Source of the DNA: an uncultured Enterobacteriaceae bacterium
Lineage (GTDB): Bacteria; Myxococcota_A; UBA9042
Length of the DNA stretch: 64,000 nucleotides
Assembly (NCBI GenBank): GCA_964447285.1
Contig: CAYURO010000018.1
Location: 20,522 to 84,521 of the forward strand
Direction of reading: 5' to 3'
Both the position numbers and the translations under genes were made by a program. Of this stretch, positions 1 to 64,000 are shown piece after piece. The notes below the pieces were generated by a model. The model searched no databases and was not told where the DNA came from. It saw nothing but the letters and a program-made list of their open reading frames with translations. Position 1 is the stretch's first letter. Each line of letters opens with the position of its first letter.

Positions 1-1
1 C

Positions 2-649
2 GAGGTCAAGCTGTTCGCGCCGGATTCCACTTCCGGCATGATGGGTTGCGTGACCTACGAGGCAGGGCGCCGTCCCATCGCGTGGCTGGCGGCCTTCGTC
101 ATCGGTCTGGCGCCGCTGGTGGGCGGCGGTCTGGTGCTGTCGGGGCTGGTGTGGACGCTGCTGCACTTCGGTGGCCAGTCGCTGCCTCCCCTGCCGACGG
201 CGTGCGGTGCGGGTCGCGAGTGCCAGGCACTTGATGTGAATTTCTCCACGATCTCAGGATGGTCCGCGCTCGTCACGCCGCTTGGCCTGGCAGCGAAGGG
301 GCTGGGGCAGACGCTGGCGACGGCGGTGGCGGCCGTCTGGAGTCTCGGTCTGTGGCCGCGGGTCGCGCTGGTCGTCGGCAGCTATCTGTCGGCGTGCGTG
401 CTGGTGCACCTGACGCCTTCCAGCGTGGACCTGATGGGCGCATGGAAGGGCGCACTGCTGCTGGCGATTCTGCTCGCGGCGGCGCTGGCGGGCCTGCACT
501 TGGGCGGCGTGGCCTATGCCCCGGTGCTGGCGCAGGCGTTGTCGACCGTGTCTGCCTGGCTGGCCCCGGCACTGCTGGTCGCGGCCGGTCTGCTGGGGGG
601 GCTACGTCTGTTCGTCGCCGTGCTGGGGCGCGTGTTGCCCGGCGGTTGA
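2..649 (+). CDS. Hypothetical polytopic membrane protein. Probably 5'-partial: the reading frame is open back to the window edge, and the first in-window ATG is at 38
   Basis: Several hydrophobic segments (AWLAAFVIGLAPLVGGGLVLSGLVWTLL; LLLAILLAAALAGL; LAPALLVAAGLLGGL). No recognisable motif. The 3' end overlaps queG convergently. Confidence 0.35.
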   Translation, partial: EVKLFAPDSTSGMMGCVTYEAGRRPIAWLAAFVIGLAPLVGGGLVLSGLVWTLLHFGGQSLPPLPTACGAGRECQALDVNFSTISGWSALVTPLGLAAKGLGQTLATAVAAVWSLGLWPRVALVVGSYLSACVLVHLTPSSVDLMGAWKGALLLAILLAAALAGLHLGGVAYAPVLAQALSTVSAWLAPALLVAAGLLGGLRLFVAVLGRVLPGG

Positions 650-1762
650 CGGTGCGAGTCTTCCCTCGCGCACCGCCTGCACGTTGTCGCGCAACCCGTC
701 GATGCCCCTGCGTTTCAGCGGACTCTGCGCGAACCGCTCGGCAAACGCCGTCTCGTCCAGCGCGTGCAGATCCTTCAGCAGCGGCGCGAGGTTGCCGGGC
801 CGCGGGTCGAACTCCGCCTCGCCGCACGGCTTCGAGAACCGGTTCCACGGGCACACGTCCTGACACAGGTCGCAGCCGAACACGTGGTCGCCGACAAGGC
901 TGCGCTCTGGTTCGGGAATCCTTCCTTCGGTCTCGATGGTCGCGTGCGAGATGCACCGGCGCGCATCGACGACATAGGGCGCGACGATGGCCTGGGTCGG
1001 GCAGGCATCCAGACACGCCGTGCAGGTGCCGCAGTGGTCGGCCATCGGGGGGTCGGGATCCAGCGCCACGCTCGAGACCAGGGTCGCCAGAAAGAAGAAC
1101 GAGCCGTGCTGCGGATGCACCACCAGGCTGTGCTTGCCCCGCCAGCCCAAACCCGCGCGCACTGCCCACGCCCGCTCGAGCACCGGACCGTGGTCGACTT
1201 CGAACCGCAGGTCGCGCACGGACTTGAAGGGGCCGATGCGCCCGCCAGGTCCGCGAAAGTCATCGCCCAGCTCGCGCCGCCACTCGGCCGAGATCGCGTC
1301 GACCAGTCGCCGCAGCCGCTTCTCTACCACCAGGTGGTAGTCGGTGCCCCAGGCATAGCGCGAGATCCAGCCACGCTCGCCGCCAGCCAGATCTACTTGC
1401 CGTGTACGGGGTTGCGCGGTGTCGTAGTCCAGCGCCAGCACCACGACCGCCTGCGCGCCCGGAACGTACGCCTGCGGGTCGGTGCGGCGCGCGACGTCCT
1501 CGGCCAGCCAGGCCATGCTGCCGTGCATCCCCTGGTCCAGCCAGCGTTGCAGGTGCAGCCGGTCGTCGGTCAGCGCCGTCGCCAGCGCCACACCCACGCG
1601 CGAAAACCCATGCTGAATGGCGAGTTCCTTGACCCGGGCAGTGCGGCGCGCGCTCGTCTGCTCTGGCGTCTCGTGCAACCAGGACATCGCAGCCTGGCGT
1701 GCAAGTCGGCGCCGGGCGGACTTGGATCGCACGACGAGGTCTTCGGTGTCAGGTGTTGTCAC
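602..1762 (-). CDS. queG: tRNA epoxyqueuosine reductase QueG (4Fe-4S, cobalamin-dependent)
   Basis: 386 aa with two ferredoxin-type Cys clusters (CGTCTACLDACP and CDLCQDVCPWN) and a HEAT-like C-terminal region. Length and motif layout are typical of QueG. Confidence 0.8.
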   Translation of the reverse strand: MTTPDTEDLVVRSKSARRRLARQAAMSWLHETPEQTSARRTARVKELAIQHGFSRVGVALATALTDDRLHLQRWLDQGMHGSMAWLAEDVARRTDPQAYVPGAQAVVVLALDYDTAQPRTRQVDLAGGERGWISRYAWGTDYHLVVEKRLRRLVDAISAEWRRELGDDFRGPGGRIGPFKSVRDLRFEVDHGPVLERAWAVRAGLGWRGKHSLVVHPQHGSFFFLATLVSSVALDPDPPMADHCGTCTACLDACPTQAIVAPYVVDARRCISHATIETEGRIPEPERSLVGDHVFGCDLCQDVCPWNRFSKPCGEAEFDPRPGNLAPLLKDLHALDETAFAERFAQSPLKRRGIDGLRDNVQAVREGRLAPSTAGQHAPQHGDEQT

Positions 1763-1831
1763 TTGTCAAATACCGCGCTTTCGGTGCGCGCGCAGAAAGA
1801 TGTCAAGTGTCAAGTCCTGACACCCCTAGTC

Positions 1832-3409
1832 CTAGTGCCCATACCGCGCGACGAATTCTTCGTAGGTCCCCTGGAAGTCGAGGATCTCGCCGTCGCGGAT
1901 GCGCCAGATGCGGGTGCACGCCTCAGCCAGCACGCTTCGGTCATGGGTCGCAACCAACAGCGTTCCGGTGTAGTTGGCCAGCCCCTCGGCCAGCGCGCTG
2001 CACGACTCGAGATCCAGGTGGTTGGTGGGCTCGTCGAGGATCAGCAGGTTGTGCTGCAGCAGCATCAGCTTGCACATCAGCATCCGCACGCGCTCGCCGC
2101 CGGACAGCGTGGCGGTCGGCTTCACACCCTCTTCGCCGCGGAACAGCATGCGCCCCAGAAGGCTGCGGATCTCTTCCAGTTCTGCGCGTGGCTTGTGGCC
2201 GTGCAGCCAGCGGTCGGTCGTCAGGCCGGGCTCGATGGTGCCCTCGTGCTCCTGGGGCAGATAGCCGCAGTTGACCTCGTGTCCCTCGACGATCTTGCCG
2301 GAATTCGGGGTGACCTCGCGTTGCAGCAGCCGCAGCAGCGTTGTCTTGCCCATGCCGTCACGGCCGATCACGCCGATGCGGTCGCCGCGCAGGATGTGGC
2401 CGGTAAACGGCTTCCACAACGGCCCGTCTTCAAAGCCCTTTTCGACCTCCTGCAGTTCGAGCACGTGCCGACCGGACTCGCGGCCGACGTCGAAGCGGAT
2501 GTACGGGCGGGCGATGTTCGAGCGCTTGATGTCCGACGGCTGCAGCTTCTCGACCTGCTTGCGGCGGCTCTGCACCTGTGTGGCGCGCGTGCCGGCCGAG
2601 AACTTGGCGATGAACTCCTGCAAGTCCTTGATCTTCTTATCGCGCTGGGCGTTCTCCTGCTCCTTGCGGTTCTGCATGGCGGCCTTCATCCGCACCATGT
2701 CGTCGTAGTTGCCGGGGTACTGGATGATGGTCTCGAAGTCGATGTCGGCGATGTGCGTGCAGACGTCGTTCAGGAACTGGCGGTCGTGCGAGATGACGAT
2801 CAGGATCCCGTTGTAGCGACAGAGGAATTCCTCCAGCCACTCGATGGTCTCCAGGTCCAGGTTGTTGGTCGGCTCGTCCAGCAGCATGCAGTCCGGCGTC
2901 CCGAACAGCGACTGCGCCAGCAGCACGCGCACTTTCTGCGCCCCCGACAGCGACGCCATCGACGCGTTGTGCGACGCGTCCGGCACACCCAGACCGCCCA
3001 GCAGCTCTTCGGCCTCGGCCTCTGCCGCATAGCCGTTCTCTTCGGCGATCACGCCCTCCAGCTCGGCCAGCCGCATCCCGGCGTCGTCGCTCTCGTCGCC
3101 TGACTCGAAGATGGCGTTGCGCTCCTGCATGGCTTCCCACAGCGGCGCGTTGCCCATCATCACGGTGTCCATGACCGTGTGGTCGTCGAAAGCGTTCTGA
3201 TCCTGCTGCAAGAATGCGGTCTTGCGCGGGCGCGACACGTAGCCGGTGTCGGGCTCCAGGTCGCCGATCAGGATCTTCATGAAGGTCGACTTGCCGCTGC
3301 CGTTGGGTCCCGTCAGGCCATAGCGGTTGCCGGGCGCAAACGACGTCGACACTTGGTAGAAGAGCTTGCGACCACCATAGATCTTGGTGACTTCACCGAC
3401 TGTCAGCAT
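1832..3409 (-). CDS. ABC-F family ATPase (YbiT/Uup-like translation factor type) with two tandem ABC cassettes and no transmembrane domain
   Basis: 525 aa. First cassette has Walker A GPNGSGKST and signature LSGGQK. Second cassette has GRDGMGKTTL and signature LSGGERVR plus a Walker B ILILDEPTNHLD. There is a linker between the cassettes. Confidence 0.85.
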   Translation of the reverse strand: MLTVGEVTKIYGGRKLFYQVSTSFAPGNRYGLTGPNGSGKSTFMKILIGDLEPDTGYVSRPRKTAFLQQDQNAFDDHTVMDTVMMGNAPLWEAMQERNAIFESGDESDDAGMRLAELEGVIAEENGYAAEAEAEELLGGLGVPDASHNASMASLSGAQKVRVLLAQSLFGTPDCMLLDEPTNNLDLETIEWLEEFLCRYNGILIVISHDRQFLNDVCTHIADIDFETIIQYPGNYDDMVRMKAAMQNRKEQENAQRDKKIKDLQEFIAKFSAGTRATQVQSRRKQVEKLQPSDIKRSNIARPYIRFDVGRESGRHVLELQEVEKGFEDGPLWKPFTGHILRGDRIGVIGRDGMGKTTLLRLLQREVTPNSGKIVEGHEVNCGYLPQEHEGTIEPGLTTDRWLHGHKPRAELEEIRSLLGRMLFRGEEGVKPTATLSGGERVRMLMCKLMLLQHNLLILDEPTNHLDLESCSALAEGLANYTGTLLVATHDRSVLAEACTRIWRIRDGEILDFQGTYEEFVARYGH

Positions 3410-3488
3410 GGGGAATCTCCTGGGGGGCCGTCGCGCCGGAGAGGGGCGTCCGGGCGGGCGGGGCGCGCGACATAGTGCAGAACGGGCG

Positions 3489-4052
3489 TCATGGCAAGGG
3501 GTTTTGCAGTCTGGCGACCGCCCGCATCACCGACGCGTCGGACTCCAACGACCGCACCCGGTCCAGCGCCACCCACTGCGCGGCCTTGGCATCCGACCCA
3601 GCCTGCACCTCGCGCGTCGGCGAACGGAACAGAAAGCGCACGTCGAAGTGCCGGTGCTCGGGGTCCACCTTGCGCGCCGGGATCACGTGCACGTCCAGGT
3701 CGAAGGGGCCGTCGCCCACGCGGTCCAGCTCGGCAAGTCCCACTTCCTCCAGCACTTCTCGCCGTGCCGCTGCCTCCAGGTCCGCGTCGTCGGGGTCCAC
3801 GTGCCCGCCGGGCTGCAGCCACCGCGCCAGCTTGCCGTGCAGGATCAGCAGGATCTCGCCGCCGTCCGGGGCCAGCACAAACGCGCTCGCCGTGAAGTGG
3901 CCAGGCAGGAAATGGTCGCGCTCACAGGGAGTTTCCGACGTCTGCAGCAGGTCCAGCATCGCTTGGCGGTGGCTGGCCTCTGTCGCATCGGTGGGGAGAA
4001 AGGCTTGGATCTGCTGGCGAAGTTGGGGCAGGCGCGGGTCGGGGGCTGGCAT
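3489..4052 (-). CDS. NUDIX hydrolase
   Basis: Nudix box GHVDPDDADLEAAARREVLEEVGL (GX5EX7REUXEEXGU). Start chosen at the internal Met (MPAPDPRLPQ) to avoid overlapping the divergent recX; the ORF extends to 4208. Confidence 0.75.
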   Translation of the reverse strand: MPAPDPRLPQLRQQIQAFLPTDATEASHRQAMLDLLQTSETPCERDHFLPGHFTASAFVLAPDGGEILLILHGKLARWLQPGGHVDPDDADLEAAARREVLEEVGLAELDRVGDGPFDLDVHVIPARKVDPEHRHFDVRFLFRSPTREVQAGSDAKAAQWVALDRVRSLESDASVMRAVARLQNPLP

Positions 4053-4152
4053 CGGCACTCCTCGGTCGGGCAGGGCGTGGCCCCGTGGCAGCTTGGCGTG
4101 TAGCGAGAACGCGCGGTTGTCGCAAGCACCGCGGTGTGGCACCTTGCGCGAC

Positions 4153-4692
4153 ATGCAAAAGCTGCCTCCCGTCGCTGATCTGGCCCACCTGGAACACACC
4201 GCGCGCACCTACGTCGAGCGTTTCTGGGGGCCGTCGTCCAACCTGCGGCGGGTGCTGCTGCGCCACGTCACCAAGTCGGTTCACGCGCACGGCAGCGACC
4301 CGGAACAGAGTCGCGAGCTGGTCGAGCAGGTCATCGCCCGCTTTGTCGAGGCCGGTGCCGTGGACGACCGCAAGTTCGCCGAAGGGACCGCGCGCATCCG
4401 TCGCGAGAGGGGAGGCTCGCGGCGCGCGATTGAAATGGTCTTGCGTCAGAAGGGGTTGCCAGAGGCCGACATTGCGCACGCGCTGCATGAGGCTGCCGAA
4501 GAAGGCCACACGGACCTGACGGCCGCGCACGCCCTTGCCCGGCGCCGTCGGCTGGGACCGTACCGACCGCCGGAGGAGCGGGCCGAGCGAAGGCAGAAGG
4601 ACCTGATGGCACTCGCAAGGGCGGGATTCGACTTCGGAACCGCCATGAAAGTCATTGGGGGTTCGCGGGCAGACGAAGACTTTGAGGGTTGA
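4153..4692 (+). CDS. recX: RecA regulator RecX
   Basis: 179 aa with three-helix repeat architecture. Segments such as RRVLLRHVTKS, ELVEQVIARFVEAGAVDDRKFAEG and EMVLRQKGLPEADIAHAL are typical of the RecX family. The upstream part of the 3475..4692 ORF is antisense to the NUDIX gene. Confidence 0.75.
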   Translation: MQKLPPVADLAHLEHTARTYVERFWGPSSNLRRVLLRHVTKSVHAHGSDPEQSRELVEQVIARFVEAGAVDDRKFAEGTARIRRERGGSRRAIEMVLRQKGLPEADIAHALHEAAEEGHTDLTAAHALARRRRLGPYRPPEERAERRQKDLMALARAGFDFGTAMKVIGGSRADEDFEG

Positions 4693-4733
4693 CGTCTTCG
4701 GCCCTGCGGATTGGAAACACCCCAAAAACAACT

Positions 4734-4766
4734 TGGCGGCCGGGCAGGGAAGCCGCGGCCGCCAAA
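4734..4766 (+). terminator. Candidate intrinsic terminator downstream of recX
   Basis: Inverted repeat GGCGGCCG..(loop)..CGGCCGCC followed by AAAGTT. The T-tract is weak. Confidence 0.3.
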
Positions 4767-5282
4767 GTTCAGAGCGAAGAGGAGGAAAGGGGATGCGCTC
4801 TATGAATTCACAGTCCGAAGACTACCGGGGGCCCACTCCCTAACGATGAGCCTTAGGTAACGCGAATCACGAGGACGCACCCAGGGGGACGCCGTCCAGC
4901 CGAGGCTGGAAGCAGGGTGTGCGGATGAGGTGGAAGGAGTTCATGGAAGCCATAGGGATTGAGTTACGCTCTTGACGAACAAGAGAAGCAAGACGTGTGC
5001 CAGTCCTTGCGCAACTTCGTAAACCGCCGAAATGCCGAATGAAAATGAGAGACAACCGGCCAATTCGTGGACGTGAGAGGCTGTGGACCCGGTAAGCAAT
5101 TCCCGGCGTGTCTCAAATTGCGAATATGCGCGGCGAGTCGGGCCCCGACGGTGTTGCAAATTGGTACACACGGTCGCGTGACACGACTCTTGCCAAGCGA
5201 CGCGGGTGGCGACACGCTGCCATCGAATGTCCGGCGGCCCCGGGCGTTTGCCCCAAGTGGAGCCGCGATGGGAGGACTGACG

Positions 5283-6407
5283 ATGCGATCGACCCCTTGG
5301 ACAACCTGTGTCGCCCTGTGCGCCTTGGTCACCGGACTTGGCGGGTGCCTCTCGAACACGTACGAGGTGCCGCGCGACGAGCTGCAGCGCCTGATCAGCC
5401 TGCCGGGAGATCAGCGCGGCGGCAACGTGCGCGCCGTCCAACGCTTCGGAACTGCGGATGATCCGCCTGCCGCGCCGCCGTGGTCGGGCCAGGGAGCTCC
5501 CTACGGTATGCAGCAGGGCGTGGCTCCCGGCGTGTACATGGGGCCCTACTTCTATCCCTACGGTGCTCCCTACCACCATCCCGTCGTTGTGGATTACGGT
5601 TACAATACGCCAGGTTCCTCTTCGTACGAGCCGACCGGCGCCCCTTCCGTCCCCGGTTCAGGTCAGGCCCAGGCGGCTGCCGGACGCGGGGACGCCAAGG
5701 AGGCGATTGCTGCCGTCGTCGCCGTCGCCGTCGTCGTGGGCGTCTCGCTGGCGGTGACCGAGGGCGCGCGCTATGACGGGGCGGTGGCGGTGCATCCCAA
5801 GCATCCCGTGCACTTGATGGGGCCGGGCTATCAGCACGAGGTCGTGGCTTTGGACGAGCTGGGGCCGCAGCACCTGCGCGACGACTGGGACGCGGTCATC
5901 GCGGGCGGCGAAGGGGCCGGGCTGTGGCGTCGCGGTCGGCGGCCGCTGGACCGCGAGGGGATGACGTACCAGATGGGCTTCGGGTCCTCGGCAGCGTCTC
6001 TGTCCGACGCAACTGAGGTGGGCGGTGGCATGGGAGAGCTGCAGATCGGCTACTTCCCCAATCAGTACACAGGCTTGATGATGAATGGTGCGTATTCCTC
6101 GGGCATCGCGCACGGCGGCGACTTCGTGTCGTGGCGCGTCGGCTTTGAGGGCAAGTGGTACCCGATCGAGATCCTGCGCTTGCACCTGGGTGGCTATGGC
6201 GGGTTCGGTCAGGAGTGGCTCAGGGCCGGCTCCGGACTGCCAGAGACCGACACCTCGCGCCCGTACGTGGGGTACGGCGGTCTGCTGGAGTTCGACCTGA
6301 CGACGCGGCTGTCGCTGACGCTGAAGGTGGGCGCGCAGTGGCTGCCGACGCTGCACCTGCAGGACCGCACGACGCCCACGCTGGCATTCGGCCTCGCAGT
6401 CTACTGA
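5283..6407 (+). CDS. Hypothetical lipoprotein or outer-membrane protein with a Tyr/Pro/Gly-rich N-terminal region and a beta-strand-like C-terminus
   Basis: GGAGG Shine-Dalgarno six nt upstream of the ATG. Lipobox LVTGLGGC. C-terminal alternating-hydrophobicity Gly-rich strands ending in an aromatic residue (GLAVY). Confidence 0.5.
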   Translation: MRSTPWTTCVALCALVTGLGGCLSNTYEVPRDELQRLISLPGDQRGGNVRAVQRFGTADDPPAAPPWSGQGAPYGMQQGVAPGVYMGPYFYPYGAPYHHPVVVDYGYNTPGSSSYEPTGAPSVPGSGQAQAAAGRGDAKEAIAAVVAVAVVVGVSLAVTEGARYDGAVAVHPKHPVHLMGPGYQHEVVALDELGPQHLRDDWDAVIAGGEGAGLWRRGRRPLDREGMTYQMGFGSSAASLSDATEVGGGMGELQIGYFPNQYTGLMMNGAYSSGIAHGGDFVSWRVGFEGKWYPIEILRLHLGGYGGFGQEWLRAGSGLPETDTSRPYVGYGGLLEFDLTTRLSLTLKVGAQWLPTLHLQDRTTPTLAFGLAVY

Positions 6408-6428
6408 TCCGGCTGGCAATTCAACCGA

Positions 6429-8306
6429 TCAGCGGCGCATCCCAGGGCGCCCGTTCGAGCCCGGGCGCAGGCCGCCGGGGCGCGCAGCGGGAACCACGGG
6501 GCGCGGCTTGGGCTTGACGACCTTGGGCTTCGGCTTGGGCTTGGCAACCTCAGGCGCAACCTCAGGCTTGGGCGTAGGGGCCGCCACCTCGGGCTCGGGC
6601 GCAGGCTGCGGCTCTGGGGCTGGGGCGGCCTCGACGGGGGGCTCTGGCGGCGGTGGCGGCACGGCGGGTTGCGCGTCGCCCAGCGAGCCCAGGATGCCGC
6701 CTGCGATGCCGGCGGAAGGCGCGTCGGGCAGCGTCCCTTCCGGAATTTGCACAGGTGGCGTCTCAGGTTGGGCAACCGGAGCAGGCTCGGGCGTCACGGC
6801 CGGGGCAGCCGCTGCGGCACCCAAAGGCGCGGTGGGAGCGGCGGGGTCCCACGACCCGGCGGTCGGGGCACCGGTTGCCTCGGTCGGGGTCGCGGGCGCC
6901 TCTGCGGTGGCCGGTGCGGTCGCTTCAACCGCTGCGGAATCGGCGGCGGCTGGCGAGTCTTTCGGTCCGAACACGCCCTGCGAGTAGAGCGTGTACGTCA
7001 CGACCCCGCCGAGGACGACAAAGGCCAGACCCATCACCAGGCCGACCGTCAGCGAGCTGGGCGGCGGGGTAGCGGGGGCAACCCGAGGCCGCGCAGGGCC
7101 TTGCGCGACAACGGACGTCGGCGGCGTTGCTGCCGGACGAGGCGGGGCGGCAGGTGGAGCGGCCGGCGCTGGACGGGCGACGGGAGCAGCACGCGGCGCA
7201 GGTGGCGCGCTCAGCGGCGAGGCGGCGGCGGACCGGGATGCGGGAGGCGGCGGCATGTAGGGCGGGGGAGCGGGCGCGGCGGCCGGGGCGCTGGCGGGGA
7301 CGAACGGTGGTGGCGCGGTCATTGCGGCGGCGGGCACTGCGGTCGGTTGCACAGCGGGGCTCGTCCCCAGAGATTCGAGGGCCTGTCGCATCGCGGTCGC
7401 GTCCGAGAAGCGGTCAGCGGGGCGCTTGGCCAGCGCGATCTCGACGATCTGGGCAAACTCGGAAGTCACGCCCAGATTCGGAAGGTTGCGCAGGTCAGGA
7501 GGCGCTTCGCCCACCTGTTTCATCATCATCGAGTAGGTGGAGTCTGCCTGGAACGGCAGCTCGGCCGCCACGCAGCCGTACAGGACGATGCCCAGCGCGT
7601 ACAGGTCGCTGCGGCCGTCGATAGGCTGCCCCATGACCTGTTCGGGGCTCATGTACGAAGGCGTCCCCAGCGACGTGCCGGTGCGGGTCAGCGAGCTGTC
7701 GGCCGTCTTGGCAATGCCGAAGTCCAGCACCTTGACGACGGTTTCCGCGCCGTCGATCTCGTGCAGGAAGATGTTGGCGGGCTTCAGGTCCCGGTGCACC
7801 AGACCCACGCGGTGCGCTTCGCCCAAGCTGCGCAGCACCGGGACAGCGATCTCCACGGTCTCTTCTTGAGACATGCGCTTGCCGTCGCGCTTGTAGCGGG
7901 CCAGCCGGTCGGCCAGCGTGTCGCCGCGCAGGCACTCCATCGCAAGGAAGAAGACGCCCTCGTCCGACTGGCCAAAGTCGAACACCCGAATCGTATTGGG
8001 GTGTTGCAGGCCTGCCGTCAGCCGCGCTTCCTTGTAGAAACGCTGGGCGGCCCCGGGGTCGGCATCCGAGTCCAGCAGCAGCGTCTTGATCGCGACCGTC
8101 TGCCCGGTACCGGTGTGCTGTGCCGAGTACACGGTCCCCATGCCGCCGCGGCCGAGCACGTTGCCGATGCGGTAGCGCCCTGCGAAAACGGAGTTGGGTG
8201 TCAGGGCGGCGTTGGAGGGGTGGACGCCCTCGACGATCGTGGCCATGCCGTCATCGGGGCAGTGGGCAAGGTCGGTCTTCTGGCCGCATTGCAGACAGGT
8301 GCGCAT
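6429..8306 (-). CDS. Eukaryotic-like Ser/Thr protein kinase with an N-terminal C4 zinc ribbon, a single transmembrane segment and an Ala/Pro-rich C-terminal ectodomain
   Basis: MRTCLQCGQ...HCPDDG zinc ribbon. Hanks motifs GRGGMGTVY, VAIK, HRDLKPANIF, DFGIA and SPE. Transmembrane segment LTVGLVMGLAFVVLGGVV. About 230 aa of A/P low-complexity sequence follow. Start set at the internal Met because the upstream part of the ORF overlaps the divergent gene at 8554. Confidence 0.85.
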   Translation of the reverse strand: MRTCLQCGQKTDLAHCPDDGMATIVEGVHPSNAALTPNSVFAGRYRIGNVLGRGGMGTVYSAQHTGTGQTVAIKTLLLDSDADPGAAQRFYKEARLTAGLQHPNTIRVFDFGQSDEGVFFLAMECLRGDTLADRLARYKRDGKRMSQEETVEIAVPVLRSLGEAHRVGLVHRDLKPANIFLHEIDGAETVVKVLDFGIAKTADSSLTRTGTSLGTPSYMSPEQVMGQPIDGRSDLYALGIVLYGCVAAELPFQADSTYSMMMKQVGEAPPDLRNLPNLGVTSEFAQIVEIALAKRPADRFSDATAMRQALESLGTSPAVQPTAVPAAAMTAPPPFVPASAPAAAPAPPPYMPPPPASRSAAASPLSAPPAPRAAPVARPAPAAPPAAPPRPAATPPTSVVAQGPARPRVAPATPPPSSLTVGLVMGLAFVVLGGVVTYTLYSQGVFGPKDSPAAADSAAVEATAPATAEAPATPTEATGAPTAGSWDPAAPTAPLGAAAAAPAVTPEPAPVAQPETPPVQIPEGTLPDAPSAGIAGGILGSLGDAQPAVPPPPPEPPVEAAPAPEPQPAPEPEVAAPTPKPEVAPEVAKPKPKPKVVKPKPRPVVPAARPGGLRPGSNGRPGMRR

Positions 8307-8553
8307 CGAGAGCTCCGGGCCGGTGAGTTCAGGTTCGGGGGCGGAAGGTTGGACTTCGCGCCGACTTGGCAGTTGGCGGAGTGTATCACGGTCAACCTCA
8401 GGACCGGAACGGGTCTCGTCGCGTGGGTTCCGGTGCGCTGACACCCCAGACGGCAAGTGTGCGCGAGGCGAACCCACTGTGCAGCCAGCGCATTGGCCCC
8501 TATACTGCTGCGCCATTCGGCCCGGCCGCACCGACGGCCAAGGAGATTTCCCG

Positions 8554-9246
8554 ATGCTGCGCCCCCTTTCCATGTCCACCGTCGTTGCCGTCCTTGCCCT
8601 GACCGCGCTTGCCTGCAACAAGGCCCCGCCCGCCGAACCGCAAGCCGCCGTCGCGCCCGCCCAGGTCGTCGAAACGCCGCCTGCCGCCGTTCCCGCTGCC
8701 GCCACGACGACGACTGAGGAGCCCAAGGCCGAAGGCGCCGCCTGCCCCCACGCCGGCACGTCCGCCTGCGTCCACGGTGAGCCCACTGCAGACACGTCGA
8801 TCCCCGCTGCCGCTGGCCCCGCGCTGACGATGCCCGGCACCACGTACGGCGCTGGCGTCACGGTCGCTGAGGTCACGCCGGTCTCGAAGGTCATCGCGGA
8901 GTCGGACACCTTCGTCGGCAAGCGCGTGCGTATCGAGGGCATGGTCACCGACGTCTGCGCGGCCAAGGGCTGCTGGATCCGCGTGGCAAGCGACAAGGAA
9001 TTCGAGAACATCCAGATCAAGGTCGACGACGGCGTGATCGTGTTCCCCGTCTCGGTCAAGGGCCAGTACGTGGTGGCGGAAGGCATCGTGCGCAAGATCC
9101 CGCTGACGCTGGAGCAGACCCAGAAGGTGGCGGCGCGCGAGGCGGAGGAGTCTGGCAACACCGCCTTCGACCCCAAGACCGTCACCGAGGCCAAGACGAT
9201 CGTGCGCCTGCAGGGTCTGGGCGCCGTCATTCGCGAGAAGAAGTAG
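8554..9246 (+). CDS. Small secreted lipoprotein, DUF4920-like
   Basis: AAGGAG Shine-Dalgarno. Signal peptide and lipobox LALTALAC. Conserved core VGKRVRIEGMVTDVCAAKGCWIRV. Ala/Pro/Thr-rich linker after the signal peptide. Confidence 0.55.
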   Translation: MLRPLSMSTVVAVLALTALACNKAPPAEPQAAVAPAQVVETPPAAVPAAATTTTEEPKAEGAACPHAGTSACVHGEPTADTSIPAAAGPALTMPGTTYGAGVTVAEVTPVSKVIAESDTFVGKRVRIEGMVTDVCAAKGCWIRVASDKEFENIQIKVDDGVIVFPVSVKGQYVVAEGIVRKIPLTLEQTQKVAAREAEESGNTAFDPKTVTEAKTIVRLQGLGAVIREKK

Positions 9247-9870
9247 GTGGTTGCCCCGGCTTCAGGTTCCCCAGCGACGCCCCCGGCCGACCGCCCACGC
9301 GTCGGCCGCTGGTCCGCGTTCGTCCTGAACCGGGCGTTGCACCGCGACGTTGGCTACTTCGTCAGCGCATTGGCCATCGTCTACGCCGTCAGCGGTCTGG
9401 CGGTGAACCACACGGCCGACTGGAACCCCAGCCTCGACAAGACCACCACGCAGCTGGAGTTGGGACCCCTGCCGACCGATCTGGACGCGGCGGAAAAGGC
9501 CGTGGTCCAGCGTGCCGGCATCGACCCCTCGCGCGTTCGGGGACGCCATCGCCCGGGACCCGACGTGTTTCGCGTGTTTCTGGATGAGGGCAGTGAGGCC
9601 AAGGTCACCCTGTCGACCGGCAAGGGCACGCTGGTCGATGTGCAGCGGCGCAACGGCCTGTTTGAGGCCAACGCGCTGCACCTCAATCATCTCAAGGGTG
9701 TATGGACCTGGGTCGCCGACGTGTTTGCGGTCGCGCTGCTGTTTCTGGCCATCGGCGGCCTGTTCATGCTCAAGGGGCGCAAGGGGCTGATGGGACGGGG
9801 GAAGTGGTTCTTCTCGGCCGGCCTGCTGGTGCCCGTAGCGGCAACCGTCTGGTATCACCTGACGCGCTGA
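9247..9870 (+). CDS. PepSY-associated transmembrane helix protein
   Basis: GTG start abutting the previous stop. N-terminal and C-terminal transmembrane helices (YFVSALAIVYAVSGLAVNH; VFAVALLFLAIGGLFML) flank a periplasmic domain, the usual architecture for this family. Confidence 0.6.
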   Translation: MVAPASGSPATPPADRPRVGRWSAFVLNRALHRDVGYFVSALAIVYAVSGLAVNHTADWNPSLDKTTTQLELGPLPTDLDAAEKAVVQRAGIDPSRVRGRHRPGPDVFRVFLDEGSEAKVTLSTGKGTLVDVQRRNGLFEANALHLNHLKGVWTWVADVFAVALLFLAIGGLFMLKGRKGLMGRGKWFFSAGLLVPVAATVWYHLTR

Positions 9871-9885
9871 ATTCCCCAGTCGACC

Positions 9886-10710
9886 TCAGTCGTTCAGCCC
9901 GTCGCCGAACACCCGGCAGGGGATCCCCAGCTCGCTGCGGACCCTGTGCGCAATCGCCTCAGCCACGATGCCCGGCACCTTGTGCAGCTTCTTCTCGATC
10001 GGCGGGCGGTCCAGGGCGTAGAGGTCGACCCGGCGTGGGTGGGCCAGACGCACCAGCTCGAGCCACGCATCTACCTCTGCCGCAACGGTATTGTCGACGC
10101 TGCCTTGGACCAGCAGGGTCTGGACAATCGCGTTGGGCAGCTCACCCGCCGCTACGGCAATGTCGCGAAGCAAGATCGGCTGGAACGGCATGTTCAGGCG
10201 CTCGAACAGCTGCTGACTGCCGCCATCGATCTTGACCGCCACCTCGTCCAACCTTGCGACTGCTCTGCGGATACGCGGATGGACCAGCTCGGTGCCGGCC
10301 GTCAGCAGGATCGTGGGAACGTGGGGGGCCAGCTCGTCGCGCAGGCGCAGTAGCACCTCGATCGCTTCCGCCACCTGCGGGTGCAGCGTAGCGTCGCCGT
10401 TGCCGCTCAGGACCAGGCCGTGCAGGGGGTATCCGCGGAAGTCGCCGTGATCACGAAGGAGTTCCAGTGCGCCGCGCAGCTCGCTGGCGAACCGCTCGAC
10501 ACTCGGGAACGGCACGGTGTCCCTGCCCTCGGGCCCCAGCTGGCAGTAGGTGCACCGCAGGCTGCAGCGCTTGTGGTCAAGCGGCAACAGGTTGATCCCC
10601 AAGGTGTTTCCATAGCGTCGGGATGGCACCGGGCCGTAGATCGTGTCCACCGCCAGTGCCGCGTGCACGCTGGGGTCGGGGCCTGCCGTCTGGGCTGTTT
10701 CGCTGACCAT
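9886..10710 (-). CDS. Radical SAM protein, COG0731-type
   Basis: N-terminal YGPVPSRRYGNTLGINLLP followed by the CxxxCxxC cluster CSLRCTYCQ. 274 aa. Confidence 0.75.
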   Translation of the reverse strand: MVSETAQTAGPDPSVHAALAVDTIYGPVPSRRYGNTLGINLLPLDHKRCSLRCTYCQLGPEGRDTVPFPSVERFASELRGALELLRDHGDFRGYPLHGLVLSGNGDATLHPQVAEAIEVLLRLRDELAPHVPTILLTAGTELVHPRIRRAVARLDEVAVKIDGGSQQLFERLNMPFQPILLRDIAVAAGELPNAIVQTLLVQGSVDNTVAAEVDAWLELVRLAHPRRVDLYALDRPPIEKKLHKVPGIVAEAIAHRVRSELGIPCRVFGDGLND

Positions 10711-10818
10711 GGTCGTCCTCGCAGTCCTGTTTCCGCTTCTCGTCGGGACCGACTAGCATACGCTCTGGTCGCCGCCTTGGCACGAGTGGTGCCTGACCGC
10801 GCGGAGCCCGGGAGTCTC

Positions 10819-12351
10819 ATGCTGCAAGTCTCGCTGCGTCGCCCTCTGCTGATCCTGGCCGGTTGCCTGCTGCCCATCCTGCTCACGGGCTGTCCAACGC
10901 CGTTTACGGCCACGGATCAGGCCGAGGACACCTTGGATGCCGCCACCGACCAGAGCGATACCGCCGCTGACCCGGACGACGGTCGCTCACGCCCGCTTCC
11001 CGACACCACCGCGGAGACCGTCATGCCCGCCGGCTGCGACCCCGCGTGCCCGATGTGGCAGGCGTGCGTGAATGAGTCGTGCGAATCCGCGACGTGCCAG
11101 ACCGACGCGCAGTGCAACCCCGTCCCCGCGGTCGACCCGCCGCACTACTGCTACCGCGGCCAGTGCCAGCTGTTTCAGTGCTCGGACAAGAGCGACTGCA
11201 AGGCCGGCGACGACTGCAACAAACTGACCTACTTGTGCTATTCCCCCGGAACCGGCTGCCAGACCAACCCCAAGGCGTGCGAGGACGGCGACCCCTGCAC
11301 CCTGAACACCTGCAACTACGCAAGCGGCGTGTGCGAGGTGACGAACGTCAGCAACTGCTGCGCCACCGTTGCCCAATGCGACGACAAGGTGGCGTGCACC
11401 GTCGACAGCTGCGTGGGCCAGAAGTGCGTGAACGAGCCGGTGGGCGACTGCTGCTCCAGCGACCTCGAGTGCGGCGACGGCAAGCCCTGCACCACTGACA
11501 AGTGCAGCAACGGCCAGTGCGTGTTCACTCCGGTGGCGAACTGCTGCTCCAACGACGGCAACTGCATGGACAGCCTCGACATCACCGTCGACACCTGCGT
11601 GGTGCAGAAGTGCGTGCACGCATGGCCAGGCATGACGACGACTTGCACGGGCGAGGGGCAGTGCCAGCAGACGGCGTGCGTCGCCAGTACCTGCGTCTCG
11701 GGCAAGTGCAGCTACAGCCCGATTCCGACGGCGACCGGGTGCTGCGAGGCCGACGACCAGTGCCTGACCGACGTCAAGTGCTTCGTTCCCGCCTGCCAGG
11801 GCGGCGTGTGCGGTCAGACGGCGGCGCAGGGCATCGGCGCCCACGTGCGGTATCGCTTCGACACGGCGGCGTTGAACGGCTGGACGGTCGAGAAGTCCAG
11901 TCAGAGCGTGTACTTCCACTTCAGCACGCTAGGGTCGGTCGCCGGCGCGGGCTCCCTGCGCTATGGCAAGCCGGGGGTGATGTCGTTCGAGGACTCGACG
12001 GCGAACAAAGGCTCGGCCACCAGCCCGGTGCTGACGGTGCCGACCAGCGCCCCCAGCATCGCGTTCTGGGTCGCGCTGGACGCGGAGCCGGGAACGGCCG
12101 TGCATCAGGTAGGCCTTGACGTGATCGACGTCGCCACGGGCGCGGTAAAGGTCGGTTTGTGGAACAAGAACGATAACTTGAAGGGAACCACCATGGGCGC
12201 ATGGAAGGACCAGTTGGTCTCGCTGTCGCCGTGGGCCGGCAAGCAGGTCAAGCTGCGTTTCTGGTTCGATCAGGTGAAGTACGACACGTCGAACAAAAGC
12301 AAGCTGGGCTTCGTGATCGACGAGATCGAGATACAGGGCTCTTGTCCGTAA
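10819..12351 (+). CDS. Secreted lipoprotein with myxobacterial-type cysteine-rich repeats and a C-terminal beta-rich domain
   Basis: Signal peptide and lipobox LLTGC. More than eight repeats of C-x(2,3)-D-x-x-C / CxDGxPCTxDxC. C-terminal segment GIGAHVRYRFDTAALNGWTVEK... has no Cys. Confidence 0.6.
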   Translation: MLQVSLRRPLLILAGCLLPILLTGCPTPFTATDQAEDTLDAATDQSDTAADPDDGRSRPLPDTTAETVMPAGCDPACPMWQACVNESCESATCQTDAQCNPVPAVDPPHYCYRGQCQLFQCSDKSDCKAGDDCNKLTYLCYSPGTGCQTNPKACEDGDPCTLNTCNYASGVCEVTNVSNCCATVAQCDDKVACTVDSCVGQKCVNEPVGDCCSSDLECGDGKPCTTDKCSNGQCVFTPVANCCSNDGNCMDSLDITVDTCVVQKCVHAWPGMTTTCTGEGQCQQTACVASTCVSGKCSYSPIPTATGCCEADDQCLTDVKCFVPACQGGVCGQTAAQGIGAHVRYRFDTAALNGWTVEKSSQSVYFHFSTLGSVAGAGSLRYGKPGVMSFEDSTANKGSATSPVLTVPTSAPSIAFWVALDAEPGTAVHQVGLDVIDVATGAVKVGLWNKNDNLKGTTMGAWKDQLVSLSPWAGKQVKLRFWFDQVKYDTSNKSKLGFVIDEIEIQGSCP

Positions 12352-12394
12352 CGAGTGGTCTGCACGACCTGCCGTGGATCGCCGACGGCCGCCG

Positions 12395-12904
12395 TCAATC
12401 CAGCGAGAGTGCGTTCTGATCCTGATCCGCTGCGTCGTCCAGAGCGGCCGTGACGACCAAGTCGTGCTGTATCGGGAAGTTCACGGAGCGGCCGATGAAC
12501 GAGATCTGCCGCGACCGCTCGTGCAGCGCGTGGGCCAGGGCGATGTGGGTGGGATCATCCACAACGACGCGAGGTTGCAGCCGAATCTCGGTGAACTGCA
12601 GCACGCCGTTGACGGGCTCCAGCCGTCCCACCGGGTGGTCTTCGTAGGCGATAACAGTCACCCGTTCCCGCGCACACAGCGCCAGAAAGCTGAGCAGGCG
12701 GCAGCTGGCCACGGCCACGAGCAGCAGCTCCTCAGGGTTGTGCAGCGCCGGGTCACCGCGGAAGTGCGGGTCGGCGGACCCGACGATGGCGGGCTTTCCA
12801 TCGAATGTGCAAGTGAATTCGCGGGAGTAGCCGGGGGCGTTGGTCGGGCCGGTCGCGCTTCCGGTCCACGTGACCTGAGCCTGACAGTGCAGTTCGGCGG
12901 TCAT
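12395..12904 (-). CDS. OsmC/Ohr family peroxiredoxin-like protein
   Basis: 169 aa. Conserved EELLLVAVASCRLLSFLALC region and second Cys context typical of the OsmC family. Confidence 0.75.
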   Translation of the reverse strand: MTAELHCQAQVTWTGSATGPTNAPGYSREFTCTFDGKPAIVGSADPHFRGDPALHNPEELLLVAVASCRLLSFLALCARERVTVIAYEDHPVGRLEPVNGVLQFTEIRLQPRVVVDDPTHIALAHALHERSRQISFIGRSVNFPIQHDLVVTAALDDAADQDQNALSLD

Positions 12905-13139
12905 GCGACACCTCCAAGGTCAATGGAGGATGGTCGACCGCGGCGGACGGCGCAACTGATGAAACACGCTACATGTGGAAAATGTCTACATACACCCGCG
13001 GTTGCGTCAACGTGCAAGTGCGCCGTTCTCTCTGTAGTCCCATGGTGTTGTGTAGCAAGAGCGCAGGTGGCACAGACGCTGCAACTGGTTGGGCCGGCAG
13101 CCACGCGCTCGCACTCTTCCCACCCTCCGGAGGTCCCCC

Positions 13140-14912
13140 ATGTCACCCACCCGCCGCCGCATCCGCGCCTTGACCCTGGCCGTTTGCGTGCTGTTCCTGC
13201 CCGCCGCCTTTGCGGGGTGCGGCAGCGACGCCTCGATGACCGGTGCCGACGAGAGCCTGGAGACGCCCAATCAGATGGGCGACGTCAAGTCCGACACCAG
13301 TACCAGCTACCACAGCGACGTCGTGGCAAGCGACAGCTCTGGCTGGACGCCGATGGACGGGACCAGCTCAGACGCCACCGGTGGAACCCCGTACCCGGGC
13401 ACCGACGGCGACATGGGCATCGGCTTGAAGCCGGGCGGCGCGCAAGACATCAACTACTTCAGGATGTTGCTGGGGCAGGGCAAGCTCCCCAAGGCAGCGG
13501 ACATGACGATGGAAGGCTGGCTGAACGAGCACGACACGCTGCTGCCCAAGGCCAACCCGGAGCGCTCGATCGACCTGCACGCGATGGCGGCGATTCTTCA
13601 GGGCACGGCCAACATCGCGCCCGAAGTCGTGCTGCAGCTGGGCTTCAACAGCGGCATGTCGTTGGAGCAGGTCAAGGCCAAGGTCGCGCTGACGCTGGTG
13701 ATCGACCGTTCGGGGTCGATGTGGGGTGACAAGCTGGAGTACGTCAAGGCGGGGATGCGGGCGCTGATCGAGGTGCTGCCGGTGGGAACGCGGCTGGCGA
13801 TCGTGTCGTTCTCCAGTGACGTGAAGACCGATTGGCCAGCCAAGGACTTCACGGTTGGTGACAAGCCCGCGCTGCTGAACGTGATCGATCAGCTGACCTC
13901 AGACGGCGGCACCAACATCCACGGCGCGCTGCAGGCAGGCATCTTCGTCTGCAAGTCCGCAGGCCCTGAGTACACCTTTCGCCGCGTCCTGCTGCTGAGC
14001 GATGGCCAGGCCACCGAGGGCAACACCGATCCCAGCGCAATCCTGGCGGTGGCCAAGGGCGGCAAGCAGAGCGGCTGCAGCATCTCGACCGCGGGCGTGG
14101 GCTACGACTTCGACCTGCCGCTGATGACGCAGATTGCCCAGCAGGCTGACGGGACCGCCTGGTTCCTGCCGAATGCGGAGAAGGCCAAGGAGGTCTTCAT
14201 CGAGGATCTCGAGACGATGCTGCTGCCGGTCGGCCAGAACCTGTGGGTGCAGTTCAAGCTGGCGGAGGGCTGGCACGTCGACCAGATCTACGGCTTTGAG
14301 TGGGTGGAAAAGGACGGCGTCGTCAAGCTGTTGGGACCCAAGAAGGACGAGCCCAGCGACCCCGAGCAGGGCACGGATCAGGCCGACACGGTCGATACGC
14401 CCGACACCACGGACGAGTCGCCGCCCGTCGCGCTGCCGACCCTGTTCGCCTCAAAGAAGAACGGTCTGGTCATGGCGCGGCTGGTTCCCCCGGAGGGGTC
14501 GGATCTGTCCAAGATTCAAGACCTTCTGCTGGCAGACATCACCTACGGCTACACGTTGTCCAAGACCAACGAGACGCAGCAGTTCACGGTGCCCGTCACC
14601 GTTCCCGGCGTGGTGCAGATCCCCGATGGCGGCATCGGCTATTTCGCCAGCCCCATCGTGCGCCGCGCATTTACGCTGCTGCAGGTTGGTCGGGCGCTGA
14701 TGCGGTCATGCACGCGGTTTGAAGCCGGGCAGGTCGTGGAAGCCCTGGCGGTGCTGGACGAGGCCAAGACGCTGGTCGCGCAGCAGAAGGCTGAGTTCTC
14801 CGCCGAAGAGCTGGCGAAGGTCGACATGGCGCCAGGTCTGGACGACGCGGCGGAGCTTGCGGCTTTGTTGAAGACGGTGATGGCGCAGGGTCAGGCGCAG
14901 CAAACGCCCTGA
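13140..14912 (+). CDS. von Willebrand factor type A (vWA) domain lipoprotein
   Basis: GGAGG Shine-Dalgarno. Lipobox FAGC. vWA MIDAS motif DRSGSMWGDK with downstream threonine (LTSDGGTNI). Acidic/Thr-rich linker. Confidence 0.75.
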   Translation: MSPTRRRIRALTLAVCVLFLPAAFAGCGSDASMTGADESLETPNQMGDVKSDTSTSYHSDVVASDSSGWTPMDGTSSDATGGTPYPGTDGDMGIGLKPGGAQDINYFRMLLGQGKLPKAADMTMEGWLNEHDTLLPKANPERSIDLHAMAAILQGTANIAPEVVLQLGFNSGMSLEQVKAKVALTLVIDRSGSMWGDKLEYVKAGMRALIEVLPVGTRLAIVSFSSDVKTDWPAKDFTVGDKPALLNVIDQLTSDGGTNIHGALQAGIFVCKSAGPEYTFRRVLLLSDGQATEGNTDPSAILAVAKGGKQSGCSISTAGVGYDFDLPLMTQIAQQADGTAWFLPNAEKAKEVFIEDLETMLLPVGQNLWVQFKLAEGWHVDQIYGFEWVEKDGVVKLLGPKKDEPSDPEQGTDQADTVDTPDTTDESPPVALPTLFASKKNGLVMARLVPPEGSDLSKIQDLLLADITYGYTLSKTNETQQFTVPVTVPGVVQIPDGGIGYFASPIVRRAFTLLQVGRALMRSCTRFEAGQVVEALAVLDEAKTLVAQQKAEFSAEELAKVDMAPGLDDAAELAALLKTVMAQGQAQQTP

Positions 14913-14922
14913 CCCAAGGGCG

Positions 14923-16197
14923 CTACTTCGCGGCAGGGGGCGGAACCGGTGCGGCGGCAGGCGTCGGGACCGCGGCGGCCTTCGGAGCCGGAATGGCAGC
15001 GGGAGCGACACCGGGAGCCGGAGCTACGCCGGGAGCGGCACCCTGCGGCATCCCCTGCGGCATCCCCTGCGGCATTCCACCCTGCGGCATCCCCTGCGGC
15101 ATTCCACCCTGCGGCATCCCCTGCGGCATCCCCTGCGGCATTCCACCCTGCGGCATACCCTGCGGCATACCCTGCGGCATACCCTGCGGCATACCCTGCG
15201 GCATACCCTGCGGCATCCCCTGCGGCATCCCCTGAGGCATCCCACCCTGCGGCATCCCCTGAGGCATCCCACCCTGCGGCATCCCCTGAGGCATTCCACC
15301 CCGTGGCATCATTCCGGGAGGCATCATGCCGGCGGGCATGTCGGTGCCGGTCGGACGGCCGGGCAGGCCGCGGGGCATCATGCCGGGAGGCATGTCACCG
15401 GGGGGCATCATGCCGGGAGGCATCCCGTTGCCACCCTGGGGACCGAAGCGCTGGATGCGGCGGAAAATGGGGGTGAGCTCAGGTGCGGAGAAGTCGGTGA
15501 CCTCGTCGGGGCTGAACGACATGGGCACGCGCGCGGCACCGTCGAGCAGGAAGACCTCGACTGTGCAGGTCGGCGCCCCGGCGGCGAGAGCGAACAACAG
15601 GCCCTGCGGCCCTTGGTCGGCCCCGCGGCGCGGTGCAGGGGCGAACTTCAAGCCGGCCCCCTCAGCCGCGGCCACCAGACGGGACTTGCCCACGGCGCCC
15701 GAGACGTTGGGTCCGGCGACGAACGGCTGGCCGCCGAAGAGTTTGTTGGCCGCTTGCACACACTGGTCGGCGCGAGCACCGGCACCTTGGCGGAAGTGCA
15801 AGGTCGCCGTGACGCGGCCGTCCATCTCGAACAGGATCTGGACGCCCTGATCGTGCTCGAGGCGCACTTCCGAGTCGCCGTCGGGCGCCGGAATCACGAG
15901 ACGAACCGACCAGTCGCGCTCGCTGACGAACGGCACGCCGAACTTGCGGTCGCGCAGAATCTCGGCGCGGCCCTTGGGGTCGCTGCGGATCTTGGCCACC
16001 ACTTCCCATGCATCCGCGTAGCTGGCGGACTGCGTGGGGGCGACCTCAACGCGAACTTCCCTGCCGCCAAGCGGAGTTCCGTCGCGCTGGTACAACCACA
16101 GGTGAGTGGGGGCGACCCGCTCGACCATGCCGGCGATGACGAGAACGACCAAGACGGCGATGGCGCCGATTCCGATCCACAATCCCTTGCCTTGCAT
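14923..16197 (-). CDS. Membrane-anchored protein with a globular domain and a C-terminal Met/Pro/Gln/Gly tandem-repeat tail
   Basis: N-terminal transmembrane segment [20 protein letters not shown]. About 25 copies of GMPQG/MPQG. An Ala/Pro tail follows. Confidence 0.65.
15000..15330. repeat. Tandem 12/15-nt DNA repeat (ccctgcggcat / ccaccctgcggcat) encoding (G)MPQG units
   Basis: Directly visible as ggcatcccctgcggcattccaccctgcggcat iterations. The repeat also creates spurious ORFs in several frames on both strands (14949..15476, 14993..15235, 15024..15299). Confidence 0.9.
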
Positions 16198-16302
16198 GAA
16201 TTCCTCCAGTTTGGACCCTCGTGAGGCGGGCGCATGGTAGGAGCGTGCAAGTCAAAGGGCAAGCCGCGCATTCCCGCAAGCTGTGGGACCTTGAAAGCCC
16301 CG

Positions 16303-17529
16303 TTACCCGACCGGTGGTGCGGCCTGCGCGAACCCCAGCACCGCGTCGGCAAGCTTTGCGTACTGCGGTAGGTGGTTGTAGCCCTGTGCAGAGACACGCA
16401 GCCAGCGGTGACCTCCCCACGTCATGACGGGCACCTCGATGCGGTGGACCTGCCACAGGTGCGCGGCCAGCGGGTCGGGGGGCAGCTCTGTCGCGTCGTC
16501 GGAGTCGTGCAGGTGGCCGGGCAGGGCGACCGTGGCCAGACTGCCGATCAGCTCGTCGGGGCAGGGCGGGGCGACCGCCCACGCCGAACACAGCAGATCC
16601 CGGGCCTGCAGGACCAGCGCACGGTTCGCGGCCAGCCACGCCGGCCAACCTCCGGGGCGCAGGCCGGCCAGAAACCGCAGGGCCACCGGGACGCACAGGG
16701 CAGCGGTCGGGTCGCCGGTGCCCGTCCAGTCGAATTCCATCCAGAAGCGGGGTCTTCCGCGTGTCGGTCCTTGGAAACCGTGACTGATCGACAGGGGATG
16801 CAGGTGAAGTTGGCGGTCGCGGCGGACGTGGAGGAAGGCCGCCCCCTTTGGGCCGCACGTCCACTTGTGGCAGTTGCCCGTGTAGTAGGCGGCGCCCAAG
16901 CGGTCGAGGTCGAGGACCACCATCCCGGGGCCGTGCGCCCCGTCGACCAGCACGTCGATTCCTTGCCCCTGCAGCGTGTCAATGATCGGCTGGATGGGCC
17001 ACACAAGGCCCGTGGGGCTTGTCACGTGGTCGATCAGGGCAAGGCGAGTCCGGGACGTCACCGCGGCGGTCACGGCATCGACCACCTGCCGGCCAGACGC
17101 AAGCGGAAACGGCACCTGCGCCACCACCACCCGCGCACCGGTCGTCTGGGCGACGTACTCGACGGCGTTGCGGCAGGCGTTGTAGCCGTGGTCCGTGACG
17201 AGGATCTCGTCGCCAGGAGCAAAAGCCATCGATCGCAGGACGGAATTCACGCCCGCCGTGGCGTTGGCGATCCATGCAAGGTCCTGCGGTTGGGCTCCAA
17301 GGAACGCGCCCAGCTCGGCCCTTGCAGCGTCCAGCAGCGGCTCGAGCTCGCGGTCCAGAAACTGAACCGGATTGCGCTCCATGCGCGCGCGCAGCTCTGT
17401 CTGGGCGTCCAGCACGATGTCGGGGCAGGCACCGAACGAGCCGTGGTTCAGAAAGGTGATGTTCTGCGCGACTTTCCAATGCGTGGCGAGGTCGTGGGCG
17501 GTGGGGGGCAAGGGTTGGGTCGGGCGCAT
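16303..17529 (-). CDS. Class-V aminotransferase (PLP-dependent; cysteine desulfurase / isopenicillin-N epimerase-like)
   Basis: PLP-lysine context GNCHKWTCGPKG. Fold-type I layout. Start set at the internal Met (MRPTQPLPP); the ORF extends to 17670. Confidence 0.75.
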   Translation of the reverse strand: MRPTQPLPPTAHDLATHWKVAQNITFLNHGSFGACPDIVLDAQTELRARMERNPVQFLDRELEPLLDAARAELGAFLGAQPQDLAWIANATAGVNSVLRSMAFAPGDEILVTDHGYNACRNAVEYVAQTTGARVVVAQVPFPLASGRQVVDAVTAAVTSRTRLALIDHVTSPTGLVWPIQPIIDTLQGQGIDVLVDGAHGPGMVVLDLDRLGAAYYTGNCHKWTCGPKGAAFLHVRRDRQLHLHPLSISHGFQGPTRGRPRFWMEFDWTGTGDPTAALCVPVALRFLAGLRPGGWPAWLAANRALVLQARDLLCSAWAVAPPCPDELIGSLATVALPGHLHDSDDATELPPDPLAAHLWQVHRIEVPVMTWGGHRWLRVSAQGYNHLPQYAKLADAVLGFAQAAPPVG

Positions 17530-17789
17530 GTGGGGCTCTGGGTTTGGGTCCGGGCGGGAAGCGTAGTGTCCTGCACCGCCGAAGTCGATTCGCCTGCCCG
17601 TGGCCGTGGCATCGTTCAACCTGTTCATCTCCGACGACAGACAACGCTGCGGGGTTGCATTTCGGCCCATTTCGGTTCAATTTGGGCCTCCTGATTTTGT
17701 AGAGCGTCCCGTCGGGAAACCATTCGTGAACAGCGTGTCTCTCGCAACCGTCCCTCGCGAACGCCACGCCAGGCTCGCCCTCCGCAAGC

Positions 17790-18995
17790 GTGAGGTTCTG
17801 TGTGATTCCTGATCTCTTGAGCAAGTACCCTGTGGGCGAGTTGTTGACGCGGCGTTTGCTGCTGGTCGACGACGAACTGCCCAACTTGGCCGTGCTGCAA
17901 GCGTTTCTGGAGACCGATTACGAGGTCTTGACGGCTCGGTCTGGTGCCGAAGCGCTGGCGTTGCTGGCCAAAGAGACGGTCGACGTCATCATCGCCGACC
18001 AGCGAATGCCCGAGATGACGGGCGTCGAGCTGTTGGAGCGGGCCCGAGAGACTCGCCCCGACGTTGCGACCATCGTGCTGACCGGTTACAGCGACACGCC
18101 GGCCCTGATCTCGGCCATCAACCGCGCCCGCGTGTTTCGTTACCTGAAGAAACCCTGGAACGCCGACGAGGTGCTGGACGCCGTGTCCCGCGCCAGTGAG
18201 GCCGTGGCGCAGCAGCGCGCGATCCTGCGGTTGGTCGAGTTGTTGTCGGCGCGCACCGACGAGCTGGACGCGGCCTTGGCAGAGCTGCAGGAAGCCCAGA
18301 AGAACATGCTGCATCTCGACCGTCTGGCCACGACTGGGCGTCTGGCGGCCGGCATCACCCATGACCTGCGCAACGCAATGAACGGGTTGCTGCACCTGGA
18401 GCGCGAGATCAACGCCCGTGACGCCGACCCCGAGCTTGTCGAGTCGGTGACCGTGGGCGTCGCGGGTGTCCGCAACCTGATGAATGCCTTGGAGACGATC
18501 AACCAGTTCGTCCGTCAGCGCCGGATGTCCATGGCGATGGAGTACTTTGACCCGGCCCAGGTGGTGAAGGATGCCGTAACGGTCATGCGGCTGGACCTTA
18601 ACTTTCGGGTGCGGCGGGTTGAGGTCGATGCGCCCGCGGGTGACCTGCCCCCGGTATTTGGCGACCGGCAGAAGCTCGTTCAAGTGCTGGTGAATCTGCT
18701 GCGCAATGCCGTTCAAGCGACCGAGTCGCAGCAGGCCATCGCGATTCGCGTCAGTCAGAGCGGTCCCAACATCGTCTACCAGGTCGAGGACGAGGGCGCC
18801 GGTTTTCCTGAGCACCTGCGTGAGCACCTGTTCCAGCCGTTTGTGTCGTCCAAGGGCGACCAGGGCATGGGGCTCGGGCTGTACATGTCGCACCTCATCG
18901 TCACGAGCCACAACGGCCGTATCGCCTGCCATGACCGGCCGGGCGGTGGCACCACCTTCGAGATCCACCTGCCGATTGCCGAAATGCCGGCATAG
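17790..18995 (+). CDS. Hybrid response regulator plus histidine kinase (REC - HisKA - HATPase)
   Basis: GTG start. REC domain LLLVDDE...IADQRMPEMTGVEL...KKPW. H-box ITHDLRNAMNGL. N and G boxes LLRNAVQAT, DEGAGFP and GMGLGLY. Confidence 0.8.
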   Translation: MRFCVIPDLLSKYPVGELLTRRLLLVDDELPNLAVLQAFLETDYEVLTARSGAEALALLAKETVDVIIADQRMPEMTGVELLERARETRPDVATIVLTGYSDTPALISAINRARVFRYLKKPWNADEVLDAVSRASEAVAQQRAILRLVELLSARTDELDAALAELQEAQKNMLHLDRLATTGRLAAGITHDLRNAMNGLLHLEREINARDADPELVESVTVGVAGVRNLMNALETINQFVRQRRMSMAMEYFDPAQVVKDAVTVMRLDLNFRVRRVEVDAPAGDLPPVFGDRQKLVQVLVNLLRNAVQATESQQAIAIRVSQSGPNIVYQVEDEGAGFPEHLREHLFQPFVSSKGDQGMGLGLYMSHLIVTSHNGRIACHDRPGGGTTFEIHLPIAEMPA

Positions 18996-19040
18996 GCGCA
19001 GCGGGCCTCGCGTCGCGAGGCCTTCTGGAGACTCCTTGCC

Positions 19041-20594
19041 ATGACCCTGACCAACGACATTTCCACCGTCACAGGCGCCTCGAGGCCGGACGTTGGCCAG
19101 CAATCCTTCGGAGAGATCAGAGAATACGAGGAGTTGGAAGGGGCGCAGGGGCGCGAGATCTTCTTCCGCCCGGAGCGCTATCGCCCCGAGGACCTGTTTC
19201 CACTGATGCCAGCGGTCGAAGTTTCTTGGGACGGAACAGTGGCGGCGTGCCAGCTGGTCGACATCTCGGCGTCGGGTGTAGGGCTTGCATGGTCCGGGAA
19301 CGCGATCCCTTTGGTGGGCGAGGTGTTGCAGCGCCTGACCGTCGGCTTCGACGGCCACGTTTTGTACGACGGAGGAGCCCGGGTCACGTCGCTGCGCCGT
19401 AGGGGCGATGCACAAGTGGTCGGCGTGTCCTTTGCCGACGCACTGGTCAGCATCGACGATGTGCTGAGCCTGCGACACGTCGTGACTTGGCGCGGCACCC
19501 AGTCAGACCTGTCGTTTGGTCAGGCCGAGTGGTCGATCGAGGGACATGAGACCTTCCGGGCGCACGTCGCCGAGTTCCGCCTGTTCCTTGAGGACGCCGA
19601 AGAAGCGTTTCGCAAGATGGAAGCGGACTTGCCGTGGTCCGTCGTGCACGGTGAGGCGGACCTGCCGGCGCGTCGCGCCCTGATCGAGCGGTTGCGCGCC
19701 GAGTTTGTGCCGCAGGTGCTCGACCGATTCACGCGGATCGATCAGGCGATGCGCCGCGCCAATCGAGCGGACAACGAGGTGCTGAAGGCGTTTTCGGTGC
19801 GTCATTTGCACCGACTGCTGATGCCCGCGCCGCTGCTGCACCGGACCCGTTACAAGCCACTGGGCTATCCGGGTGACTTCGAGTCCATGAATTACATGTA
19901 CTTCCGAAATTTTGAGGGTGCCACTCTGTATGGCAAGGCGCTGCACTTGGCCTCGTGCGACTCGCTGCCGGCCCAAGCAGTGCGGGCGCGCAAGGACGTG
20001 ATCAAGGCACGGTTGCTCGAGCTGGCCGGCGAGACCCGTCCGGGACGGCCCGTGCGCATCGCCTCGGTCGCAGCCGGCCCCGCCCAAGAAACGCTGGAAT
20101 TTCTGTCGGAGGTCAAAGAGATCGCGGGTCCCGTCGAGATCGTTCTGTTCGATCAGGACAAGCAGGCGTTGTCCTTCGCGCACCGTCGCCTGGGGCCGGC
20201 CGTCGAGCGTCATGGGCGTGGTCTGATCAAGCTGACTTTCCTGCACGACTCCATCAAGCGCCTGTTGCACGACCCCACGCTGTTCGCTGATCAAGGGCCG
20301 TTCGACTTCATCTTCAGTTCAGGTCTTTACGATTACTTGCGGATCCCGACGGCGGTGACGCTGACCCGCAACCTGCACTCGCAGCTGGTTCCCGGAGGGG
20401 AGGCGTACGTTGGCAACATGGACCCCGCCAACCCCTGCCGGTGGATCTTCGAGCATCACCTCGACTGGACCCTGATCTACCGATCTCAGGCCGAGATGCT
20501 CGGCTTCGGCCGCGTGGCGTTGCCCGATGCACCGCTGCGCATCGCCGAAGACCGCACGCGGATCAACCCGTTCCTGGTGGTGACACGCACGTGA
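19041..20594 (+). CDS. PilZ-like N-terminal domain fused to a class-I SAM-dependent methyltransferase with CheR-like features
   Basis: PilZ-like block QLVDISASGVGLAW..GEVL. C-terminal methyltransferase fold with RIASVAAGPAQETLEF (compare CheR IWSAGCSTGEEPYS) and FDFIFSSGLYDYL (compare CheR FDLIFCRNVLIYF). The CheR assignment is an inference. Confidence 0.55.
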   Translation: MTLTNDISTVTGASRPDVGQQSFGEIREYEELEGAQGREIFFRPERYRPEDLFPLMPAVEVSWDGTVAACQLVDISASGVGLAWSGNAIPLVGEVLQRLTVGFDGHVLYDGGARVTSLRRRGDAQVVGVSFADALVSIDDVLSLRHVVTWRGTQSDLSFGQAEWSIEGHETFRAHVAEFRLFLEDAEEAFRKMEADLPWSVVHGEADLPARRALIERLRAEFVPQVLDRFTRIDQAMRRANRADNEVLKAFSVRHLHRLLMPAPLLHRTRYKPLGYPGDFESMNYMYFRNFEGATLYGKALHLASCDSLPAQAVRARKDVIKARLLELAGETRPGRPVRIASVAAGPAQETLEFLSEVKEIAGPVEIVLFDQDKQALSFAHRRLGPAVERHGRGLIKLTFLHDSIKRLLHDPTLFADQGPFDFIFSSGLYDYLRIPTAVTLTRNLHSQLVPGGEAYVGNMDPANPCRWIFEHHLDWTLIYRSQAEMLGFGRVALPDAPLRIAEDRTRINPFLVVTRT

Positions 20595-23302
20595 TGCCCC
20601 GACTGAACCCAGTACAGCCGCACGCGCAACCGCTGGAGGCCGCCCCCGTCGACGTGGAGCGGCGGTGGGAATCGTGGCTGGTCCAACGCAATCGGATGAG
20701 CACGCTGATCGCATTTTGGCTGACGATCACCATCTACCCCATGTTCGGCTTGCTGGACTGGATGGTGGCGCCGTCGAAGTGGTGGCCGCTGCTGTTTACG
20801 ACCCGTGCGGTGGTGTCGCTTTGGAGCCTCTGGCTGCTCGCCATTCATCGCGGTGAGTTTTTCGGTCGGCACTGGCGCATCCTGACTTCGGGGCACGCGG
20901 TCATGCTGGGCGGCGGTATCTCTGTGATGACCGTGGTGATGGGCGGTTACGAGACGCCGTACTACGCGGGCCTGAATCTGTCGGTCATGGGCGTCGGTCT
21001 GCTGTTCGTGTGGACGGGGCGGCAGGCCGCGTGGACCTACGGGCTCGTCGTTGCTTCCTACGTGGTTCCAAACGCGTTCCACGGGGGGCCGATCAACTGG
21101 GCGTGGGCTGCCCCGAACCTGTTCTTCGTCATATCGACCGCCACGGTGGTCACGGCCGCCCAGGCGTTCGGCTTTCGGTCCAACCGCGACCAAGTGCTGA
21201 ACCAGATTCGGCTGGAGCAGACGACGGCCAACCTCGAGCGGGCGCACGCCCAACTGCAGCAACTGGACGCGTTCAAGACCAAGTTCTTCGCAAACATTAC
21301 GCATGAACTGAAGACGCCGCTTGCGATGATCCTCTCGCCGCTGGAGCTGCTGATTCAGGAGGAGCTGGGCCGATTGACCGAGGTGCAGCGGTCGACGCTG
21401 CAGACGATGTTCCGCAATGGCTTTAAATTGCTGAACCTGATCAACGACTTGCTGGACCTGACCAAGCTGGAGGAGTCGCGACTCCGCCTGCGTATTGCGC
21501 AGCACGACATGGTCGAGTGGCTGGGAAGTCTGGTCGGACATGTGCAGCCGCTGGCCCAGCGCAAGCGAGTGTCGTTGGTGTTCAGTTCCTCGGTTGCGGA
21601 CGCGAACATCTGGTGCGACATCGAACGCATCGAGCGGGTGATGATCAACCTACTGTCGAACGCCGTGAAATTCACGCCCGCTGAGGGCCACATCGAGGTG
21701 CGACTCTACGACGACGGTGGCTCGGTGCGGGTCGAGGTCGCGGACGATGGCCCGGGTTTTCCCCCCGAGATGGCCGACCGTGTGTTCGAGCGGTTCTTCC
21801 AAGTCGACATGGGCGGCACCCGCAAGCACGGCGGCACCGGCATCGGACTGGCCTTGGCACGCGAGCTGGTCGGGCTGCATGGCGGCCGCATCTACGCGCG
21901 CGGTGCTGAGGGCAAGGGCGCCTGCTTCACCGTCGAGCTCCTGAAGGGGCGCACCCAATTCCGCCCCGACACGCTGACCGATGCCTCAGAGCCCGGGGAC
22001 GCGCTGAAGGTCGGCCGGCCCCACCAGATCGAGATCTTGGGGGGAGCCGTCGAGGTGGATGGGCGCGACGACTACCGTTTGCTCGACATCTCCGAGTTGA
22101 CCGAGCGACGCGTGGTCGAGCGAGATCAGGACGAAAACCAGCGCCAATGGACGGTGCTGATCGTCGAGGACACCCCGGACGTCATCCGCGTCATCCACCT
22201 GGCACTGCGGCGTCACTTCAAGGTCATGGCGGCCCCTGACGGGCTGAAGGGCCTGGAGATGGCCGTGCGCGAGCTGCCGTCGCTGATCATCACCGACCTG
22301 ATGATGCCCGGTATCGATGGACTCGAGCTGACCCGTCGGTTGCGCGAGGACCCGCGGACGCGCCACACGCCGATCGTGATGCTGACGGCCCGCGGTGACC
22401 TGGATGACCGGGTGCGCGGACTCGACACCGGCGTCAACGCGTACTTGAGCAAGCCGTTCTCGGCCAAGGAGCTGCTCTCGACCGCCCGCGCGCTGCTGAA
22501 CATTCAGGAGACGCAGGCCGACCTGCTGCTGAACTCGCGGCTGGACTCGCTCGAGACCATCGCCGGCGGTCTGGCGCACGAAATCAACAACCCGCTGAAC
22601 TACGTGAAGAATGCGCTGAGGCGGGTCGAGATCGACGTGCACGACACCGTCGAGTTGATGCACGCCGCGCGGGGTCGCGTCCTGACGGACGACGAGGTCG
22701 TGCGCTTGCAGAAGAGCGAGGACCGCGTCCACAAAATGATCGAGATGGCCGACGGCGGGGTGAAACGCATCGCGGCAACCGTAGACCTGATGGGACGTTA
22801 CAGTCGCGAGGGCTACTCCCGCGCCATGCGCCTCTACGACGCTTTCGGTGCCGTGCGCGATATCGTCGCCATGGTCCTGCCCGCGACGGGAAGGCCGGTG
22901 AAGGTGGACGTGGATCTGGTGGGCGACGGACATGTGGACTGCGTGCCCGAGGAACTGAACCAAGTGCTGTCGAACCTGGTGCAGAACGCCATCGAGGCCG
23001 TTGCGGACGAGTCTGGCTGCGTGTCTGTCACGGGGCGCGGCGACGACGACTGGGTGACGGTAACGGTGGCCGACAACGGGCACGGCATCTCGGACGAGGC
23101 AAAGGCGCGCATCTTCACGCCTTTCTTCACCACCAAGGGCCCCGGTCGCGGCATGGGCATGGGCCTGACCATCGTCCGCCGCGTCGTGCAGAGCTTGGGC
23201 GGCACCTTGCAGCTGACCAGCGAAGCCGGCGTCGGCACCACGTTCATCGTCCGTCTGCCGCGGCGCAGTCCGGTCGACCAGCAGGCCCTGCCGCTGGCGT
23301 GA
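20594..23302 (+). CDS. Large hybrid sensor histidine kinase: N-terminal polytopic membrane sensor - HisKA/HATPase - REC - second HisKA-like/HATPase
   Basis: The ATG overlaps the upstream stop (TGATG). About five transmembrane helices. H-box ITHELKTPL. G-box GGTGIGLALAREL. REC domain VLIVEDTP..DLMMPGIDG..SKPF. Second module LAHEINNPLNYV with VADNGHGI..GMGMGLTI. Confidence 0.85.
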   Translation: MPRLNPVQPHAQPLEAAPVDVERRWESWLVQRNRMSTLIAFWLTITIYPMFGLLDWMVAPSKWWPLLFTTRAVVSLWSLWLLAIHRGEFFGRHWRILTSGHAVMLGGGISVMTVVMGGYETPYYAGLNLSVMGVGLLFVWTGRQAAWTYGLVVASYVVPNAFHGGPINWAWAAPNLFFVISTATVVTAAQAFGFRSNRDQVLNQIRLEQTTANLERAHAQLQQLDAFKTKFFANITHELKTPLAMILSPLELLIQEELGRLTEVQRSTLQTMFRNGFKLLNLINDLLDLTKLEESRLRLRIAQHDMVEWLGSLVGHVQPLAQRKRVSLVFSSSVADANIWCDIERIERVMINLLSNAVKFTPAEGHIEVRLYDDGGSVRVEVADDGPGFPPEMADRVFERFFQVDMGGTRKHGGTGIGLALARELVGLHGGRIYARGAEGKGACFTVELLKGRTQFRPDTLTDASEPGDALKVGRPHQIEILGGAVEVDGRDDYRLLDISELTERRVVERDQDENQRQWTVLIVEDTPDVIRVIHLALRRHFKVMAAPDGLKGLEMAVRELPSLIITDLMMPGIDGLELTRRLREDPRTRHTPIVMLTARGDLDDRVRGLDTGVNAYLSKPFSAKELLSTARALLNIQETQADLLLNSRLDSLETIAGGLAHEINNPLNYVKNALRRVEIDVHDTVELMHAARGRVLTDDEVVRLQKSEDRVHKMIEMADGGVKRIAATVDLMGRYSREGYSRAMRLYDAFGAVRDIVAMVLPATGRPVKVDVDLVGDGHVDCVPEELNQVLSNLVQNAIEAVADESGCVSVTGRGDDDWVTVTVADNGHGISDEAKARIFTPFFTTKGPGRGMGMGLTIVRRVVQSLGGTLQLTSEAGVGTTFIVRLPRRSPVDQQALPLA

Positions 23303-23424
23303 ACCCATCAGTTCCGCAGCGGATCCGCGCCACCGGCTTGACAGACCCCCGCGCGTCCCGTGGACTTGCCCTCCCCCCGAACAGTGCGCCTTGGTGTGAG
23401 CGGCCGTTGCCGCAGGAGTCCCGC

Positions 23425-25461
23425 ATGTCCGCCGCCGCCCCCAAGCCCTCACTGCGTCTCGGGTTTCGCCTGTTTCAACGGGCTCCGGCCAGTGTGGAGG
23501 AGGCCCAGCAGCACCCGCCGCTCGACATCGGGCCGGACCAGGTGCTCGAGATGGACGAGGCCGAGTGGTACGCAAAGGTCTATCGCGGCGAGGACGCCCC
23601 CCAGTTGACATGGCGCGCGGTGCTGGTGGGCTCGCTGCTGGGCTTTCTGCTTGCGTTCACCAACCTGTACATCGGCCTGAAGACCGGGTGGGCGCTGGGC
23701 GTGGCCATCACCGCGACCATCGTGTCGTATTCGCTGTGGTCGGTGCTGCAGCGGGTTGGGCTGGCAAAGGCGCCGATGACGATCCTCGAGACCAACTGCA
23801 TGCAGTCCACGGCCTCGTCCGCTGGTTATGCGACGGGTGGCACGATGGTGTCGGCGATTGCCGCGCTGCTGATGGTCTCGGGCCACCACCTGCCGTGGCC
23901 GGTCCTCGTCGCGTGGACGCTGCTGTTGGGGGCTCTGGGTACGGTCCTGGCCATCCCCATGAAACGCAACATGATCAACCGCGAACGCCTGCGCTTTCCC
24001 TCTGGCACCGCCGCCGCCGTGACGTTGCAGTCGCTGTACAGCAAGGGCGATGAGGCGCTGGCCAAGGCCCGGGCGCTGTTTTGGGCGGCGTTGGGCGGCG
24101 CGGTGGTGCCGCTGCTGATCGAGCTGCAGGTGCGCGAGACCGTCAGCGCGACGGGAGAGAAGGTGCGGTCGGCGCTGCTGCCCGCGGAGTCGGCGCTGTT
24201 CGACTGGCTGCCGGCGCTGGGCACCCACGCACACGAGGGCGGCGGCCAGGTGGCCAACAAGCCGTCGGACTGGACGATGGTGCTGGACCACAACCCCATC
24301 ATGATCGCCGCGGGCGCCCTGGTGGGGCTGAAGGTCGCGATTTGGATGACGTTGTCGGGGCTGTTCCTGGCGTACGTGCTGGGGCCGCTGGGGCAGGACG
24401 CGGTCTGGACGAACGGGCAGGGCGAGCTGGTCGCGGCCGTCACGGCCCCGGGCAAGGCTTGGAAGGAGATCGGCATTTGGTCCGGCGTGCCGATCATGGT
24501 CGCCTCGGGTCTGCTGATGTTCCTGTTGCAGTGGCGCACGATCCTGCGCGCTTTCCAAGGCTTGGGCAGCAGCGCGGTTGGCGGCACCGACGACCACATC
24601 GGCCGCACCGAGGTGCCGTTCTCGTGGTTCGCTTGGGGCGTCGTCCTCAGCGGCGGCGGCGTGGTGTGGCTGGCGCACGCGTACTTCGCGGTGCCGTTGC
24701 ACTACGGAGCGCTGGCCGTCGCGCTGACGTTCTTCCTGTCGCTGGTGGCTTGTCGCGCAACGGGCGAGTCGGACATCACGCCGGTGGGCGCGATGGGCAA
24801 GGTCATGCAGCTGACCTACGGCGTGCTGATCCCGCAGAACGCGACGGCCAACCTGATGACGGCCAGCATCACGTCCAGCTCAGCCGGCTCGGCGGCGGAC
24901 CTGCTGAACGACCTGAAGTCCGGGTATCTGCTGGGCGCCCACCCGCGACGGCAGTTCATGGCGCAGTTCATTGGCATCTTTTCGGGTACTGCGGCGACGG
25001 TCATGGGCTTCTACCTGCTGGTGCCCGATGCGGCCGCGCTGATGGGTTCGACGGCGGCCGACGGCACCGTCATCGCCCCCAAGTTCCCGGCGCCGGCGGC
25101 CCAGACGTGGAAGGCGGTGGCCGACGTGTTTCGGCACGGTCTGGGCAACATGCACCCCGTGCACCGTGAGGCGATTTTCTGGGGCCTTGGGTTTGGCGTC
25201 GTGCTGGTGGTGCTGGAACAGGTGTTCCCCAAGTGGCAGAAGTGGTTGCCGTCGGCCACCGGCATCGGTCTGGGGCTGATCCTGCCCTTTCAGTACCCGC
25301 TGTCGATGCTGGTCGGTGCCCTGATCGCATGGGGGTGGCAGGCGCGCAGCAAGGAGGGGGCAGAGCGGTACGTCGTGCCGGTCGCCTCGGGCATCATCGC
25401 GGGCGTGTCGATCGTCGGCGTCGTCGTGGCGGCGTTGAACAACTTGCTGTTCGCTCCCTGA
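23425..25461 (+). CDS. OPT-family oligopeptide transporter
   Basis: AGGAG Shine-Dalgarno. 678 aa with about 14-16 transmembrane segments. OPT-family layout and conserved Gly/Pro-rich transmembrane helices. Confidence 0.8.
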   Translation: MSAAAPKPSLRLGFRLFQRAPASVEEAQQHPPLDIGPDQVLEMDEAEWYAKVYRGEDAPQLTWRAVLVGSLLGFLLAFTNLYIGLKTGWALGVAITATIVSYSLWSVLQRVGLAKAPMTILETNCMQSTASSAGYATGGTMVSAIAALLMVSGHHLPWPVLVAWTLLLGALGTVLAIPMKRNMINRERLRFPSGTAAAVTLQSLYSKGDEALAKARALFWAALGGAVVPLLIELQVRETVSATGEKVRSALLPAESALFDWLPALGTHAHEGGGQVANKPSDWTMVLDHNPIMIAAGALVGLKVAIWMTLSGLFLAYVLGPLGQDAVWTNGQGELVAAVTAPGKAWKEIGIWSGVPIMVASGLLMFLLQWRTILRAFQGLGSSAVGGTDDHIGRTEVPFSWFAWGVVLSGGGVVWLAHAYFAVPLHYGALAVALTFFLSLVACRATGESDITPVGAMGKVMQLTYGVLIPQNATANLMTASITSSSAGSAADLLNDLKSGYLLGAHPRRQFMAQFIGIFSGTAATVMGFYLLVPDAAALMGSTAADGTVIAPKFPAPAAQTWKAVADVFRHGLGNMHPVHREAIFWGLGFGVVLVVLEQVFPKWQKWLPSATGIGLGLILPFQYPLSMLVGALIAWGWQARSKEGAERYVVPVASGIIAGVSIVGVVVAALNNLLFAP

Positions 25462-25566
25462 CCTGCATCCGACGGTGCCCAATCGTACTCCTACCCCCCC
25501 ATGCCGTTTGGGTCTAAGCTTCGGCATTCCACTGCGACCGTTGGGCCGCCCACCTTGGGGGACGTC

Positions 25567-27726
25567 ATGACGCCTGCTTGCACGACCATGTTCCGCACAC
25601 TTCGACGGGTTGCGTTGGGCGTTCTTGCGCCGCTGCTGCTGCCGACACTTGCGTCTGCCGCAGTGCCGACCACCGTGCTGCTCGAGGGGACGCTGCAGGC
25701 GACGGGCGGCGGTCCGGCGGCGGACGGCAAGTATCTGCTGAATCTGGCGATCTATCCCGATGCGCTGGGTGGTCAGGCGGCGTGGAGCGAGCAGGGCGCT
25801 GAAGCGTCGGTTCAGGGCGGCTTGTTCAGTCTCGCCATGGGCGCAAAGGTCCCGCTGAAGCCCGAGCTGCTGGCGGCGCTGTCCAAAGCCTATCTGGGCG
25901 TGACCGTGCAGCCGGACCCCGAGCTACCGCGGGTGCCGGTACACGCCGTTCTGTACGCGTTGCGCGCTGGCGTGGCGACGGGGATCGACTGTTCCGGCTG
26001 CATCCAGACCGCGCATCTGGATCCGCAGGTGTTGGCCCCTTATGCCAAGTCGGCCGATCTGGCGGCCTATGCCAAGACCGCGTCGTTGGCCACGGTCGCG
26101 ACCTCGGGGGCCTTCGCTGACCTGTCGGGCGGCCCGGACCTGAGTGCCTATGCGAAGACGGCCTCGCTGGCGACGGTTGCGACATCCGGCACATACGCAG
26201 ACTTGGAGGGATTGCCGACCCTTGCCAAGCTGGGCATCGCCTGCGGGACCGGCTTGGTGGTGCGCGGACTGAAGGCAGACGGCAGCTACGACTGCGTGCA
26301 GGCGATGGACCCCTTGGCGCTGCCCAAGGATGCGCTCGACGAGGTCTCGAACGGCCTGTTGACCAACCAGTTCAACGAGGTCGCCGCCAGCACGAAACTC
26401 GTCCCCATCCCCGACAACAGCCCCGTCGGCATCAGTGACGTGATCGACGTGCCGGACTTCGGCACTGCCCAGACGTTCAGCGTAGCCGCCGAGATCGCCA
26501 ACAGCGACACCGGAAATCTGCGGATCACGCTCATCGACCCCACCGGCACCAAGTTCGTCCTGTGGGACAAGACGGCCAAGGGCACCATCGTCAAGACGAC
26601 GTGGCCCACCCCGACCAAGACGGTGTCCGGCGACTTGAGTACATGGATCGGCAAGAACCCTAAGGGAAAGTGGTACTTAGAGGTAATTGACGTCGCCTTC
26701 TTGAACAACGGCTTCGACGGTGCCCTGAAGGGGTGGAGCCTGAACATCGGCGTCATGTCGTCTGCCAAGGTCGGGTTGGCTGGTCTGCTGAAGCTGCAGA
26801 ACGCCGCCGAGGCCCCGCTTCCGTGCGGTCCGACACTGGCCGGTTCGCTGTACTTCGACACAGTGGCCAAGGCCGTGCGCTATTGCGACGGGGCGGCTTG
26901 GCGCAACTTGGCCGACACGTGCGGCAACGGCATTCTCGACGCCACCGAGCAGTGTGACGACGGCAACAACACCGATGGCGACGGCTGCTCGGCCACCTGC
27001 CAGACCGTGTGCGGCGACGGCAAGTTGCTGGGCAAGGAAGAGTGCGACGACGGCAACACCAAGGATGGCGACGGCTGCAGCGCGGCGTGCATCGCGTCGG
27101 TCGGTTTCTCGAAGGTGCGACCGGGCGCCTCGTGCGCTGCCATCCTCGCTGCGTGGACCAGTGCGGGCTGGACGGCCAAGGACGGCAAGTACTGGCTCGA
27201 CCCGAATCTGGGCGACCCAGCCGACGCGTTCCTGGCGACCTGCGACATGACGCAGAAGGGCGGTGGCTGGACCAAGGTCAGCGAGTTCGCCGAGACGTAC
27301 TACGACAACCTCAGCGACCGCAGCAAGATCCCGTACAAGGAAGTGCTGGTCCTCGAGTGGGACCACACCACCGCGACCCCCGTCTACTCGAACTTTGTGG
27401 TCCAGCACGCCTGCTACAACTCGGCCAAGACCGGCTTCCAGGTTGCCAACACATCGGCGAACTGCGACTCGGGCTATCAGGTCCGGGTCGGTGGCACGGG
27501 CGGTTCGTGCGGCGACGCCGAGGACGGCTGCTTTGGCTTGTACTACGGCGACTTGGCCGTTGGCGGCGGGTGCAACTGGAACTGCGGCGCGGGTGCCGTG
27601 AAGATCTGGGGCAAGGGCTACGCCTGCAATTCGTGCCGCTGCCGCAACGCGCCATACACGACAATCGAAGGCTGCGGCAACGGCGGTGCGTGGGGCAACA
27701 AGCGCTTCTGGATCTACGTGCGCTAA
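25567..27726 (+). CDS. Secreted multidomain protein: signal peptide - conserved N-terminal domain - ~24-aa tandem repeats - P-like (proprotein convertase P) domain - two Myxococcus Cys-rich repeats - fibrinogen-related domain
   Basis: Signal peptide LLLPTLASAA. Repeats DLAAYAKTASLATVATSGAFADLSGGPDLSAY. P-domain-like GKNPKGKWYLEVIDVAFLNNGFDGALKGWSLNI. CGNGILDATEQCDDGNNTDGDGCSATC occurs twice. CDMTQKGGGWT is a fibrinogen C-terminal-domain hallmark. Confidence 0.7.
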   Translation: MTPACTTMFRTLRRVALGVLAPLLLPTLASAAVPTTVLLEGTLQATGGGPAADGKYLLNLAIYPDALGGQAAWSEQGAEASVQGGLFSLAMGAKVPLKPELLAALSKAYLGVTVQPDPELPRVPVHAVLYALRAGVATGIDCSGCIQTAHLDPQVLAPYAKSADLAAYAKTASLATVATSGAFADLSGGPDLSAYAKTASLATVATSGTYADLEGLPTLAKLGIACGTGLVVRGLKADGSYDCVQAMDPLALPKDALDEVSNGLLTNQFNEVAASTKLVPIPDNSPVGISDVIDVPDFGTAQTFSVAAEIANSDTGNLRITLIDPTGTKFVLWDKTAKGTIVKTTWPTPTKTVSGDLSTWIGKNPKGKWYLEVIDVAFLNNGFDGALKGWSLNIGVMSSAKVGLAGLLKLQNAAEAPLPCGPTLAGSLYFDTVAKAVRYCDGAAWRNLADTCGNGILDATEQCDDGNNTDGDGCSATCQTVCGDGKLLGKEECDDGNTKDGDGCSAACIASVGFSKVRPGASCAAILAAWTSAGWTAKDGKYWLDPNLGDPADAFLATCDMTQKGGGWTKVSEFAETYYDNLSDRSKIPYKEVLVLEWDHTTATPVYSNFVVQHACYNSAKTGFQVANTSANCDSGYQVRVGGTGGSCGDAEDGCFGLYYGDLAVGGGCNWNCGAGAVKIWGKGYACNSCRCRNAPYTTIEGCGNGGAWGNKRFWIYVR

Positions 27727-27756
27727 GCCAACCCGTTGCCTGGCAAAGGAATCTGC

Positions 27757-28665
27757 ATGTCCCTGGACCCGCTCTTCGAACCCGCCGCCGACCACTTTCT
27801 GGACCTGCAGACCCGCATCGTGGCCGCGCTAGAGGCTCTGGACGGGCACGCGACCTTTCACCGGGACGAGTGGACCCGGGACGAGTCTGAGGTGCCAGAC
27901 GGCCCGTCTCTGCGCGGCTGGGGACGCACCTGCGCCCTGGAGGGGGGCGCGGTGCTCGAGAAGGCGGGCGTGGCGTTCTCGAAGGTGCGCGGGCGGTTGG
28001 CCCAGGGACACGCCGAAGCGATGCCCGGCGATGGACTCGACTTCCAGGCGACGGGCGTGTCGCTCGTCTTGCACCCGCGCAATCCGCACGTGCCCATCGT
28101 GCACCTGAACTACCGGCGGCTCGCGCGAGGGGCGACGGCCTGGTTCGGGGGCGGCGCGGACCTGACGCCGTGCTATCTGGATCCGCAGGACGTGCAGCAC
28201 TTTCACGAGACCCACCGGCGCGTTTGCGAGCAGCACGCCCGCGTGGCCGACTGGCCGACGCTGCACCGCGACTGCGACGCGTACTTCTACCTGCCGCACC
28301 GGGGCGAGCGGCGCGGGGTCGGGGGCCTGTTCTTCGACCACATGGCGGCCAACCCGGAAGAGATGTTCGCGTTCGTCAAGGCCGTGGGCGACGCCTTTCT
28401 GCCCGCCTGGTTGCCCATCGCCCAACGCCACCGCGACGACCCGTACGGCGACCGCGAGCGGCAGTGGCAGCTGGTGCGCCGCGGGCGCTACGTCGAGTTC
28501 AACCTGGTGCACGACCGCGGGACGGTGTTCGGCCTGCGCACGGGCGGCCGCATCGAGTCGATCCTGATGTCGATGCCGCCCTTGGCCGCGTGGGGCTACG
28601 ACCTGCAGCCCGAGCCGGGTTCGCCCGAGGCCGTGATGCAGCAGGCGCTGGTGCGCCCCGCCTGA
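27757..28665 (+). CDS. hemF: Oxygen-dependent coproporphyrinogen III oxidase
   Basis: GGGADLTPCY, YVEFNLVHDRGTVFGLRTGGRIESILMSMPP and HRGERRGVGGLFFD are all HemF hallmarks. Confidence 0.9.
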   Translation: MSLDPLFEPAADHFLDLQTRIVAALEALDGHATFHRDEWTRDESEVPDGPSLRGWGRTCALEGGAVLEKAGVAFSKVRGRLAQGHAEAMPGDGLDFQATGVSLVLHPRNPHVPIVHLNYRRLARGATAWFGGGADLTPCYLDPQDVQHFHETHRRVCEQHARVADWPTLHRDCDAYFYLPHRGERRGVGGLFFDHMAANPEEMFAFVKAVGDAFLPAWLPIAQRHRDDPYGDRERQWQLVRRGRYVEFNLVHDRGTVFGLRTGGRIESILMSMPPLAAWGYDLQPEPGSPEAVMQQALVRPA

Positions 28666-28783
28666 CGTGTTCACCCCGGACGCCAAGGTCGCACCGCCGC
28701 CCGCCGACGTGGTACACCTGACCGGTCGGCGACCCACCATGGCCGGCCGGCCGCCCCCCCGTTTCCCCCGCACGGAGGTACAA

Positions 28784-30379
28784 GTGTCGACCTTCCTTTC
28801 GACCCGCCGCTGTTCGTTCATCGTCTTCCTTTCGCTACTTGCAGTGTCGGCCGGCTGCGGCTCGAGCTCGGGCGCAGGGGGCTACTACTACATTCCCGTG
28901 GATGCGGCGGACGGCACCGGATCCGACGGCAGCGACGCCGCCAATCCCGACGCCAACCCGGCCGATGCGAAGACCGACACGGTGGCCGACGTCACCGCCG
29001 ACGCGACCGACCTGGACGCCACCGAGACCCTCGACACGGTCGACGCCACCGACGTCCCGGACGGCACCGACACGACCGATGTCCCCGACACGACAGACGT
29101 CTTCGACACCACGGACACCACCGAGGTGCAAGACACGACCGATGCCGTCGACACCACCGACGTCGTGGACACCACCGACACGACCGACACGATGGACGTC
29201 CCCGACACGACCGACACGATGGACGTCCCCGACACCACCGACACGTCCGACACGACCGACGCCGCGGACACGACCGACACGACCGACGGCGTCGTGGGAC
29301 CTGCCTGCGCCCCCACGCCGAATATCGCCGGTCTGCTGCAGTGCCCCGAGGGCAAGGTCGACGTGACGCTGAAGGCCGCGACCGTCACCTACGTGTTCAA
29401 TGCCGGCTACTTCCTGGCCGACGAGAGCACCACCCACGGCATCGAGGTCTACGTCGGCACCACCTGGACGTACCCCAAGCCGGTCGTGGGCGACCGCGTC
29501 GACTTGCACCTGACCGAGTGGGGCAACTGGAAGAACCAGCAGGAGATCACGGCGGCCGACGCGCCCGTGGCCTTGGGCGTGGGCAACCCGGCCGTGTTCA
29601 AGCTGGACCTGCAGTCGCCCGGATCCGCCGGCGTGCTGGCCGAGACCCACGAGAGCCGCGAGGTGGGGGGCACGGGCCTGAAGGTGCTGACGGTGGCCGG
29701 CGCGGACCTGACCGTTGCGTCCAACGTGCTGCCCAACATGGTGTTTCGCGTCGACGGCACCAGCACTTTGTGCAAGGGAGCGGTCTTCGAGCTGAAGTCG
29801 GCCGTCATCACCCAATTCGGCGAGATCTATCGTGTGCAATTGATGAACGGTGCAGCAGACTTGGGCACCATCGATATCTCGGGCTGCACGCCTGACCCGA
29901 TCGACGAGACGCAGAACTGGGGCTTCGAAGACCTGGCCGCCACCGACCCGCCGGCGGGTTTCGTCAAGCTGACCGGTCTGTTCTCGGCCCTGCGCACCAC
30001 GACCGTCGCCCACGCCGGCGCGGCGTCTTGCGAACTGATCTGGACCTCGGACGCCAACCAGGACTTTACCACCGGCGCCTATGCCGAGATCCTGCCCGGC
30101 GACACGGTCAAATTCAGCTTCTGGGTGCTGGACGAGGATGTGGCGGGCCGTGTGCGGCCGGGGCTGCTGTTCTACAAGGCCGACAAGACGTTCTTGAAGT
30201 CAGAGTATGCCACGGGGTACTCGGTCGACGCGGCGGGGGTGTGGAACCAGCTCGCGCATACCTTCGTCGCTCCGGCCGACGCCGCGTTCGTGCGCGGGCA
30301 GGTGCGGATGTACGACGTGGCGCCCTTCCCGGGGTCGGCCAAGGTGCGCATCGACGACTGGAGCATCGGCAAGCAGTAG
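28784..30379 (+). CDS. Secreted lipoprotein with a long acidic Thr/Asp-rich linker and a C-terminal globular domain
   Basis: GGAGG Shine-Dalgarno then a GTG start. Lipobox AVSAGC. About 120 aa of TDTTDV-type low complexity. No family motif recognised in the C-terminal domain. Confidence 0.55.
   Translation: MSTFLSTRRCSFIVFLSLLAVSAGCGSSSGAGGYYYIPVDAADGTGSDGSDAANPDANPADAKTDTVADVTADATDLDATETLDTVDATDVPDGTDTTDVPDTTDVFDTTDTTEVQDTTDAVDTTDVVDTTDTTDTMDVPDTTDTMDVPDTTDTSDTTDAADTTDTTDGVVGPACAPTPNIAGLLQCPEGKVDVTLKAATVTYVFNAGYFLADESTTHGIEVYVGTTWTYPKPVVGDRVDLHLTEWGNWKNQQEITAADAPVALGVGNPAVFKLDLQSPGSAGVLAETHESREVGGTGLKVLTVAGADLTVASNVLPNMVFRVDGTSTLCKGAVFELKSAVITQFGEIYRVQLMNGAADLGTIDISGCTPDPIDETQNWGFEDLAATDPPAGFVKLTGLFSALRTTTVAHAGAASCELIWTSDANQDFTTGAYAEILPGDTVKFSFWVLDEDVAGRVRPGLLFYKADKTFLKSEYATGYSVDAAGVWNQLAHTFVAPADAAFVRGQVRMYDVAPFPGSAKVRIDDWSIGKQ
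28900..29300. repeat. Degenerate DNA repeats (gacaccaccgac / gacacgaccgat) encoding the D/T-rich linker
   Basis: Visible iterations of gacacgaccgacacgatggacgtccccgacac and similar units. They generate antisense ORFs rich in Ser/Val. Confidence 0.8.
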
Positions 30380-30411
30380 ACGGCAAGCGGACTTGCGTCG
30401 CGCATCCGATG

Positions 30412-31509
30412 TCACGCGCCCTTGCCCCCGCGGTCGCGCTCGCCCTTCTTCCAGCGGCGAATCTCGCGTGAGAGGTCCTTCTCCGAGGCCTTGCGCTCTT
30501 GGGCCTGCCGTTGGGCAAAGCGCGCGTCGGCCATCGCGACCTCGTCTCGCAGCGCCAGCCACGACTCCAGGCGAACCGCCGGCAATTCCCCTGACTCGAC
30601 GGCCAGTTCCAGTGCGCAGCCCGGGTCGCCGCGGTGGCCGCAGTCGCGGAATCGGCAACCCGACGCCAGCGCCTCGACGTCGGCAAAGGTCGCCGCCACG
30701 CCCGCCTCGGCGTCTACCAGTCCGAACTCGCGCATGCCGGGCGTGTCGATCAGCAGCAGCCCGTCGGGTCCCGGCAGCAGCTGTCGGCGCGTCGTGGCGT
30801 GCCGCCCGGTGTCGTCCGAGTCGCGCACCGGCAGCGTGGGCTGCACGTCGTCGCCCAGCAAGCGGTTGATCAGGGTCGACTTGCCCACGCCCGACGACCC
30901 GGCAAAGGCCACCGTGGCGTGGGGGGGGAGCACCGCGCGCAGGGCGTCGAGGCCACCCGACACCACCGCGCTGGTCAGGACCACCGGCACGCCTGGGACG
31001 GCTTCTTCGAGCTCGGCGCGCACCGCCACCGGGTCGTGGGCGCGGTCTGCTTTCGAGACGATCACGACGGCCTGGGCACCCCCCGCAAGCGCCGCGCTGA
31101 CGTACCGCTGCACCCGCCGGGCCGAGAAGTCCTCGCCCAACGCGGTCACCACCAACACGACGTCCACGTTGGCCGCGACAAGCTGGGGGGCGCTGGCCCG
31201 ACCCGGCGCCTTGCGCGCGAACATGCTGTGGCGGGGCAGCAACTGCTCGGCCACGTCGTCCAACCCCAGGCGCCGACACGCGATCCAATCGCCGACGGCC
31301 AGCGCGGGGTCCAGCCGCAGGACCAGCTTGCGTGGCTCCCACGGGTCGGGTGGCAATCCCAGGACCCGCACGCTGCCGCGGTCGACCGCGCACACCCGGG
31401 CGGGCAGCAGGTCGGGGGCGCCCAGGTCGTTCAGCGCGGCCGTCAGGCGCGGGGACCAACCCAGGGCAGTCAGGGCAAGGGGCATCGTCGGGGGGGATTC
31501 GGCAGCCAT
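30412..31509 (-). CDS. rsgA: Ribosome small-subunit-dependent GTPase A (RsgA/YjeQ)
   Basis: Circularly permuted GTPase order: G4-like VVLVVTALGEDF, then G1 GSSGVGKSTLINRL, then DTPG. C-terminal zinc motif CRFRDCGHRGDPGC. Confidence 0.85.
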   Translation of the reverse strand: MAAESPPTMPLALTALGWSPRLTAALNDLGAPDLLPARVCAVDRGSVRVLGLPPDPWEPRKLVLRLDPALAVGDWIACRRLGLDDVAEQLLPRHSMFARKAPGRASAPQLVAANVDVVLVVTALGEDFSARRVQRYVSAALAGGAQAVVIVSKADRAHDPVAVRAELEEAVPGVPVVLTSAVVSGGLDALRAVLPPHATVAFAGSSGVGKSTLINRLLGDDVQPTLPVRDSDDTGRHATTRRQLLPGPDGLLLIDTPGMREFGLVDAEAGVAATFADVEALASGCRFRDCGHRGDPGCALELAVESGELPAVRLESWLALRDEVAMADARFAQRQAQERKASEKDLSREIRRWKKGERDRGGKGA

Positions 31510-31594
31510 GGCGCGACGCTACGAATGCCCGCGGCGCTCGTCAACCCGGGTCGCCTCTGCAAGACCGCCCGCCGGACCCGGGGCAGGGCAGCCA

Positions 31595-31640
31595 AAACGC
31601 CGAAGGGGACCCCCGCCGCAGTCGGCAGGGGTCCCCTTCA
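31595..31640 (-). terminator. Intrinsic terminator downstream of the zincin gene
   Basis: On the minus strand: GGGGTCCCCTTC - loop - the plus-strand arm GAAGGGGACCCC forms a 12-bp GC-rich stem, followed by GGCGTTTTGG (T-run). Confidence 0.5.
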
Positions 31641-31663
31641 TGCGTCTATCGACCCTCAATCGC

Positions 31664-34600
31664 TCAGTAGATGCCCTTGGCGTTCGCACCGCCGAAGCCG
31701 TATGCGTCTACGGCCTCGCGCAGGTAGAACGGCACTTCGGTATACTGTCCCAGCTTCATGCACGCCTTGTTGTGCACGCACTTGCACCCGCTGTTGTCCG
31801 TGGCAGAGCAGCCCGCGATGGGGCCACCGTTCACGTTCTCCATCGAGGGGTCGTACTTCACCAGGGCCTCGCCGGTCTTGTCGCTGTAGACGGGCTCGTA
31901 CCAGTCGGGAATGCCGTCACCGTCCTGGTCGGGGCCGGGCGTCGTCTGGTAAGCGTCTTTCAGCAGCGAGTTGGCGTATTCGAGCACGCGCGCGGCGATG
32001 CCCTTCTCGACCGTGCGGCCGAAGATGGTCTCGCGGCCGATGCGCCGGGCGACGTAGATCTTGCCGATCGGGTTATGGAACTCGATGCGCGCCTTGATGC
32101 CCGGGTCGGAGTCCTTGCCGAGCTCCCAGATGCGCATCATGTCCATCCAGCCCTGCTGCGCGTTCTCTGGCAGGTACAGCATCGTCCAGGCGATCAGGAA
32201 CTTCTGCTGCTCCCAGCCCACCTGCGGGTCGACCACGGCCGTCTTGACGGGGGCCACGGCACCAAAGGGCTTGTCGTCGGTCGAGCCATAGGTCGTGCAG
32301 ACGGTGCTGTTCTGCGCCGGGAAGCAACTGGTGGGCTGCATGCCGAACCACGTCGTCCAGCCAAAGCCCATCGTCGGGAACTTCTGGGTGTCGATCAGCG
32401 GCTTGCCGTTGGCGCCGGCGGCAAGGCGCGGGCCCTTCAGGAAGTCGTCGCCGGTCAGTTGGTTGGCAAGCAGGCGGCGGAAGCCGTCCGGGAAGAGGTC
32501 TGCCAGCGAGGCTGAGCGGTAGCGAGCGTCGACGAAGTCGCCGAGGGACGAGCTGATGAAGTTGTCGACCGATTCGGTCATCAGCATCGAGATGTACATC
32601 TTGTCGTAGTACGAACCCGCATTCAGCGTGTACTGCGAGTCGTACTCGCCCTTGTCGCTGGCCAGTTGGTTCTCGACCGGGCGACCGCCGTAGGTGACCT
32701 GACCGAAGTAGCCCGTTGCGCCATTCGGAACGACTACCGTGACGGTCGCCGGCGAGCTGCTCATCTTCGATTCCATCGACCTCAGCACGCCATTCGCGGC
32801 GTCGGCGAAGTGCTCGCCTGCCTCTGGACGCGCCAACTGCTTGGCGAAGTGGTCAAACACGATACCCGAGGCCAGCACGTTGTCGGGGAAGAACGACTTG
32901 GCGGCATAGGCCCACAGCTCGTCCGGATCCGCGCCCACTTCAAGCGCGACGTCCCGGTAGATATTGCGGTACAGGGCCAAGCCCTTGGCGCCGTCGCGCA
33001 GCTTCTCGTTGAAGCGGGTCAGCGCGCGGTTCGCGGCGCCGCGGACCGAGAAGCTCTTTCGGCCGCGACGGTAGTTGTCGAAGATGTGGCCTACTTCCTG
33101 CTGGGTGATCATGAACCCGAAGATCTCGTAGGGATCCGCACCGTTATCGTGGCGGTACACGCTCAGGTTGCCCAGGTCGGCCCAGTTGTCGGTCGCGAAG
33201 CCATAGGGCACACGCTGGCGCTTCTGGGGGTCCACAGCAACGCCACCGCGGTAACCGCCCGTCGGCAGTTCGTTCGTCGCCGGCGCGCGCAGGCTGGTCC
33301 AGGGCACGTAATCGACCTTCTGCTGGCGGCAGCGGGTGTATCTCTCGTCAATCTTGACGATCAGGCCGTCGAGCAGGGGCGAGAAGGAACCGTCGGTCGC
33401 CTCGTTCCAGCGCGCCGGCTTGAACTTCAGGGGGTCGACCTCTTGGCAGTCCTTGATCAACTCGAAGCCCGTGTTCAGCGCCGAGTAATGGATGTCTTTG
33501 GACCCAAGGCTGAAAGTCAGGCCGAGGATGCCACCGAAGTTGTCGGTCTTGCCCAGCATGGCCTTGCCGCGTGGTGTGCCGGCCTTGTAGGTGTCGTCGG
33601 CGTACACGGCCACCGAGTCGCCGTACAGCATGCGCGTCGCGGCAAAGTCGTACACGCCAAGACCCAGGAAGTCCTGAGTGGTCTCGCCGGCATAGTCCAT
33701 GATCGACGACTGCTGCCACATCCAGATCAGGTTGTCGCGCTCCTCCTTGGTCACCGGGTCGAAGTAGCGCGGGCCGACGCACGTCGAGCCGTCGGGAGCC
33801 AGCGCCTTGCAGTCGGTCTTGACCTTGCCGTTCTTGGTGCGGAGCTGCCAGTACTGCGGGCGGAAGCCGGTCGCGTCGGAGGAGCTGATGAAGTTGTGGC
33901 GCAGACCGATGCTGTGTCCCATTTCGTGCGCGATGACCGCGTAGTGGGCGCGGCGAGCGACGTAGTCGCGCATCTTCTCTGCGCGCGCCTGCTGAACTTC
34001 CGGCGGCTGGGTCGGGTCGAACTGGCCAAACTTCTCCTGCAGCACGTCTGCAAGGCCGGCGATGCTCAGCGGTGCCTCAGCCATCTGCATGATGCACATG
34101 CCCCGCTCGGCCAGGGCGGTCTCCTTCATGCGGCGCAACTCGCGCTGAACCGCCGGGTTGCCGCCACGCAGCGGCGAGGCGATGTCCAACACGGCCTGGC
34201 CCAGCGGCATCCCCACCATGCCGGCAAGCACCTGGACGGCGGGCGTGATCAGCGAGGCCTCGAACAGCGTTCCCATCGCCATCTGGCGGCGGGCGGCGTA
34301 GGTGGGCGCCATGGCCGAAGCGACCTTTGCGGAGGCGGTCACTTCCTTCAACTGATGCTTCAGGTCCACGGCGGCCTGAACCGCTTCGGGGTGCTGCTGC
34401 TCGAAGGCGGCGGCACGCTCGGCGTTCATGTCGATGCCTTCAGACTGGGCGGTGCGCGCGTTGAATTCTTCAGCCGTCAGGCGGGGAAGCAGGCCGTTGG
34501 CAGAGGCGGCACGGGCGGCCTCGGACCAGTCTTTGATGTACTTGCCCTCGGTGATGCTCTCGGCCTTCAGCTCGCCAGCGATATAGCGAGCCTGGTCGAC

Positions 34601-36559
34601 GACGCCCTGACTCCAGAGGTCGTTGACGTACGTCCACGCGTTGATGCTGGCGGCGATGGTCTCGCCAGTCAGCGGGTCGTTCGAGTCGACCATGATGCCC
34701 CAGGGCGACGGCGTCTGCGGTTCGGGAAGGCCATTGACCTGGTGGTAGCGCAGGTCGCCGCGGCGGACGTTCAGGGCCTTGGCGCACACCGCCAGCGTCT
34801 CGGTGTCGCCGTCGACGCGGGCCGTCTCGCACTTGTCCGCGGTCCAGCCGATCGGCAGGCGCTCGGCCGTCTTGGCGCACCCGATGGGGTCGCCCAGCTC
34901 GACGGGGCTGTGGCACAGGACGATCATCTCGGGCATCTTCGCGATCGCCTTGACGCCGTCGGTATAGCCGCGCTCTGTCCCCACCGTGTCGGCCAGGTTC
35001 TGGCACAGCAGCTCGTTGCGACCCAACTGCGCGTAAGCACGGCTGTTGCGGCAGTCGTCGACTTCCATCGCCAGCGCGACGGCATCACCGTTGTCGTCCT
35101 GCTGGCCGTCGTACACAGGGAACTGCGTATCGCACTTGGCGTACTCGGCAACCAGGTCCACCGCGGCCCCGCCGTCGGGAACAGTGGCGCTCGCTCTGGC
35201 TTGGGCAACGCGCTTGCACTCACCGAGCTGCGACGACCGGATGGCGACGCGCAGGGCGATGTCCCATTCGTGGGTGGCCTGCTCCGTGGCCTCGAAGTAC
35301 TTCAGGTTGCTGCCACCGGTGTAGTACCACGCGACCGGCTTGGCCAGGCGCTGGGTCAAGGGCAGGGTGCAGCGCTGCTTGAACGTGTCGCAACGAGATC
35401 CGTTGCCAACGGAAGCGCACTCGTCTTCGGTGCCGTCCTGGTTCAGGTCGCGGTGCGGGTCCTGGCCATACTTGGTGGTCTCGGGGGTATAGCAGGCGAC
35501 CGGACCGCCCTTGGGGTCCTGGAACGTCGTGGGCGTCGAGGTCGGCTTGCCGCTGGCGTCCAGCTTGTAGTACGCGTGGCTCTGCTCCCAGATGTTGTAA
35601 TAGTTCAAGAAGCGGTACCACTTGGCGTCGGTCATGCCGTAGTTGCGCGTGTATCCCGACCGCTCGGTGGTGAAGCCGCCAAACGCCTGAAAGCGAAAGC
35701 CGTCCCAGTCGCGGGGTTCGAAGTCGGTGACCACGACGCGGCGGAAGGCATGGCGGACGGTGAGCTCGATGGGGTTGCACGAGCCCGCGGGCGCGGTGCC
35801 GCCGGCAAAGTCGGCCTCGAGGAAGCAGGCAGGGAACGTGTCGATGCCCCAGCCCAGGTGGCTGAGATCGACGACGCCCGGCTTGGCGAACGCCTTGCTG
35901 GTGATGTCGAAGTAGCTGTTGTCTTTGGCGAAGTACGGGGCATTCGGGTCGTTCGGGTCCTGGACGTTGTACGCCATGGGCTCGTACTGCACGCCGCCGT
36001 AGATGCCGACCATCGACAGGGTGTCGAAGTCGTAGCTATCCACGTTCTGGTTCTTCGACCAGTCGATCCGCATGTGGGTGCGCTGGTACCAAGGGCGGTC
36101 GTAGTTGTTCTCCTCGAGGATGTTCATCTCCTCGCCCGTGGTGGAGTTGTACGACCGCTTGATGTCGAAGTGCGACTCGATGCGGAACGCGCAGACGATC
36201 ACGCCGTCCTGCGTCGCCTTGCCCAGGCCCTTGCCGTCCGAGCCCTCGATGCGCTCGTAGGCGAGGCGGCCGATCAGCAGCCCTTCGGTGATCTGCCACT
36301 TGATACGCGACACCGGCTGCGCATAGGTCGACGTGAACAGGCCGTCCTGCGACGCGCCGTAGCCGACGTCGATCAGGGTGGCCTGCGCCCAGAATTCCGG
36401 GTCGTCAGCGGTGCTGACCAGGTCCTTGCCGACGAACAGGGTCTTGTCGAGCGCCCAGGGCTGGACGCGGTCGATCGGGGCACGCTCCTCGGCACAACTG
36501 GCGGAAAAGGCCGAAAGGGCGAGCAGCAGGAACAGGGGGGCGCGAAGGGCGCGGAACAT
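31664..36559 (-). CDS. Giant secreted or lipo-anchored zinc metalloprotease-like protein (HEXXH zincin), about 1632 aa
   Basis: Signal peptide with lipobox FSASC. Zincin motif VIAHEMGHSIGLRHNF near residue 1000. The rest resembles no family I can name. Confidence 0.7.
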   Translation of the reverse strand: MFRALRAPLFLLLALSAFSASCAEERAPIDRVQPWALDKTLFVGKDLVSTADDPEFWAQATLIDVGYGASQDGLFTSTYAQPVSRIKWQITEGLLIGRLAYERIEGSDGKGLGKATQDGVIVCAFRIESHFDIKRSYNSTTGEEMNILEENNYDRPWYQRTHMRIDWSKNQNVDSYDFDTLSMVGIYGGVQYEPMAYNVQDPNDPNAPYFAKDNSYFDITSKAFAKPGVVDLSHLGWGIDTFPACFLEADFAGGTAPAGSCNPIELTVRHAFRRVVVTDFEPRDWDGFRFQAFGGFTTERSGYTRNYGMTDAKWYRFLNYYNIWEQSHAYYKLDASGKPTSTPTTFQDPKGGPVACYTPETTKYGQDPHRDLNQDGTEDECASVGNGSRCDTFKQRCTLPLTQRLAKPVAWYYTGGSNLKYFEATEQATHEWDIALRVAIRSSQLGECKRVAQARASATVPDGGAAVDLVAEYAKCDTQFPVYDGQQDDNGDAVALAMEVDDCRNSRAYAQLGRNELLCQNLADTVGTERGYTDGVKAIAKMPEMIVLCHSPVELGDPIGCAKTAERLPIGWTADKCETARVDGDTETLAVCAKALNVRRGDLRYHQVNGLPEPQTPSPWGIMVDSNDPLTGETIAASINAWTYVNDLWSQGVVDQARYIAGELKAESITEGKYIKDWSEAARAASANGLLPRLTAEEFNARTAQSEGIDMNAERAAAFEQQHPEAVQAAVDLKHQLKEVTASAKVASAMAPTYAARRQMAMGTLFEASLITPAVQVLAGMVGMPLGQAVLDIASPLRGGNPAVQRELRRMKETALAERGMCIMQMAEAPLSIAGLADVLQEKFGQFDPTQPPEVQQARAEKMRDYVARRAHYAVIAHEMGHSIGLRHNFISSSDATGFRPQYWQLRTKNGKVKTDCKALAPDGSTCVGPRYFDPVTKEERDNLIWMWQQSSIMDYAGETTQDFLGLGVYDFAATRMLYGDSVAVYADDTYKAGTPRGKAMLGKTDNFGGILGLTFSLGSKDIHYSALNTGFELIKDCQEVDPLKFKPARWNEATDGSFSPLLDGLIVKIDERYTRCRQQKVDYVPWTSLRAPATNELPTGGYRGGVAVDPQKRQRVPYGFATDNWADLGNLSVYRHDNGADPYEIFGFMITQQEVGHIFDNYRRGRKSFSVRGAANRALTRFNEKLRDGAKGLALYRNIYRDVALEVGADPDELWAYAAKSFFPDNVLASGIVFDHFAKQLARPEAGEHFADAANGVLRSMESKMSSSPATVTVVVPNGATGYFGQVTYGGRPVENQLASDKGEYDSQYTLNAGSYYDKMYISMLMTESVDNFISSSLGDFVDARYRSASLADLFPDGFRRLLANQLTGDDFLKGPRLAAGANGKPLIDTQKFPTMGFGWTTWFGMQPTSCFPAQNSTVCTTYGSTDDKPFGAVAPVKTAVVDPQVGWEQQKFLIAWTMLYLPENAQQGWMDMMRIWELGKDSDPGIKARIEFHNPIGKIYVARRIGRETIFGRTVEKGIAARVLEYANSLLKDAYQTTPGPDQDGDGIPDWYEPVYSDKTGEALVKYDPSMENVNGGPIAGCSATDNSGCKCVHNKACMKLGQYTEVPFYLREAVDAYGFGGANAKGIY

Positions 36560-36596
36560 CGAGGACCTCCCGGACGGGCGAGACGAAATGGCGGGG

Positions 36597-37637
36597 CTAG
36601 AAGAGCTCCGCGGGGGCGATCTGCAAATTGAGGTACAGATTCGTGAAACGATTGAAGAAAACCGATTGGTAGGTCGAATCTGGCGCGAGCTGGCTGTTGA
36701 CCGTCTGGGCGCCCAGCGACACATTCACCACATCCGTGATGTCCCACGACGCCTCGACCACGTAGACCATGGTCACGCGCTGCGACGGGTCGTTGGGGTC
36801 CGGCTCGACGGTGTAGGTCGTGCCTTTTGCGGTGCCGAGGGCGTAGAGCTGGTCGGCGTGCACTCCCGCGGTGCCGGTAACGGCCACGGACGATACGGGC
36901 GTCCACGTCGCGTTGGCCAAGCCGGTCCAGCGCCACTCGGGGTTGCGCAGGCCGGTGTGCGAGAACTGTGAGCAGCCGCTGGTCAAGTCGGCGCAACCCA
37001 CGACCCACGGCGAGTCGAGCTGGCCGGTCGTGTACTCGTGCGCCATGTAGGTGCCGCGGCCGGTCAACGACAGCTGCAGGCCCTGGCCGGCGAAGCGTGA
37101 GCTCCATGCGGCCGTGACGCCCAGCGACGGGGCAATGATGAGCGAGCGGGCTGCCGACGCCTTGCTGGTGGGCAGGTTCACGCCCAGGTCCGAGGACACC
37201 GACAGGCCGGTGGGGGTCACGGCGTCAGGCAACAAGATCGCATAGCGGGCGCCCAGTTGCGTGTCACCGACCATGGTCTCACCTTGGTAGGTGGTCCAGT
37301 CGCTCTGGGTCAACTCGCGCGAGAGGCTGCTGGATGCGTTGAAGCGCACGCGGCGGCTCAGGGTGTAGCGGACGGTGGCGCTCAGCGACATCTCGACGTT
37401 CGGATTCCAGGTCGGGTCCGCAGCCTTGTCCAGTCCGATCGCGAGGACGTCGGTTCGCAGGCTGACGTCGGAGCCGCGGAAGTTGGCCGCGATGCCGGGA
37501 TCGTCAACGGGCACCGCCACCGCCGTCACTGCATCCTCCGCCGCCGCCGAGGCGGGCCGAGCAAGCATTCCGATGAGGAGGAGCAGGAGGGGCAAGCTCA
37601 GGCAGGGAGAGCAGAGCGGACGAAGAGACCGTGGCAT
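36597..37637 (-). CDS. Outer-membrane beta-barrel protein, likely co-transcribed with the downstream zincin gene
   Basis: Signal peptide LLLLLIGMLARPASAAA. Alternating amphipathic strands. C-terminal ...IAPAELF with terminal Phe is a classic OMP signature. 37 bp upstream of the zincin start. Confidence 0.6.
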   Translation of the reverse strand: MPRSLRPLCSPCLSLPLLLLLIGMLARPASAAAEDAVTAVAVPVDDPGIAANFRGSDVSLRTDVLAIGLDKAADPTWNPNVEMSLSATVRYTLSRRVRFNASSSLSRELTQSDWTTYQGETMVGDTQLGARYAILLPDAVTPTGLSVSSDLGVNLPTSKASAARSLIIAPSLGVTAAWSSRFAGQGLQLSLTGRGTYMAHEYTTGQLDSPWVVGCADLTSGCSQFSHTGLRNPEWRWTGLANATWTPVSSVAVTGTAGVHADQLYALGTAKGTTYTVEPDPNDPSQRVTMVYVVEASWDITDVVNVSLGAQTVNSQLAPDSTYQSVFFNRFTNLYLNLQIAPAELF

Positions 37638-37879
37638 GTGGGGAACCGGGCCTTGGGAGCGGAGAAGAGCGACCACCCGTGCGGGGGCCGAGGGGCGCGT
37701 GTGGTAGTCTGCGCAACGCCGGGTGTCAATGCCGAACTCTGCGAGGAGTCATCTCCGGCCTGACCGCCCCCGTTCGCAGAGTGGACGGGCGGCCCCTTCG
37801 GCAACGCAGTGCGTCAATCGGCGAGCACCTAAAGGGGAAGGTGCAGGCGTGCGGAGTCGTGATCGTGTCGGCCAGCACT

Positions 37880-38611
37880 TCACCGTGGCCAATGGTCGGG
37901 CGCACGTACCAACTCAAGCTCGTGACCGCCCCAGACGGAGTCGAATTCCAGCCGCGTCAAGCCTACTTCGGGGGCCAGACAGCGCTCATAGCTGTAATAG
38001 TCGCCCGTGTCCGGTGACGGGTGCTGCAGTGCGGCGCACAGGCTGGGCCACGAGCCGATGGCCTTGCGGTACACACCCTCGTCGTCCGGGCGCAGCGCCG
38101 CGGGAGAGCCTTCCAACTTGGCGCCGGGCGCCAGAGGCCATGTGGGGTCCTCTGCGACGAGGGTGCGGACCTCGTCGGCGTCGGGGGCGTCGTCGCTGAG
38201 CAGCAGCCATGCGGCGGGCTGACCCTTGAAGGTGCCAAATACCAACGCAAGATGAGGGGCAAATTCGGGGAAGGGAGCGGCCGTCAGGCCCAAACGCTCG
38301 AGGTCGTCCGGTCCTTGGCGCGTCCCTGCGACTTCGACCACCAGGTCGTGCACGCGGTACCCGGCAATCTCGCGCCGACCGGTCTCGACCATGTCCAACT
38401 CGCGGGTGGCGTCGGGCGTTGCGGCTTCTTGCGCTTCGCCATCGCGGGTGACCTTGGCGCGGTAGGTCCAGCGTGGCGCCTTGGATGCATCTGATGCAGT
38501 GGCAGCCGCCGTGGCACCGGAGGGTTCGATGGGCGCCGCGGGCTTGCGCTCGCAACCTGTGCTGACGAGCACGAAGAGCAGGGCGGCAACGGTCGGCAGG
38601 CGGTGGGCCAT
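37880..38611 (-). CDS. Hypothetical lipoprotein
   Basis: Signal peptide and lipobox LVSTGC at the internal Met (the ORF extends to 38782). No recognisable motif. Confidence 0.4.
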   Translation of the reverse strand: MAHRLPTVAALLFVLVSTGCERKPAAPIEPSGATAAATASDASKAPRWTYRAKVTRDGEAQEAATPDATRELDMVETGRREIAGYRVHDLVVEVAGTRQGPDDLERLGLTAAPFPEFAPHLALVFGTFKGQPAAWLLLSDDAPDADEVRTLVAEDPTWPLAPGAKLEGSPAALRPDDEGVYRKAIGSWPSLCAALQHPSPDTGDYYSYERCLAPEVGLTRLEFDSVWGGHELELVRAPDHWPR

Positions 38612-38702
38612 GACGCACCTCAGGGAAGGGAGGCGGCGATGCTGGCGCAATCGGGCTGGTCGCGCAAACCCATGGCCACTTGAGCGAGCGGTCCGGGCGC
38701 GG

Positions 38703-39440
38703 TCACTCGTCCGAGTCGACGCGCATCGGCTCTTGTTCCTCGGTCTGGGCCTGACTGTCGTTGCGCTGCGTCCAGACGTCATGCGTTTGGGTGGCGTCGC
38801 CGTCGATGGGAATCGTCGGACCCAGAAACCGCGCCTGCGTGTTCAGGATCTTCACGTCGAGCCACGCCTTGACCCGTGCCCCGGTCTCGCGCACCGCGTC
38901 GAAGGTGCGCTTGGCGTACACGCGCCGGTCGGCGGCAAGCCCCACCGCCTGGATCCCGGCCTGTTGCGCAAGATAAAGCGACCGCGGCAGATGGAAGGTC
39001 TGGGTGCACACGACTGCCCGCCGTACCAGAAACACCCGCGCCGCCCGCTGCATGGTGTCAAGCGTTCGCAACCCGGCGTGGTCCATGAAGATCGATTCGG
39101 ACGGCACGCCTTGGGCCAGTAGCCAGCGCCGCATCGCATTCGGCTCGTCGTACTTGGGGCCGTGGTGGTCACCCGACACGAGGATCCGCTGCACCTTGCC
39201 CGCCCGGAACAGGTCCAGCGCGGCGTGCAGGCGGTCTTGCAGCGCGAGCGATGGCGAGCCGTCGGGGCGGACGTGGGCGCCCGGGACAATCGCGACCGAG
39301 AAGTCCGGCACGTCTGCGGGGTTGCGATAGGTCACCCCAGCGCCGGCTTGTTGCACCGTCCGGTTCAGGGCGTAGGTCACCGCGATGACGACGGCGAGGA
39401 CCAACAGTGGGAGCAACATCATGCGTAGGCGTCTGGGCAT
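38703..39440 (-). CDS. SanA/YdcF (DUF218) family envelope protein
   Basis: N-terminal transmembrane segment. Conserved DUF218 blocks AIVPGAHV...RILVSGDHHGPKYDEPNAMRRWLLAQGVP...IFMDHAGLRTLDT. Confidence 0.7.
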   Translation of the reverse strand: MPRRLRMMLLPLLVLAVVIAVTYALNRTVQQAGAGVTYRNPADVPDFSVAIVPGAHVRPDGSPSLALQDRLHAALDLFRAGKVQRILVSGDHHGPKYDEPNAMRRWLLAQGVPSESIFMDHAGLRTLDTMQRAARVFLVRRAVVCTQTFHLPRSLYLAQQAGIQAVGLAADRRVYAKRTFDAVRETGARVKAWLDVKILNTQARFLGPTIPIDGDATQTHDVWTQRNDSQAQTEEQEPMRVDSDE

Positions 39441-39455
39441 GGGGTGGCTGGGCGG

Positions 39456-41738
39456 CTAGAGCGCCTTCGTGCACAGCGGCGTCTCGAGTGCGCCCATCTT
39501 GGCCGATACGATTGTGCGCGCCGAGATCGCGAACACGTAGTCGCCGAGGAAGACGCTGCGCTTGACCTCACTGGTGGAGAACATCCATGGGTCGGCGCAT
39601 CCCTTTGCGTACACCTCGTCGTTCGGGGTCACGAGCGGCAGGCCCCCGAGCTTCTGAAAGCCGTTGAAGGCCGTCACGTCGTACACGTACAGGCCGCTGA
39701 ACTCGAGGGGGTGTGTGGGTATGCCGGGGGTCGTGGCTCCGCACACGGTGGCTGGCAGCCCCAACCAGTGTCGGTTGCCGTCCCAGTTGAACGCCAGGTG
39801 GTCCGTGGCCGCCGCCGACGAGGACCCCTGAGTGCCGATGACTTCCGAGTGAAGCAGCTTGGGATTCGCGGGGGTAGCCACATCCACCAGCTGCAGTCGC
39901 AGGGCCGACCAACTCACCTGGCCAGCCGCGGCATCCGAGACTTCGAAGCCGAGCGTCAGCAACGTCCTTGGCGCGATGAACTGCATGTACGTGGCGAACC
40001 CCGGGACCTTCAGCTGCCCCACTTCTTTGGGGTGGGTCTTGTCCGTCAGATCGATCACCAGCAGCGGCGCGGTCTTGTCCGCCGTCGACAGGTAGGCGGT
40101 CTTGTCGTCGAACCGCACGGAGCGGATGTCCTGACCCTTCACCAGCCCCGTCAGCGCGCCGACGGTGGCCAGCAGGTCGTTCCCCGCCTGTTCCATGACG
40201 TACAGGTGATTCTCGACTGCGGGGGCGGGCATCTTGCCCAGCGTGGTGGCAAGGCGGAGGTTGTCGCCGGACTCGCTCATCGAGAACTCATTCAGCACCA
40301 GACCTTTCACGACGCCGGAACCCATGTAAGTCGTCGTCACGCCGGTCGCCGGAAGGCTGAAGCGGTGGAGGCTGGTGGCATGTTGACTCGCATCGCCCTC
40401 CCAGTACCAACTCTCGTTCGGCTGCCGATAGTGCCGCTGGGCGATGTAGATCGACTTGGCCGTGGCGTAGACCGCACCCGGGCGGCCCAGCACCGTGCGC
40501 ATCGACAGCGGCTCGTCGTTGGTCAGGTCGAAAGACAGCAGGCCGATCAGGTTCTGGCCATCGCCCTCTTGCCCCAAGAGGAAGCCTCCACAGTCCCCGA
40601 ATAGCGCGGCGTCTGTCTTCGGCGTGCCGACCAAGTCGCGTTGGTCGATGACGGACGGAAACAAGCCGGTCAGGTCCAACTGCTGGATCACCTTCTCGTT
40701 CTTGGCCTTCAACAGCTCGTAGGCTTCGGCCACCTGATGGGCAGAGTAGGGGTAGACCGCGCCGCTCGAGCTGCACGCCTCTTCCCACGGCAGCAGCTGC
40801 TTGGGCCGCATGTCGTACTTGTCGGCCGCGAGCTGCGGAAACACCACGACCGTATGCACCACGTTGCCGATCAGACGGGCAGACAGAAACGTGCCCGTGA
40901 TGCCGGTCTTGCGCACCGGAACCGGAGCTTTGCGATTGGTGATGTCCAGCACGGTGATGTCGAGCGAGTAGGCGTCGCCCGTGAAGTCGCAGTCGTAGCC
41001 GTAGGTGCACGCATCAGTGCCGTCCTGCCACCCGCCACCGGCGTCCATGCCCGCGTTGGGACTCAGCAATTGCAGCGGGTACTTGGACTCGAAGACGACC
41101 GCGTAGTCGCCCTGGACAAACAGGCGGCGCGGGATTCCGTCGAACGCGTGGGAACCGACCTCCTGAATGTCGGCGGGCGAGGACACGTCGAAGATCCGCA
41201 GCTTCTTGTCGGCCAATAGATACAGGTACTTGTCGTCGTACTTCAGGAAATCGGCTTCTTCGACTTGGGGCGGCCCCGCAGCGGCAGCCTGCTCGCCATT
41301 CGCGGGTGAGTCGTTGATGTCCGATTTCGGTGTGTCGAGGGTGTCGCCTGTCCCGGACATCGTCTCGCCCGCCTGCGCATCGACCGGGGATCCGCCGCCG
41401 TCGGTCCCCCATCGCGACCCGCAGCCAAGCTCCGCCTGCCAGAGCGCGCGTTGCTTCTGCACCTCGACTTCAGCAGCCATGGTCGTCACGATGCGGTCCC
41501 GGACGGTGTCCATCACTTCGCCGCACCCCTTGGCTTCCACCAGACGCGCCAGCGTTTCGCCGTACGTAGGTGTGTGGGGCGGGGGCGTCCAGACGTAGCC
41601 GGTGGTGTCCCCAACGGCGTCGCCGGACATGAAGACGCGGCGAGTCTCGTCCTTGCAACCTGTGGCGAGCACGGCAGCAAACAGGAACAGCAGCCCGGTG
41701 GAGCGCAGGACGGCAGAGCGAAACCGGCGGCGGGGCAT
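39456..41738 (-). CDS. Secreted lipoprotein with a beta-propeller domain (PF09826-like)
   Basis: Lipobox LATGC. Conserved C-terminal block IRSVRFDDKTAYLSTADKTAPLLVIDLTDKTHPKEVGQLKVPGFATYMQFIAP matches the beta-propeller domain family found in secreted archaeal and bacterial proteins. Confidence 0.6.
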   Translation of the reverse strand: MPRRRFRSAVLRSTGLLFLFAAVLATGCKDETRRVFMSGDAVGDTTGYVWTPPPHTPTYGETLARLVEAKGCGEVMDTVRDRIVTTMAAEVEVQKQRALWQAELGCGSRWGTDGGGSPVDAQAGETMSGTGDTLDTPKSDINDSPANGEQAAAAGPPQVEEADFLKYDDKYLYLLADKKLRIFDVSSPADIQEVGSHAFDGIPRRLFVQGDYAVVFESKYPLQLLSPNAGMDAGGGWQDGTDACTYGYDCDFTGDAYSLDITVLDITNRKAPVPVRKTGITGTFLSARLIGNVVHTVVVFPQLAADKYDMRPKQLLPWEEACSSSGAVYPYSAHQVAEAYELLKAKNEKVIQQLDLTGLFPSVIDQRDLVGTPKTDAALFGDCGGFLLGQEGDGQNLIGLLSFDLTNDEPLSMRTVLGRPGAVYATAKSIYIAQRHYRQPNESWYWEGDASQHATSLHRFSLPATGVTTTYMGSGVVKGLVLNEFSMSESGDNLRLATTLGKMPAPAVENHLYVMEQAGNDLLATVGALTGLVKGQDIRSVRFDDKTAYLSTADKTAPLLVIDLTDKTHPKEVGQLKVPGFATYMQFIAPRTLLTLGFEVSDAAAGQVSWSALRLQLVDVATPANPKLLHSEVIGTQGSSSAAATDHLAFNWDGNRHWLGLPATVCGATTPGIPTHPLEFSGLYVYDVTAFNGFQKLGGLPLVTPNDEVYAKGCADPWMFSTSEVKRSVFLGDYVFAISARTIVSAKMGALETPLCTKAL

Positions 41739-41834
41739 TGCAAACCTCCTCGACAACACGTCCATCCTGCGCCATGAACGGACCTACGCCAAGCAGTTCT
41801 GGGGCCGCTGGACCCCGACCGAGAGGCTGCACCG

Positions 41835-42800
41835 ATGACCGACCTGTTCGCCGAAGTCGTCCACACCAGCCGCGGGTACTTGCGCGATTCGCTGGGTCAC
41901 GCAGGCCACGCGCTGGGACTGTGGCGGGAGCTGTTGGAGCCGATCGGGCTTGCTCAACTCGCCGAACGCATGAGTATTTCTCCGCAGCGGTTGCGTCCCG
42001 TGCTGGAGGCGATGCGCCTGCAGGGGTGGGCGGAGACAGACGAGCGCGAGGCTTGGCACCTGGCCGGAACTACACCTGATGATACGGAAGTGCTGAAGCT
42101 AGGTTGGGGTAGGTTATGTGATGTGTTGCATGATGATCGACCTCTTGACCCGTTCATCGGTCTCGACGTCCGCGACGCCAAGCTGGCTTGGCACGCCCAT
42201 CAGGCGCGCGTGCACGCGGACCCGGCAGCCGAGCTTGCCAATGCGCTGAAGTCTATGCATCCGTTGCGGATTCTGGACGCAGGGGGCGGCTCTGGGGTGT
42301 GGTCGTGCGCGCTGCTGCGGGTCTGCCCAGAGGCTCGCGTGACGATCATCGACGACGCGGAGACACTGAAGGTCGCGGCGGCGCACCTGGACCAGGCGGA
42401 CAAGGCGGGTGCGCCCGGACTGCGCGAGAGGACGACCTTGCACGCGGCGGACCTGCGTCACGACGTGGGGTTGCGCGACTTCGACCTCGTCGTGCTGGCC
42501 CACGTGCTGCACCTGCTGGGGCCGGCAGAGGCGGCGGCTGTGGTGCAGACGTGCGCGCAGACCCTGCGCCCGGGCGGGCTGCTGGTCCTGATCGACTTGG
42601 CACTGGACGCCGACCGACGCGGACCTGAGACAGCGCTGTGGTTCGCGGTCGACATGGCGCTTTACACCCCAGCGGGTCGCGTGTACGAAGTTGGTGAACT
42701 TGAACAGTTCCTTAATGATAGTGACATAAAAGTGATCCAACACATTAGATTGACGTCGGCCCCCGAGACCTGCGTCCTGCTGGCACGGCGACCTGGGTGA
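41835..42800 (+). CDS. Class-I SAM-dependent O-methyltransferase with an N-terminal winged-helix/dimerisation domain (small-molecule OMT type)
   Basis: SAM motif I ILDAGGGSGVWSCALL. Acidic motif II IIDDAE. Motif III LVVLAHVLH. Layout is that of plant and Streptomyces O-methyltransferases. Confidence 0.75.
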   Translation: MTDLFAEVVHTSRGYLRDSLGHAGHALGLWRELLEPIGLAQLAERMSISPQRLRPVLEAMRLQGWAETDEREAWHLAGTTPDDTEVLKLGWGRLCDVLHDDRPLDPFIGLDVRDAKLAWHAHQARVHADPAAELANALKSMHPLRILDAGGGSGVWSCALLRVCPEARVTIIDDAETLKVAAAHLDQADKAGAPGLRERTTLHAADLRHDVGLRDFDLVVLAHVLHLLGPAEAAAVVQTCAQTLRPGGLLVLIDLALDADRRGPETALWFAVDMALYTPAGRVYEVGELEQFLNDSDIKVIQHIRLTSAPETCVLLARRPG

Positions 42801-43601
42801 TCAGCGCATGGGGCGCAGCGCGGTCGTGCCATCGGCTGGCGCGGGCTCGAAGCGCAGATCCAGCGACGCGCGCACTAGGTCTCGCGACATGTTCGACCAC
42901 GCGCAGTGCACCGTCCGCGCCTCGAACAACACCACGTCGCCTGCCCGCACCGCTTGGGTGGCCCAGCGCAGGTTCGGGTCGCTCAGGTCCAGATCGATCC
43001 CGGTCCATGCATCCACGTGCGGCCAGTCGCGGCGGTGGGATCCGGGAACAATCCCCAAGGGTCCCAATGGGATCGACGTGTCGACGACCGGCACCCACGC
43101 GGTCCACAGCCCAGGCGTTTGCGGCAGGTAGAACGCGTCCTGGTGCGGCCGGGTGGTCTGCGACGGACTGCCGGGAAGCTTCAGCCAGCAGTAGCTCGCC
43201 GTCGCCAACCACATCGCTTGAATTGCCACGATGGCGATGACGTCAACGAGCGCCGGGTGTTGGGCCACCGCCAGAAACTCAGGCGCCGTACGCAAGAGTC
43301 GTTGCAGGTCGACGAAGCGCGGGTCGTCCCAGCCGCGACCCTCCAGCCGTGCGCCGGGGACAGCGCGCAGCACCTCCGCGTCGGCAGTCCGTTGCAACAA
43401 GCCGCAGTTGCAGGCGAAGTCGTGCACCACCTGGCGCAGGGCCGTCAGCGTCGCGAGGTCGATCAAACCGGGAAGGTAGAGATAGCCGTCGTCATGCGCC
43501 AACTCGCGAAGGGCTTGCGGATCATGCAGTTGTGTACGTGCATCGCGGAACGGCTGGGTCCGAAAGGTATGGGGCTCCAGCGGCTGGCTCAGGTCGACCA
43601 A
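42801..43601 (-). CDS. Phytanoyl-CoA dioxygenase (PhyH) family Fe(II)/2-oxoglutarate-dependent oxygenase
   Basis: HxD motif HQDAFY. Distal His IVPGSHRRDW. 2-oxoglutarate-binding region GDVVLFEARTVHCAWSN. Confidence 0.8.
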   Translation of the reverse strand: MVDLSQPLEPHTFRTQPFRDARTQLHDPQALRELAHDDGYLYLPGLIDLATLTALRQVVHDFACNCGLLQRTADAEVLRAVPGARLEGRGWDDPRFVDLQRLLRTAPEFLAVAQHPALVDVIAIVAIQAMWLATASYCWLKLPGSPSQTTRPHQDAFYLPQTPGLWTAWVPVVDTSIPLGPLGIVPGSHRRDWPHVDAWTGIDLDLSDPNLRWATQAVRAGDVVLFEARTVHCAWSNMSRDLVRASLDLRFEPAPADGTTALRPMR

Positions 43602-43608
43602 TGTCCCC

Positions 43609-44373
43609 TCACGTGCGTGCGACCATCAGGCGGTCGGCAAGCTCGAGCCAGCCGCCAGCACCGGACTCGACGGTGATCCAAGCGGGAGGCTGGTCGATGA
43701 CGGACAGCTGGGCTGTGACGTCGGCCGTCCCCACCGCCAGACCGAACCGACCTGTCTGCCACAGCCCCACGTCGTTGGGCGAGTCGCCGATCGTTGCGAT
43801 CTCGTGCGGAGCAACGCCGCGACGTCGCGCAAGTTCAAGCACTGCAAGGCCTTTGTCCGGATCATGGTCCGACAAGTGCAGGTGGACCGACGACCACACC
43901 AGCCACACCCCGAGCCGTCGGGCCACCGCGCGCAACCCGTCCAGCTCCGTGTCGGTCCGCCCCTCTCGCAGCCACGCCACGTCGCCGACGCGGCAGAAAC
44001 GGTCGGGCGACAGCGTCCACGGGCGCCCCAAGTGCCCGAGTTCCTTGGCCGCTTCGTACAGCCGATCGAGGTCGGGCGGGGGGGTCAAGGCCTCGACGGG
44101 AAGGTCGGGGGTGACCAGCGTGGCGCCGTTCTCTGCGATGGCCTCTCGGATGCCGGGCAAGTATCGGGCCAGCCCCAACGTCTCGCCGGCGGGACGACCG
44201 GTGACCGGCAGCACTTCGACACCCGCTCGGCTGAGCCGACGGAACTCGATCAGGACGTCCGGGGGGATGCGGCCGCCGTGGGTCAGGGTGCCGTCGATGT
44301 CGGTGGCGAGCAGACGGATGCCCGCAAGCGTCGCCGACGGGACGGTCGATAAGGGAGCAGGGGCCTTGCGCAT
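43609..44373 (-). CDS. HAD-superfamily hydrolase (Cof/HAD-IIB-like)
   Basis: Motif I LLATDIDGTLT. Motif IV GDSPND. Start set at the internal Met (the ORF extends to 44466). The stop lies 7 bp before the PhyH start, so the two are probably co-transcribed. Confidence 0.7.
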   Translation of the reverse strand: MRKAPAPLSTVPSATLAGIRLLATDIDGTLTHGGRIPPDVLIEFRRLSRAGVEVLPVTGRPAGETLGLARYLPGIREAIAENGATLVTPDLPVEALTPPPDLDRLYEAAKELGHLGRPWTLSPDRFCRVGDVAWLREGRTDTELDGLRAVARRLGVWLVWSSVHLHLSDHDPDKGLAVLELARRRGVAPHEIATIGDSPNDVGLWQTGRFGLAVGTADVTAQLSVIDQPPAWITVESGAGGWLELADRLMVART

Positions 44374-44735
44374 CGCATCTCCGACCGGGGGGAGGGCGGG
44401 TCGGAGCTTGGCACACGCCGGCCGGGTGGCCAAGCGAAACGGCGTGTGCGGGTGCGCCAACCCCACGGCAAGGATGCGACCGCAGCCGTAGACGCCCGCG
44501 GCTCCGCTTCCTACAATCTCGCGCTTCGGCGACGGCCCGGGTCAGCATGTCTCGTGGAGTCTCGCCGCGCACTCGGTCGCTGAGGACGAGCCGAGCACCG
44601 CGCTGCGGGCAGCGGCAGCGAACGAAGGTGGCCGCACCCACAGCCGGCGGGATGGCGATTTTCTGGCCACGTGCAGCGATTCGCGTTTGACTGTCATCCC
44701 CAAGAACGCTCCTCAGTGGAGCAGCGAGAACCGTC

Positions 44736-45692
44736 ATGAACCACGACCGCTCTGCCACCCCCGTGCTCGTCGCGATGGGCGGCAATTCGCTCCTTGACCC
44801 GGCCAAGCCGCCGACCGTCGACAACCAGTTCGCCGTGACGGCCGCCGCCATCGTCCCCGTGGCCGACTTGATCCAGCGCGGCGTCCACGTTGTCCTGACC
44901 CACGGCAACGGCCCGCAGGTCGGCTTCATGCTCCTGCGCTCGGACGCCGCGCGTCAGGTGGTGCACCAGGTGCCGCTCGACTCGCTGGTTGCCGACTCGC
45001 AGGGCGCCATCGGCTACATGATCCAGCGACTGCTGCGCGACGAACTGACGAAGCGGGGCATCGACCACACGCCGATCAGCATCGTGACGCAGGTCGAGGT
45101 CGACCCGAACGACAAGGCGTTCCAGAAGCCCACCAAGCCGATCGGCAAGTTCTACTCGGCCGAAGAGGCAGAGGATTTCAAGCGCAACGCCGGTTGGGAC
45201 ATGGTCGAGGACTCGCGTCGCGGCTACCGTCGGGTGGTCAGCTCGCCCTCGCCTGTCAGCATCCTCGAGCTCGGCGCCATCAAGATGCTGGTCGAGAACG
45301 GTGCCACCGTGATCGCGTGTGGCGGCGGCGGCATCCCGGTCAAGCGCACGCCCGACGGCTGGCGCGGGGTCGAGGCCGTCATCGACAAGGACCGGGCCAG
45401 CGCGCTGCTGGCGGCGGCGTTGGGCGTCAAGCGTTTCTTCATCACCACGGGAGTCGATGCGGTCTACGTCGACTACCAGACCGATCACCGTCGCGCGCTG
45501 CATCAAGTCACGATTGCAGAGTTGCGGCGGCTGGAAGCCGAGGGCCAGTTCCCCCCTGGCAGCATGGGCCCCAAGGTAGAGGCGGCCATGGACTTTCTCG
45601 AGAACGGCGGCGAGGAAGTGATCATCTGCACCCCCGAGGCGCTTGCCGACGCCTACGACGGTCGCGCGGGCACCCGCGTCACGAAGGATTGA
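44736..45692 (+). CDS. Carbamate kinase
   Basis: LVAMGGNSL, VLTHGNGPQVG and CGGGGIPV are carbamate-kinase (ArcC/YqeA-type) hallmarks. 318 aa. Confidence 0.85.
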   Translation: MNHDRSATPVLVAMGGNSLLDPAKPPTVDNQFAVTAAAIVPVADLIQRGVHVVLTHGNGPQVGFMLLRSDAARQVVHQVPLDSLVADSQGAIGYMIQRLLRDELTKRGIDHTPISIVTQVEVDPNDKAFQKPTKPIGKFYSAEEAEDFKRNAGWDMVEDSRRGYRRVVSSPSPVSILELGAIKMLVENGATVIACGGGGIPVKRTPDGWRGVEAVIDKDRASALLAAALGVKRFFITTGVDAVYVDYQTDHRRALHQVTIAELRRLEAEGQFPPGSMGPKVEAAMDFLENGGEEVIICTPEALADAYDGRAGTRVTKD

Positions 45693-45697
45693 ACACC

Positions 45698-46837
45698 ATG
45701 ACGAACCCCCTCCACGGCCTGGATGCGCAGGCTTTGAACGCACTTTACGGCCGCAGCCTGTCCATCACCCAGGACTGGACCACCGGCGAGATCGAGCAGC
45801 TGCTTGGCGTCGCCGCCCGCTTCCACGAGCTGGACCGCTCGGGCAAGCAGATGGATCTGCTGCCGAACGAGCTGGCCTACGCGATGTTCTTCGACAACTC
45901 GACCCGCACCAAGTCGGCGTGGGCCGGTGCCGCCACGCGTCTGGGCATGATGCCCGTCATCGTTGACGGCTCGTCCACCCAGGTCGCTCACGGCGAGACC
46001 GCGGAAGAGACCGGCGCCATGCTCGGCATGAACGCGCACGCACTGGGCGTTCGCCATGACTTGATCCTCGGCGAAGGCAACCTGTTCATGCGCGACGTGC
46101 TGAAGGGCATCACCGACTATCTTGTGGCGACCAAGAATCCGCGCAAGGTGCCGCTGGTCAACCTGCAGTGCGACATCGACCACCCGACCCAGGTGCTGGC
46201 CGACCTGCTGTGGCTGCGCGAGAACTTCGGCAACGACGGCCTGAAGGGCAAGAAGGTCGCGGTGTCGTGGGCCTATTCGCCCAGCTATGCCAAGCCGCTG
46301 TCGGTGCCGCAGGGCCTGATCATGCTGCTGACCCGCTATGGCGCGGACATCACGCTGGCGCACCCCGAGGGCTACGACCTGCTGCCCGACACGATTGCCG
46401 CGGCGAAGAAGAACGCCCAGGAGTCCGGCGGTCAGTTCAACGTCACGCACTCGATGGATCAGGCCTTCGAGGGCGCGATCGCGGTGTACCCGAAGAGCTG
46501 GGGCCCGCAGGCGCTGATGTTTGAGCGCGTGGCCGCCAACAAGCGCCGCGACACCAAGGCGATGGGCGACATCGAGCAGCGCGCGCTGGCGATGAATGCG
46601 ACCCACAAGGACTGGATCTGCGACGAGCATCGCATGGCCAAGACCGCCGGTGGCAAGGCCCTGTATCTGCACTGCCTGCCTGCCGACATCGGCGCCGAGG
46701 TCTCGCCCGGCATCATGGACCTGCACCGCGTGAACGTGGCCAAGGAAGCCCAGTGGAAGGTCTATGTGATCATGGCGATGCTGGCCATCGGCAAGGTCCC
46801 GGATCTGGCCAACCGTCTGGCTGCCCTGGGCCGCTAG
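45698..46837 (+). CDS. YgeW-like (knotted) carbamoyltransferase, catabolic transcarbamylase type
   Basis: Carbamoyl-phosphate-binding STRTK motif (FFDNSTRTKSAW). HCLP motif (LYLHCLPAD). About 379 aa with extended C-terminus, as in YgeW / oxamate carbamoyltransferase rather than ArgF. Confidence 0.75.
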   Translation: MTNPLHGLDAQALNALYGRSLSITQDWTTGEIEQLLGVAARFHELDRSGKQMDLLPNELAYAMFFDNSTRTKSAWAGAATRLGMMPVIVDGSSTQVAHGETAEETGAMLGMNAHALGVRHDLILGEGNLFMRDVLKGITDYLVATKNPRKVPLVNLQCDIDHPTQVLADLLWLRENFGNDGLKGKKVAVSWAYSPSYAKPLSVPQGLIMLLTRYGADITLAHPEGYDLLPDTIAAAKKNAQESGGQFNVTHSMDQAFEGAIAVYPKSWGPQALMFERVAANKRRDTKAMGDIEQRALAMNATHKDWICDEHRMAKTAGGKALYLHCLPADIGAEVSPGIMDLHRVNVAKEAQWKVYVIMAMLAIGKVPDLANRLAALGR

Positions 46838-46955
46838 TTCGTTCTTTCGGGGCTGCCGCCCGCGCCGGGCAAGATCTGGGCGCGGGCGGCAGTCCCTTGT
46901 TTCCGTGAGCGTTTCTTCATTCCGCCCGCCCCCCCGTGGCCGGCAGAGGTTCATC

Positions 46956-48509
46956 ATGGTCGACAACACCAAGGCTTCCACGCTGGACGCCCGCATCGCC
47001 GAACTCGCCGAGAAGTACCGGCCGCTTGCCGCTGAGATCCTGGCAGAAGTCGTCCGCATTCCGGCCGACTACGTCGATCGCTCGGTCGAGGAGGGGGGCG
47101 ACCCGACCTGTGGCGAGTCGAACCACGAAGGCCCGCGTTTTGAGTACTTGCGCAAGAAGATCATTGAGATCGGTGCGGTCCGTCGCCCAGAAGACGCGGG
47201 CTTCGACGCCTTCGGCAATGTCGTGTGGCACGTCGAGGACGAGTCGGACGGCATCCCCCGCGCGCAGAAGAAGGTCATCTACATGGATGGCCACGGCGAC
47301 ACCGTGCGCCCCCTGCGCTCGCAGTGGCACGCCCGCATGAACGGCGCGCTCGACCCGTTCGACGGTATGGTCGACGCGGCCAAGCTTGACCCCAAGGCGC
47401 TTGCCAGCTCGCTGGGCTACCTGCCGCCCCAGAACGAGTGGAACCACCTGCTGTTCGGTCGTGGTTCCGCGGACCAGCTCGGTGGCGTCGTGGCTGAGGT
47501 GGTTGCGACCAAGATCCTGCTCGAGCTGGCCCCTGAGGGCGCCCTGCGTGGTGCCATCGTGCGTGCCTATGCCACCGCGGCCGAAGAGGACAACGACGGC
47601 GGCGGCCCGCTGTACGTCGTTGACAAGGTCCTGCGCGGCGCTCCCTCCGAACTGGTCCCCGACGTGGTGATCCTGACCGAGGGCACGGGCGACGCCAACA
47701 AGGGCGCGCTGGGCATCTACCGCGGTCAGCGCGGCCGCATGCAGATCGAGGTCACGGTCGCCGGCCGTTCCTGCCATGGCTCGATGCCGTGGGAGGGCTT
47801 GAATCCGTTGGAGTTCGGCGGCGCCATCGTCAGCGAGGCCGCCCGTCGCTACAACGCGCGCGAAGGCTTCCTGGACCACGCGTTTTTGGGCCACGGCACC
47901 CGCACGGCCAGCTGGGCAACGTTGGACTCCCCCAGCGACTGCGCCGTGCCGGACAAGTTCGTGTTCCGCTTCGACCGCCGCCTGACGGTGGGCGAGACGC
48001 CGGAGCAGGCGGTCAAGGACGTCGAGGCGCTGGACGGCGTGCGCGTGGCCCGCGAGGCCGGCCTGAAGGTCGACGTCTCGGTGCCGCGCTACAACAACCT
48101 GACCTGGCGCAAGTATCGCCCCGACAACCCGCAGATCTACATGGGTTGGCTGACGCCTGAGGAGCACCCGGCCATCCAGACCGCCGTCGACGCGTACCAC
48201 CGCGTGATCACGCCGCACATCCCCGTGCGTGAAGAGAAGGGGGGCATGCTGCGCAAGGAGCCGCGCGTCGACCGCTGGATCTTCTCCACCGACGGTGTGG
48301 GCTTCCCCGTGCTGGTCGAGGACAAGACCATCCAGACTGAGGGCAAGCAGTGGGTCACGTCTGGCCCCGTCAAGCACCCCGCCATGTTCGGCATCGGGCC
48401 CGGCATCGAGCAGAACACGCACAAGATCGGCGAGTGCTCGGACTTGCGCGAGCTGCAACACGCGATCGCCTTCCTGGCGCGATTCCCCAGCCTGTACGCC
48501 CAGAAGTAG
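46956..48509 (+). CDS. M20-family metallohydrolase (YgeY/DapE/ArgE-like)
   Basis: Metal ligands in MDGHGDTV. GRGSADQLGG (Asp bridge). EEDNDGGG / EG catalytic Glu region. C-terminal His. 517 aa. Confidence 0.75.
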   Translation: MVDNTKASTLDARIAELAEKYRPLAAEILAEVVRIPADYVDRSVEEGGDPTCGESNHEGPRFEYLRKKIIEIGAVRRPEDAGFDAFGNVVWHVEDESDGIPRAQKKVIYMDGHGDTVRPLRSQWHARMNGALDPFDGMVDAAKLDPKALASSLGYLPPQNEWNHLLFGRGSADQLGGVVAEVVATKILLELAPEGALRGAIVRAYATAAEEDNDGGGPLYVVDKVLRGAPSELVPDVVILTEGTGDANKGALGIYRGQRGRMQIEVTVAGRSCHGSMPWEGLNPLEFGGAIVSEAARRYNAREGFLDHAFLGHGTRTASWATLDSPSDCAVPDKFVFRFDRRLTVGETPEQAVKDVEALDGVRVAREAGLKVDVSVPRYNNLTWRKYRPDNPQIYMGWLTPEEHPAIQTAVDAYHRVITPHIPVREEKGGMLRKEPRVDRWIFSTDGVGFPVLVEDKTIQTEGKQWVTSGPVKHPAMFGIGPGIEQNTHKIGECSDLRELQHAIAFLARFPSLYAQK

Positions 48510-48824
48510 TCTCTCCGGCTACCGACGCAGCGCCGCCGACCGCGTGAGCCGACCATGACTCACGCGGCCTGCGGTGTGCCTCGCCTGCACTGGTCTTCTC
48601 CGATTCGGCCTTTCATCGGCCGATCGACTGACCGTCGCCAAGCCGCGGAAACACGCGCGGGTCACGGCATCCAAACCGCCGGCAGGACTGTCGCAAAGCC
48701 TTCTGGTTCGCTATACTTCGCGCCCACTTCCGCGCCCACGTGCGGAGCTTGAGTCGTCGCAACGCACCTACGCGGCCACGGCGACTGGACACCCTCAACT
48801 CTTGTGTTTCATCGAGGCTCTGCC

Positions 48825-50885
48825 ATGAGGACGACCGCAACCCGCTTCTCCGTTCCCTGCGCGCTCGCGCTTGCCTGTCTTTGGTTTGCGGTTCCGGCCG
48901 CAGCCCTCGTGCCCACCACGGTTGGGGTAGAGGGGCTACTGCTGTCGTCCGGTGGTGGTCCGGCGGCAGATGGCGACTATGCGGTGACCTTCGCCATCTA
49001 CAAGGACGTCAGCGGCGGAGCCGCCGTGTGGTCGGAAGGCCCAGTGACGCTGACCGTGAAGAGCGGGCAGTTCGTCCACGCGTTGGGCAGCAAGACGGCG
49101 CTGACCCAGCAGGTCCTTGCCACCGCCGGCGCTCAGTCGTTCTTGGGGGTGCGGGTGGGCATCGACCCCGAGTTCGCTCGCAAGCCGCTGAATTCAGTGA
49201 CCACAGCGCTGCGGGCGGCTGTGGCTGAGAACATCGACTGCTCCGGCTGCATTGGCTTGGGGCAGCTGGATGCCACCGCATTGGTCGATTACGCCAAGGT
49301 TGCCGACCTCTCCAAGGTGGCGACCACGGGCAAGTTCTCTGACCTGCAGGGGGGGCCGGACCTGTCCGCGTACGTCAAGATGGTTTCGCTTGCGACCGTC
49401 GCGCTGTCGGGGGCGTATGCCGACCTGTCCGGCATCCCCGACCTGTCGGTCTATGCGAAGTCCGCAGCCCTGCACAAGGTCGCTACGACGGGCAAGTATG
49501 CAGATCTGGTGGATGCGCCGGTGCTGGCGGCGGTGGCGAAGTCGGGCTCGTACAAGGACCTGATCGACCAGCCGACGCTGCCCAAGCTGGGCGACAAGTG
49601 CGGCACCGGCCTTGTGATGCGCGGCATTCTGGCGAACGGCGCCTACGACTGCGTGGTTGCGCTCGACCCGGCGGCTCTGCCCGGCGACGGCCTGAACGAG
49701 ATCTCCAATGGCCTGATCACCAATGAGTTCGCAGACTCAGCCAGCGGCGGCACGGGTGTGAAGATCCCCGACAACAGCCCGGTCGGTGTGTCCGACATCA
49801 TCGACTTTCCCGACGTGGGCTTGGCCAAGAAGCTGACGATCAACATCGACATCACCAATTCCAAGATCAACACCGTGACCGTGTACCTCTACGACCCGGC
49901 GAATCAGGAGTACGTCCTGCACCAGAAGTCGAGTTCAGGCACCAGTCTGAAGACCGGTTACCCAACCCCGACCAGCACGGCGTCGGGCGACCTGAGCACT
50001 TGGCTTGGCAAGAATCCCAAGGGCAAGTGGTTCCTGAAGGTTGTGGACAACGACTTCCTCAACAACACGACAGACGGTCAGATCAACGCCTGGTCGATTT
50101 CGATCGAGACGCTGTCCAGCAAGAAGGTTCAGGTCAAGGGCGACCTGCTGGTGGACGGTGGCATCAAGGTCGGCGCCGACGCGACGGCGTGCACGGCCGC
50201 GAAGGCTGGCACGCAGCGATACGCCAACGACCGGATCGAGTACTGCAACGGATTGGTTTGGCTACCGGTCGGCGCTTCCGGGGCGACGTACCGCTGGGCC
50301 GTTTGGTCCAGCTACGACCAGAGTTGCTGCTGGTTCGGCGCTGGCGGTAACGGCAACGCGGCGCTGTTCGGCGGCGTGACTCCGCAGGCTTGGGGTGATG
50401 GCAGCGGTTTTGCGGGTCAGATGAGTGCCGACAAGGAAGTGCTGCGGACCCTGTTTACGAACAAGGGCTACGCCCAGAAGAACGCGACGGTGTGGGCCGA
50501 GTCCTGGTACACCTACAGCTCAACCAACTCCAAGCACGCGGGAGCGTTGTTCCGCATCCGCAATACCACGGGCTCCGCCATCACTTGGACGCCCTACGCG
50601 TACATGACGTCCTACGCGGGCTGGGGCAACTACGCGAGCGTGGCTCTAAACGGTACCAGCATTTGGAACAGCGGCGGCAACAACTACTACTCGAATTCGA
50701 CCTTCAGTTGGAACCTGTCGATCCCAGCGAACCGCGTCAGCACGGCGATCTTCATCTCAGCCAACACGGCACCGTCCGGCACGGCGACCACGTTCCTCGC
50801 GTTCTACAACAACAGCTTGGCGCTTCCGGCCGGTTTGGTGTTCGTGGACGATATGGACTTCGCGACAGGTGGCTGGGAGCAGTAG
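48825..50885 (+). CDS. Secreted paralog of the 25567..27726 protein: same N-terminal domain, ~24-aa repeats and P-like domain, but a different C-terminal domain (Trp/Tyr/Asn/Ser-rich, lectin-like)
   Basis: Signal peptide ALALACLWFAVPAAA. About 45-50% identity to the paralog over the first ~420 aa (VPTTV..GGGPAADG..; GKNPKGKWFLKVVDNDFLNNTTDGQINAWSISI). C-terminal domain has no Myxo Cys repeats or FReD. Confidence 0.7.
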   Translation: MRTTATRFSVPCALALACLWFAVPAAALVPTTVGVEGLLLSSGGGPAADGDYAVTFAIYKDVSGGAAVWSEGPVTLTVKSGQFVHALGSKTALTQQVLATAGAQSFLGVRVGIDPEFARKPLNSVTTALRAAVAENIDCSGCIGLGQLDATALVDYAKVADLSKVATTGKFSDLQGGPDLSAYVKMVSLATVALSGAYADLSGIPDLSVYAKSAALHKVATTGKYADLVDAPVLAAVAKSGSYKDLIDQPTLPKLGDKCGTGLVMRGILANGAYDCVVALDPAALPGDGLNEISNGLITNEFADSASGGTGVKIPDNSPVGVSDIIDFPDVGLAKKLTINIDITNSKINTVTVYLYDPANQEYVLHQKSSSGTSLKTGYPTPTSTASGDLSTWLGKNPKGKWFLKVVDNDFLNNTTDGQINAWSISIETLSSKKVQVKGDLLVDGGIKVGADATACTAAKAGTQRYANDRIEYCNGLVWLPVGASGATYRWAVWSSYDQSCCWFGAGGNGNAALFGGVTPQAWGDGSGFAGQMSADKEVLRTLFTNKGYAQKNATVWAESWYTYSSTNSKHAGALFRIRNTTGSAITWTPYAYMTSYAGWGNYASVALNGTSIWNSGGNNYYSNSTFSWNLSIPANRVSTAIFISANTAPSGTATTFLAFYNNSLALPAGLVFVDDMDFATGGWEQ

Positions 50886-50937
50886 TCTCCGGGCCGATGT
50901 ACCTCCGCAGCCGTCCGCGGAGGGCAGCAGCAGGCGA

Positions 50938-52101
50938 ATGACCGAACGCCATCACATCTACCTGATCCCCGGCTTCTTCGGGTTCACCAATCTGGGTGAC
51001 CTTCGCTATTTCGCCCACGTGAACGACGTGCTGCGGGACGAGTTCGCGCGCCGCGACTTGGACGTGGTCGTGCACCCGGTGCGGACGTGGCCCACGGCTT
51101 CCGTCCGCCGCCGGGCGCAGCGGTTGCTACAGGTCATCGCGGAGACAAGCGGGGATACGGACGAGCCGGTGCACCTGATCGGCCATTCGTCGGGAGGTCT
51201 GGACGCGCGGTTGCTGGTCTCTGCTGGCGCGTCGCTGTCCGAAGACCCGTCGGCGGAGCGCATTGCCGCCCGGGTTCGCTCTATCGTCACAGTGGCCGCA
51301 CCGCATTTCGGCACGCCGCTGGTGTCGGTATTCACCCGCCGGTTGGGTGGCCGGCTGCTGCAAGTGCTTTCGCTGTCTACGATTTACGTCCTGCGTTATG
51401 GCCGCCTGCCGCTGTCGGTCGCGGTGCGGCTGGGCGGCCTTCTGGTCAAGCTGGAAGACCGGATGGGCACCGGACAGGACGTGCTTGACCAACTGTACGG
51501 CGAGCTGCTGGACGACTTCTCGGACGAGCGCCGCGTGGCCTTGGACGAATTCCTGACCGATGTGGGCAGCGACCAGCAGCTGATTCCGCAGCTGACGCCT
51601 GAAAACATGGCGACTTTCAACGCGACGACGCGCGACGACGGTGGGGTTCGCTACGGCTGCGTGCTGGCCCGCGGACGGCCGCCGGGGCTCGCCTCGACGT
51701 TGGCCGCGGGCCTTGGGGTGTACGCGCAGGCCAGTCACGCCTTGTACGCAACGATCTATCGAGGGGCGTCACGCACGCCGCATGACCGCACGGTGATGCC
51801 GTCCTACGAGCAAGTTCAGGCGATGCGGGCGGCTTGGGGCGAGGTTCCGGACCCGCGCGACAACGACGGCATCGTGCCCACGCTGTCGCAGCTGTGGGGC
51901 GAGGTGATCTGCGCCGTCACGGCGGACCATCACGACCTGATCGGCCACTTCGACGATACCGAGCACGACCCGCCGCACTACGACTGGATCACCAGTGGCT
52001 CGGGGTTCAAGCGGCGGGAGTTCGAGGCGTTGTGGGCTTCGGTGGCGCACTGGATTGCAGTTCGAGGCATTCCGTCGGCGGGAAAGGGCGCGCCCAGATA
52101 G
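50938..52101 (+). CDS. Alpha/beta-hydrolase, putative secreted-type lipase/esterase
   Basis: Nucleophile elbow HLIGHSSGG (GHSxG). HIYLIPGFFGF oxyanion region. Downstream Asp and His (DNDGIV; DHHDLIGHF). Confidence 0.6.
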   Translation: MTERHHIYLIPGFFGFTNLGDLRYFAHVNDVLRDEFARRDLDVVVHPVRTWPTASVRRRAQRLLQVIAETSGDTDEPVHLIGHSSGGLDARLLVSAGASLSEDPSAERIAARVRSIVTVAAPHFGTPLVSVFTRRLGGRLLQVLSLSTIYVLRYGRLPLSVAVRLGGLLVKLEDRMGTGQDVLDQLYGELLDDFSDERRVALDEFLTDVGSDQQLIPQLTPENMATFNATTRDDGGVRYGCVLARGRPPGLASTLAAGLGVYAQASHALYATIYRGASRTPHDRTVMPSYEQVQAMRAAWGEVPDPRDNDGIVPTLSQLWGEVICAVTADHHDLIGHFDDTEHDPPHYDWITSGSGFKRREFEALWASVAHWIAVRGIPSAGKGAPR

Positions 52102-52277
52102 CTGCTTCATCGACCCGGCGCACGCTGTTCTCCAGCGATGGCGACAGGTTGGGCGTCGAGTTGTTGCAGGCCGACTGCTCAGGACTCAGGCGCGCTGGTT
52201 GCGATGCGCAGGCATCTCCGATACCTTCATATTCACTATTCAGGCGTTTCGAAGGCGGGTCGTGCGCCGTGGAGCGG

Positions 52278-55010
52278 ATGCGGATGAAGCGTGGTCCCCT
52301 CGTCGCAATTCTGGCCGTCTCATTGGTGTTCGCAGGCTGCCGTGCCGAATTCCTGCCCGCTTCGGCCGCACCTGGCGAGGACGTCGATTCGCTGGACGCT
52401 GCAGACACTGCCGTCCCCGACGGGGCGGTAGAAACGACGCCCGACATTGTGGCGGACCTCGCGGTGGATACCTCTGCCGACGACGTGGCGGACGTTGGTG
52501 TTGATCAGGACACAGCCGCAGAGACCCTTGCCGACGCGGAGTTGGACGTTGCCGTCGACGCTGTCACCGACGCGGCTGTGGACGACGCGACGCCCGACGA
52601 TGTTGTCGTCAACGTCGACGTCGATGCCTCGGAGGTGCTGGATACGGTCGAGCCCTGCACCAACCAGACCTGCGACGACGGCCAGCCATGCACAGCGGAC
52701 AGTTGCAAGGACGGCGTGTGCTCGCATCTGGCCCTCGCGGGGGCCTTCTGCAACGACGGCGACGCCTGCACGGTCGGGGACAAGTGCGTGCAGGGCCTGT
52801 GCAAGGCGACCGGGCCGGCCAACTGCGACGACGGCCAACCGTGCACCATCGACACGTGCGACAAGGTCGCCGGCTGCCAGAAGAAGGCAGCGGTCGACGG
52901 CATCGCGTGCGAAGACGGCAGTGCGTGCACGGCTGGCGACGCCTGCGCGATCGGCAAGTGTGTGGCGGGCAAGCCGGTGGCGTGCGACGACGGCAACGTG
53001 TGCACCGACGACGGCTGCGACGCGGTGCAAGGGTGCGTCCATCCAGCGGTTTCGGCAGACATGGGCTGCGACGACGGCGACGCTTGTACCGAAGGCGATG
53101 TTTGCGGGGGAGCCACCTGCAAGGCTGGCAAGCCGCTGATCTGCGACGACGGCAAGCCTTGCACGACCGACAAATGCGTGGCAGCGACGGGATGCGCGAA
53201 TGCCAACACGGAGATCGAGACCGTGTGCAACGACGGCAACGACTGCACGGTCGGCGACATGTGCGACGGACAGGGTAAGTGCGGCGGCCTGGGCAAAGAC
53301 TGCAACGACGATAACCCTTGCACCATAGATACTTGCGCCAATAGCGTCTGCGCCCACGGCCCGTCCGCCGTCGGCGACCCCTGCAGCGACGACAACCCCT
53401 GCACCTTGGGCGACGCCTGCAAGGACTCAGCATGCGTGGCGGGGACCCCCAAGGTTTGCGACGACAAGAACGCGTGCACGGCAGACGCGTGCGTGGCCGG
53501 GACGTGCAAGTACCAGCCGAAGGCCAGCGGTGCCTGCGACGACGGCGACGGCTGCACGGTCGACGATGCCTGCGACGCGGGCGTATGCGTGGGCGGCGCC
53601 GCCAAGACCTGCGACGACAACAACACCTGCACCAAGAACACTTGCGCTGAGGGCAGTTGCAGCTTCCCCGCGCTGAGCGGACTCAGCTGCGACGACGGCG
53701 ACGGCTGCACGCTGGGCGACACCTGCCAGGTGGGTCAGTGCAAGGCCGGCACCGCCAAGGACTGCGGCGATAGCCATCCGTGCACCGACGACAGTTGCGC
53801 CGGTGGCGTCTGCGCCAACCTGGCGAACGCGGCCCCGTGCAACGACGGAGAGGCCTGTACGGTGTCGGACCAGTGCAGCAACAAGTCGTGCCAGGCCAAG
53901 AAGTTGGCCACCGTCACCCATGCCCAGGTGAAGGCCTGCGGTTACGTCGGGGCCGTCTCTTTCCGCCAGCGCGGGATGACGGTGGTTCCCGGTGGCTACG
54001 CCGTCGCGGGCGACGCGAGCTGTGGCGGTTCCAGCGGCAACGACAGCACGGGCTCGATGCTTCTGCGCCTGGGTCCCGACGGCGTCGCGCTGGGTCCCGC
54101 GACGTCGTTCTACCCGTCCACGTCGAATCTGGTGCTGGGCGTGGTCTGGGACGGCAAGTCGATTCTGGTTCCGTTGTACCAGGACCAGACCGGACTGCGG
54201 CGCCTCGTGGTGGTCCGTTTTGGACTCGATGGCGTCCTGAAGGGCGAGCTGCTGCTGCCGACCGCGGGCGTCGTCTATCCGGCCGACGCCAGGGCAATTG
54301 CGGGCGGCGTCGCGGTGCTGATCGGCGGCAAGGTGCCGTCCAGCGACTCTGTCACCGACACGTCGACCACCCTGTTCGTCGTCGCCAACGACACTTTGGT
54401 CGCGGCCTTGCCGACGTCGTCCGGTGCGGCGCAGTACTCGGGCCTGGTGCTGCCCGTCTCGGGGGCCTACATCGTGTTGTACGGCGCGGGAACCATGGCG
54501 CGTCACGCTGTTTCTGCAGACGGCAGCAAGATCGTGTCCACCGTGACTACGTCGTCGCCGCAGCCGAATTCGTTCCCGGGTGCTCCCGTCACTGCGCTGG
54601 GCCTGACAGGGGACCCGAACATCGCCGTCGTCGCCGGCTACCAGCCGCCCGGCGGACCGTCGGTGGGACCTGCTTGGGCGTCACTGTTCTACACCTCGAA
54701 TCTGCAGTACATCGCCCGGGTTCCGCTGGTCGACGCGGGCGGCAAGACGGCGGTCGTTGCGCCAATGGCGATCGTGCCGCTGACGACGACAGAGTTTCTG
54801 GTGGCCGGCATCAAGACGAACAGCGGGACGACGTACGCGGTCCGCATGAACACGGCGGGTCAGGTGTTGTCGACCATCGACACGCTGCCGCAAGAGGCCA
54901 CGACCTGGCTGTACGACGCGGCCTCGGGCGTGTTGACGCTGGGACTGGTGCATCAGAACACGCAGCTGTCCTTTGCCAAGACCCAACCGGTGCCGGCGGT
55001 CTGCAAATAG
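52278..55010 (+). CDS. Large lipoprotein with about 20 tandem Cys-rich modules (C-DDG-x-CT-x-D-x-C) and a C-terminal beta-rich, propeller-like region
   Basis: Lipobox VFAGC. Acidic linker. Regular 36-40-aa Cys modules from about residue 100 to 560. C-terminal 350 aa are Gly/Val/Ala-rich with repeated strand-like segments. Confidence 0.65.
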   Translation: MRMKRGPLVAILAVSLVFAGCRAEFLPASAAPGEDVDSLDAADTAVPDGAVETTPDIVADLAVDTSADDVADVGVDQDTAAETLADAELDVAVDAVTDAAVDDATPDDVVVNVDVDASEVLDTVEPCTNQTCDDGQPCTADSCKDGVCSHLALAGAFCNDGDACTVGDKCVQGLCKATGPANCDDGQPCTIDTCDKVAGCQKKAAVDGIACEDGSACTAGDACAIGKCVAGKPVACDDGNVCTDDGCDAVQGCVHPAVSADMGCDDGDACTEGDVCGGATCKAGKPLICDDGKPCTTDKCVAATGCANANTEIETVCNDGNDCTVGDMCDGQGKCGGLGKDCNDDNPCTIDTCANSVCAHGPSAVGDPCSDDNPCTLGDACKDSACVAGTPKVCDDKNACTADACVAGTCKYQPKASGACDDGDGCTVDDACDAGVCVGGAAKTCDDNNTCTKNTCAEGSCSFPALSGLSCDDGDGCTLGDTCQVGQCKAGTAKDCGDSHPCTDDSCAGGVCANLANAAPCNDGEACTVSDQCSNKSCQAKKLATVTHAQVKACGYVGAVSFRQRGMTVVPGGYAVAGDASCGGSSGNDSTGSMLLRLGPDGVALGPATSFYPSTSNLVLGVVWDGKSILVPLYQDQTGLRRLVVVRFGLDGVLKGELLLPTAGVVYPADARAIAGGVAVLIGGKVPSSDSVTDTSTTLFVVANDTLVAALPTSSGAAQYSGLVLPVSGAYIVLYGAGTMARHAVSADGSKIVSTVTTSSPQPNSFPGAPVTALGLTGDPNIAVVAGYQPPGGPSVGPAWASLFYTSNLQYIARVPLVDAGGKTAVVAPMAIVPLTTTEFLVAGIKTNSGTTYAVRMNTAGQVLSTIDTLPQEATTWLYDAASGVLTLGLVHQNTQLSFAKTQPVPAVCK
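52578..53960 (+). repeat. Protein-level tandem array of Cys-rich modules (about 114-nt period at the DNA level, degenerate)
   Basis: Repeated gcgacgacggc...tgcac units. Encodes CxDGxxCTxDxCxxGxC iterated. Confidence 0.7.
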
Positions 55011-55102
55011 GTCGCGGACGGGCAGGGTTGAACGCAGGGGCAGCACGGCGCAGGGTCGCGCGATTTCGGTTGTCGGGTGTCGTCGGGGGGAGAGGAGCAG
55101 GA

Positions 55103-56113
55103 ATGGTCGACCGGCGAGTCATGCAGCTGATCCAGAGGACCGACCGAGGTCGTGCGGTGGTCCATTGTCTGGCGCTGGGCCTTGCCTTGCAGGTTGCCGC
55201 GGTATCTCTGACCGGCGTTGCGGTTTCGACTGCTGTTGCGGCCCCTGCAGACACCTCTGCGACGCTGGCTGCGGAGGGTGCGGCGCTGTTCAAGCGGAGC
55301 GAATACCTGGATGCTGCACGCACCTTCGATAGGGCCATCGCCTTGGACGGCAAGGACTTTCGCCTGCTGCGCTATGCCGGTCGCGCTTGGCAAGAGGTCG
55401 GGCACTGGCCCAAGGCGCTGGACCTGCTGGAGCGCTATGACCGTCAGGAGCCCGAGGTGGCGTTGCGGGCGACGCTGCTGCCGAACCTTGACAAGCTGCG
55501 CAAGGCGACGCCGCTGGAGCGCGCCGAAGCGTTGGAGGCGGCTTGCCAGCGCTATCCGCAAGCTGGTCTGGAGGCGGACGCGGGCAAGGCGTTCGAGGTG
55601 CTGAACGACGCCGCGGGCCACCGCAAGGCGCTGGCGTTCGCCGAGACGGCGCGTCGGGCGGCCACGGACCCGAGTCAAGTCGCGGAGTTGGACGCGTGGA
55701 TCGCCCGACTGCGAACCCGACAAGCTGAGTTCGACCGAAAAGCTGCAGTTCAGACGACCGCGTCGCCAGTGCCGGTGGTTCGCACGGCCGACGGACCCAC
55801 GGGCGCACAGTGGGCGGCTTGGGCCGGCGGCGCGACGCTGGCGGTCGGGGGCGCGGTGCTGTGGGTGATAGGCACGAGCGCGACGCAGTCGGCCAACGAC
55901 GACCTGACCGAAGGGCGTTCGACCTATGCCGAGTACAAAAACGCGCGTGATGGTGCAGATGTACAGTATTTCACCGGCATCGGGCTGGTCGGTGCAGGCG
56001 CCGTTGCCGCCGCCGTCGGTTGGTTCTTGGCCCCTGACGCGACCGACGCCACCCAGTCTCGCCTGTTTGTGACACCCGCTCCCGCCGGAATCGGTTTGGC
56101 GATGCGCTTTTGA
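55103..56113 (+). CDS. Hypothetical signal-peptide protein with a TPR-like helical region and two C-terminal transmembrane helices, immediately upstream of a Ser/Thr kinase
   Basis: AGGAG Shine-Dalgarno. Signal peptide. Helical repeats (FKRSEYLDAARTFDRAIALDGKDFRLLRYAGRAWQEVGHWPKALDLLERY). Transmembrane segments AAWAGGATLAVGGAVLWVIG and YFTGIGLVGAGAVAAAVGWFLAP. Its stop overlaps the region of the next start. Confidence 0.45.
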   Translation: MVDRRVMQLIQRTDRGRAVVHCLALGLALQVAAVSLTGVAVSTAVAAPADTSATLAAEGAALFKRSEYLDAARTFDRAIALDGKDFRLLRYAGRAWQEVGHWPKALDLLERYDRQEPEVALRATLLPNLDKLRKATPLERAEALEAACQRYPQAGLEADAGKAFEVLNDAAGHRKALAFAETARRAATDPSQVAELDAWIARLRTRQAEFDRKAAVQTTASPVPVVRTADGPTGAQWAAWAGGATLAVGGAVLWVIGTSATQSANDDLTEGRSTYAEYKNARDGADVQYFTGIGLVGAGAVAAAVGWFLAPDATDATQSRLFVTPAPAGIGLAMRF

Positions 56114-56130
56114 CCCCCAGTGAGTCCTGC

Positions 56131-57684
56131 ATGCCGCGCATTTGTCCGACCTGCCAGTTCACTACCGAGGCGCTTCAGTGCCCCGCGGACGGAACGGACA
56201 CCACGCCCCTCGATTCCCCAGCGGGCGGAGGTCTCGTCGGCAAGACCCTCGGCGGCCGCTACCGCGTCACGCGCCTGATCGGCGAGGGCGGTTTTGGTGC
56301 CGTGTATCAGGCCGAGCACTCGGGCACCGGCGACGTGGTGGCCATCAAGGTGCTGCATCCGGAGCAGGCGGACAGCGGCGAGACCACCTCCCGTTTTCAG
56401 CATGAGGCCGCGGTCACTGCGCGCCTGAAGCAGCCCCACACCGTGCGGGTGTTCGACTTTGGCCAGATGGACTCAGGCGCGCTGTACCTGGCGATGGAGT
56501 TTCTGGACGGCCGCACCCTGACCAAGGTCATCGACACAGAGAGTCCGCTGGGGTACGAGCGCATCGGCAGCATCGCGCTGCAGGTGCTGAAGTCGCTGGC
56601 AGAGGCTCACGCGCAAGGGTTGGTGCACCGCGACCTGAAGCCGGACAACATCTTCCTGCAAAACGTCCATGGCGAAGACGACTTTGCCAAGGTGCTGGAC
56701 TTCGGCATCGCCAAGTCGCTGGCGCGGGGCAGCGAGTCGCGGACGGCGGCGGGCGTGATCGTCGGTACCCCGCAGTTCATGAGTCCGGAGCAAGCGCGCG
56801 GAACACCGGTGGACGCGCGAACCGACCTGTACGCACTGGGTTGCATCCTGTTCCATGCGCTGACGGGCAAGTTGGCTTTCGCTTCAGAGAGCGCGATCGA
56901 CACCTTGGTGCAGCGCCTGACCCAGCCTCCGCCCGACGTGCGCGGCCAGTGCCTGACCCCGACGCCCGATGCGATATGCGAGGTGGTCCGCAAGGCGATG
57001 GCCACAGAAGCGAACGACCGCTACGCCTCGGCGCAAGAGATGGCCAAGGCGTTGACGGAGGCGATGAAGAAGTCCAACGCGCCGGGGCCGCAAACGTCAC
57101 GGGTGGCACCGGGGCCTCTTCGTCCGGCCCGTCCGCAGCCGGCCTCGCCTCGCCCGGCGCCGCAGCCTGCAGCGCAACGCCCGGCGACCCGGCCGGTGGC
57201 CGCCGCGCCACAAGTGCCCGAAGAGCGGACCGTCGCCATCGACCTCCTCGCCGCGCCCGCGCCAGCGCCCGCCCGGTTGGCCGTCGCTAAGCCCAAGTCG
57301 GCCGCGGCGTCCGACGCGAACGCGCCGGTGGCGTTGTCCAAGGTTGGATCGTCGAAGTGGATGTGGATAGGCATCGGGGCCGTGCTGGTGGCTGCTGCCG
57401 CGGCGGGAGGCTATGCCGCGCTGCGTCCGGCGCCCGTATCGCCAGACCCGTTGCCGGTCGCATCGTCGGTCCCGGTCGCGCAACCCGTCGCCGATCCGGC
57501 CCCGGCTCCGCCGGCCGAGCCCGTTGCTGCCCCTGCACCCGCCGCGCCAACCCCAGCACTGGTCCAGCCGGCCGCTGTCCCTGCCGCGCCGTCTCAGCCC
57601 GCCGCGGCGCCTGCCAAGGCCAAACCGGTGCGCAAGGCAGCCAAGCCCAAGTCGGCAGCCGCGCCCGAGATTCTGGTGGAGTAG
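56131..57684 (+). CDS. Eukaryotic-like Ser/Thr protein kinase, paralog of the kinase at 6429..8306
   Basis: Zinc ribbon MPRICPTCQ...QCPADG. Hanks motifs GEGGFGAVY, VAIK, HRDLKPDNIF, DFGIA and SPE. Pro/Ala-rich linker. Transmembrane segment WMWIGIGAVLVAAAAAGG. Ala/Pro-rich tail. Confidence 0.85.
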   Translation: MPRICPTCQFTTEALQCPADGTDTTPLDSPAGGGLVGKTLGGRYRVTRLIGEGGFGAVYQAEHSGTGDVVAIKVLHPEQADSGETTSRFQHEAAVTARLKQPHTVRVFDFGQMDSGALYLAMEFLDGRTLTKVIDTESPLGYERIGSIALQVLKSLAEAHAQGLVHRDLKPDNIFLQNVHGEDDFAKVLDFGIAKSLARGSESRTAAGVIVGTPQFMSPEQARGTPVDARTDLYALGCILFHALTGKLAFASESAIDTLVQRLTQPPPDVRGQCLTPTPDAICEVVRKAMATEANDRYASAQEMAKALTEAMKKSNAPGPQTSRVAPGPLRPARPQPASPRPAPQPAAQRPATRPVAAAPQVPEERTVAIDLLAAPAPAPARLAVAKPKSAAASDANAPVALSKVGSSKWMWIGIGAVLVAAAAAGGYAALRPAPVSPDPLPVASSVPVAQPVADPAPAPPAEPVAAPAPAAPTPALVQPAAVPAAPSQPAAAPAKAKPVRKAAKPKSAAAPEILVE

Positions 57685-57745
57685 GAAAGTGGCGGAAGCG
57701 GGCGTGCCGGTCGCGAAGGTCGGGCGACGGGCAGATGACCTGCGA

Positions 57746-58765
57746 TCAACGCTTGGCGACGGGAACGACGATGGCGGGAACAGGCTCGGCGGCGGGTGCG
57801 ACGGGCTTGGGCGGATTGTCCAACAGCGCGTCGAACTTCTGCACGGTTGCCTGGAAGCTGGCGAGCGAACCGGCGTCGAGCTGACGCTGCGTCGTGCCGT
57901 GGTAGTCGATCGGGTCGATCGTCTTGCCGTCGGCCGTATTCAGTTGGTAGTGCAGGTGCGCGCCCGTCGAGCGACCGGTGTTGCCGGACAGCGCGATGAC
58001 CTGGCCCGCCGTGAGTTTGTCGCCCACCTTCACGCGGTTCTCGGACAAGTGCAGGAACTTGGCGATCGTGCCGTCCTCATACTGCACTTCGATGCAGTTG
58101 CCGTTCGCGCTCCAATTCCAGTTGCTGCGGAGCACGACGCCCGGCTTGGGGCAGTTGATCTCGGTGCCGACGTCGGTCTTGAAGTCCATGCCCTTGTGGG
58201 TGGGGCGGTCCTTCAGCAGGCTGGTGACCTGCTCGTAGTCCTCGATTGGCGAGTCGTTCAGGCGGCGAGCGACCTCGGCTCCCTGCTCGTTCCAGTAGCT
58301 CGCATACTTGTCGCCGGGGGCCAGAAAACGGTAGGCGCGGAAGGTCTTGCCCAGTCTGTTGACCTTCAGGCTGGCGACGCCGATCTCCAGCTCCGCCTCT
58401 TCCGTCCAGTGCCAGCCTGCGCGCATCACGTCGCCGGGGTTCAGCTGGCGGCGCAGGTCGACGTCCCAAACGAACAGGCGCGCCCACTCGGCCGAAACGA
58501 GGTCGCCGTCGACCGACGCGTCGCCAAAGTCCTGCGAAGGAGAGCGCTTGAGCGAGACCGTCACGGCCTCCCACTCGCCTTCCGGCACTGCGGCAAGGGC
58601 TGGGGCAGCGGCTTGCGGGGCGGCGGGTTGGGCGGCGGCGGCGGGCTTGGTGGTCTGGGGATCGGGTGCAGACGTGCGAATGAACGCGAGCGCGAGGATC
58701 ACCACCAACGAGACGGCCAGCAGCAGCCAGGGAACGCCAGGCTTGGCGAAGAGCTTGCGGATCAT
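57746..58765 (-). CDS. M23-family metallopeptidase (LytM-like) with an N-terminal membrane anchor
   Basis: HxxxD motif HKGMDF. HxH motif GAHLHYQL. N-terminal transmembrane segment WLLLAVSLVVILALAFI. Ala/Pro-rich linker. Confidence 0.85.
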   Translation of the reverse strand: MIRKLFAKPGVPWLLLAVSLVVILALAFIRTSAPDPQTTKPAAAAQPAAPQAAAPALAAVPEGEWEAVTVSLKRSPSQDFGDASVDGDLVSAEWARLFVWDVDLRRQLNPGDVMRAGWHWTEEAELEIGVASLKVNRLGKTFRAYRFLAPGDKYASYWNEQGAEVARRLNDSPIEDYEQVTSLLKDRPTHKGMDFKTDVGTEINCPKPGVVLRSNWNWSANGNCIEVQYEDGTIAKFLHLSENRVKVGDKLTAGQVIALSGNTGRSTGAHLHYQLNTADGKTIDPIDYHGTTQRQLDAGSLASFQATVQKFDALLDNPPKPVAPAAEPVPAIVVPVAKR

Positions 58766-58892
58766 GAGGCGACCTCCGGGATGCGCGAAAACGGGAAATA
58801 CGACTCGGCGCCCGGGATGCCCTCGGGCTCAAGGCGACGATAATCGTGAACCTGGAGGTGTAAACTTTTTCGCAGAATTCGAGAGGCTGGGC

Positions 58893-60998
<2,106 letters not shown>

Positions 60999-61154
60999 GT
61001 GATTCTGGGGCAGGGGCTCCCAGGCCCCGAGCGGCGCACGGTAGTCCCCGCTTGGCGGAAGGGCAAGCGATCCTGCCGCCTCGCTTGGCGTTCCTCATCG
61101 GTTCTGCTACCGATTCGCCGCGCGCGAGACCCGCGCGCCTTCCGTGGAGTCCCC

Positions 61155-63155
61155 ATGCTGCCCACTGTTCGCACCGCCGCACATCTCGCCTCATGGCGCG
61201 TCATCCTGAGGCTGTGCGCGGGTTTGTCCCTGACCGCGGTCCCCGTCGTTGCGGCAACGCCGTCCGCGCCGCAAGTCACCACCGCCGGAAATCTGGTGCT
61301 GGACGGCGTGCCCGACATCCCGGACGCGCTGGCAGAGCGGATGCTGCAGTACCAGAACGTGCGCGCGGCGGGCCTGCTGGATTGGGACCCGAACGGCCAG
61401 GGTGTGCTGATCAGCACCCGCTTTGGCGAGACCAACCAGCTGCACTTCGTCCAGAAGCCGGGCGGAGCGCGCACCCAGCTGACGTTCTTTCCGGAGCCGG
61501 TGCGCGGCGCGCAGTGGCGTCCGCGCGTGGGCGACCGCGAGGCGCTGCTGTCGATGGATCAGGGCGGTGCCGAGAACGACCAACTGTACCTGTGGCGCTG
61601 GCGCGATGGTCAATCGACGCGGCTGACGGACGGCAAGTCGCGGCACGAGTCGGCGCTGTGGTCGGGGCAGGGGGATCGCATCGCCTACACATCGAACGCC
61701 CGGAACGGCAAGGACTTTGACGTCTACGTGATGAATCCAGACGACCCGGCGACGGCGCGGCGTGTGATCGACCTCGAAGGGTCGTGGCGCATCACGGACT
61801 GGTCGCCGGACGGGTCGAAGCTGCTGCTGCTGCGCTATGTGTCCATCGAAGAGAGCCACCCGTTCGTCCTCGACCTGGCCAAGCGCGACCTCACTCGGCT
61901 GTTCCCAGAGTCGAAGAAGCTGGTGTCGTACGGGACGTTGCGCTGGGGCGAGGGCGGTCGCGTCTGGATCCTGTCCGACGACGGCGGCGAGCTGCAGCGG
62001 CTGGGGCGGCGCGAGGCGGACGGTCAGGTCAAGTGGTTCTCGGCTGAGATCCCTTGGAACGTCGAAGACCTGGACGTGTCGACCGACCTGCGGCAGGTGG
62101 CCTTTGCCGTCAACGAAGACGGCATCTCGCGGGTCTATCTGCTGCCCACGAGCGGCAAGCCCGTGCGCGTCGGTGCGGTGCCAGAGGGCCTGCTGACCGG
62201 GTTGAAGTGGCGCCCGGACGGCAGGGAACTGGGGCTCTCGGTGTCGACGGCCACCACACCCGGCGACGTGTTTTCGGTCGACGCCTTGGGGCGCAAGGTC
62301 GTGCGCTGGACCCAGAGCGAGGTGGGTGGGCTGCCGCAAGAGACGTTTGTCGCGCCGAAGCTGATTCGCTATCCGACGTTCGACCAGGTCAACGGCAAGC
62401 CGCGCGAGATCCCCGCCTTCTGGTACCAGCCGCGGGCGAAGCAAGGGCGCCCCGCGCGCAGTCCGTTCGTGGTGCACATCCACGGGGGCCCCGAGGGCCA
62501 GGCGCGACCGCGGTTCGACCCCACGATCCAGTTCTGGGTCAACGAGTTGGGGGTGGCGGTGCTGGTGCCGAACGTGCGCGGGTCAGACGGCTATGGTCGG
62601 TCGTACCTGGCGCTGGACAACGGCAAGCTGCGCGAGGATTCGGTCCGCGACATCGGGGCTTTGCTCGACTGGGCGGCGACGCAACCGCAGCTCGACGCGA
62701 CAAGGGCGGCGGTCTATGGCGGGTCGTACGGCGGCTACATGGTGCTGGCGAGCCTCGCGAAGTATCCCGACAAGCTGCGGGCGGGCGTAGACGTGGTCGG
62801 CATCAGCCACTTCGTCACGTTTCTGGAGAACACGAAGGGCTATCGCCAGGACCTGCGCCGCGTGGAGTACGGCGACGAGCGCATTCCGGAGATGCGCGCC
62901 TTCTTGCAGGCGATCTCGCCGCTGACCCTGGCCGACCGCATCCGCGCGCCGCTGCTGGTGATTCAGGGCGCGAACGACCCGCGCGTGCCGGCCAGCGAGG
63001 CCGCGCAGATTGTGCAGGCCGTGCGCAAGAACGGCGTCGAGGTCGGGTACCTGCTGGCCAAGGACGAGGGGCACGGCTTCCAGAAGAAGGGCAACCGCGA
63101 CGTGATGGGTCGGGCCGTCGTGGCGTTCTTCGAGCGGTTTCTGGTGCCGAAGTGA
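61155..63155 (+). CDS. S9-family serine peptidase (prolyl oligopeptidase / acylaminoacyl-peptidase type) with an N-terminal beta-propeller
   Basis: GGAG Shine-Dalgarno. Signal peptide. TolB-like propeller blades (WSPDGSKLLLLRY). Catalytic Ser GGSYGGYM, Asp GANDPRV and His DEGHGF. Confidence 0.85.
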   Translation: MLPTVRTAAHLASWRVILRLCAGLSLTAVPVVAATPSAPQVTTAGNLVLDGVPDIPDALAERMLQYQNVRAAGLLDWDPNGQGVLISTRFGETNQLHFVQKPGGARTQLTFFPEPVRGAQWRPRVGDREALLSMDQGGAENDQLYLWRWRDGQSTRLTDGKSRHESALWSGQGDRIAYTSNARNGKDFDVYVMNPDDPATARRVIDLEGSWRITDWSPDGSKLLLLRYVSIEESHPFVLDLAKRDLTRLFPESKKLVSYGTLRWGEGGRVWILSDDGGELQRLGRREADGQVKWFSAEIPWNVEDLDVSTDLRQVAFAVNEDGISRVYLLPTSGKPVRVGAVPEGLLTGLKWRPDGRELGLSVSTATTPGDVFSVDALGRKVVRWTQSEVGGLPQETFVAPKLIRYPTFDQVNGKPREIPAFWYQPRAKQGRPARSPFVVHIHGGPEGQARPRFDPTIQFWVNELGVAVLVPNVRGSDGYGRSYLALDNGKLREDSVRDIGALLDWAATQPQLDATRAAVYGGSYGGYMVLASLAKYPDKLRAGVDVVGISHFVTFLENTKGYRQDLRRVEYGDERIPEMRAFLQAISPLTLADRIRAPLLVIQGANDPRVPASEAAQIVQAVRKNGVEVGYLLAKDEGHGFQKKGNRDVMGRAVVAFFERFLVPK

Positions 63156-63297
63156 CGGGGCGGGGCGGGGCGGGGCAGGTGCGTCCAGTCATGGGGAGGG
63201 CAGCGGGTCTCCTCCTTGCGCCCCCTTCCCCCCTTTGCGACATCCTGTGCTATAGGCGCGGACCCACGCGCATTCGCGCGCCTTTCGGGTGGCCGAC

Positions 63298-63885
63298 ATG
63301 ACCCTGGACATCGTCCTGCTGACCTCCGTTGCCCTGGCCATGGACGCCTGCGCCGTCGCTGCGGGTTGCGCCCTGCGCGTGCCCCGAGTGTCCGCCGCCC
63401 GCACGTTGGAAATGGCATTGGTATTCGGCGGGTTCCAGGCCGTCATGCCGGTGATTGGCTTCTTTCTTGGGGTGGCCTTCACGGGCGCGGTGGCGTCGAT
63501 GGCTCCGTGGATTGCGTTTGCGCTGCTGGTCGGTTTGGGCGGGCGCATGGTGTGGAGCGCCTTCAAGTCCCCCGAGAACAGCGCCGAGGGCAGCGGCCGC
63601 CACGACGACGCGCCTTCGGGTTGGCCCACGTTCACTGCGCTGCTGGGGTTGGGCGTGGCCACCAGCATCGACGCGCTGGCGGTCGGCATCGGCTTTGGTC
63701 TGCTGCAGGTGCCACTGGCGCTTGCGGCGACGGTCATCGGTCTGGTGACGTTCGGGCTGGTGCTGGTCGCGGCGCACGTCGGACGCAAGGCAGGCGCGGC
63801 GCTGGGCCGTCACGCCGAGTGGCTGGGCGGTGCCGTGCTGATCGCGATCGGAATCCGCATTCTGGTCGCGCACTTGCTGGCGTGA
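63298..63885 (+). CDS. mntP: Manganese efflux pump MntP (DUF204)
   Basis: LLTSVALAMDACAVA. Duplicated transmembrane halves with conserved Asp (SIDALAVGIGFGL). About 195 aa. A GTG at 63289 is an alternative start. Confidence 0.75.
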   Translation: MTLDIVLLTSVALAMDACAVAAGCALRVPRVSAARTLEMALVFGGFQAVMPVIGFFLGVAFTGAVASMAPWIAFALLVGLGGRMVWSAFKSPENSAEGSGRHDDAPSGWPTFTALLGLGVATSIDALAVGIGFGLLQVPLALAATVIGLVTFGLVLVAAHVGRKAGAALGRHAEWLGGAVLIAIGIRILVAHLLA

Positions 63886-64000
63886 CCGAGTGCAACTGGA
63901 CAAATATCTATCTTGGTGATGTTCGTCTAGTCGACGGAGATCAGGTCGCGGCGCCCTTGCGCAGCCGTCGGCCGTAGTAGATCTCGAGCATCTCGCGGCG

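Follow-up and report, generated by a model that had tools for sequence, protein, structure and literature searches.

A methionine-rich MPQG repeat tail under purifying selection in a putative periplasmic protein of uncultured freshwater Myxococcota

In an uncultured lineage of freshwater Myxococcota, a genuine gene encodes a 424-aa protein that ends in a long array of MPQG tetrapeptides, and purifying selection on this gene is strong. The array gains and loses units of 12, 15, and 27 nt through slippage or unequal recombination, and selection keeps both the peptide M-P-Q-G and a nearly equal number of Met residues across lineages at a synonymous divergence (dS) of about 0.2. The Met-rich tail is a lineage-specific addition to a very rare protein family. 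As a tentative reading of its function, the tail may capture or buffer soft metal ions, most likely Cu(I) and possibly Ag(I).

The gene lies on the minus strand of the 64-kb stretch of DNA that was analysed, here called the window (Table 1). Its ATG start codon is preceded by GGAGG 5 nt upstream, and its coding status was supported by a fitting GC3 pattern and by the same gene call on public contigs. The encoded protein begins with a hydrophobic helix, continues into a folded domain of about 200 aa, and ends in a tail of 169 aa. Hydropathy (Kyte-Doolittle, 19-residue windows) peaked at 2.7 at residue 7. AlphaFold2 predicted residues 30-220 to be folded, with pLDDT mostly 70-90; for residues 231-424 it predicted no secondary structure, with pLDDT of 30-53 over most of the segment and block means rising to about 60 in the last 24 residues. 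Pfam and NCBIfam scans of the 424-aa protein found no domain, and NCBIfam FliH matches on the repeat (E 5e-4; 19 bits against a cut-off of 293 bits) were set aside as low-complexity noise. A C-terminal sorting signal of the MYXO-CTERM or PEP-CTERM type was rejected, the protein having no terminal hydrophobic helix or Cys.

Table 1. Features of the repeat gene and its leader, in window coordinates
Feature	Coordinates	Strand	Basis and remarks
Complete gene	14923..16197	-	424 codons plus stop; ORF listing and sequence
Hydrophobic signal-anchor or transmembrane helix, residues 5-24	16126..16185	-	Hydropathy maximum 2.7; AlphaFold2 helix 4/5-24; aligns with the lipoprotein signal peptide of P0001
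Beta-sandwich, transthyretin-like fold, residues 31-137	15787..16107	-	
Small alpha/beta subdomain, residues 144-219, with Cys146 (15760-15762) and Cys211 (15565-15567)	15541..15768	-	AlphaFold2 model; both Cys invariant in the three-member alignment
Older degenerate Met-rich units and one LPGR/RPTG stretch, residues 256-301	15295..15432	-	Translation and motif positions; Tandem Repeats Finder period-15 array 15374-15424; R299Q is the sole ortholog difference
Core array, 20 exact MPQG units (5 followed by an extra Gly), residues 302-386	15040..15294	-	Tandem Repeats Finder 15039-15310; unit-by-unit codons; 12- and 15-nt units, ancestral 27-nt period
Ala/Pro-rich C-terminal end (...PPPAAK), residues 387-424	14926..15039	-	Translation; Tandem Repeats Finder periods 18 and 24; one ortholog substitution (T412A); no predicted secondary structure (AlphaFold2)
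Upstream leader of 81 nt, invariant in three lineages	16198..16278	-	Alignment of the window, L004, and L005

Tandem Repeats Finder placed the repeat at 15039-15310 (periods 12, 27, and 39; matches 85-90%; scores 317-325) far above every other tandem repeat of the window. N-terminal of the exact units lie seven degenerate ones of the MPPG, MPRG, or MPAG kind (residues 259-300), in which M, P, and G are constant, the third position is P, R, A, or Q, and Met is doubled in four. Three versions of the 12-mer make up the core array, ATGCCGCAGGGT (11 copies), ATGCCGCAGGGG (6 copies), and ATGCCTCAGGGG (3 copies), and the additional Gly is encoded by GGA or GGG; every difference between units falls at a third codon position. 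The original prediction, made from the window sequence before this analysis, had described a transmembrane segment, a globular domain, and a disordered Met-rich tail, an architecture that translation, hydropathy, and AlphaFold2 all bore out. Its estimate of about 25 repeats was a fair one for what are 27 MPxG units in total, but the DNA repeat that it called perfect is only nearly so.

Met accounts for 31 of the 169 tail residues (18%) and for 24% of the core array, as compared to 1.9% in 22 other open reading frames of the window (binomial P ~1e-21). There are no His or Cys residues in the tail, two Asp, and seven charged residues altogether (4%). Neighbouring Met residues are spaced as MxxxM or MxxxxM (i/i+4 or i/i+5), with MM pairs in the older units, and the literal string GGMP occurs six times. 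Met is specifically retained in the repeat units against GC pressure: Leu was found at just one of about 30 hydrophobic repeat positions despite a GC content of 67%. Opposite-strand and alternative-frame readings across the repeat (PCGIPCGI..., AASPAAS...) were rejected, since the variation, both between lineages and between units, falls at third positions when read in the minus-strand frame, which GC3 also supports. By eye, a collagen-like or elastin-like reading was also rejected; the period is 4-5 residues rather than G-X-Y, and the unit is not VPGXG.

Orthologs were found in two metagenome-assembled genomes (MAGs) whose locus DNA is about 90% identical to the window; together the window, L004, and L005 form the three-lineage comparison used here. 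Going by MAG names, the source lineages come from stratified lakes. The two orthologs are 427 and 419 aa long, with 21 and 19 MPQG units in rearranged order. Over codons 1-297, 39-45 synonymous and 5 nonsynonymous differences separated the window gene from them, a dN/dS of 0.03-0.04 that was the lowest among six local genes; the protein was 98.3% identical, as against 89-96% for its neighbours. Within the repeats, differences between units were synonymous in all cases across the three lineages. At least six kinds of such variation were distinguished, all at four-fold degenerate sites (CCG/CCT/CCC; GGT/GGG/GGA/GGC), a pattern with a neutral probability of about 1e-4. Synonymous-only differences together with the low dN/dS argue that the tail turns over by slippage with its peptide under purifying selection.

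Lengths of 424, 427, and 419 aa, with 20, 21, and 19 MPQG units, confirm the change in length by slippage that had been expected among relatives, and the Met enrichment is likewise conserved in them, at 35, 35, and 33 residues (31, 31, and 29 within the tail). The expectation of recent expansion held in part. There has been local turnover: the window lineage carries six identical 12-nt units in a row at a place where its relatives retain the 27-nt period. The array itself, being of nearly the same size at a dS of about 0.2, is old and maintained. Absence of the repeat from an otherwise intact gene, which the original prediction had named as evidence against itself, was seen only in homologs of 25-30% identity and not in close relatives. 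An identical 424-aa protein is encoded on at least five contigs from more than one sample, and the population thus shows no hypervariability at this locus. The same observation, together with unit sizes that are all multiples of 3, led to the rejection of a phase-variable contingency locus. An exact-sequence cluster collection contained neither the window protein nor the two orthologs.

No invariant run in the 13.8-kb locus alignment is longer than the one that includes the 81-nt leader. It holds the Shine-Dalgarno GGAGG (16203-16207) and a weak promoter-like pair, TTGCCC-17-TACCAT, read by eye; a consensus scan of the leader returned no sigma-70 promoter. No Rfam family matched it, and its predicted fold was no better than those of shuffled sequences (z +1.2).

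When residues 1-230 were compared by phmmer with 1.84 billion representatives, two homologs were detected (E 9.5e-7 and 6.4e-5): P0001, which is hypothetical protein QM765_34630 of a Myxococcales MAG, and the metagenomic protein P0003. Both share 25-30% identity with the window protein, as well as the N-terminal hydrophobic segment, the beta-sandwich, and the Cys pair; unlike it, they are only 262 and 238 aa long, lack the Met-rich tail, and lie in other gene neighbourhoods. The alignment of all three has 33 invariant columns, among them the two Cys, and the window protein also carries the family's TxLWxY strand. The three constitute a tiny orphan family restricted to Myxococcota. A word-indexed homolog search found nothing with the N-terminal domain and, with a three-sequence profile, only P0001. 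A further candidate, P0002 (1749 aa), matched query residues 33-69 in 10 stretches of repeated units that look Ig-like by eye, and was taken as chance or fold-level similarity rather than homology. The likeness of the folded domain to transthyretin and 5-hydroxyisourate hydrolase, including periplasmic YedX/HiuH of E. coli, is at the level of fold only, with 10-17% identity; the window protein lacks the C-terminal YRGS motif of that family and has an extra alpha/beta subdomain. It had no Pfam match at E <= 5, and one family member reached Pfam Transthyretin (PF00576) at E 0.24.

The relatives also bear on topology. P0001 is a lipoprotein whose lipobox (LAGC) falls exactly where the window helix ends (VLAG-CTSK in P0001 against VIAG-MVERV). 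The window protein has no L-[AS]-[GA]-C lipobox, the Cys being deleted, and would therefore be a signal anchor or a substrate of SPase I rather than a lipoprotein. Because of the relative's lipobox and the conserved Cys pair, we infer that the N-terminus lies inside the cell and that the folded domain and tail are on the periplasmic side. Counted in favour of an extracytoplasmic location were the P0001 lipobox, the invariance of Cys146 and Cys211 in all three members, and the presence of just four residues, Lys4 among them, before the helix.

The surroundings of the gene gave no indication of a metal-related role. No cop, cus, pco, cue, or msr genes and no silver or other metal-resistance genes were found among the scanned open reading frames of the 64 kb (those supported by GC3, with Pfam and NCBIfam), and the same scans found no multicopper oxidase, CusCFBA, P1B-ATPase, or CopRS/CueR beside the gene. 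The neighbourhoods of the distant homologs contained no metal genes, and that of P0001 no copper homeostasis genes. Two genes away lies an OsmC-type peroxiredoxin gene (12395-12919), beyond a convergent gene for a VWA lipoprotein and thus in a separate operon from the tail gene. The VWA lipoprotein gene is not conserved beside the distant homolog.

Elsewhere, MPQG-type repeats occur mostly in unrelated proteins that, going by their other domains, are often cytoplasmic, viral, or eukaryotic; the carriers include SSB-like linkers, thioredoxin fusions, a spore coat protein, and an insect proteoglycan. On this evidence, most members of the motif class are generic low-complexity linkers. In one carrier, P0013, the repeats alternate F and M. 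Another, P0021, has a similar MPxG stretch on a protein with DUF305, the domain of the copper-binding protein CopM. Metagenome scans with peptide patterns and with a degenerate DNA pattern for the repeat had no matches, and a PDB sequence search with the tail gave low-complexity matches only. Among the papers searched, none contained MPQG-type repeat strings and none linked Met-rich proteins to such a tail in myxobacteria.

The original prediction had linked the tail to Cu(I) and Ag(I), a link that the gene content of the scanned 64 kb and the ligand composition of the tail, without His, Cys, MxM, or MxxM, left unsupported. It had proposed a search for homologs with MxxM-rich tails near cop or cus genes; the distant homologs have no tail and no metal genes in their neighbourhoods. 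Metal binding is the leading, though tentative, reading here. The functional element would be some 30 flexible thioether side chains, arranged as a multivalent brush of Met alone that is anchored at the outer face of the inner membrane. Met neighbours at i/i+4 or i/i+5 across Pro-x-Gly turns could supply two or three ligands per ion, and the brush would take up or buffer Cu(I), or possibly Ag(I), at high capacity but low affinity. Model-peptide work on the Ctr1 Mets motifs shows that copper transporter motifs with Met thioethers as the only ligands can bind both Cu(I) and Ag(I). In E. coli CueO, Cu6 and Cu7 are held by i/i+4 Met pairs (M358/M362 and M364/M368) within a partly disordered Met-rich domain (PMC11494321).

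Counted for such a brush were the lowest local dN/dS, peptide-level selection on the tail, retention of Met, the predicted periplasmic location, and predicted disorder, with the CueO Met pairs, the Ctr1 Mets motifs, and P0021 as precedents. At 18-24% Met, predicted to be disordered and probably exposed, the tail resembles the flexible Met-rich segments of periplasmic copper domains; the classical ligand motifs MxM, MxxM, and MxxMxHxxM with His or Asp co-ligands were not found in its 169 residues. Counted against it, besides the missing metal and msr genes (in the scanned open reading frames of the window and near the distant homolog) and the poverty in His, Cys, Asp, and short-spaced Met, were the mostly unrelated carriers of MPQG-type repeats, the lack of any conserved His or Met in the folded domain (three-member alignment) that might hint at a metal site, and a topology that is itself predicted. 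Between homologs, the Met-rich domains of copper proteins tend to vary. The rigid conservation of this tail is at odds with that habit, and a structural or recognition role fits it at least as well.

Such a role is possible, if rather doubtful: the Met residues would serve as malleable hydrophobic contacts for proteins, the envelope, or self-association, with the whole tetrapeptide constrained as a recognition or structural motif. The Hsp70 GGMP repeats, the (GGM)n tail of GroEL, and the Met bristles of SRP54 are comparable. The conservation of all four unit residues, not of Met alone, agrees with this, as do the six literal GGMP strings, the linker role of similar repeats in many unrelated proteins, and the missing metal context in the scanned 64 kb; at an assumed 0.3 nm or so per residue, an extended tail would measure an estimated 50 nm, enough to cross the periplasm. 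In Plasmodium Hsp70-1, both the chaperone function and the binding of Hop depend in part on GGMP repeats (PMC7926355). However, nothing follows the tail that it could space from the folded domain, and no candidate partner could be named; the VWA lipoprotein, encoded convergently, is not conserved beside the distant homolog. Hydrophobic contacts are also normally interchangeable, as in the F/M repeats of P0013, yet Met is almost never replaced here.

It is unlikely that the tail acts instead as a sacrificial oxidant sink or redox sensor, in which HOCl or peroxide-type oxidants would convert some 30 exposed periplasmic Met to the sulfoxide and a periplasmic MsrP-type reductase encoded elsewhere would restore them. 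The precedent is MrpX of Azospira suillum, a periplasmic hypochlorite sink of 20% Met recycled by YedY/MsrP (PMC4436054), to which the tail comes near in Met content and probable exposure; the nearby OsmC-type gene and the stratified-lake origin suggested by MAG names would also fit. MrpX, however, is small, soluble, and 44% charged, and its yedYZ-mrpX operon is under SigF/NrsF (PMC4436054). The tail has a tenth or so of that charge and is tethered to a folded domain; no msrP/msrQ (yedYZ), msrA/B, or SigF/NrsF-like pair was found within the window, and the OsmC gene belongs to a different operon. Met alone would suffice for a sink, and the strict conservation of P, Q, and G would go unexplained.

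That the tail is a neutral by-product, an irrelevant slippage expansion of a 12-nt unit that chanced to contain ATG and was tolerated at the C-terminus, is highly improbable: distant homologs do without it and the array has been rearranged between lineages as slippage would, but the variation among some 60 units in three lineages is synonymous only (P ~1e-4), array size has stayed nearly constant at dS ~0.2, Met is held against GC pressure, and no neighbouring gene is as well conserved.

More specific, and more doubtful than the Cu(I)/Ag(I) reading, is the proposal that freshwater Myxococcota have in the (MPQG)n tail a metal 'sponge' (or redox buffer) of a kind not described before: a His-free, thioether-only tandem repeat anchored on the periplasmic side of the inner membrane, encoded away from any cop/cus/msr cluster, and tuned in capacity by slippage steps of 12, 15, and 27 nt while selection acts on the number of Met. 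Should the tail indeed bind Cu(I)/Ag(I) or scavenge oxidants, it would offer a minimal natural model of Met-only chemistry, with one tetrapeptide used about 27 times, and such modules would exist outside recognised resistance operons, invisible to annotation pipelines. The array is also a clean example of a slippage-driven low-complexity repeat under strict peptide-level purifying selection, and thus speaks against writing off tails of this sort as junk. In practical terms the impact is modest, the protein being an orphan of uncultured bacteria with a putative function.

Among known systems, MrpX shares with the tail a Met content of about 20% and, by inference, periplasmic exposure, and differs in that the tail is essentially uncharged, repetitive, and membrane-tethered in a 424-aa protein, with no msr or sigF context in the window. 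The Hsp70 GGMP and GroEL GGM tails are likewise disordered C-terminal tails of Gly/Met/Pro tandem repeats. They belong, however, to cytosolic ATP-dependent chaperones, whereas Pfam and NCBIfam found no Hsp70 or Hsp60 domain in the window protein, whose fold is a transthyretin-like sandwich and whose location is probably periplasmic. Compared with the Met-rich copper segments, the tail is a Met-only, strict tetrapeptide tandem repeat where theirs are irregular Met/His/Asp motifs, and it is carried by an orphan domain rather than by a multicopper oxidase or chaperone, with no copper genes in the scanned 64 kb. Like the Met-rich segments of CueO, CopA/PcoA, PcoE/SilE, and CopM/DUF305, it is flexible, very rich in Met, and probably extracytoplasmic, and its Met residues pair at i/i+4 as they do at the Cu6 and Cu7 sites of CueO (PMC11494321).

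The gene that encodes the methionine-rich tail (Met-tail gene) had been placed correctly by the original prediction, and its coordinates were exactly borne out; it lies on the minus strand. It starts with ATG, with a GGAGG 5 nt 5' of the start codon. The C-terminal 169 residues of its product, the Met-tail protein, form a tail that on translation falls into three parts (see table). The underlying DNA array was the top-scoring tandem repeat of the whole window; the repeat, described at first as perfect, is near-perfect instead, consisting of three 12-mer variants (11, 6 and 3 copies in the core array) that differ at third codon positions only. Other frames across it were ruled out as coding, as GC3 and the substitution pattern favour the minus-strand frame. 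Met accounts for 18% of tail residues and 24% of those in the core array; across 22 other window ORFs the figure is 1.9% (P about 1e-21). Neither His nor Cys occurs in the tail. The degenerate (older) units differ in their third residue yet keep M, P and G, and Met is even doubled; Leu is found at only one hydrophobic position of the repeat tail; in a genome of 67% GC, this points to a specific requirement for Met itself. Elsewhere in the window, another tandem repeat within a coding region gives rise to an acidic stretch rich in Asp and Thr (…DTTDVPDTTDTMDVPDTTDTSDTTD…); the 580-aa protein that contains it has no Pfam domain.

Coordinates of the Met-tail gene, its protein, its orthologs and other features (window coordinates unless another locus is named)
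Feature	Position	Details	Source
Met-tail gene	14923-16197 (-)	424 aa	ORF listing
Tandem repeat	15039-15310	periods 12, 27, 39; scores 317-325	Tandem Repeats Finder
Beta-sandwich	residues 31-137		AlphaFold2 model
Alpha/beta subdomain	residues 144-219		AlphaFold2 model
Degenerate units	residues 259-300	7 units; minus-strand gene	translation
Exact MPQG units	residues 302-386	20 units, extra Gly after 5 of 20	translation
Ala/Pro-rich end	residues 387-424		translation
Ortholog, window		424 aa; 20 MPQG, 27 MPxG, 35 Met	
Ortholog, L004		427 aa; 21 MPQG, 27 MPxG, 35 Met	
Ortholog, L005		419 aa; 19 MPQG, 25 MPxG, 33 Met	
Invariant run	16124-16278 (-)	155 nt	three-lineage alignment
Low-dS region	13089-16197		
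Hairpin	14880-14925	CGCCCT…AGGGCG, then TTTG	by eye
Second coding repeat	29032-29287 (+)	periods 18, 27, 36, 63; in ORF 28637-30379	
Extra segment in L004	13819-14625 (-)	~845 bp, 268-aa ORF; absent from window at 12349-12390	
Large, probably secreted proteins	25462-27726 (+), 48753-50885 (+), 31664-36724 (-), 51786-55010 (+), 10354-12351 (+)		
P_proprotein protein directly 5' of P0001	L002 7133-9535		

The predicted architecture of membrane segment, globular domain and disordered tail agreed with the models: residues 5-24, with a Kyte-Doolittle maximum of 2.7, are markedly hydrophobic and modelled as helical, a fold is modelled for residues 31-219, and residues 231-424 are predicted to be unstructured. 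The AlphaFold2 model of residues 1-256, which rests on an alignment of three sequences, had a mean pLDDT of 72.6 and a pTM of 0.69. In the full-length model, residues 231-424 lacked secondary structure, with pLDDT of 30-53 across most of the segment, consistent with disorder.

No homologs of the folded part came up when 5.8 billion proteins were searched by word index, while exhaustive phmmer against 1.84 billion cluster representatives yielded two true relatives: P0001 (262 aa, E 9.5e-7), annotated as a hypothetical protein from a Myxococcales MAG, and P0003 (238 aa, E 6.4e-5). A third match, to an Ig-repeat protein, was treated as a chance similarity. On these searches the folded part appears to be almost an orphan. 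Both relatives stop soon after the folded domain and lack a Met-rich tail; the only home of the Met-tail protein is a three-member orphan Myxococcota family in which the tail is unique. In the three-way alignment Cys146 and Cys211 are invariant, and the lipobox of P0001 (VLAG-C) aligns exactly with the helix end of the Met-tail protein (VIAG-M). Only four residues, Lys4 among them, precede the helix. Taken together, these features make a periplasm-facing, N-in/C-out protein the most reasonable inference.

A genome scan located orthologs in the MAGs Myxococcota Deming_bin.407 (L004) and Myxococcales Loc090721-8m_bin-517 (L005). Gene order in both matches that of the window, and the DNA is about 90% identical across about 14 kb, a divergence at the species level. 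The original prediction had proposed a comparison of copy number among relatives, and the numbers do differ. Arrays in L004 and L005 alternate regularly between 12- and 15-nt units (a 27-nt period); the window array includes six identical 12-nt units in a row, which reads as a clear footprint of slippage. In all three arrays, nucleotide differences between units fall exclusively at four-fold degenerate sites (CCG/CCT/CCC; GGT/GGG/GGA/GGC). Given six or more variant kinds, and a synonymous share of only about 22% among possible changes, neutrality would produce such a pattern with a probability of ~1e-4. Across codons 1-297, dS was 0.20-0.23 and dN/dS 0.03-0.04, the lowest among six local genes (0.075-0.19 in the others). 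Between lineages the protein keeps 98.3% identity (89-96% for its neighbours), and an identical 424-aa version occurs on at least five public contigs from more than one sample, which rules out a hypervariable locus. Judged from these substitutions, purifying selection acts on the repeat peptide alongside slippage turnover. Since similar arrays occur in the relatives, vary only synonymously, show low dN/dS and recur in identical form, the array is old, maintained and constrained. Of the earlier proposal of recent expansion with length polymorphism, slippage therefore stands as modest turnover; recent neutral expansion is ruled out by constraint and upkeep across lineages.

The longest invariant run of the 13.8 kb three-lineage alignment takes in the 81 nt that precede the Met-tail gene and then its first 24 codons, even at their synonymous sites; elsewhere, intergenic DNA was only 65-74% invariant. 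The run had no Rfam match, folded no better than shuffles and yielded no consensus sigma-70 promoter; by eye, a weak TTGCCC-17-TACCAT pair can be made out in it, and CCCUUUGACUUGCA might pair with the AUG region. Such conservation suggests a promoter, operator or translation-initiation region. The dS of the Met-tail gene and of the adjacent VWA gene (0.16-0.18) is about half that of neighbours (0.27-0.47), reflecting either strong constraint on the codons of both genes, as high expression might impose, or later exchange of the segment between lineages.

The Met-tail gene comes last in its direction of transcription, preceded on its strand, 105 nt upstream, by a class-V PLP aminotransferase-like gene. 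A gene for a VWA-domain protein, with a lipobox-like FAGC motif at its N-terminus, converges on the 3' end across a 10-nt gap. A short GC-rich hairpin overlapping the VWA gene 3' end may be a bidirectional terminator shared by both genes. Nearby are genes for an OsmC-type peroxiredoxin, response regulators/histidine kinases and an OPT transporter; an extra segment between the OsmC and Cys-rich protein genes is common to both related MAG loci. DUF4215, Dicty_CTDC repeats, Ser/Thr kinases and a sigma-54 activator, all found in the window, are typical Myxococcota gene content, as are large, probably secreted proteins, here including two with P_proprotein (one also with DUF4215 and a collagen-C-like match), one of 1687 aa with a zincin motif, and two Cys-rich proteins with Dicty_CTDC repeats. 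Scanning the GC3-supported ORFs across the 64 kb with Pfam revealed no cop, cus, pco, cue, multicopper oxidase, P1B-ATPase or msrA/B/P/Q genes. The neighbourhood of P0001 differed from that of the Met-tail gene, and no metal genes were found there; the P0003 contig (1.8 kb) gave no usable context. The suggested link to a Cu(I)/Ag(I) system thus gained nothing from gene context.

A search that used only the tail as query retrieved 24 proteins carrying MPQG-like repeats, unrelated by other domains or features to the Met-tail protein and to one another: among them a zinc-ribbon membrane protein, a spore coat protein, thioredoxin fusions, an insect proteoglycan, SSB-like proteins with the repeat as linker, and probable viral or eukaryotic tail-anchored proteins. 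Because its carriers are mutually unrelated, the motif class is mostly a generic low-complexity linker of many independent origins. Three are exported proteins in which MPxG repeats are convergent: P0011 (TM segment, Cys-rich domain, C-terminal MPQG/MPPG tail), P0013 (secreted, alternating F and M) and P0021 (signal-peptide-like N-terminus, His-containing MPxG stretch, and DUF305). The last of these, DUF305, is also the domain of CopM, a protein that binds copper (PMC4335983). No mention of an MPQG-type repeat was found in the paper library searched.

Our guess is that function lies among Met-dependent mechanisms. We tentatively favour capture of Cu(I)/Ag(I), in which a thioether-only Met brush on the tail, probably exposed to the periplasm, would bind the metal. 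To our knowledge, the great majority of Met-rich segments characterised in periplasmic proteins relate to copper, and Met is specifically retained in this tail. Precedent exists in CueO, where copper is held by Met pairs at i/i+4 (PMC11494321). However, metal context is absent, the tail lacks His, Asp or Cys ligands, and Met-rich loops that bind copper are seldom so rigidly conserved. A non-metal interaction or structural tail, with Met as a malleable hydrophobic contact as in the Hsp70 GGMP and GroEL GGM tails (PMC7926355), would explain why the whole tetrapeptide is conserved; this is only slightly less probable, but leaves unaccounted the near-absence of Leu, Ile and Phe and the lack of any domain after the tail. 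An oxidant sink like MrpX (PMC4436054) matches Met content and location but is unlikely given the composition, the tethering and the lack of local msr genes. That the array is a neutral by-product is highly improbable, as the selection data speak against it.

The Met-tail protein fits no curated family. Copper Met-rich domains have ligand motifs and a gene context that are both missing here; the composition and operon of MrpX are not matched; chaperone tails are carried by a chaperone domain, which this protein lacks; and neither the family profile nor the catalytic motif of HIUase/transthyretin is found. A selection signal on a slippage-prone repeat is a neat feature of the gene, which comes from an uncultured organism. 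Met-rich, low-complexity, extracytoplasmic tails are a known kind to which this tail would belong; what is unusual is a strict tandem tetrapeptide, Met-only and under strong selection, outside any resistance operon.

Follow-up and report, generated by a model that had tools for sequence, protein, structure and literature searches.

A PilZ-type, PhcB-like methyltransferase gene overlapping a kinase gene of PhcS-PhcR order: a probable Phc-type signalling cassette

The window is a 64,000-nucleotide stretch of DNA from an uncultured Enterobacteriaceae bacterium, and the genes considered here lie side by side on its plus strand. The central gene (19041..20594) encodes a 517-amino-acid protein, in which we find the strings QLVDISASGVGLAW, RIASVAAGPAQETLEF and FDFIFSSGLYDYL that were quoted by a first-pass annotation of the window; it appears to combine a PilZ-type domain with a PhcB-like SAM-dependent methyltransferase. 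The next gene (20594..23302) encodes a 902-amino-acid kinase with a membrane sensor, a HisKA-HATPase core, a receiver and a second DHp-HATPase module. The two genes overlap within GTGATG (20591..20596), where the A of the methyltransferase’s TGA stop codon (20592-20594) is also the first base of the kinase’s ATG (20594-20596). An in-frame GTG at 20591 would give a kinase of 903 amino acids with the same end at 23302, and the kinase residue numbers used below for H238, D569 and H663 are counted from this GTG. In these respects, i.e., the reading frames, the TGATG overlap and the order of domains, the first-pass annotation was borne out on every point that we checked.

It had also placed a REC-HK hybrid immediately upstream, at 17790, and this gene is present (17790..18995, plus strand, 401 amino acids). 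Its product matches Pfam Response_reg at residues 24-132 and HATPase_c at residues 291-397, with a receiver aspartate D70 (nt 17997-17999), an H-box, ITHDL, around H191 (nt 18360-18362), and N, G1 and G2 boxes. The alignment of this protein to Cupriavidus PhcR runs from end to end (26% identity, E 1e-21), as does that to the downstream kinase’s C-terminal half (27% identity, E 4e-29). Its predicted domains make it a second gene with PhcR architecture, i.e., a receiver and a histidine kinase, with the caveat that 26% identity alone is no proof of orthology. Of 72 related loci, 46 have a homologue at this same upstream place.

PhcB is a SAM-dependent methyltransferase that makes a methyl 3-hydroxy-fatty-acid quorum signal (3-OH PAME or 3-OH MAME) in Ralstonia and Cupriavidus. 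Judged by sequence comparison, the 517-amino-acid methyltransferase is a full-length, distant homologue of this enzyme. When 64 members of its family were compared with 32 betaproteobacterial PhcB proteins using hhalign, the match had a probability of 100% (E 4.9e-53) over 453 columns and all three regions of the protein; it spans residues 43-517 of the window’s protein and 1-463 of PhcB, so that regions outside the Rossmann core are included. In BLASTP, identity to the PhcB orthologue of a Paraburkholderia is 28% (E 8e-40), and relatives carry the JGI (KEGG-style) name of PhcB, “EF 3-hydroxypalmitic acid methyl ester biosynthesis protein”.

Both proteins are built of three parts: an N-terminal beta-barrel comes first, then a helical region that has KPLGY[AP]GDY at its end, and last a class I SAM methyltransferase, in which GPAxE and GLFDYL occur. 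In the AF2 model of the 517-amino-acid protein (pLDDT 88.6), the middle part is a helical linker or cap at residues about 165-330 (19533..20030, plus strand; helices at 170-329) and ends with KPLGYPGDF, the signature of the family (nt 19854-19880); KPLGY[PA]GD[YF] is invariant in the myxobacterial family and in true PhcB alike. The predicted class I (Rossmann) core occupies residues 335-517 (20043..20591, plus strand), with motif I in the form AAGPAQE, and has in common with PhcB both GLYDYL and the tail NP..R...E..LDW.LIYR. In both alignments, the PhcB signature motifs, i.e., KPLGY[AP]GDY, GPAxE, GLFDYL and the NPxR...W.LIYR tail, are invariant or nearly so. There is also a likeness in gene order, as the methyltransferase gene lies directly 5' of a MASE8-type sensor kinase gene, which is the position of phcB relative to phcS. 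However, the cassette protein is approximately 50 residues longer at its N-terminus, where it has a conserved YEEL.G..GR.V.FRPxRY loop, and it retains a [D/N]hSxxG motif that PhcB has lost (N-L-Q-R-K-S instead); moreover, its family comes from Myxococcota, whereas PhcB comes from Burkholderiaceae. With no more than about 25-28% identity between them, the methyltransferase may differ from PhcB in substrate and product.

The first-pass annotation had read the N-terminus as a PilZ-like, c-di-GMP-receiving domain. An AF2 model of this domain alone (pLDDT 87) was compared with the PDB using Foldseek, and nearly all of the 36 top-ranking matches are PilZ domains, among them Alg44, YcgR, BcsA, MotI, PlzD, MrkH and MapZ (E values from 3e-4; target-normalised TM 0.55-0.66). 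As modelled, the N-terminus is a PilZ-type domain at residues 43-150 (19167..19490, plus strand), with the six-strand beta-barrel and C-terminal helix of canonical PilZ domains such as Alg44, YcgR, BcsA and MapZ. This likeness is one of predicted structure. In sequence, the window’s protein scores 18.1 bits against Pfam PilZ (PF07238), where the gathering cut-off is 22.5. The search of that model proposed by the first-pass annotation is nonetheless positive in most relatives, with 54 of 64 family members matching at E<=0.01 (best 1e-7).

The motifs for binding c-di-GMP give a similarly divided answer. The [D/N]hSxxG motif is present as D74-I-S-A-S-G79 (nt 19260-19277, plus strand) and is conserved: D74 occurs in 63/64 family members, the h position is V, L or I as in canonical domains, S76 occurs in 55/64 (with Ala in the other 9) and G79 in all 64. 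However, the canonical RxxxR directly before strand beta-1, which is needed for c-di-GMP binding in the PilZ domains that have been studied, is absent. Its place is taken by an invariant R43-P-x-R46-[YF], with RxxR spacing and about 10 residues before beta-1, which in the window reads R43-P-E-R46 (nt 19167-19178, plus strand). Both arginines are invariant within an otherwise low-confidence N-terminal loop of the AF2 model, and conserved arginines in a flexible N-terminal loop are likewise a feature of canonical PilZ domains. The RxxR...[DN]h[SA]xxG pair is found in 95 of 110 diverse representatives of the family (<50% identity to one another). Longer relatives add a canonical PilZ domain that scores above the Pfam cut-off and has RRxxxR and [DN]xSxxG. 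In betaproteobacterial PhcB, by comparison, the N-domain is homologous (hhalign 91.6%, E 8e-7) but lacks both motifs. Ralstonia-type PhcB thus retains only a degenerate PilZ remnant, and true PhcB functions with the domain in this form, which counts against a need for c-di-GMP input.

The downstream protein had been described as a multi-transmembrane hybrid kinase with two kinase modules around a receiver, and the Pfam domains, a second H-box and the hydrophobic segments all agree with this description. It looks like a fusion of PhcS and PhcR. Its multi-pass membrane sensor (20669..21190, plus strand), which appears MASE8-like as in PhcS, has several hydrophobic segments between residues 36 and 196 and a conserved MGG..(S/T)PYYAGLNL motif. 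The first kinase core (21275..21940, plus strand) comprises HisKA (residues 229-295) and HATPase_c (343-450), with a predicted phospho-acceptor H238 at nt 21302-21304. The receiver (22154..22483, plus strand) is matched by Response_reg at residues 522-631 with 92 bits, and contains a DLMMP motif and D569 (nt 22295-22297). In the second kinase module (22538..23269, plus strand), which corresponds to PhcR’s kinase-like output domain, a DHp with the H-box HEINNP (H663, nt 22577-22579) precedes the second HATPase_c (residues about 788-879).

Pfam MASE8 has no match in the window’s kinase, and the sensor is linked to MASE8 by profile-profile comparison only, in which 35 myxobacterial sensor regions match PhcS N-termini with hhalign probability 98% (E 1.9e-13). 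BLASTP alignments of the kinase with PhcS extend through the membrane region, a SPYYxGLxL motif is common to both homologous sensors, and the phospho-acceptor histidine is at a similar position, H238 here and H230 at the autophosphorylation site of PhcS (PMC11960443). Kinase residues 513-890 align with residues 2-370 of Cupriavidus PhcR, i.e., its full length (E 1e-21), with receiver against receiver. In this C-terminal half, as in the upstream 401-amino-acid protein, a histidine-kinase-like domain comes after the receiver and a DNA-binding domain is lacking, in keeping with the domain definition of PhcR (PMC8578825). The first kinase core is a classic HisKA (HELKTP), whereas the PhcS H-box (HEVNNP) resembles that of the kinase’s second module. 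The kinase cores are about 26-30% identical to those of PhcS and PhcR, a level that is usual between any two histidine kinases. We base the assignment on the homology of the sensor domain, the order of domains and the linkage to a synthase gene, and not on identity in the cores.

The pairing of these genes is strongly conserved, beyond what chance would give. We found more than 500 full-length homologues, and analyzed the kinase in 69 related loci that have enough downstream sequence. All four parts of the kinase follow the methyltransferase in order in 67 of these loci, and in 64/69, from Myxococcota MAGs, the parts are in a single frame and adjoin the methyltransferase, in most cases so closely that start and stop overlap. 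Relative to the methyltransferase stop, the start of the kinase falls between -34 and +82 nt, the commonest overlaps being GTGA, ATGA and TGATG. At one locus, the kinase parts are in different reading frames, and the genes called there are an HK and, apart from it, a REC-HK, as in Ralstonia. The pair recurs in distant relatives, some with an added canonical PilZ domain, and a distant relative with tandem PilZ domains likewise has a homologous membrane-HK-REC kinase after it. In two loci, cyclopropane-fatty-acid-synthase-family methyltransferases adjoin PhcB-like genes.

Given these relationships, the view that the arrangement is not a described signalling architecture has to be abandoned; the layout is that of the already known phcB-phcS-phcR operon of Ralstonia and Cupriavidus, with S and R fused. 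Both the phcBSRQ operon and the receiver-plus-kinase composition of PhcR are described in the literature (PMC8578825; PMC10653808). In Cupriavidus, the operon encodes PhcB (463 amino acids), PhcS (MASE8-HisKA-HATPase, 443 amino acids), PhcR (REC-HK, 381 amino acids) and PhcQ. The order of sensor-HK and then REC-HK is the same here, but the two Cupriavidus genes correspond to one 902-amino-acid polypeptide, as they do in the 64 myxobacterial loci. Two further differences are that no PhcQ follows the cassette’s kinase and that an additional gene with PhcR architecture lies on the upstream side. Next to the cassette, the loci examined show no conserved PhcQ- or PhcA-like partner.

We estimate a probability of roughly 0.6 that the locus is a Phc-type cassette of signal synthase and receptor. 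By analogy with PhcB, the methyltransferase would methylate a lipid-like carboxylate, e.g., a 3-hydroxy fatty acid, to yield a diffusible ester, which the MASE8-like domain would sense within the membrane. The first kinase would then autophosphorylate on H238 and pass the phosphate to D569, whose phosphorylation would set how active the second kinase (H663) is and thereby signal to a response regulator. The least certain step is the role of the PilZ-type domain, through which signal synthesis may come to depend on c-di-GMP or a related ligand. Both the signal chemistry and the binding of c-di-GMP by the cassette are what we infer from these resemblances.

The same parts might also operate without any cell-to-cell signalling, with a cellular lipid or fatty acid, in envelope or lipid metabolism, as the substrate of the methyltransferase and with the membrane kinase monitoring that lipid or the membrane’s state in a homeostatic circuit. 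The divergence from PhcB, at about 25% identity, would fit this explanation, as would the fully membrane-embedded sensor and the lipid chemistry suggested by the cyclopropane-fatty-acid-synthase-family neighbors. However, in the synthase family as in the sensor family, the only members to have been characterised work together as an autoinducer synthase and receptor pair (PMC8578825; PMC11960443; PMC10653808). Autoinducer systems also typically keep synthase and receptor strictly adjacent and translationally coupled, as is the case here across hundreds of lineages; we regard a homeostatic circuit as rather unlikely. Far less probable still is the first-pass proposal of a c-di-GMP-responsive, CheR-like protein methyltransferase that acts on the kinase or a chemoreceptor-like partner in a new signalling architecture. 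It draws on the tight coupling of methyltransferase and kinase genes, on the binding of CheR1 by the PilZ protein MapZ in Pseudomonas aeruginosa (bioRxiv 10.1101/814665), and on weak, partial Pfam CheR (PF01739) matches in 24/64 relatives at E<=0.01. In the window’s protein, however, this match scores 12.9 bits, where the cut-off is 27, and is confined to residues 418-460, a generic strand region after motif II, and no Pfam match to the CheR N-terminal helical domain (PF03705) is found in the 517 residues. None of the 50 best structural neighbors of the methyltransferase is a CheR structure; all are small-molecule or PKS methyltransferases (e.g., 3ocj, SgvM, SibL, O-methyltransferases and PKS C-methyltransferases). 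Pfam Methyltransf_25/31/12 match the core below threshold. What the protein has in common with CheR is the class I SAM methyltransferase fold and a short local similarity around FDFIFSSGLYDYL. Given the full-length homology to PhcB, we rejected CheR and assign the protein to a separate family. The first-pass annotation had said that its reading would be refuted by a non-CheR small-molecule methyltransferase C-terminus together with a lack of any PilZ signature; the first half of this is what we found, whereas the second is not.

A closer question concerns the PilZ-type domain, for which the chances are only slightly below even that it is not a c-di-GMP receptor. It would then be a structural module or one for docking a protein or substrate, similar to the domains of Ralstonia PhcB and of the xPilZ or PilZ(PA2960) type, and RPxR and DhSxxG would serve another ligand or an intramolecular contact. 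The displaced RPxR, the sub-threshold Pfam score and the motif-free N-domain of betaproteobacterial PhcB are consistent with this, and the canonical PilZ domain added in some relatives could mean that the proximal domain is unable to bind alone. On the other hand, D74, S76 and G79 fit the c-di-GMP-contacting motif, the two invariant arginines sit in their loop like the PilZ arginine switch, the motif pair persists among representatives at <50% identity, and the fold’s neighbors are c-di-GMP-bound PilZ structures.

Returning to the reading as a Phc-type cassette, it is conceivable, if somewhat doubtful, that such loci form a large unrecognised class of Phc-type signalling in Myxococcota and other lineages, in which the synthase is directly gated by c-di-GMP via its N-terminal PilZ domain and of which Ralstonia PhcB is a derivative without that input. 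The gating domain in this tentatively proposed class would be of the variant RxxR/[DN]hSxxG type, sometimes with a canonical PilZ domain ahead of it. If this is true, an intracellular second messenger would be wired to the output of an extracellular signal.

Checks of the open reading frames and Pfam searches bore out the first-pass annotation in its account of the ORFs, the TGATG overlap and the order of domains. The methyltransferase gene (19041-20594, + strand) encodes 517 amino acids and contains all three of the peptide strings that had been quoted from it. Its TGA stop codon (20592-20594) shares one base with the ATG of the kinase gene (20594-20596), in the sequence GTGATG. The kinase gene ends at 23302 on the + strand and encodes 902 amino acids from this ATG, or 903 from an in-frame GTG at 20591. 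The upstream gene (17790-18995) encodes a 401-amino-acid protein in which Pfam recognizes a receiver and a HATPase domain. The window has a G+C content of ~66%, and scans for promoters and terminators between 17500 and 25700 found sites not in excess of those in shuffled sequence.

The methyltransferase had been proposed to be CheR-like. When its single sequence is searched against Pfam, all matches are below threshold: Methyltransf_25 scores 21 bits (cut-off 27) over residues 342-453, PilZ 18.1 bits (cut-off 22.5) over residues 48-133, and CheR 12.9 bits (cut-off 27) over residues 418-460 only. No NCBIfam model matches the protein, and a search of PDB sequences with the whole protein yielded only marginal methyltransferase matches (best E 0.044). 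The AF2 model of the whole protein is confident (mean pLDDT 88.6), and its nearest solved structures are small-molecule or polyketide methyltransferases (3ocj, SgvM, SibL, O-methyltransferases and CurJ), with no CheR structure among the 50 best neighbors. Apart from the short, sub-threshold Pfam match, the data thus contradict a CheR-type enzyme, and we rejected this reading in favor of the full-length homology to PhcB described below.

Homologue searches found more than 500 full-length relatives of the methyltransferase at 45-55% identity, nearly all in Myxococcota-type metagenome bins. Many are labeled by JGI as 'extracellular factor (EF) 3-hydroxypalmitic acid methyl ester biosynthesis protein', i.e., PhcB, the synthase of a quorum signal in Ralstonia and Cupriavidus. 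With tblastn, residues 88-511 of the window protein matched a plasmid of Paraburkholderia graminis, where the PhcB-like gene precedes genes for a sensor kinase and two response regulators. Searching with the Paraburkholderia protein led to proteins of Cupriavidus, Massilia and Janthinobacterium with 65-90% identity, many of which have the same EF/PhcB name. The Cupriavidus operon encodes the methyltransferase (463 amino acids), a MASE8-HisKA-HATPase protein (443), a REC-HisKA-HATPase protein (381) and a REC protein (332), which is the gene order of the published phcB-phcS-phcR-phcQ operon (PMC8578825; PMC10653808).

Comparison of 64 myxobacterial proteins with 32 betaproteobacterial PhcB proteins using hhalign gave a probability of 100% (E 4.9e-53), with residues 43-517 of the window protein aligned to residues 1-463 of PhcB at 25% identity. 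Both groups have the motifs KPLGY[PA]GDY, GPAxE and GLFDYL, and the C-terminal NP.R...W.LIYR. Together, the profile match, the common motifs and the structural neighbors of the AF2 model indicate that the window methyltransferase is a distant member of the PhcB family and no relative of CheR. In two loci, a cyclopropane-fatty-acyl-phospholipid-synthase family methyltransferase adjoins the PhcB-like gene (L005:4823-5845, the Paraburkholderia plasmid, and L089:1703-2584, an unrelated metagenome contig), which hints at lipid substrates.

In the kinase, Pfam places HisKA at residues 229-295, a first HATPase_c domain at 343-450, Response_reg at 522-631 and a second HATPase_c domain at ~788-879. The H-boxes contain H238 (HELKTP) and H663 (HEINNP), and the receiver contains D569. 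H, N and G1 boxes occur in both kinase modules; our motif scan detected a G2 box in the second module only, and we took GGTGIGL, by eye, as that of the first. The catalytic and phospho-acceptor residues are intact. Residues 36-196 include several hydrophobic segments. Although Pfam MASE8 matches neither the window kinase nor the sensor regions of 35 relatives taken singly, so that the link is seen in profile-profile comparison only, hhalign matched the membrane regions of 35 myxobacterial kinases to the N-terminal MASE8 region of PhcS (98%, E 1.9e-13), and the two groups have the motif (S/T)PYYxGLxL in common. Kinase residues 45-450 align with PhcS and residues 513-890 with the entire Cupriavidus PhcR (E 1e-21), while the upstream protein aligns both with PhcR, over its full length, and with the fusion kinase's C-terminal half. 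The identities of the kinase parts to PhcS and PhcR are 26-30%. Such values are ordinary among kinase cores; our assignment rests on the homology of the sensor, the order of domains and the linkage to the synthase. By these comparisons, the sensor is homologous to PhcS, and the C-terminal half of the kinase and the upstream gene are PhcR-like in domain order.

Scanning a single genome for each GTDB species gave 591 confirmed stretches. Among the best 80 of these, nearly all are from Myxococcota-type bins, three have other titles (Enterobacteriaceae, Chloroflexi and Proteobacteria), and two are 94% identical to the window. Of the 69 loci having 2.8 kb or more of downstream sequence, 67 have all four kinase parts in order, and in 64 these parts share a frame and adjoin the methyltransferase. 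The upstream REC-HK gene is present in 46 of the 72 loci with room for it. The operon coupling of methyltransferase and kinase is tight; their commonest junction in related loci is an overlap of the form GTGA, ATGA or TGATG. The deviations are instructive: the second kinase module is missing in two loci and is in another reading frame in one (L068), one locus has a 1.1 kb insertion, and one locus has the kinase parts split among differing frames, with gene calls giving a separate HK and REC-HK in a Ralstonia-like manner. In several single MAGs, the whole methyltransferase-kinase cassette occurs as two diverged copies, only one of which is accompanied by the upstream REC-HK (L025/L079, L023/L026, L032/L084 and L020/L086). 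This suggests paralogous signaling channels within one genome.

We also considered the neighboring genes. An OPT-family oligopeptide transporter (23299-25461, +) has a GTG start codon that overlaps the kinase stop (GTGA). However, this gene and an upstream class-V aminotransferase were rejected as cassette members: outside L007 and L008, the two relatives with a 94% identical methyltransferase, neither is conserved, so the transporter probably does not belong to the signaling cassette. Farther away, a 741-aa ORF (25501-27726, +) with a proprotein-convertase P-domain and a DUF4215 Cys-rich repeat is probably secreted. A 424-aa ORF (14923-16197, -) without a Pfam match combines a hydrophobic segment at its N-terminus with a long (G)MPQ-type Gly/Met/Pro/Gln repeat in its C-terminal part; the repeat is encoded at 15039-15310 by a 12/27/39-nt tandem array in which the 12-mer occurs ~20 times. 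A 933-aa Ser/Thr protein kinase (6429-9230, -), of a kind typical of myxobacterial genomes, has its Pkinase domain at residues 353-614, preceded by a long region without a Pfam match.

The N-terminus of the methyltransferase had been described as PilZ-like. Modeled by itself, the segment of residues 27-152 reaches a pLDDT of 87; when Foldseek compared this model with the PDB, nearly all of the best 36 matches (E from 3e-4) were PilZ domains, including Alg44, YcgR, BcsA, MotI, PlzD, MrkH, PlzA and MapZ. Pfam PilZ matches 54 of 64 family members at E<=0.01. The PilZ assignment rests on Pfam and predicted-fold comparison, because searches of PDB sequences were marginal or empty (the N-domain profile had zero matches at E<=10). 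The [D/N]hSxxG motif is kept in the family, with D74 in 63, S76 in 55 and G79 in all 64 members. However, the canonical RxxxR is absent. There is instead an invariant R43-P-x-R46-[YF], in a low-confidence loop that lies ~10 residues before strand beta-1 (based on the alignment and the AF2 model), within the conserved stretch YEEL.G..GR.V.FRPxRY. The PilZ-like description thus holds as regards the predicted fold and the second motif, but not as regards RxxxR, and the window protein itself remains below the Pfam cut-off.

Searched against 1.84 billion representatives, the methyltransferase profile matched 1,353 clusters at E<=1e-30 and 4,283 at E<=1e-10. The RxxR...[DN]h[SA]xxG pair is kept in 95 of 110 full-length representatives. 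Family members of ~595-800 aa have an extra N-terminal PilZ domain with RRxxxR and [DN]xSxxG, whose scores of 51-83 bits exceed the Pfam cut-off. This canonical domain precedes the RxxR-type one in P0309, P0324, P0356 and similar proteins, and in L088:2512-5926. For the distant relative P0309, the gene 14 nt downstream encodes a membrane-HK-REC kinase that is again homologous (28% identity, E 7e-66). In betaproteobacterial PhcB (A2/A6), residues 1-95 are homologous to the PilZ-type domain (hhalign 91.6%, E 8e-7), but the arginine loop is lacking and the second motif reads N-L-Q-R-K-S, so both c-di-GMP motifs are missing. The N-terminal region of PhcB therefore appears to be a degenerate PilZ remnant. 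The myxobacterial proteins retain residues resembling a ligand site.

By analogy with Phc, the methyltransferase would convert a lipid-like acid into a diffusible methyl ester, which the membrane domain of the kinase would sense. Phosphate would then pass from H238 to D569, modulating the second kinase at H663, which would act on some further regulator. Through the PilZ-type domain, c-di-GMP may gate this synthesis. A rival explanation is that these genes form a lipid-homeostasis circuit instead of a quorum-sensing system. Another is that the PilZ-like domain does not bind c-di-GMP; the absent RxxxR is in line with this possibility, and the retained [D/N]hSxxG motif is in line with binding.

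It had also been suggested that this is not a described signaling architecture. The layout of the cassette is the known phcBSR, and therefore this suggestion fails. In the literature, we found Phc quorum sensing described only in Ralstonia, Cupriavidus and related Betaproteobacteria. Our search, whose partial coverage makes it weak evidence of absence, found no description of Phc-type cassettes in Myxococcota, of a PhcS-PhcR fusion, of PilZ on PhcB-type enzymes, or of a direct link from c-di-GMP to autoinducer synthesis. Automated annotation already names family proteins PhcB-like or 'PilZ domain-containing'.

The synthase-sensor-PhcR logic spans many uncultured Myxococcota and other lineages in a highly diverged form in which the sensor is fused to PhcR, and the N-terminal region of PhcB can be reinterpreted as a degenerate PilZ domain. 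That the synthase has a conserved PilZ-type domain, and some relatives a canonical PilZ in addition, leads to the testable hypothesis that c-di-GMP controls autoinducer synthesis. Because myxobacteria are social and, to our knowledge, have few known diffusible signals, the Phc-type cassette presents a concrete candidate signaling system for them.

Follow-up and report, generated by a model that had tools for sequence, protein, structure and literature searches.

What is a bacterial protein doing with a fibrinogen-like domain at its end and, in its middle, a proprotein-convertase P-domain without a protease? The question is raised by a locus in the 64,000-nucleotide stretch of DNA analysed here (the window), where an earlier interpretation of the letters alone, hereafter the sequence-only reading, saw a secreted protein made of repeats, an orphan P-domain, Myxo Cys-repeats and a fibrinogen-related domain (FReD). 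It suggested an adhesin or lectin-like effector binding glycans or matrix, of a kind not well described in bacteria, where it held FReDs to be rare.

The gene and its scaffold

The ORF call and the profile matches confirm that the gene exists and that its product is built of the domains described (Table 1). The ORF has exactly 719 codons plus a stop, its ATG is preceded, 5 nt upstream, by a Shine-Dalgarno-like GGGGGA, and its start agrees with that of an ortholog of 719 aa (P0001, 94% identical). Orthologs at 94% identity (L001 and L002) sit in conserved synteny in two other MAGs, both freshwater Myxococcota, and comparison with them gives a dN/dS of 0.08 for the whole gene, with the signal peptide, at 0.7, being relaxed. 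The ORF is, in short, a genuine, conserved gene under purifying selection. Its exact protein sequence has no record in public assemblies according to an exact-sequence look-up, and a scan of 25300-27900 for promoters and terminators found none. The genes nearby, which encode a histidine kinase, an OPT transporter, HemF and RsgA, give no functional clue. Ongoing hypermutation or an arms race was considered as well and is rejected on the orthologous time scale, the head having a dN/dS of 0.05 in the ortholog comparison.

Table 1. Features of the 719-aa gene and of its paralog in the window
Feature	Coordinates	Strand	Evidence
Complete CDS, 719 aa plus stop, secreted multi-domain protein	25567..27726	+	ORF
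Sec-type signal peptide, residues 1-31	25567..25659	+	RR n-region, hydrophobic core, cleavage motif (between ASA and AV)
N-terminal beta-sandwich, residues 34-125, no family name	25666..25941	+	AF2 all-beta, pLDDT 81-97
Two tandem 27-aa repeats DLxAYAKTASLATVATSGxF/YADL, residues 160-213	26044..26205	+	sequence
Disulfide hairpin (C226, C243) and P-domain jelly roll	26242..26766	+	PF01483, model, Foldseek
Small disulfide 'knuckle' C420...GSLYFDT...RYCDGAAW, C440, residues 415-447	26809..26907	+	alignment, model
Two Cys-rich acidic repeats (myxo disulfide repeat/DUF4215), residues 448-514; spacer	26908..27108	+	profiles
Fibrinogen-type N-terminal module (A subdomain and first core strand), residues 515-572	27109..27282	+	NF040941, PDB profile matches
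Cys/Gly-rich subfamily-specific head remainder (10 Cys, 22 Gly, ~147-149 aa), last strand RFWIYVR	27283..27723	+	
Paralog B, 693 aa, with W/Y/N/S-rich C-terminal head	48804..50885	+	tblastn, ORF

That the protein is of the secreted type is supported by the signal peptide, which was read by eye from the sequence as MTPACTTMFRTLRRVALGVLAPLLLPTLASA followed by AVP, carries no lipobox Cys and has a conserved equivalent in 40 homologs, in the form of a comparable hydrophobic N-terminus followed by A-(A/I/V)-P. Its residues 8-23 are helical in the AF2 model, and export would proceed past the periplasm. The N-terminal beta-sandwich is kept in all of the 120 top homologs and also starts other scaffolds (e.g., P0129, P0134 and P0153). 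The repeats of the first description turn out to be two 27-aa units of the SGxYxDL kind (residues 160-186 and 187-213), each with SGxF/YADL at its end, and their copy number among the members of the family varies, by the consensus, from 2 to 5. These units match phrog_30808 (E 4e-7) and phrog_17509, both of them function-unknown families from phages, are modelled by AF2 as helices at low confidence, and could possibly be a stalk or oligomerisation segment; the protein itself would be expected to oligomerise.

The block GKWYLEVIDVAFLNNGFDGALKGWSLNI, in which a P-domain had first been recognised, lies at residues 367-394, within a match to PF01483 (P_proprotein) that covers residues 302-394 (26470-26748; E 4.1e-10, 40.1 bits against a GA of 21) and spans profile positions 2-86 of 86 (85 of the 86). 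The region is modelled with a pLDDT above 90, and its top 27 PDB matches in Foldseek, with E values of about 1e-5 over some 150 columns, are furin (1p8j, E 8.8e-6, prob 1.00), Kex2 (1ot5, E 3e-5) and Aeromonas ASP, whose common non-catalytic module is the P-domain. It is an orphan indeed, as no Peptidase_S8 or other protease domain was found by Pfam and NCBIfam in the protein, nor in the neighbour genes scanned, and the AF2 model places the beta-sandwich, the repeats and the hairpin N-terminal to it, where the S8 catalytic domain would be. With no such domain in or beside the protein, stabilising a fused protease is impossible as the role of this P-domain; in this the protein differs from the kexin/furin convertases and Aeromonas ASP, which have the same P-domain but carry the S8 catalytic domain.

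The knuckle is held by C420 and C440, both invariant across 82 family members, and is modelled as three short strands at a pLDDT of ~90. The Cys-rich repeats behind it are the expected Myxo Cys-repeats, found in two copies both by TIGR02232 (myxo_disulf_rpt, E 7.5e-21, 73.7 bits against a cut-off of 20.8) and by DUF4215 (E 2.5e-10, 40.9 bits against 27), and paralogs have 0, 1 or 2 of them.

The C-terminal head

The segment on which the FReD was originally recognised (GASCAAILAAW...GGGWTKV) was found at residues 520-571. It holds the A-subdomain signature Cys...G.Y.I.P......F.VYCDM...GGGWT, with C523 and C559 as the predicted disulfide pair (the first invariant in the family alignments A1 and A2, the second invariant in A2 and nearly so in A1), and NF040941 (GGGWT_bact) matches residues 522-570 over its profile positions 1-45 of 46 (E 2.1e-10, 40.4 bits against a cut-off of 30). 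Compared to the PDB, the profile of the head subfamily matches XEEL (1.1e-7), fibrinogen beta (1.4e-6), tachylectin-5A (1.8e-6), tenascin (4.5e-6), the collagen I C-propeptide (6.4e-6) and FIBCD1 (9e-6), the matches to XEEL, fibrinogen, tenascin and the collagen C-propeptide being limited to the first ~55 residues of the head. The single sequence gives marginal PDB matches only, to tenascin (E 0.1) and, via the Cys repeats, to pappalysin (E 0.011). COLFI (PF01410) stays below its GA of 26.2, with 22.4 bits (24.0 for the isolated head) over profile positions 25-69 of 233 only.

The FReD label holds for the signature in those first ~55 residues and, by prediction, for the fold, and fails in two respects: PF00147 (Fibrinogen_C) has no match in the 719-aa protein even at E<=10, and the P-subdomain motif NCA..GGWWY..C..(S)NLNG.Y is absent, by regular expression, from residues 573-719. 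Fibrinogen_C is in this way the only one of the profiles named by the sequence-only reading to find no match, P_proprotein and the Myxo repeats both scoring above their cut-offs. It does match 46 of the 64 scaffold relatives and 9 of the 15 members of the head subfamily, mostly at profile positions ~2-58 only.

For the ~147 residues that remain of the head, no sequence similarity to intelectin, fibrinogen, tenascin or the collagen C-propeptide could be detected. Residues 515-719 hold 12 Cys altogether. When aligned by hhalign with the heads of canonical-FReD (type A4) and intelectin-like paralogs, the head gives only 53-57 columns, none of them past GGGWT, and profile alignments of this extent locate none of the intelectin Ca2+/ligand residues in it. 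Type A4 itself keeps the P-subdomain motif and matches tenascin-R/ficolin through it. With the head as its query, a word-indexed search returned only 4 homologs, and the head relatives used in this work come instead from an exhaustive HMMER search.

In the full-length AF2 model, built on the 82-sequence family alignment, the scaffold is well modelled and residues 576-710 are not (pLDDT 29-45), as this alignment brings together heads that cannot be aligned. Remodelled with an alignment of the 15 head-subfamily sequences, the head has an N-terminal module with a pLDDT of 86-92 and is least confident at residues ~125-200 of the model (49-79), where a binding site would lie. Its predicted fold, far from being unrelated to fibrinogen, is that of the FReD superfamily and closest to intelectin, at TM-scores which are modest (0.40-0.45), and the remainder is predicted to complete a FReD/intelectin-like beta core in which the ligand-binding subdomain is replaced. 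Canonical FReDs (ficolins, tachylectin-5A, FIBCD1, tenascin, angiopoietin), by contrast, have a P subdomain and a Ca2+ site, whose place is taken here by a Cys/Gly-rich region, and are mounted on a collagen or coiled-coil stalk, whereas the 719-aa protein is bacterial and uses a P-domain scaffold. Intelectins and other X-type lectins (human intelectin-1, Xenopus XEEL, lamprey LSVL) measure ~280 aa as opposed to the ~205 aa of this head, which resembles them in sequence up to GGGWT only.

One scaffold and many heads

The window contains a second member of the family, paralog B, with the same signal peptide, N-domain, P-domain and knuckle (the latter as QRYANDRIEYCNGLVW), 47% identical over residues 20-445. 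It has four SGxYxDL-type repeat motifs, and its C-terminal head is unrelated to that of the 719-aa protein; PF01483 is its only Pfam match (38.9 bits), and it has no match in NCBIfam. Such paralogs occupy at least 24 loci in one MAG, some of them as tandem pairs, and while their scaffolds are ~58% identical, their heads are mutually unrecognisable past GGGWT. A segment of low dS at residues 401-514 is a candidate junction for the exchange of heads. Within the lineage the paralogs have radiated deeply. Their heads include bona fide FReDs of the ficolin/tenascin-like sort as well as intelectin-like ones, those of the P0021 type being much nearer to intelectin than is the head of the 719-aa protein.

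A homolog search with the 719-aa protein finds more than 4,900 relatives at E<=0.001, and HMMER finds the GGGWT module in 443 bacterial clusters of 50% identity. Of the modules that bear a name, the P-domain is the best conserved in the family (63 of 64 members), and the fibrinogen-like head is present in 46 of the 64. The NCBI has a curated model and a product name, 'fibrinogen-like YCDxxxxGGGW domain-containing protein', which close homologs bear. The 719-aa protein is a direct member of this model, NF040941, which describes the 46-residue motif alone and is silent on the scaffold, on the function and on the remainder of the head. So many relatives, the P-domain with a fibrinogen-like head as their standard arrangement, and the NCBI label speak against the idea of a rare or unrecorded combination. 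That the family is not well described is true of its function, as a full-text literature search turned up no paper about these bacterial proteins, and untrue of its existence: the gene is an uncharacterised member of a family already catalogued.

Possible roles of the protein

Our interpretation, which we hold to be probably correct without great assurance, is that the gene encodes a Sec-exported, non-enzymatic recognition protein, where a conserved scaffold presents a highly diverged head of the fibrinogen/intelectin/collagen-C-propeptide superfamily, a putative lectin. The scaffold would comprise the N-terminal beta-sandwich, the SGxYxDL repeats, the P-domain jelly roll, the disulfide knuckle and the Cys-rich spacers. 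The head would retain the disulfide-clamped N-terminal module of the superfamily and, as predicted, its central beta-sheet, with a Cys/Gly-rich, probably disulfide-stapled region standing in for the usual ligand-binding P subdomain. Such a head would bind a specific extracellular ligand, and by analogy with ficolins, tachylectin-5A and intelectins the likeliest one would be a glycan, on another microbe or in the extracellular matrix. With a different head on each copy of the shared scaffold, the ~25 paralogs per genome would then make up a repertoire of binding specificities. The fold alone does not imply a glycan ligand, since FReD domains also bind proteins, as in angiopoietin-Tie2, tenascin and the fibrinogen knobs.

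The most serious alternative, though an unlikely one, is a protein-binding or structural component of the matrix, whose head would drive protein-protein assembly so that the family builds or cross-links a matrix or surface layer. Its models would be the collagen C-propeptides, which drive trimer assembly, and the FReDs of angiopoietin and tenascin, which bind protein receptors. However, the COLFI match is below the gathering score and extends only over the shared 45-residue N-terminal module, the sister heads are of lectin types (ficolin/tenascin-like and intelectin-like), and a matrix component leaves unexplained why ~25 paralogs should diverge beyond recognition in their heads alone.

The near-universal P-domain of the family invites the idea of a protease accessory, where the orphan P-domain would dock or chaperone a separate subtilase and the head would target this protease to the surface of its substrate. 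In furin and kexin the P-domain does stabilise the catalytic domain, and it is subtilase-borne in every solved structure that we matched. Yet no subtilase lies beside the 719-aa gene, or among the neighbour genes scanned around paralog B, and in Pfam architectures P-domains commonly occur on their own in proteins that bacteria secrete. This role is improbable.

The pairing of a conserved N-terminus with a C-terminus that varies strongly, the number of paralogs per genome and the occasional tandem pairs also recall polymorphic toxins or effectors such as Rhs/CDI, with their conserved delivery scaffold and exchangeable toxic C-terminus. We reject this reading as highly improbable: Pfam, NCBIfam and PHROGs contain no toxin, nuclease, peptidase or pore-forming domain that matches, the heads that can be classified have lectin folds, and Rhs, PAAR and T6SS genes are missing from the neighbours scanned. 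Immediately downstream lies the housekeeping hemF, in conserved synteny, instead of a small immunity gene. Least credible of all, and rejected, is the recent horizontal acquisition of an animal fibrinogen/intelectin fragment without adapted bacterial function; characterised FReD/intelectin domains are overwhelmingly animal (all PDB matches of the head are), but the GC of 66% and the GC3 of 0.85, which matches that of the neighbouring genes, are both those of the host genome, and synteny, dN/dS, the depth of the paralog radiation and the many GGGWT clusters in bacteria all speak against it.

For the recognition protein favoured here, two bacterial systems offer a comparison. TraA of Myxococcus xanthus serves recognition at the cell surface and joins Cys-rich repeats of the myxobacterial kind to a variable lectin-like domain; its variable domain is PA14-like and N-terminal, unlike the C-terminal variable head of the 719-aa protein, and it ends in a MYXO-CTERM sorting tag. 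In the 719-aa protein, TIGR02232 and NF040941 are the only NCBIfam families to match at E<=10, with no sorting-tag model among them. The MAT fibres of Bdellovibrio comprise ~21 paralogs with similar N-terminal parts and C-terminal tips exchanged during evolution, the tips having lectin folds (C-type lectin, TNF-like) and one of them binding prey surface glycans (PMC10769870). The likeness, in the many paralogs, the shared N-terminal parts and the differing tips, is functional and architectural only. In MAT proteins the tip is carried by an intertwined trimeric beta-helix/beta-prism fibre; our monomer model has no beta-helix.

It is tempting to go one step further, and tentatively, to freshwater planktonic Myxococcota possessing a ~25-protein counterpart of the animal ficolin/FREP/intelectin repertoire, with one shared scaffold and with heads tuned each to a different surface glycan of microbes, for the recognition of prey or partners; predation by this freshwater lineage is an assumption from phylum-level knowledge, the organism being uncultured. 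The heads of such a repertoire may be canonical FReDs, intelectin-like, ALK-glycine-rich-domain-like and of many orphan types, the Cys/Gly-rich head may represent a novel way of building the ligand site upon a FReD core, and the whole may be convergent with the MAT fibres.

To our knowledge, nearly all that is known of fibrinogen-related and intelectin domains concerns lectins of animal innate immunity and matrix. Here a bacterial lineage carries this fold superfamily at the end of a conserved secreted scaffold, radiated to about two dozen versions per genome, and the value of the finding is in this family-level picture rather than in the single locus. Should the heads prove to be receptors for glycans, the family would offer natural lectin specificities in a tractable set and data on the origin of the FReD/intelectin fold and the direction of its transfer. 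It would also stand beside the MAT fibres as a second, independent case of the way in which predatory bacteria recognise their various targets.

The gene, its surroundings and its scaffold

The coordinates 25567-27726 proposed in the sequence-only reading coincide exactly with an open reading frame of 719 aa, and both peptides quoted there are found in its product (residues 520-571 and 367-394). A longer reading from 25501 is unnecessary, since a GGGGGA run lies 5 nt 5′ of the ATG at 25567 and P0001, an ortholog of 719 aa and 94% identity, starts at the same codon. GC content (66%) and GC3 (0.85) are those of the neighbouring genes, and a scan of 25300-27900 found neither a sigma-70-like promoter nor an intrinsic terminator. 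From about 19.6 kb, synteny (histidine kinase, OPT transporter, this gene, hemF) is kept at both orthologous loci, the neighbours being housekeeping or regulatory genes that give no clue to function. Adjoining hemF, the operon partner, is an indel between close relatives, 28667-31580 (~2.9 kb here versus ~74 bp at both orthologous MAG loci, L001 and L002), which carries the gene for an RsgA GTPase (minus strand) and encodes a protein of 570 aa that has no Pfam match, long D/T-rich TDTTD repeats and an N-terminus like that of a lipoprotein. The 1,686-aa ORF at 31664-36724 (minus strand), with a short met-zincin motif as its sole Pfam match (DUF4953, 25.7 bits), may encode a large secreted metalloprotease.

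Features of the protein and its paralog in the window (residues, or window positions for genes)
Feature	Location	Strand	Basis
Coding sequence	25567-27726	+	exact ORF, ATG 25567, stop 27724-27726, 719 aa
Signal peptide, Sec-type	1-31	+	RTLRR, hydrophobic core, ASA/AV cleavage, no lipobox; by eye
N-terminal all-beta domain	34-125	+	AlphaFold2 pLDDT 81-97
Conserved CSGC motif	142-145	+	between N-terminal domain and 226-445
Two tandem 27-aa repeats	160-213	+	sequence; ends SGxF/YADL
Confidently modelled region with P-domain match	226-445	+	pLDDT 85-98
P-domain	302-394	+	Pfam P_proprotein 40.1 bits vs 21, 85/86 profile positions
Small knuckle, invariant C420 and C440	after 226-445 region	+	sequence conservation
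Two myxobacterial cysteine-rich acidic repeats	between knuckle and head	+	TIGR02232 73.7 bits; DUF4215
Confidently modelled region, start of head	510-575	+	pLDDT 86-92
C-terminal head	515-719	+	after Cys-rich repeats
Second paralog	48804-50885	+	693 aa; same scaffold, 47% identity over residues 20-445; head unrelated

Forty homologs have an equivalent N-terminus, which supports the signal peptide; it changes more freely than the remaining protein (dN/dS 0.7 vs 0.08). The AlphaFold2 model of the full-length protein was made with an 82-sequence alignment, and its best 27 Foldseek matches in the PDB were furin, Kex2 and Aeromonas ASP (E ~1e-5, probability 1.00), whose common non-catalytic module is the P-domain. 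No subtilase domain was found in the protein (Pfam, NCBIfam) or in the neighbouring genes scanned, so the P-domain without adjacent protease stands as first read, and the Myxo Cys-repeat proposed with it is present in two copies. The 27-aa repeats occur in 2-5 copies in relatives and match phrog_30808 (E 4e-7) and phrog_17509, two families of phage proteins without known function. No C-terminal sorting tag was detected, as NCBIfam at E<=10 gave TIGR02232 and NF040941 only.

The head and its predicted fold

Pfam Fibrinogen_C does not match the protein at any threshold tried and COLFI stays below threshold (22.4 bits vs 26.2), whereas NCBIfam NF040941 ‘GGGWT_bact’ matches residues 522-570 with 40.4 bits against a cut-off of 30. 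When residues 515-719 were searched exhaustively with HMMER against 1.84 billion cluster representatives, 443 clusters matched at E<=0.001, nearly all aligning with the first ~55 residues only; the full 205-residue head was matched in 13 of the 150 clusters listed. A profile of 15 full-length heads taken from these matches finds, in the PDB, XEEL/intelectin (1.1e-7), fibrinogen beta (1.4e-6) and the collagen I and III C-propeptides (6e-6 to 7e-5), as well as tachylectin-5A, tenascin, FIBCD1 and angiopoietins, every match being confined to the first ~55 positions. On these profile matches, the N-terminal module is significantly homologous to the FReD/intelectin/collagen-C-propeptide superfamily. 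For the last 147 residues (10 Cys, 22 Gly) no sequence relative is detectable outside the small subfamily.

The full-length model is poor on the head (residues 576-710, pLDDT 29-45), because the heads of the family cannot be aligned. Re-predicted with the subfamily alignment, residues 505-719 reach a mean pLDDT of 81.3 and a pTM of 0.85, less surely at model residues ~125-200 (49-79). Fold comparison gave figures of 7.4 for ficolin-3, 7.3 for the collagen I C-propeptide, 7.2 for FGL1, 7.1 for ANGPTL3, 7.3 and 6.8 for fibrinogen beta chains, and 6.7 and 6.5 for fibrinogen/fibrin gamma chains. Since only ~58 residues come before GGGWT, at least 80 aligned residues lie beyond it, which argues that the central sheet of the model and the C-terminal strand that closes it (RFWIYVR, pLDDT 96) keep the topology of the superfamily. 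The head lacks the canonical P subdomain, which binds the ligand (NCA..GGWWY..C..NLNG, Ca2+ site), and profile-profile alignment with paralog heads that have it ends after 53 columns. The model thus points to a FReD-superfamily fold in which the ligand subdomain is replaced, with intelectin as the nearest structure, and not to the canonical FReD; of the earlier FReD assignment, the superfamily module and the predicted fold survive.

One scaffold, many heads

At E<=0.001 the whole protein matches more than 4,900 others; practically all belong to Myxococcota MAGs, under names such as ‘fibrinogen-like YCDxxxxGGGW domain-containing protein’, ‘proprotein convertase P-domain-containing protein’ and ‘cysteine-rich repeat protein’. 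Among the 120 best matches the N-domain and P-domain are common to all and the repeats to 119, any part of the head to 43 and the whole head to two. In 64 members scanned, P_proprotein occurs in 63, COLFI in 55, Fibrinogen_C in 46 and DUF4215 in 29. Two species-representative freshwater MAGs hold the 94% orthologs and at least 24 (Loc090721-8m_bin-517) and at least 20 (Deming_bin.407) paralog loci, several of them tandem pairs, with more copies in lake MAGs from Baikal, Umea and Zurich. At least 10 copies (L018, L045-L048, L050) also lie in the MAG ‘uncultured Enterobacteriaceae bacterium binchicken_co141_175’, a label that looks wrong, since the family is otherwise distributed in Myxococcota.

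Among 18 bin-517 paralogs with GGGW-type heads every scaffold detects every other (median identity 58%), and the 54-aa pre-GGGW module has a median identity of 51%, but in the post-GGGW regions (143-219 aa) BLASTP sees nothing in 148 of 153 pairs. One bin-517 paralog has the Cys/Gly-rich head, one a canonical FReD, three are intelectin-like, about 14 have other, unique GGGW types, and seven (two of them short ORFs) lack the motif. Canonical-type heads (P0058, P0044, P0119) match tenascin-R and ficolin-3 along almost the entire domain (E 1.5e-14) and keep the NCA..WWY..C..ING motif; intelectin-like ones align with intelectin-1 up to position ~128 (E 2.8e-10). In P0023 (795 aa) the GGGW module is directly followed by an ALK/LTK glycine-rich domain (PF12810, residues 578-774, E 8.1e-26), a domain whose other known occurrences are in receptor tyrosine kinases of animals. 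The Cys/Gly-rich head behaves as a mobile module, for it sits on other scaffolds too (among them Ig-repeat proteins and short proteins). Five giant proteins (P0130-P0133, P0142; 3,100-4,900 aa) have 6-15 separate ~55-aa GGGWT modules each, and this module is therefore also a tandem repeat unit, independent of any full FReD.

The second paralog in the window has four SGxYxDL-type motifs; its head, ~207 aa long and rich in W/Y/N/S, ends in GGWEQ and has no Pfam or NCBIfam match. This head type is seen again in bin-517 (L042) and Deming (L049). Lying 0.9 kb downstream, 51786-55010 (plus strand; 1,074 aa) has Dictyostelium-type Cys repeats (Dicty_CTDC, E 1.5e-12) and its product is probably secreted.

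Compared with its two orthologs, the gene has a dN/dS of 0.08 as a whole and of 0.05 in the part of the head specific to the subfamily. It is a functional gene, and each head is stably conserved. The diversity lies between old paralogs, and ongoing hypervariation is rejected for the time scale of the orthologs. Over residues 401-514 (26767-27108; knuckle and Cys repeats) dS is 0.06-0.11, versus 0.35-0.63 in most other domains and 0.20-0.44 in the GGGWT module, suggesting that the junction of scaffold and head has recently undergone recombination or gene conversion, or is under nucleotide-level constraint.

A putative repertoire of binding specificities

The protein is under purifying selection and combines a signal peptide, a non-enzymatic multi-domain build and a head with superfamily homology and a predicted FReD/intelectin-like core, in a family whose radiation is concentrated in the head. 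It would be exported and display its head as a ligand-recognition module, and the paralogs would form a repertoire of binding specificities. The ligand would most likely be a glycan, because those sister heads that can be classified have lectins as their characterised relatives (ficolins, tachylectin-5A, FIBCD1, intelectins). A collagen-C-propeptide-like or angiopoietin-like role in protein or matrix binding is a rival, and an accessory role of the orphan P-domain to a protease is another. A polymorphic toxin is poorly supported, neither toxin domain nor immunity gene having been found, as is a recent animal-derived transfer, given the native composition and deep paralogy.

The closest functional precedent for such a repertoire, with no homology claimed, is the Bdellovibrio MAT fibre family: 21 paralogs with similar N-terminal parts and tips swapped in evolution, of C-type-lectin and TNF-like folds; for one member, binding to glycans of the prey has been shown (PMC10769870).

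Orthologs of the locus were already on deposit, and the architecture flagged in the sequence-only reading is catalogued, with a curated NCBI motif model and product name for the family. ‘Not well described’ does hold for function, since full-text searches yielded no paper on the bacterial family. Beyond the label, the head would represent a separate version of the FReD/intelectin fold, in which a Cys/Gly-rich region stands in for the ligand subdomain, in a family that has radiated to about 25 paralogs per genome and whose heads span bona fide FReD, intelectin-like and orphan types.

Follow-up and report, generated by a model that had tools for sequence, protein, structure and literature searches.

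Myxobacteria feed by digesting other microbes and macromolecules, and the passage of the products across their outer membrane is poorly known. A 64,000-nucleotide stretch of DNA from an uncultured myxobacterium (hereafter, the window) carries on its minus strand a two-gene operon, in which the gene for a small predicted outer-membrane beta-barrel comes first and that for a very large putative protease-lipoprotein follows. What would such a pair do together: does the barrel bring the lipoprotein to the cell surface, is it a partner or substrate of an envelope protease, or does it take up what the protease releases? Our favored answer, to which we assign a probability of roughly 45%, is a "digest and import" pair at the outer membrane, consisting of a specific uptake channel and a protease. 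The pairing is kept in many relatives and has never been studied.

The two genes and their boundaries

The barrel gene (36597–37637, minus strand) starts with the ATG at 37637 and encodes 346 amino acids ending in ...APAELF, and its stop codon is separated by 37 nt from the ATG of the lipoprotein gene; the length, the terminal Phe and the spacing are those given in the first-pass annotation. The lipoprotein gene (31664–36559, minus strand; stop codon at 31664–31666) starts with the ATG at 36559 (MFRALRAPLFLLLALSAFSASC...), just 5' of which lies GGGAGG. Translation from this ATG yields 1631 amino acids and not the 1632 first stated, and a homologue with 96% identity (P0001) is likewise 1631 amino acids long. 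Numbering in our alignments runs one higher than the protein residue numbers, reflecting one extra leading residue. The longest open reading frame (31664–36724, 1686 amino acids) runs into the upstream barrel gene and was set aside in favor of the sensible start at 36559, and an antisense frame of 1321 amino acids over the same region is the usual high-GC artefact. Both genes are regarded as real because they have homologues, not because of the length of their reading frames.

The operon promoter would lie 5' of the barrel gene, presumably within the 242-nt gap (37638–37879, minus strand) that follows the stop of an upstream 300-aa open reading frame. This gap contains TTGACA at 37729–37724, and a promoter scan of 37638–37879 called no sigma-70 consensus site. 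On the 3' side of the lipoprotein-gene stop, a terminator-like hairpin (31601–31640, minus strand) consists of a perfect 18-bp GC-rich stem with arms at 31640–31623 and 31618–31601, a 4-nt loop, and then GCGUUUUGG. The 91-nt hairpin region scores −57.5 kcal/mol (z = −5.5 against shuffled sequences), in keeping with the strong terminator originally proposed to bound the pair, albeit one with a short tail; a simple terminator scan missed it because the tail is only GCGUUUUGG. The hairpin is kept in two relatives (L005 and L006), where the changes are neutral or wobble, and in 45 of 72 homologous loci a post-stop hairpin exceeds coding controls in strength by 5 kcal/mol or more.

The large protein

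The zinc-binding motif HEMGHSIGLRH (33896–33928, minus strand) was checked by translation and occupies residues 878–888, so that the HEXXH core, formerly placed near residue 1000, lies at 878–882; as had been noted, it is the only HEXXH in the protein. His878, Glu879, His882 and His888 are invariant in alignments of 32, 47 and 120 sequences, and the extended motif HExxHxxGxxH keeps its His, Glu, His, Gly and His in every one of up to 120 homologues. A probable Met-turn, SIMDY (33692–33706, minus strand; Met954, Tyr956), consists of invariant residues; its Met954 comes 66 residues after the third His, and in the predicted model a helix follows. In this model (AF2, residues 22–1199, pTM 0.80) the catalytic domain is of the metzincin type, which supplies the structural placing of the HEXXH region that had been called for. 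Judged by the extended motif and the modeled fold, the large protein is a member of the metzincin clan of zinc endopeptidases, and it is probably catalytically active.

Sequence searches agree with the earlier remark that no other family signature is recognizable. The Pfam match, DUF4953 (PF16313), reaches 25.8 bits against a cut-off of 24.2, aligns only profile positions 6–36 of 316, and is confined to the zinc-motif stretch; paralogues and distant members show the same. Nothing beyond this zinc-helix match came from the Pfam and NCBIfam scans, HMMER against PDB sequences gave nothing significant whether the query was the protein, the catalytic segment or a 32-sequence profile, and Foldseek against the PDB gave no match at E ≤0.001. 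A literature search on DUF4953/PF16313, DUF5117 and DUF5118 found no papers. About 1400 residues of the protein are without a known fold or structural relative.

InterPro ties PF16313 (DUF4953, "Met-zincin") to the zinc-binding domain of EcxA, from the E. coli EcxAB AB5 toxin (PDB 4L6T), and EcxA, the protease subunit of that toxin, ranks among the top three fold matches of the large protein. This match, and the fact that myxobacteria are predators, would favor an effector used in predation or competition and released from the cell, perhaps on outer-membrane vesicles, and a new surface protease/toxin family had been suggested at first. We consider such a toxin very improbable. The 55–65% full-length identity across the family fits poorly with the rapid diversification usual for effectors, no immunity-like, secretion-system or toxin-delivery-domain gene lies nearby, and the protein has a predicted lipid anchor instead of a secretion tag. 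Several features set the large protein apart from PF16313 and EcxA: only 31 of the 316 profile positions align, HMMER with the family profile found neither EcxA nor any other PDB chain, and the large protein is five to six times bigger, lipidated, and without a B-subunit partner. The classical metzincins (snapalysin, MMPs, astacins, serralysins and adamalysins) are also among its closest known systems.

A signal peptide and lipobox up to a lipidated Cys22 are predicted at 36494–36559 (minus strand), and the conserved CAEERxP[IV][DN]RVQP begins at this cysteine. The lipobox in the window, F-S-A-S-C, has a weak −3 position, whereas homologues have the canonical LAGC, or VSGC, LAAC and similar; the Cys is invariant in all of them, and these features support the original reading of the protein as a lipoprotein. 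Ala occupies position +2 in 100 of 110 sequences, and Arg occupies +5 in all 110. In M. xanthus, inner-membrane lipoproteins are marked by a +2 Lys (PMC3222651), and the conserved lipobox with +2 Ala suggests that the large protein is destined for the outer membrane. Twenty-five further cysteines are invariant, which points to an oxidizing compartment.

The module is widespread in Myxococcota and annotated as hypothetical only, and the protease occurs mostly with one copy per locus. More than 867 homologues of the large protein were found, the best 120 of which align over the full length at 55–96% identity; the family forms 1426 clusters at 50% identity, and mean column identity is 59% across about 1600 residues. 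Such conservation would be unusual in an exoprotease with a nutritional role and suggests that many contacts of the large protein are constrained. Strong purifying selection over the whole length of a widespread gene, mostly with one copy per locus, would suit a core function, namely a Myxococcota envelope-maintenance or quality-control protease on the periplasmic face, whose targets would be outer-membrane proteins, lipoproteins or proteins linked to the cell wall, with the barrel as its membrane partner or regulated substrate, as in BepA/LptD. Default Lol sorting would place the lipoprotein at the outer membrane, on its inner face, and apart from the barrel no conserved gene neighborhood surrounds the protease, as with housekeeping genes. 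However, comparison of the large protein with M48/BepA and other envelope proteases found only the generic zincin helix in common, the barrel is conserved on its predicted external side and not on the periplasmic one, and barrel–symporter operons (described below) indicate solute transport, and we think an envelope protease unlikely.

The barrel and its genomic partners

The predicted model of the barrel protein comprises a signal peptide, a short linker and, from about residue 53, a closed antiparallel barrel of 12 strands with short periplasmic turns; the N-terminal linker is short or low-complexity. By this model and its fold matches, the upstream protein is an outer-membrane beta-barrel, as first proposed. 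Fold comparison places it closest to small channels for solutes or secretion, including the COG4313 channel (4RL8), the acidic-sugar porins KdgM/NanC, FapF, and autotransporter barrels. Like the small 12-stranded outer-membrane channels 4RL8, KdgM/NanC and FapF, the window barrel has 12 strands, but identity to these matches is 9–13%, and scans of Pfam (E up to 0.1) and NCBIfam gave no family match. Among 69 non-redundant homologues, positions that are at least 80% conserved make up 25% of the predicted external loops, 5% of the strands and 0% of the periplasmic turns. The 19 invariant residues are mostly charged or polar. Of the six loops, five are long and conserved, and a conserved disulfide is present in one of them. 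The C-terminal Phe of the window protein (...ELF) is not conserved, and many homologues have 4–12 extra residues after the last strand.

The barrel and protease genes are a conserved pair, not chance neighbors. In 74 informative protease loci the barrel gene is directly upstream in 47–48 and directly downstream in four. A scan of the genome collection with a single-sequence query gave 12 loci. The gaps range from −3 to 154 nt with an upstream barrel and from 11 to 637 nt with a downstream one, and stop and start codons overlap in some pairs. In two loci (L050 and L055) the whole module is tandemly duplicated, and a separate barrel, lying between the copies, goes with each protease.

The barrel had been described as dedicated to the protease. 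This description goes too far: no barrel is found nearby in 22 of the 74 protease loci, Sorangium among them, and some barrels occur without the protease. Clustering of flanking open reading frames gave no consistent alternative partner in the barrel-less loci. Three barrels (P0128, P0130 and P0131), from three contigs that represent one subclade and of which two are syntenic, lie 2–38 nt upstream of a full-length Na+/glutamate symporter gene (PF03616, E about 1e-101), with no protease within 6.5 kb; one further barrel is an orphan. The three symporter-linked barrels retain all 19 invariant residues of the family and, in a simple neighbor-joining tree without support values, nest beside the window's own clade. 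In the same tree, the window barrel, whose protease partner belongs to the 1600-aa type, clusters with barrels of the ~1250-aa protease type, which implies that partners have been exchanged. A mirror-tree test of protease segments against the barrel gave an overall r of 0.17, with barrel distances near saturation.

Export, display or uptake

A two-partner-like or surface-lipoprotein export system had been proposed for this locus, and the barrel would then be a dedicated device that delivers the lipoprotein to the cell surface or keeps it in place, whether as a trans autotransporter-like pore, an RcsF/OmpA-like threading partner or a Slam analogue. Genes that are conservedly adjacent, often overlapping or nearly so and usually with the barrel first, would suit such a device, as would the separate barrel of each tandem protease copy and a list of best fold matches that includes the amyloid exporter FapF as well as autotransporter barrels; the post-Cys CAEERxPIxRVQP and the C-terminal [KR]G[IV][YFW] of the large protein, both strikingly conserved, could act as recognition signals. 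Nevertheless, we find this explanation doubtful, because barrels with all the invariant loop residues are also paired with an inner-membrane glutamate symporter in place of a protease, or are solitary, because many protease loci have no nearby barrel, and because relationships among the barrels do not follow protease type. Nor can a 12-stranded lumen let through a protein that is folded and has about 25 conserved cysteines, and the periplasmic turns are short and unconserved, with no periplasmic domain.

Comparison with known export systems points the same way. In the Slam/surface-lipoprotein pairs of type XI secretion (PMC9090332) a barrel gene likewise adjoins a lipoprotein gene, but Slam combines a 14-stranded DUF560 barrel with a periplasmic TPR domain at its N-terminus, whereas the window barrel has 12 strands and neither domain. 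Two-partner secretion (type Vb) combines an Omp85-type, 16-stranded TpsB bearing POTRA with a TpsA bearing a TPS domain; a Pfam scan at E up to 0.1 found no DUF560, POTRA, TPR or TPS signature in the locus proteins. In autotransporters (type Va) the passenger and a 12-stranded barrel form one polypeptide, in contrast to the separate genes found here, and the likeness of the window barrel to them lies in the barrel fold alone, with no autotransporter Pfam match.

The tight gaps and overlapping codons fit a stoichiometric physical complex equally well. The barrel and the lipoprotein might form a stable complex at the cell surface, in which the barrel would be needed for display, as part of a Slam-independent Myxococcota system, and the ~1400 residues would be new substrate-capture domains feeding the channel; we regard this arrangement as improbable.

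An uptake channel is preferred over lipoprotein export because the barrel also occurs with partners other than the protease and the symporter-linked subclade keeps the invariant loop residues. In a digest-and-import pair, both genes would be co-transcribed from the promoter 5' of the barrel gene, and transcription would end at the hairpin after the protease gene. The large protein would be a metzincin endopeptidase with an intact active site, held at the outer membrane by its N-terminal lipid anchor, and its ~1400 residues of no known fold would be accessory domains stabilized by many disulfides. The conserved polar, partly disulfide-bonded external loops of the barrel would form a solute-specific channel, which would carry small proteolytic products (amino acids, for instance glutamate, or peptides of very few residues) across the outer membrane. 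We infer the activity and the substrate of the protease, the face of the outer membrane that it occupies, and the cargo of the barrel. To our knowledge, no route in this lineage brings a disulfide-rich lipoprotein of 1631 amino acids to the cell surface; if the protease faces the periplasm, there would be no extracellular digestion of prey, and the model becomes one of import followed by processing. In this module a protease that is both very large and highly conserved is tied to small barrels of a new family, which elsewhere is coupled to a glutamate importer. If the model is true, it provides a testable uptake route, from protease to outer-membrane channel to inner-membrane symporter, and two new protein families, one of which would include the ~1400 residues without known fold.

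A Cys-rich insert in the large protein (about residues 340–543; 34931–35542, minus strand) is missing from the ~1250-aa paralogue type, and BLASTP against a 1241-aa paralogue passes over it. It is the most variable part among close relatives, where protein identity falls to 42–80% (P0002) and DNA identity to 0.67–0.80 (L005). A recombination mosaic between the window and an 80%-identical relative was considered, and no tract was called because DNA identity in the flanks is just as variable (75–98%). In this comparison, DNA identity is lowest in protease codons 321–420 (67%) and highest (90–94%) over the barrel gene plus the first ~220 codons of the protease.

The gene pair and its transcription unit

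The pair consists of two minus-strand ORFs in the positions given by the first-pass annotation: a 346-codon ORF (36597-37637) encoding the barrel, with a 242-nt intergenic gap on its 5' side, and, 37 nt after it, a very long ORF (31664-36559) encoding the large protein. The longest reading of the latter, 1686 codons, would overlap the barrel gene; its start is assigned to the ATG at 36559, 7 bases after GGGAGG and consistent with the homologues, giving a predicted product of 1631 residues instead of the 1632 first reported. A 1321-codon ORF on the plus strand (32666-36631), antisense to the protease gene, was rejected as a second gene; open antisense frames of this sort are usual for high-GC genes (window G+C, ~67%).

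Directly 3' of the large gene lies a hairpin (31601-31640) with a perfect 18-bp GC stem and a 4-nt loop; the folding energy of the 91-nt region is -57.5 kcal/mol (z = -5.5). The strong terminator initially described here is borne out, with the correction that its tail (GCGUUUUGG) contains only four U; because of this weak U-tract a consensus terminator scan gave no call on the hairpin. Strong hairpins of unrelated sequence were found directly 3' of the protease stop in 45 of 72 homologous loci; thus, the large gene is usually the last in its transcription unit. A 2.9-kb segment (28668-31580) that begins directly 3' of the hairpin holds a gene for an RsgA-type GTPase (30412-31509, minus strand) together with a 392-aa ORF that has no family. 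The loci of two close relatives (L005 and L006) lack this segment, and synteny resumes there at 28667; it is either an insertion in the window or a deletion in those loci. Two large secreted-looking proteins are encoded nearby: one of 741 aa with proprotein-convertase P-domain and DUF4215 matches (25501-27726, plus strand), and a beta-propeller (PF09826) protein of 769 aa (39456-41765, minus strand).

A predicted metzincin lipoprotein

At its N-terminus the large protein has a signal peptide followed by a lipobox, the Cys of which is invariant in the homologue alignments. The homologue lipoboxes are canonical (LAGC, VSGC or LAAC) and lead into a near-fixed CAEERxP[IV][DN]RVQP. In Myxococcus xanthus lipoproteins, Lys at position +2 marks the inner membrane and Ala at +7 marks the matrix (PMC3222651); the large protein has Ala at +2 and Pro at +7, and would be an outer-membrane lipoprotein if this rule is transferred. 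Its 25 further invariant cysteines fit an oxidising compartment. The C-terminus (window 31667-31690) bears a conserved [KR]-G-[IV]-[YFW], and in 109 of 120 homologues (P0001-P0120) the final or penultimate residue is aromatic. Such an end is unusual for a lipoprotein and may be a recognition signal.

The only HEXXH of the protein, previously placed near residue 1000, is at residue 878. It sits within HEMGHSIGLRH, which matches the metzincin signature HExxHxxGxxH, and 66 residues farther on is SIMDY, which agrees by sequence pattern with the metzincin Met-turn; alignments of 32, 47 and 120 homologues show no variation at the zinc-motif and SIMDY residues. This intact active site suggests proteolytic activity. 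Pfam gave only DUF4953 ('Met-zincin'; 25.8 bits against a cut-off of 24.2) over 31 of 316 model positions, the NCBIfam scan gave no meaningful match, and PDB sequence searches with the protein, the family profile and the catalytic segment alone gave no significant match, so that the earlier impression of no other family signature is borne out. The AlphaFold2 model, which covers residues 22-1199 (pTM 0.80, mean pLDDT 76.7), has a beta-rich N-terminal region, a confident mixed region, a helical stretch modelled with less confidence and a long helix bearing the HEXXH. Motif and modelled fold together place the catalytic domain among the metzincins. Among named relatives, DUF4953 and EcxA come closest, with likeness limited to the zinc helix and the overall fold, and the ~1400 residues around it have no detectable sequence relative or, within the modelled 22-1199, structural relative. 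The EcxA fold match would suit a released toxin, a toxin family being among the options first raised; however, both the conservation of the protease and its gene context make this very improbable.

A word-indexed search yielded at least 867 homologues; the best 120 of them are 55-96% identical over their full length (~1600 aa). Wherever a source assigns a name it is 'hypothetical protein', and the sources are Myxococcota, 'Deltaproteobacteria' MAGs or Sorangium. A profile search run exhaustively with residues 544-1631 gave 1426 clusters at 50% identity, 310 of them below 1e-30, and remoter full-length members show a motif-level DUF4953 match or none. A shorter paralogue type (~1250 aa) has the same predicted lipidated N-terminus, with 38% identity in the N-terminal domain and 23% from residue 544 onward, and lacks the Cys-rich stretch at ~340-543. 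Overlying this insert, residues ~320-543 (window 34931-35600) vary most between close relatives, with 42-80% amino acid identity to the close homologue P0002, compared with 90-100% for residues 1-300 and 96-98% for the adjoining barrel. In the literature library searched, no paper was found to mention DUF4953, PF16313, DUF5117 or DUF5118; the protease and barrel families are both uncharacterised, and no description of their pairing was found.

The barrel and its partners

The barrel protein carries a signal peptide and matches no Pfam or NCBIfam family. Its AlphaFold2 model (pTM 0.70) has 12 strands; the turns on the face that bears the termini are short, and the loops on the opposite face are long. 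The protein falls in the 12-stranded class of outer-membrane barrels but fits none of the described families. Many homologues run on for 4-12 residues, so that the C-terminal Phe does not characterise the family. In several homologues (P0124-P0126, P0128, P0130, P0131 and P0141), variable linkers of low complexity, rich in Ala/Pro and up to ~100 residues long, separate the signal peptide from the first strand (columns 60-190 of the barrel alignment A3), where the window protein has ~20 residues.

Among 69 non-redundant homologues, 25% of positions in the predicted external loops are conserved at 80% or more, against 5% in strands and 0% in periplasmic turns. Most of the 19 invariant residues are charged or polar; a near-invariant Cys pair in loop 4 is read as a probable disulfide. 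Generic porins show the opposite pattern; the loops must serve something specific. The external position of the conserved residues also weighs against a periplasm-facing protease of envelope maintenance, an explanation that fits the unusually strong conservation of the protease but that we consider unlikely.

We gathered 92 protease loci from genome and metagenome collections and searched their six-frame ORFs with a barrel HMM. In the 74 informative loci, a barrel homologue lies directly upstream on the same strand in 47-48 (gap -3 to 154 nt) and directly downstream in four (gap 11 to 637 nt). This adjacency is far beyond chance and persists through gene-order changes; two loci carry protease-barrel-protease tandems (L050, 3-8875; L055, 1793-10482). 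No barrel lies nearby in 22 loci, mostly of remoter proteases and including one in a complete Sorangium genome, and no consistent alternative neighbour was found there. In locus L019, the main protease copy has a 27%-identical paralogue (148-2526) immediately upstream of it, in opposite orientation.

The converse survey began from the barrel. Of eleven different barrels, five stand beside the ~1250-aa protease type (in locus L097 the protease gene is cut), two beside the 1600-aa type, and one alone. The other three (P0128, P0130 and P0131) are followed after 2-38 nt by a gene for a full-length Na+/glutamate symporter (PF03616, E ~1e-101, 368/368 model positions), with no protease within 6.5 kb; these barrel-symporter pairs are at L098:6501-8997, L101:6501-8967 and L102:286-2678. 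The barrel family is thus not exclusive to the protease, contrary to the dedicated pairing first supposed. In L098 and L101 the barrel-symporter pair comes after a ccoG/FixH/FixI/FixS-like cluster. At the ~1250-aa-type loci, a 93-96-aa ORF that belongs to no Pfam family recurs, ~170-190 nt 5' of the barrel gene (L002:694-984; L097:6054-6335; 5519-5809 in the P0124 record); the window has no equivalent.

In a neighbour-joining tree without support values, the symporter-linked barrels nest within the family beside the window barrel's clade, the rest of which consists of barrels of the ~1250-aa type; by this placement, partners appear to have been swapped in evolution. The symporter-linked barrels retain every invariant loop residue in the absence of a nearby protease, from which it follows that the conserved loops belong to the barrel's own function and not to a protease docking surface.

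A possible digestion and import module

The simplest reading of an outer-membrane barrel that is translationally coupled to a glutamate importer of the inner membrane is a solute channel. This coupling and the intrinsic loops lead us to favour, at a probability of roughly 0.45, a module in which an outer-membrane-anchored metzincin would cleave polypeptides and the specific 12-stranded channel would carry small cleavage products inward. The specific porins KdgM, NanC and ChiP follow the same logic, their genes accompanying enzymes that make their substrates. The module would combine known kinds, a metzincin lipoprotein and an operon of hydrolase and specific channel.

The first-pass annotation had instead seen the barrel as an export or anchoring device for the lipoprotein. 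Such a role agrees with the tight coupling of the two genes, the fold matches of the barrel to autotransporters and FapF, and the conserved peptides at both ends of the lipoprotein. However, there are symporter-linked and orphan barrels as well as protease loci without a barrel, the barrel has no periplasmic part, and a disulfide-rich protein of 1631 residues would be hard to pass through 12 strands, so that export or anchoring seems doubtful. The pair lacks the defining features of two-partner secretion, to which it had been likened, and those of Slam and autotransporter systems.
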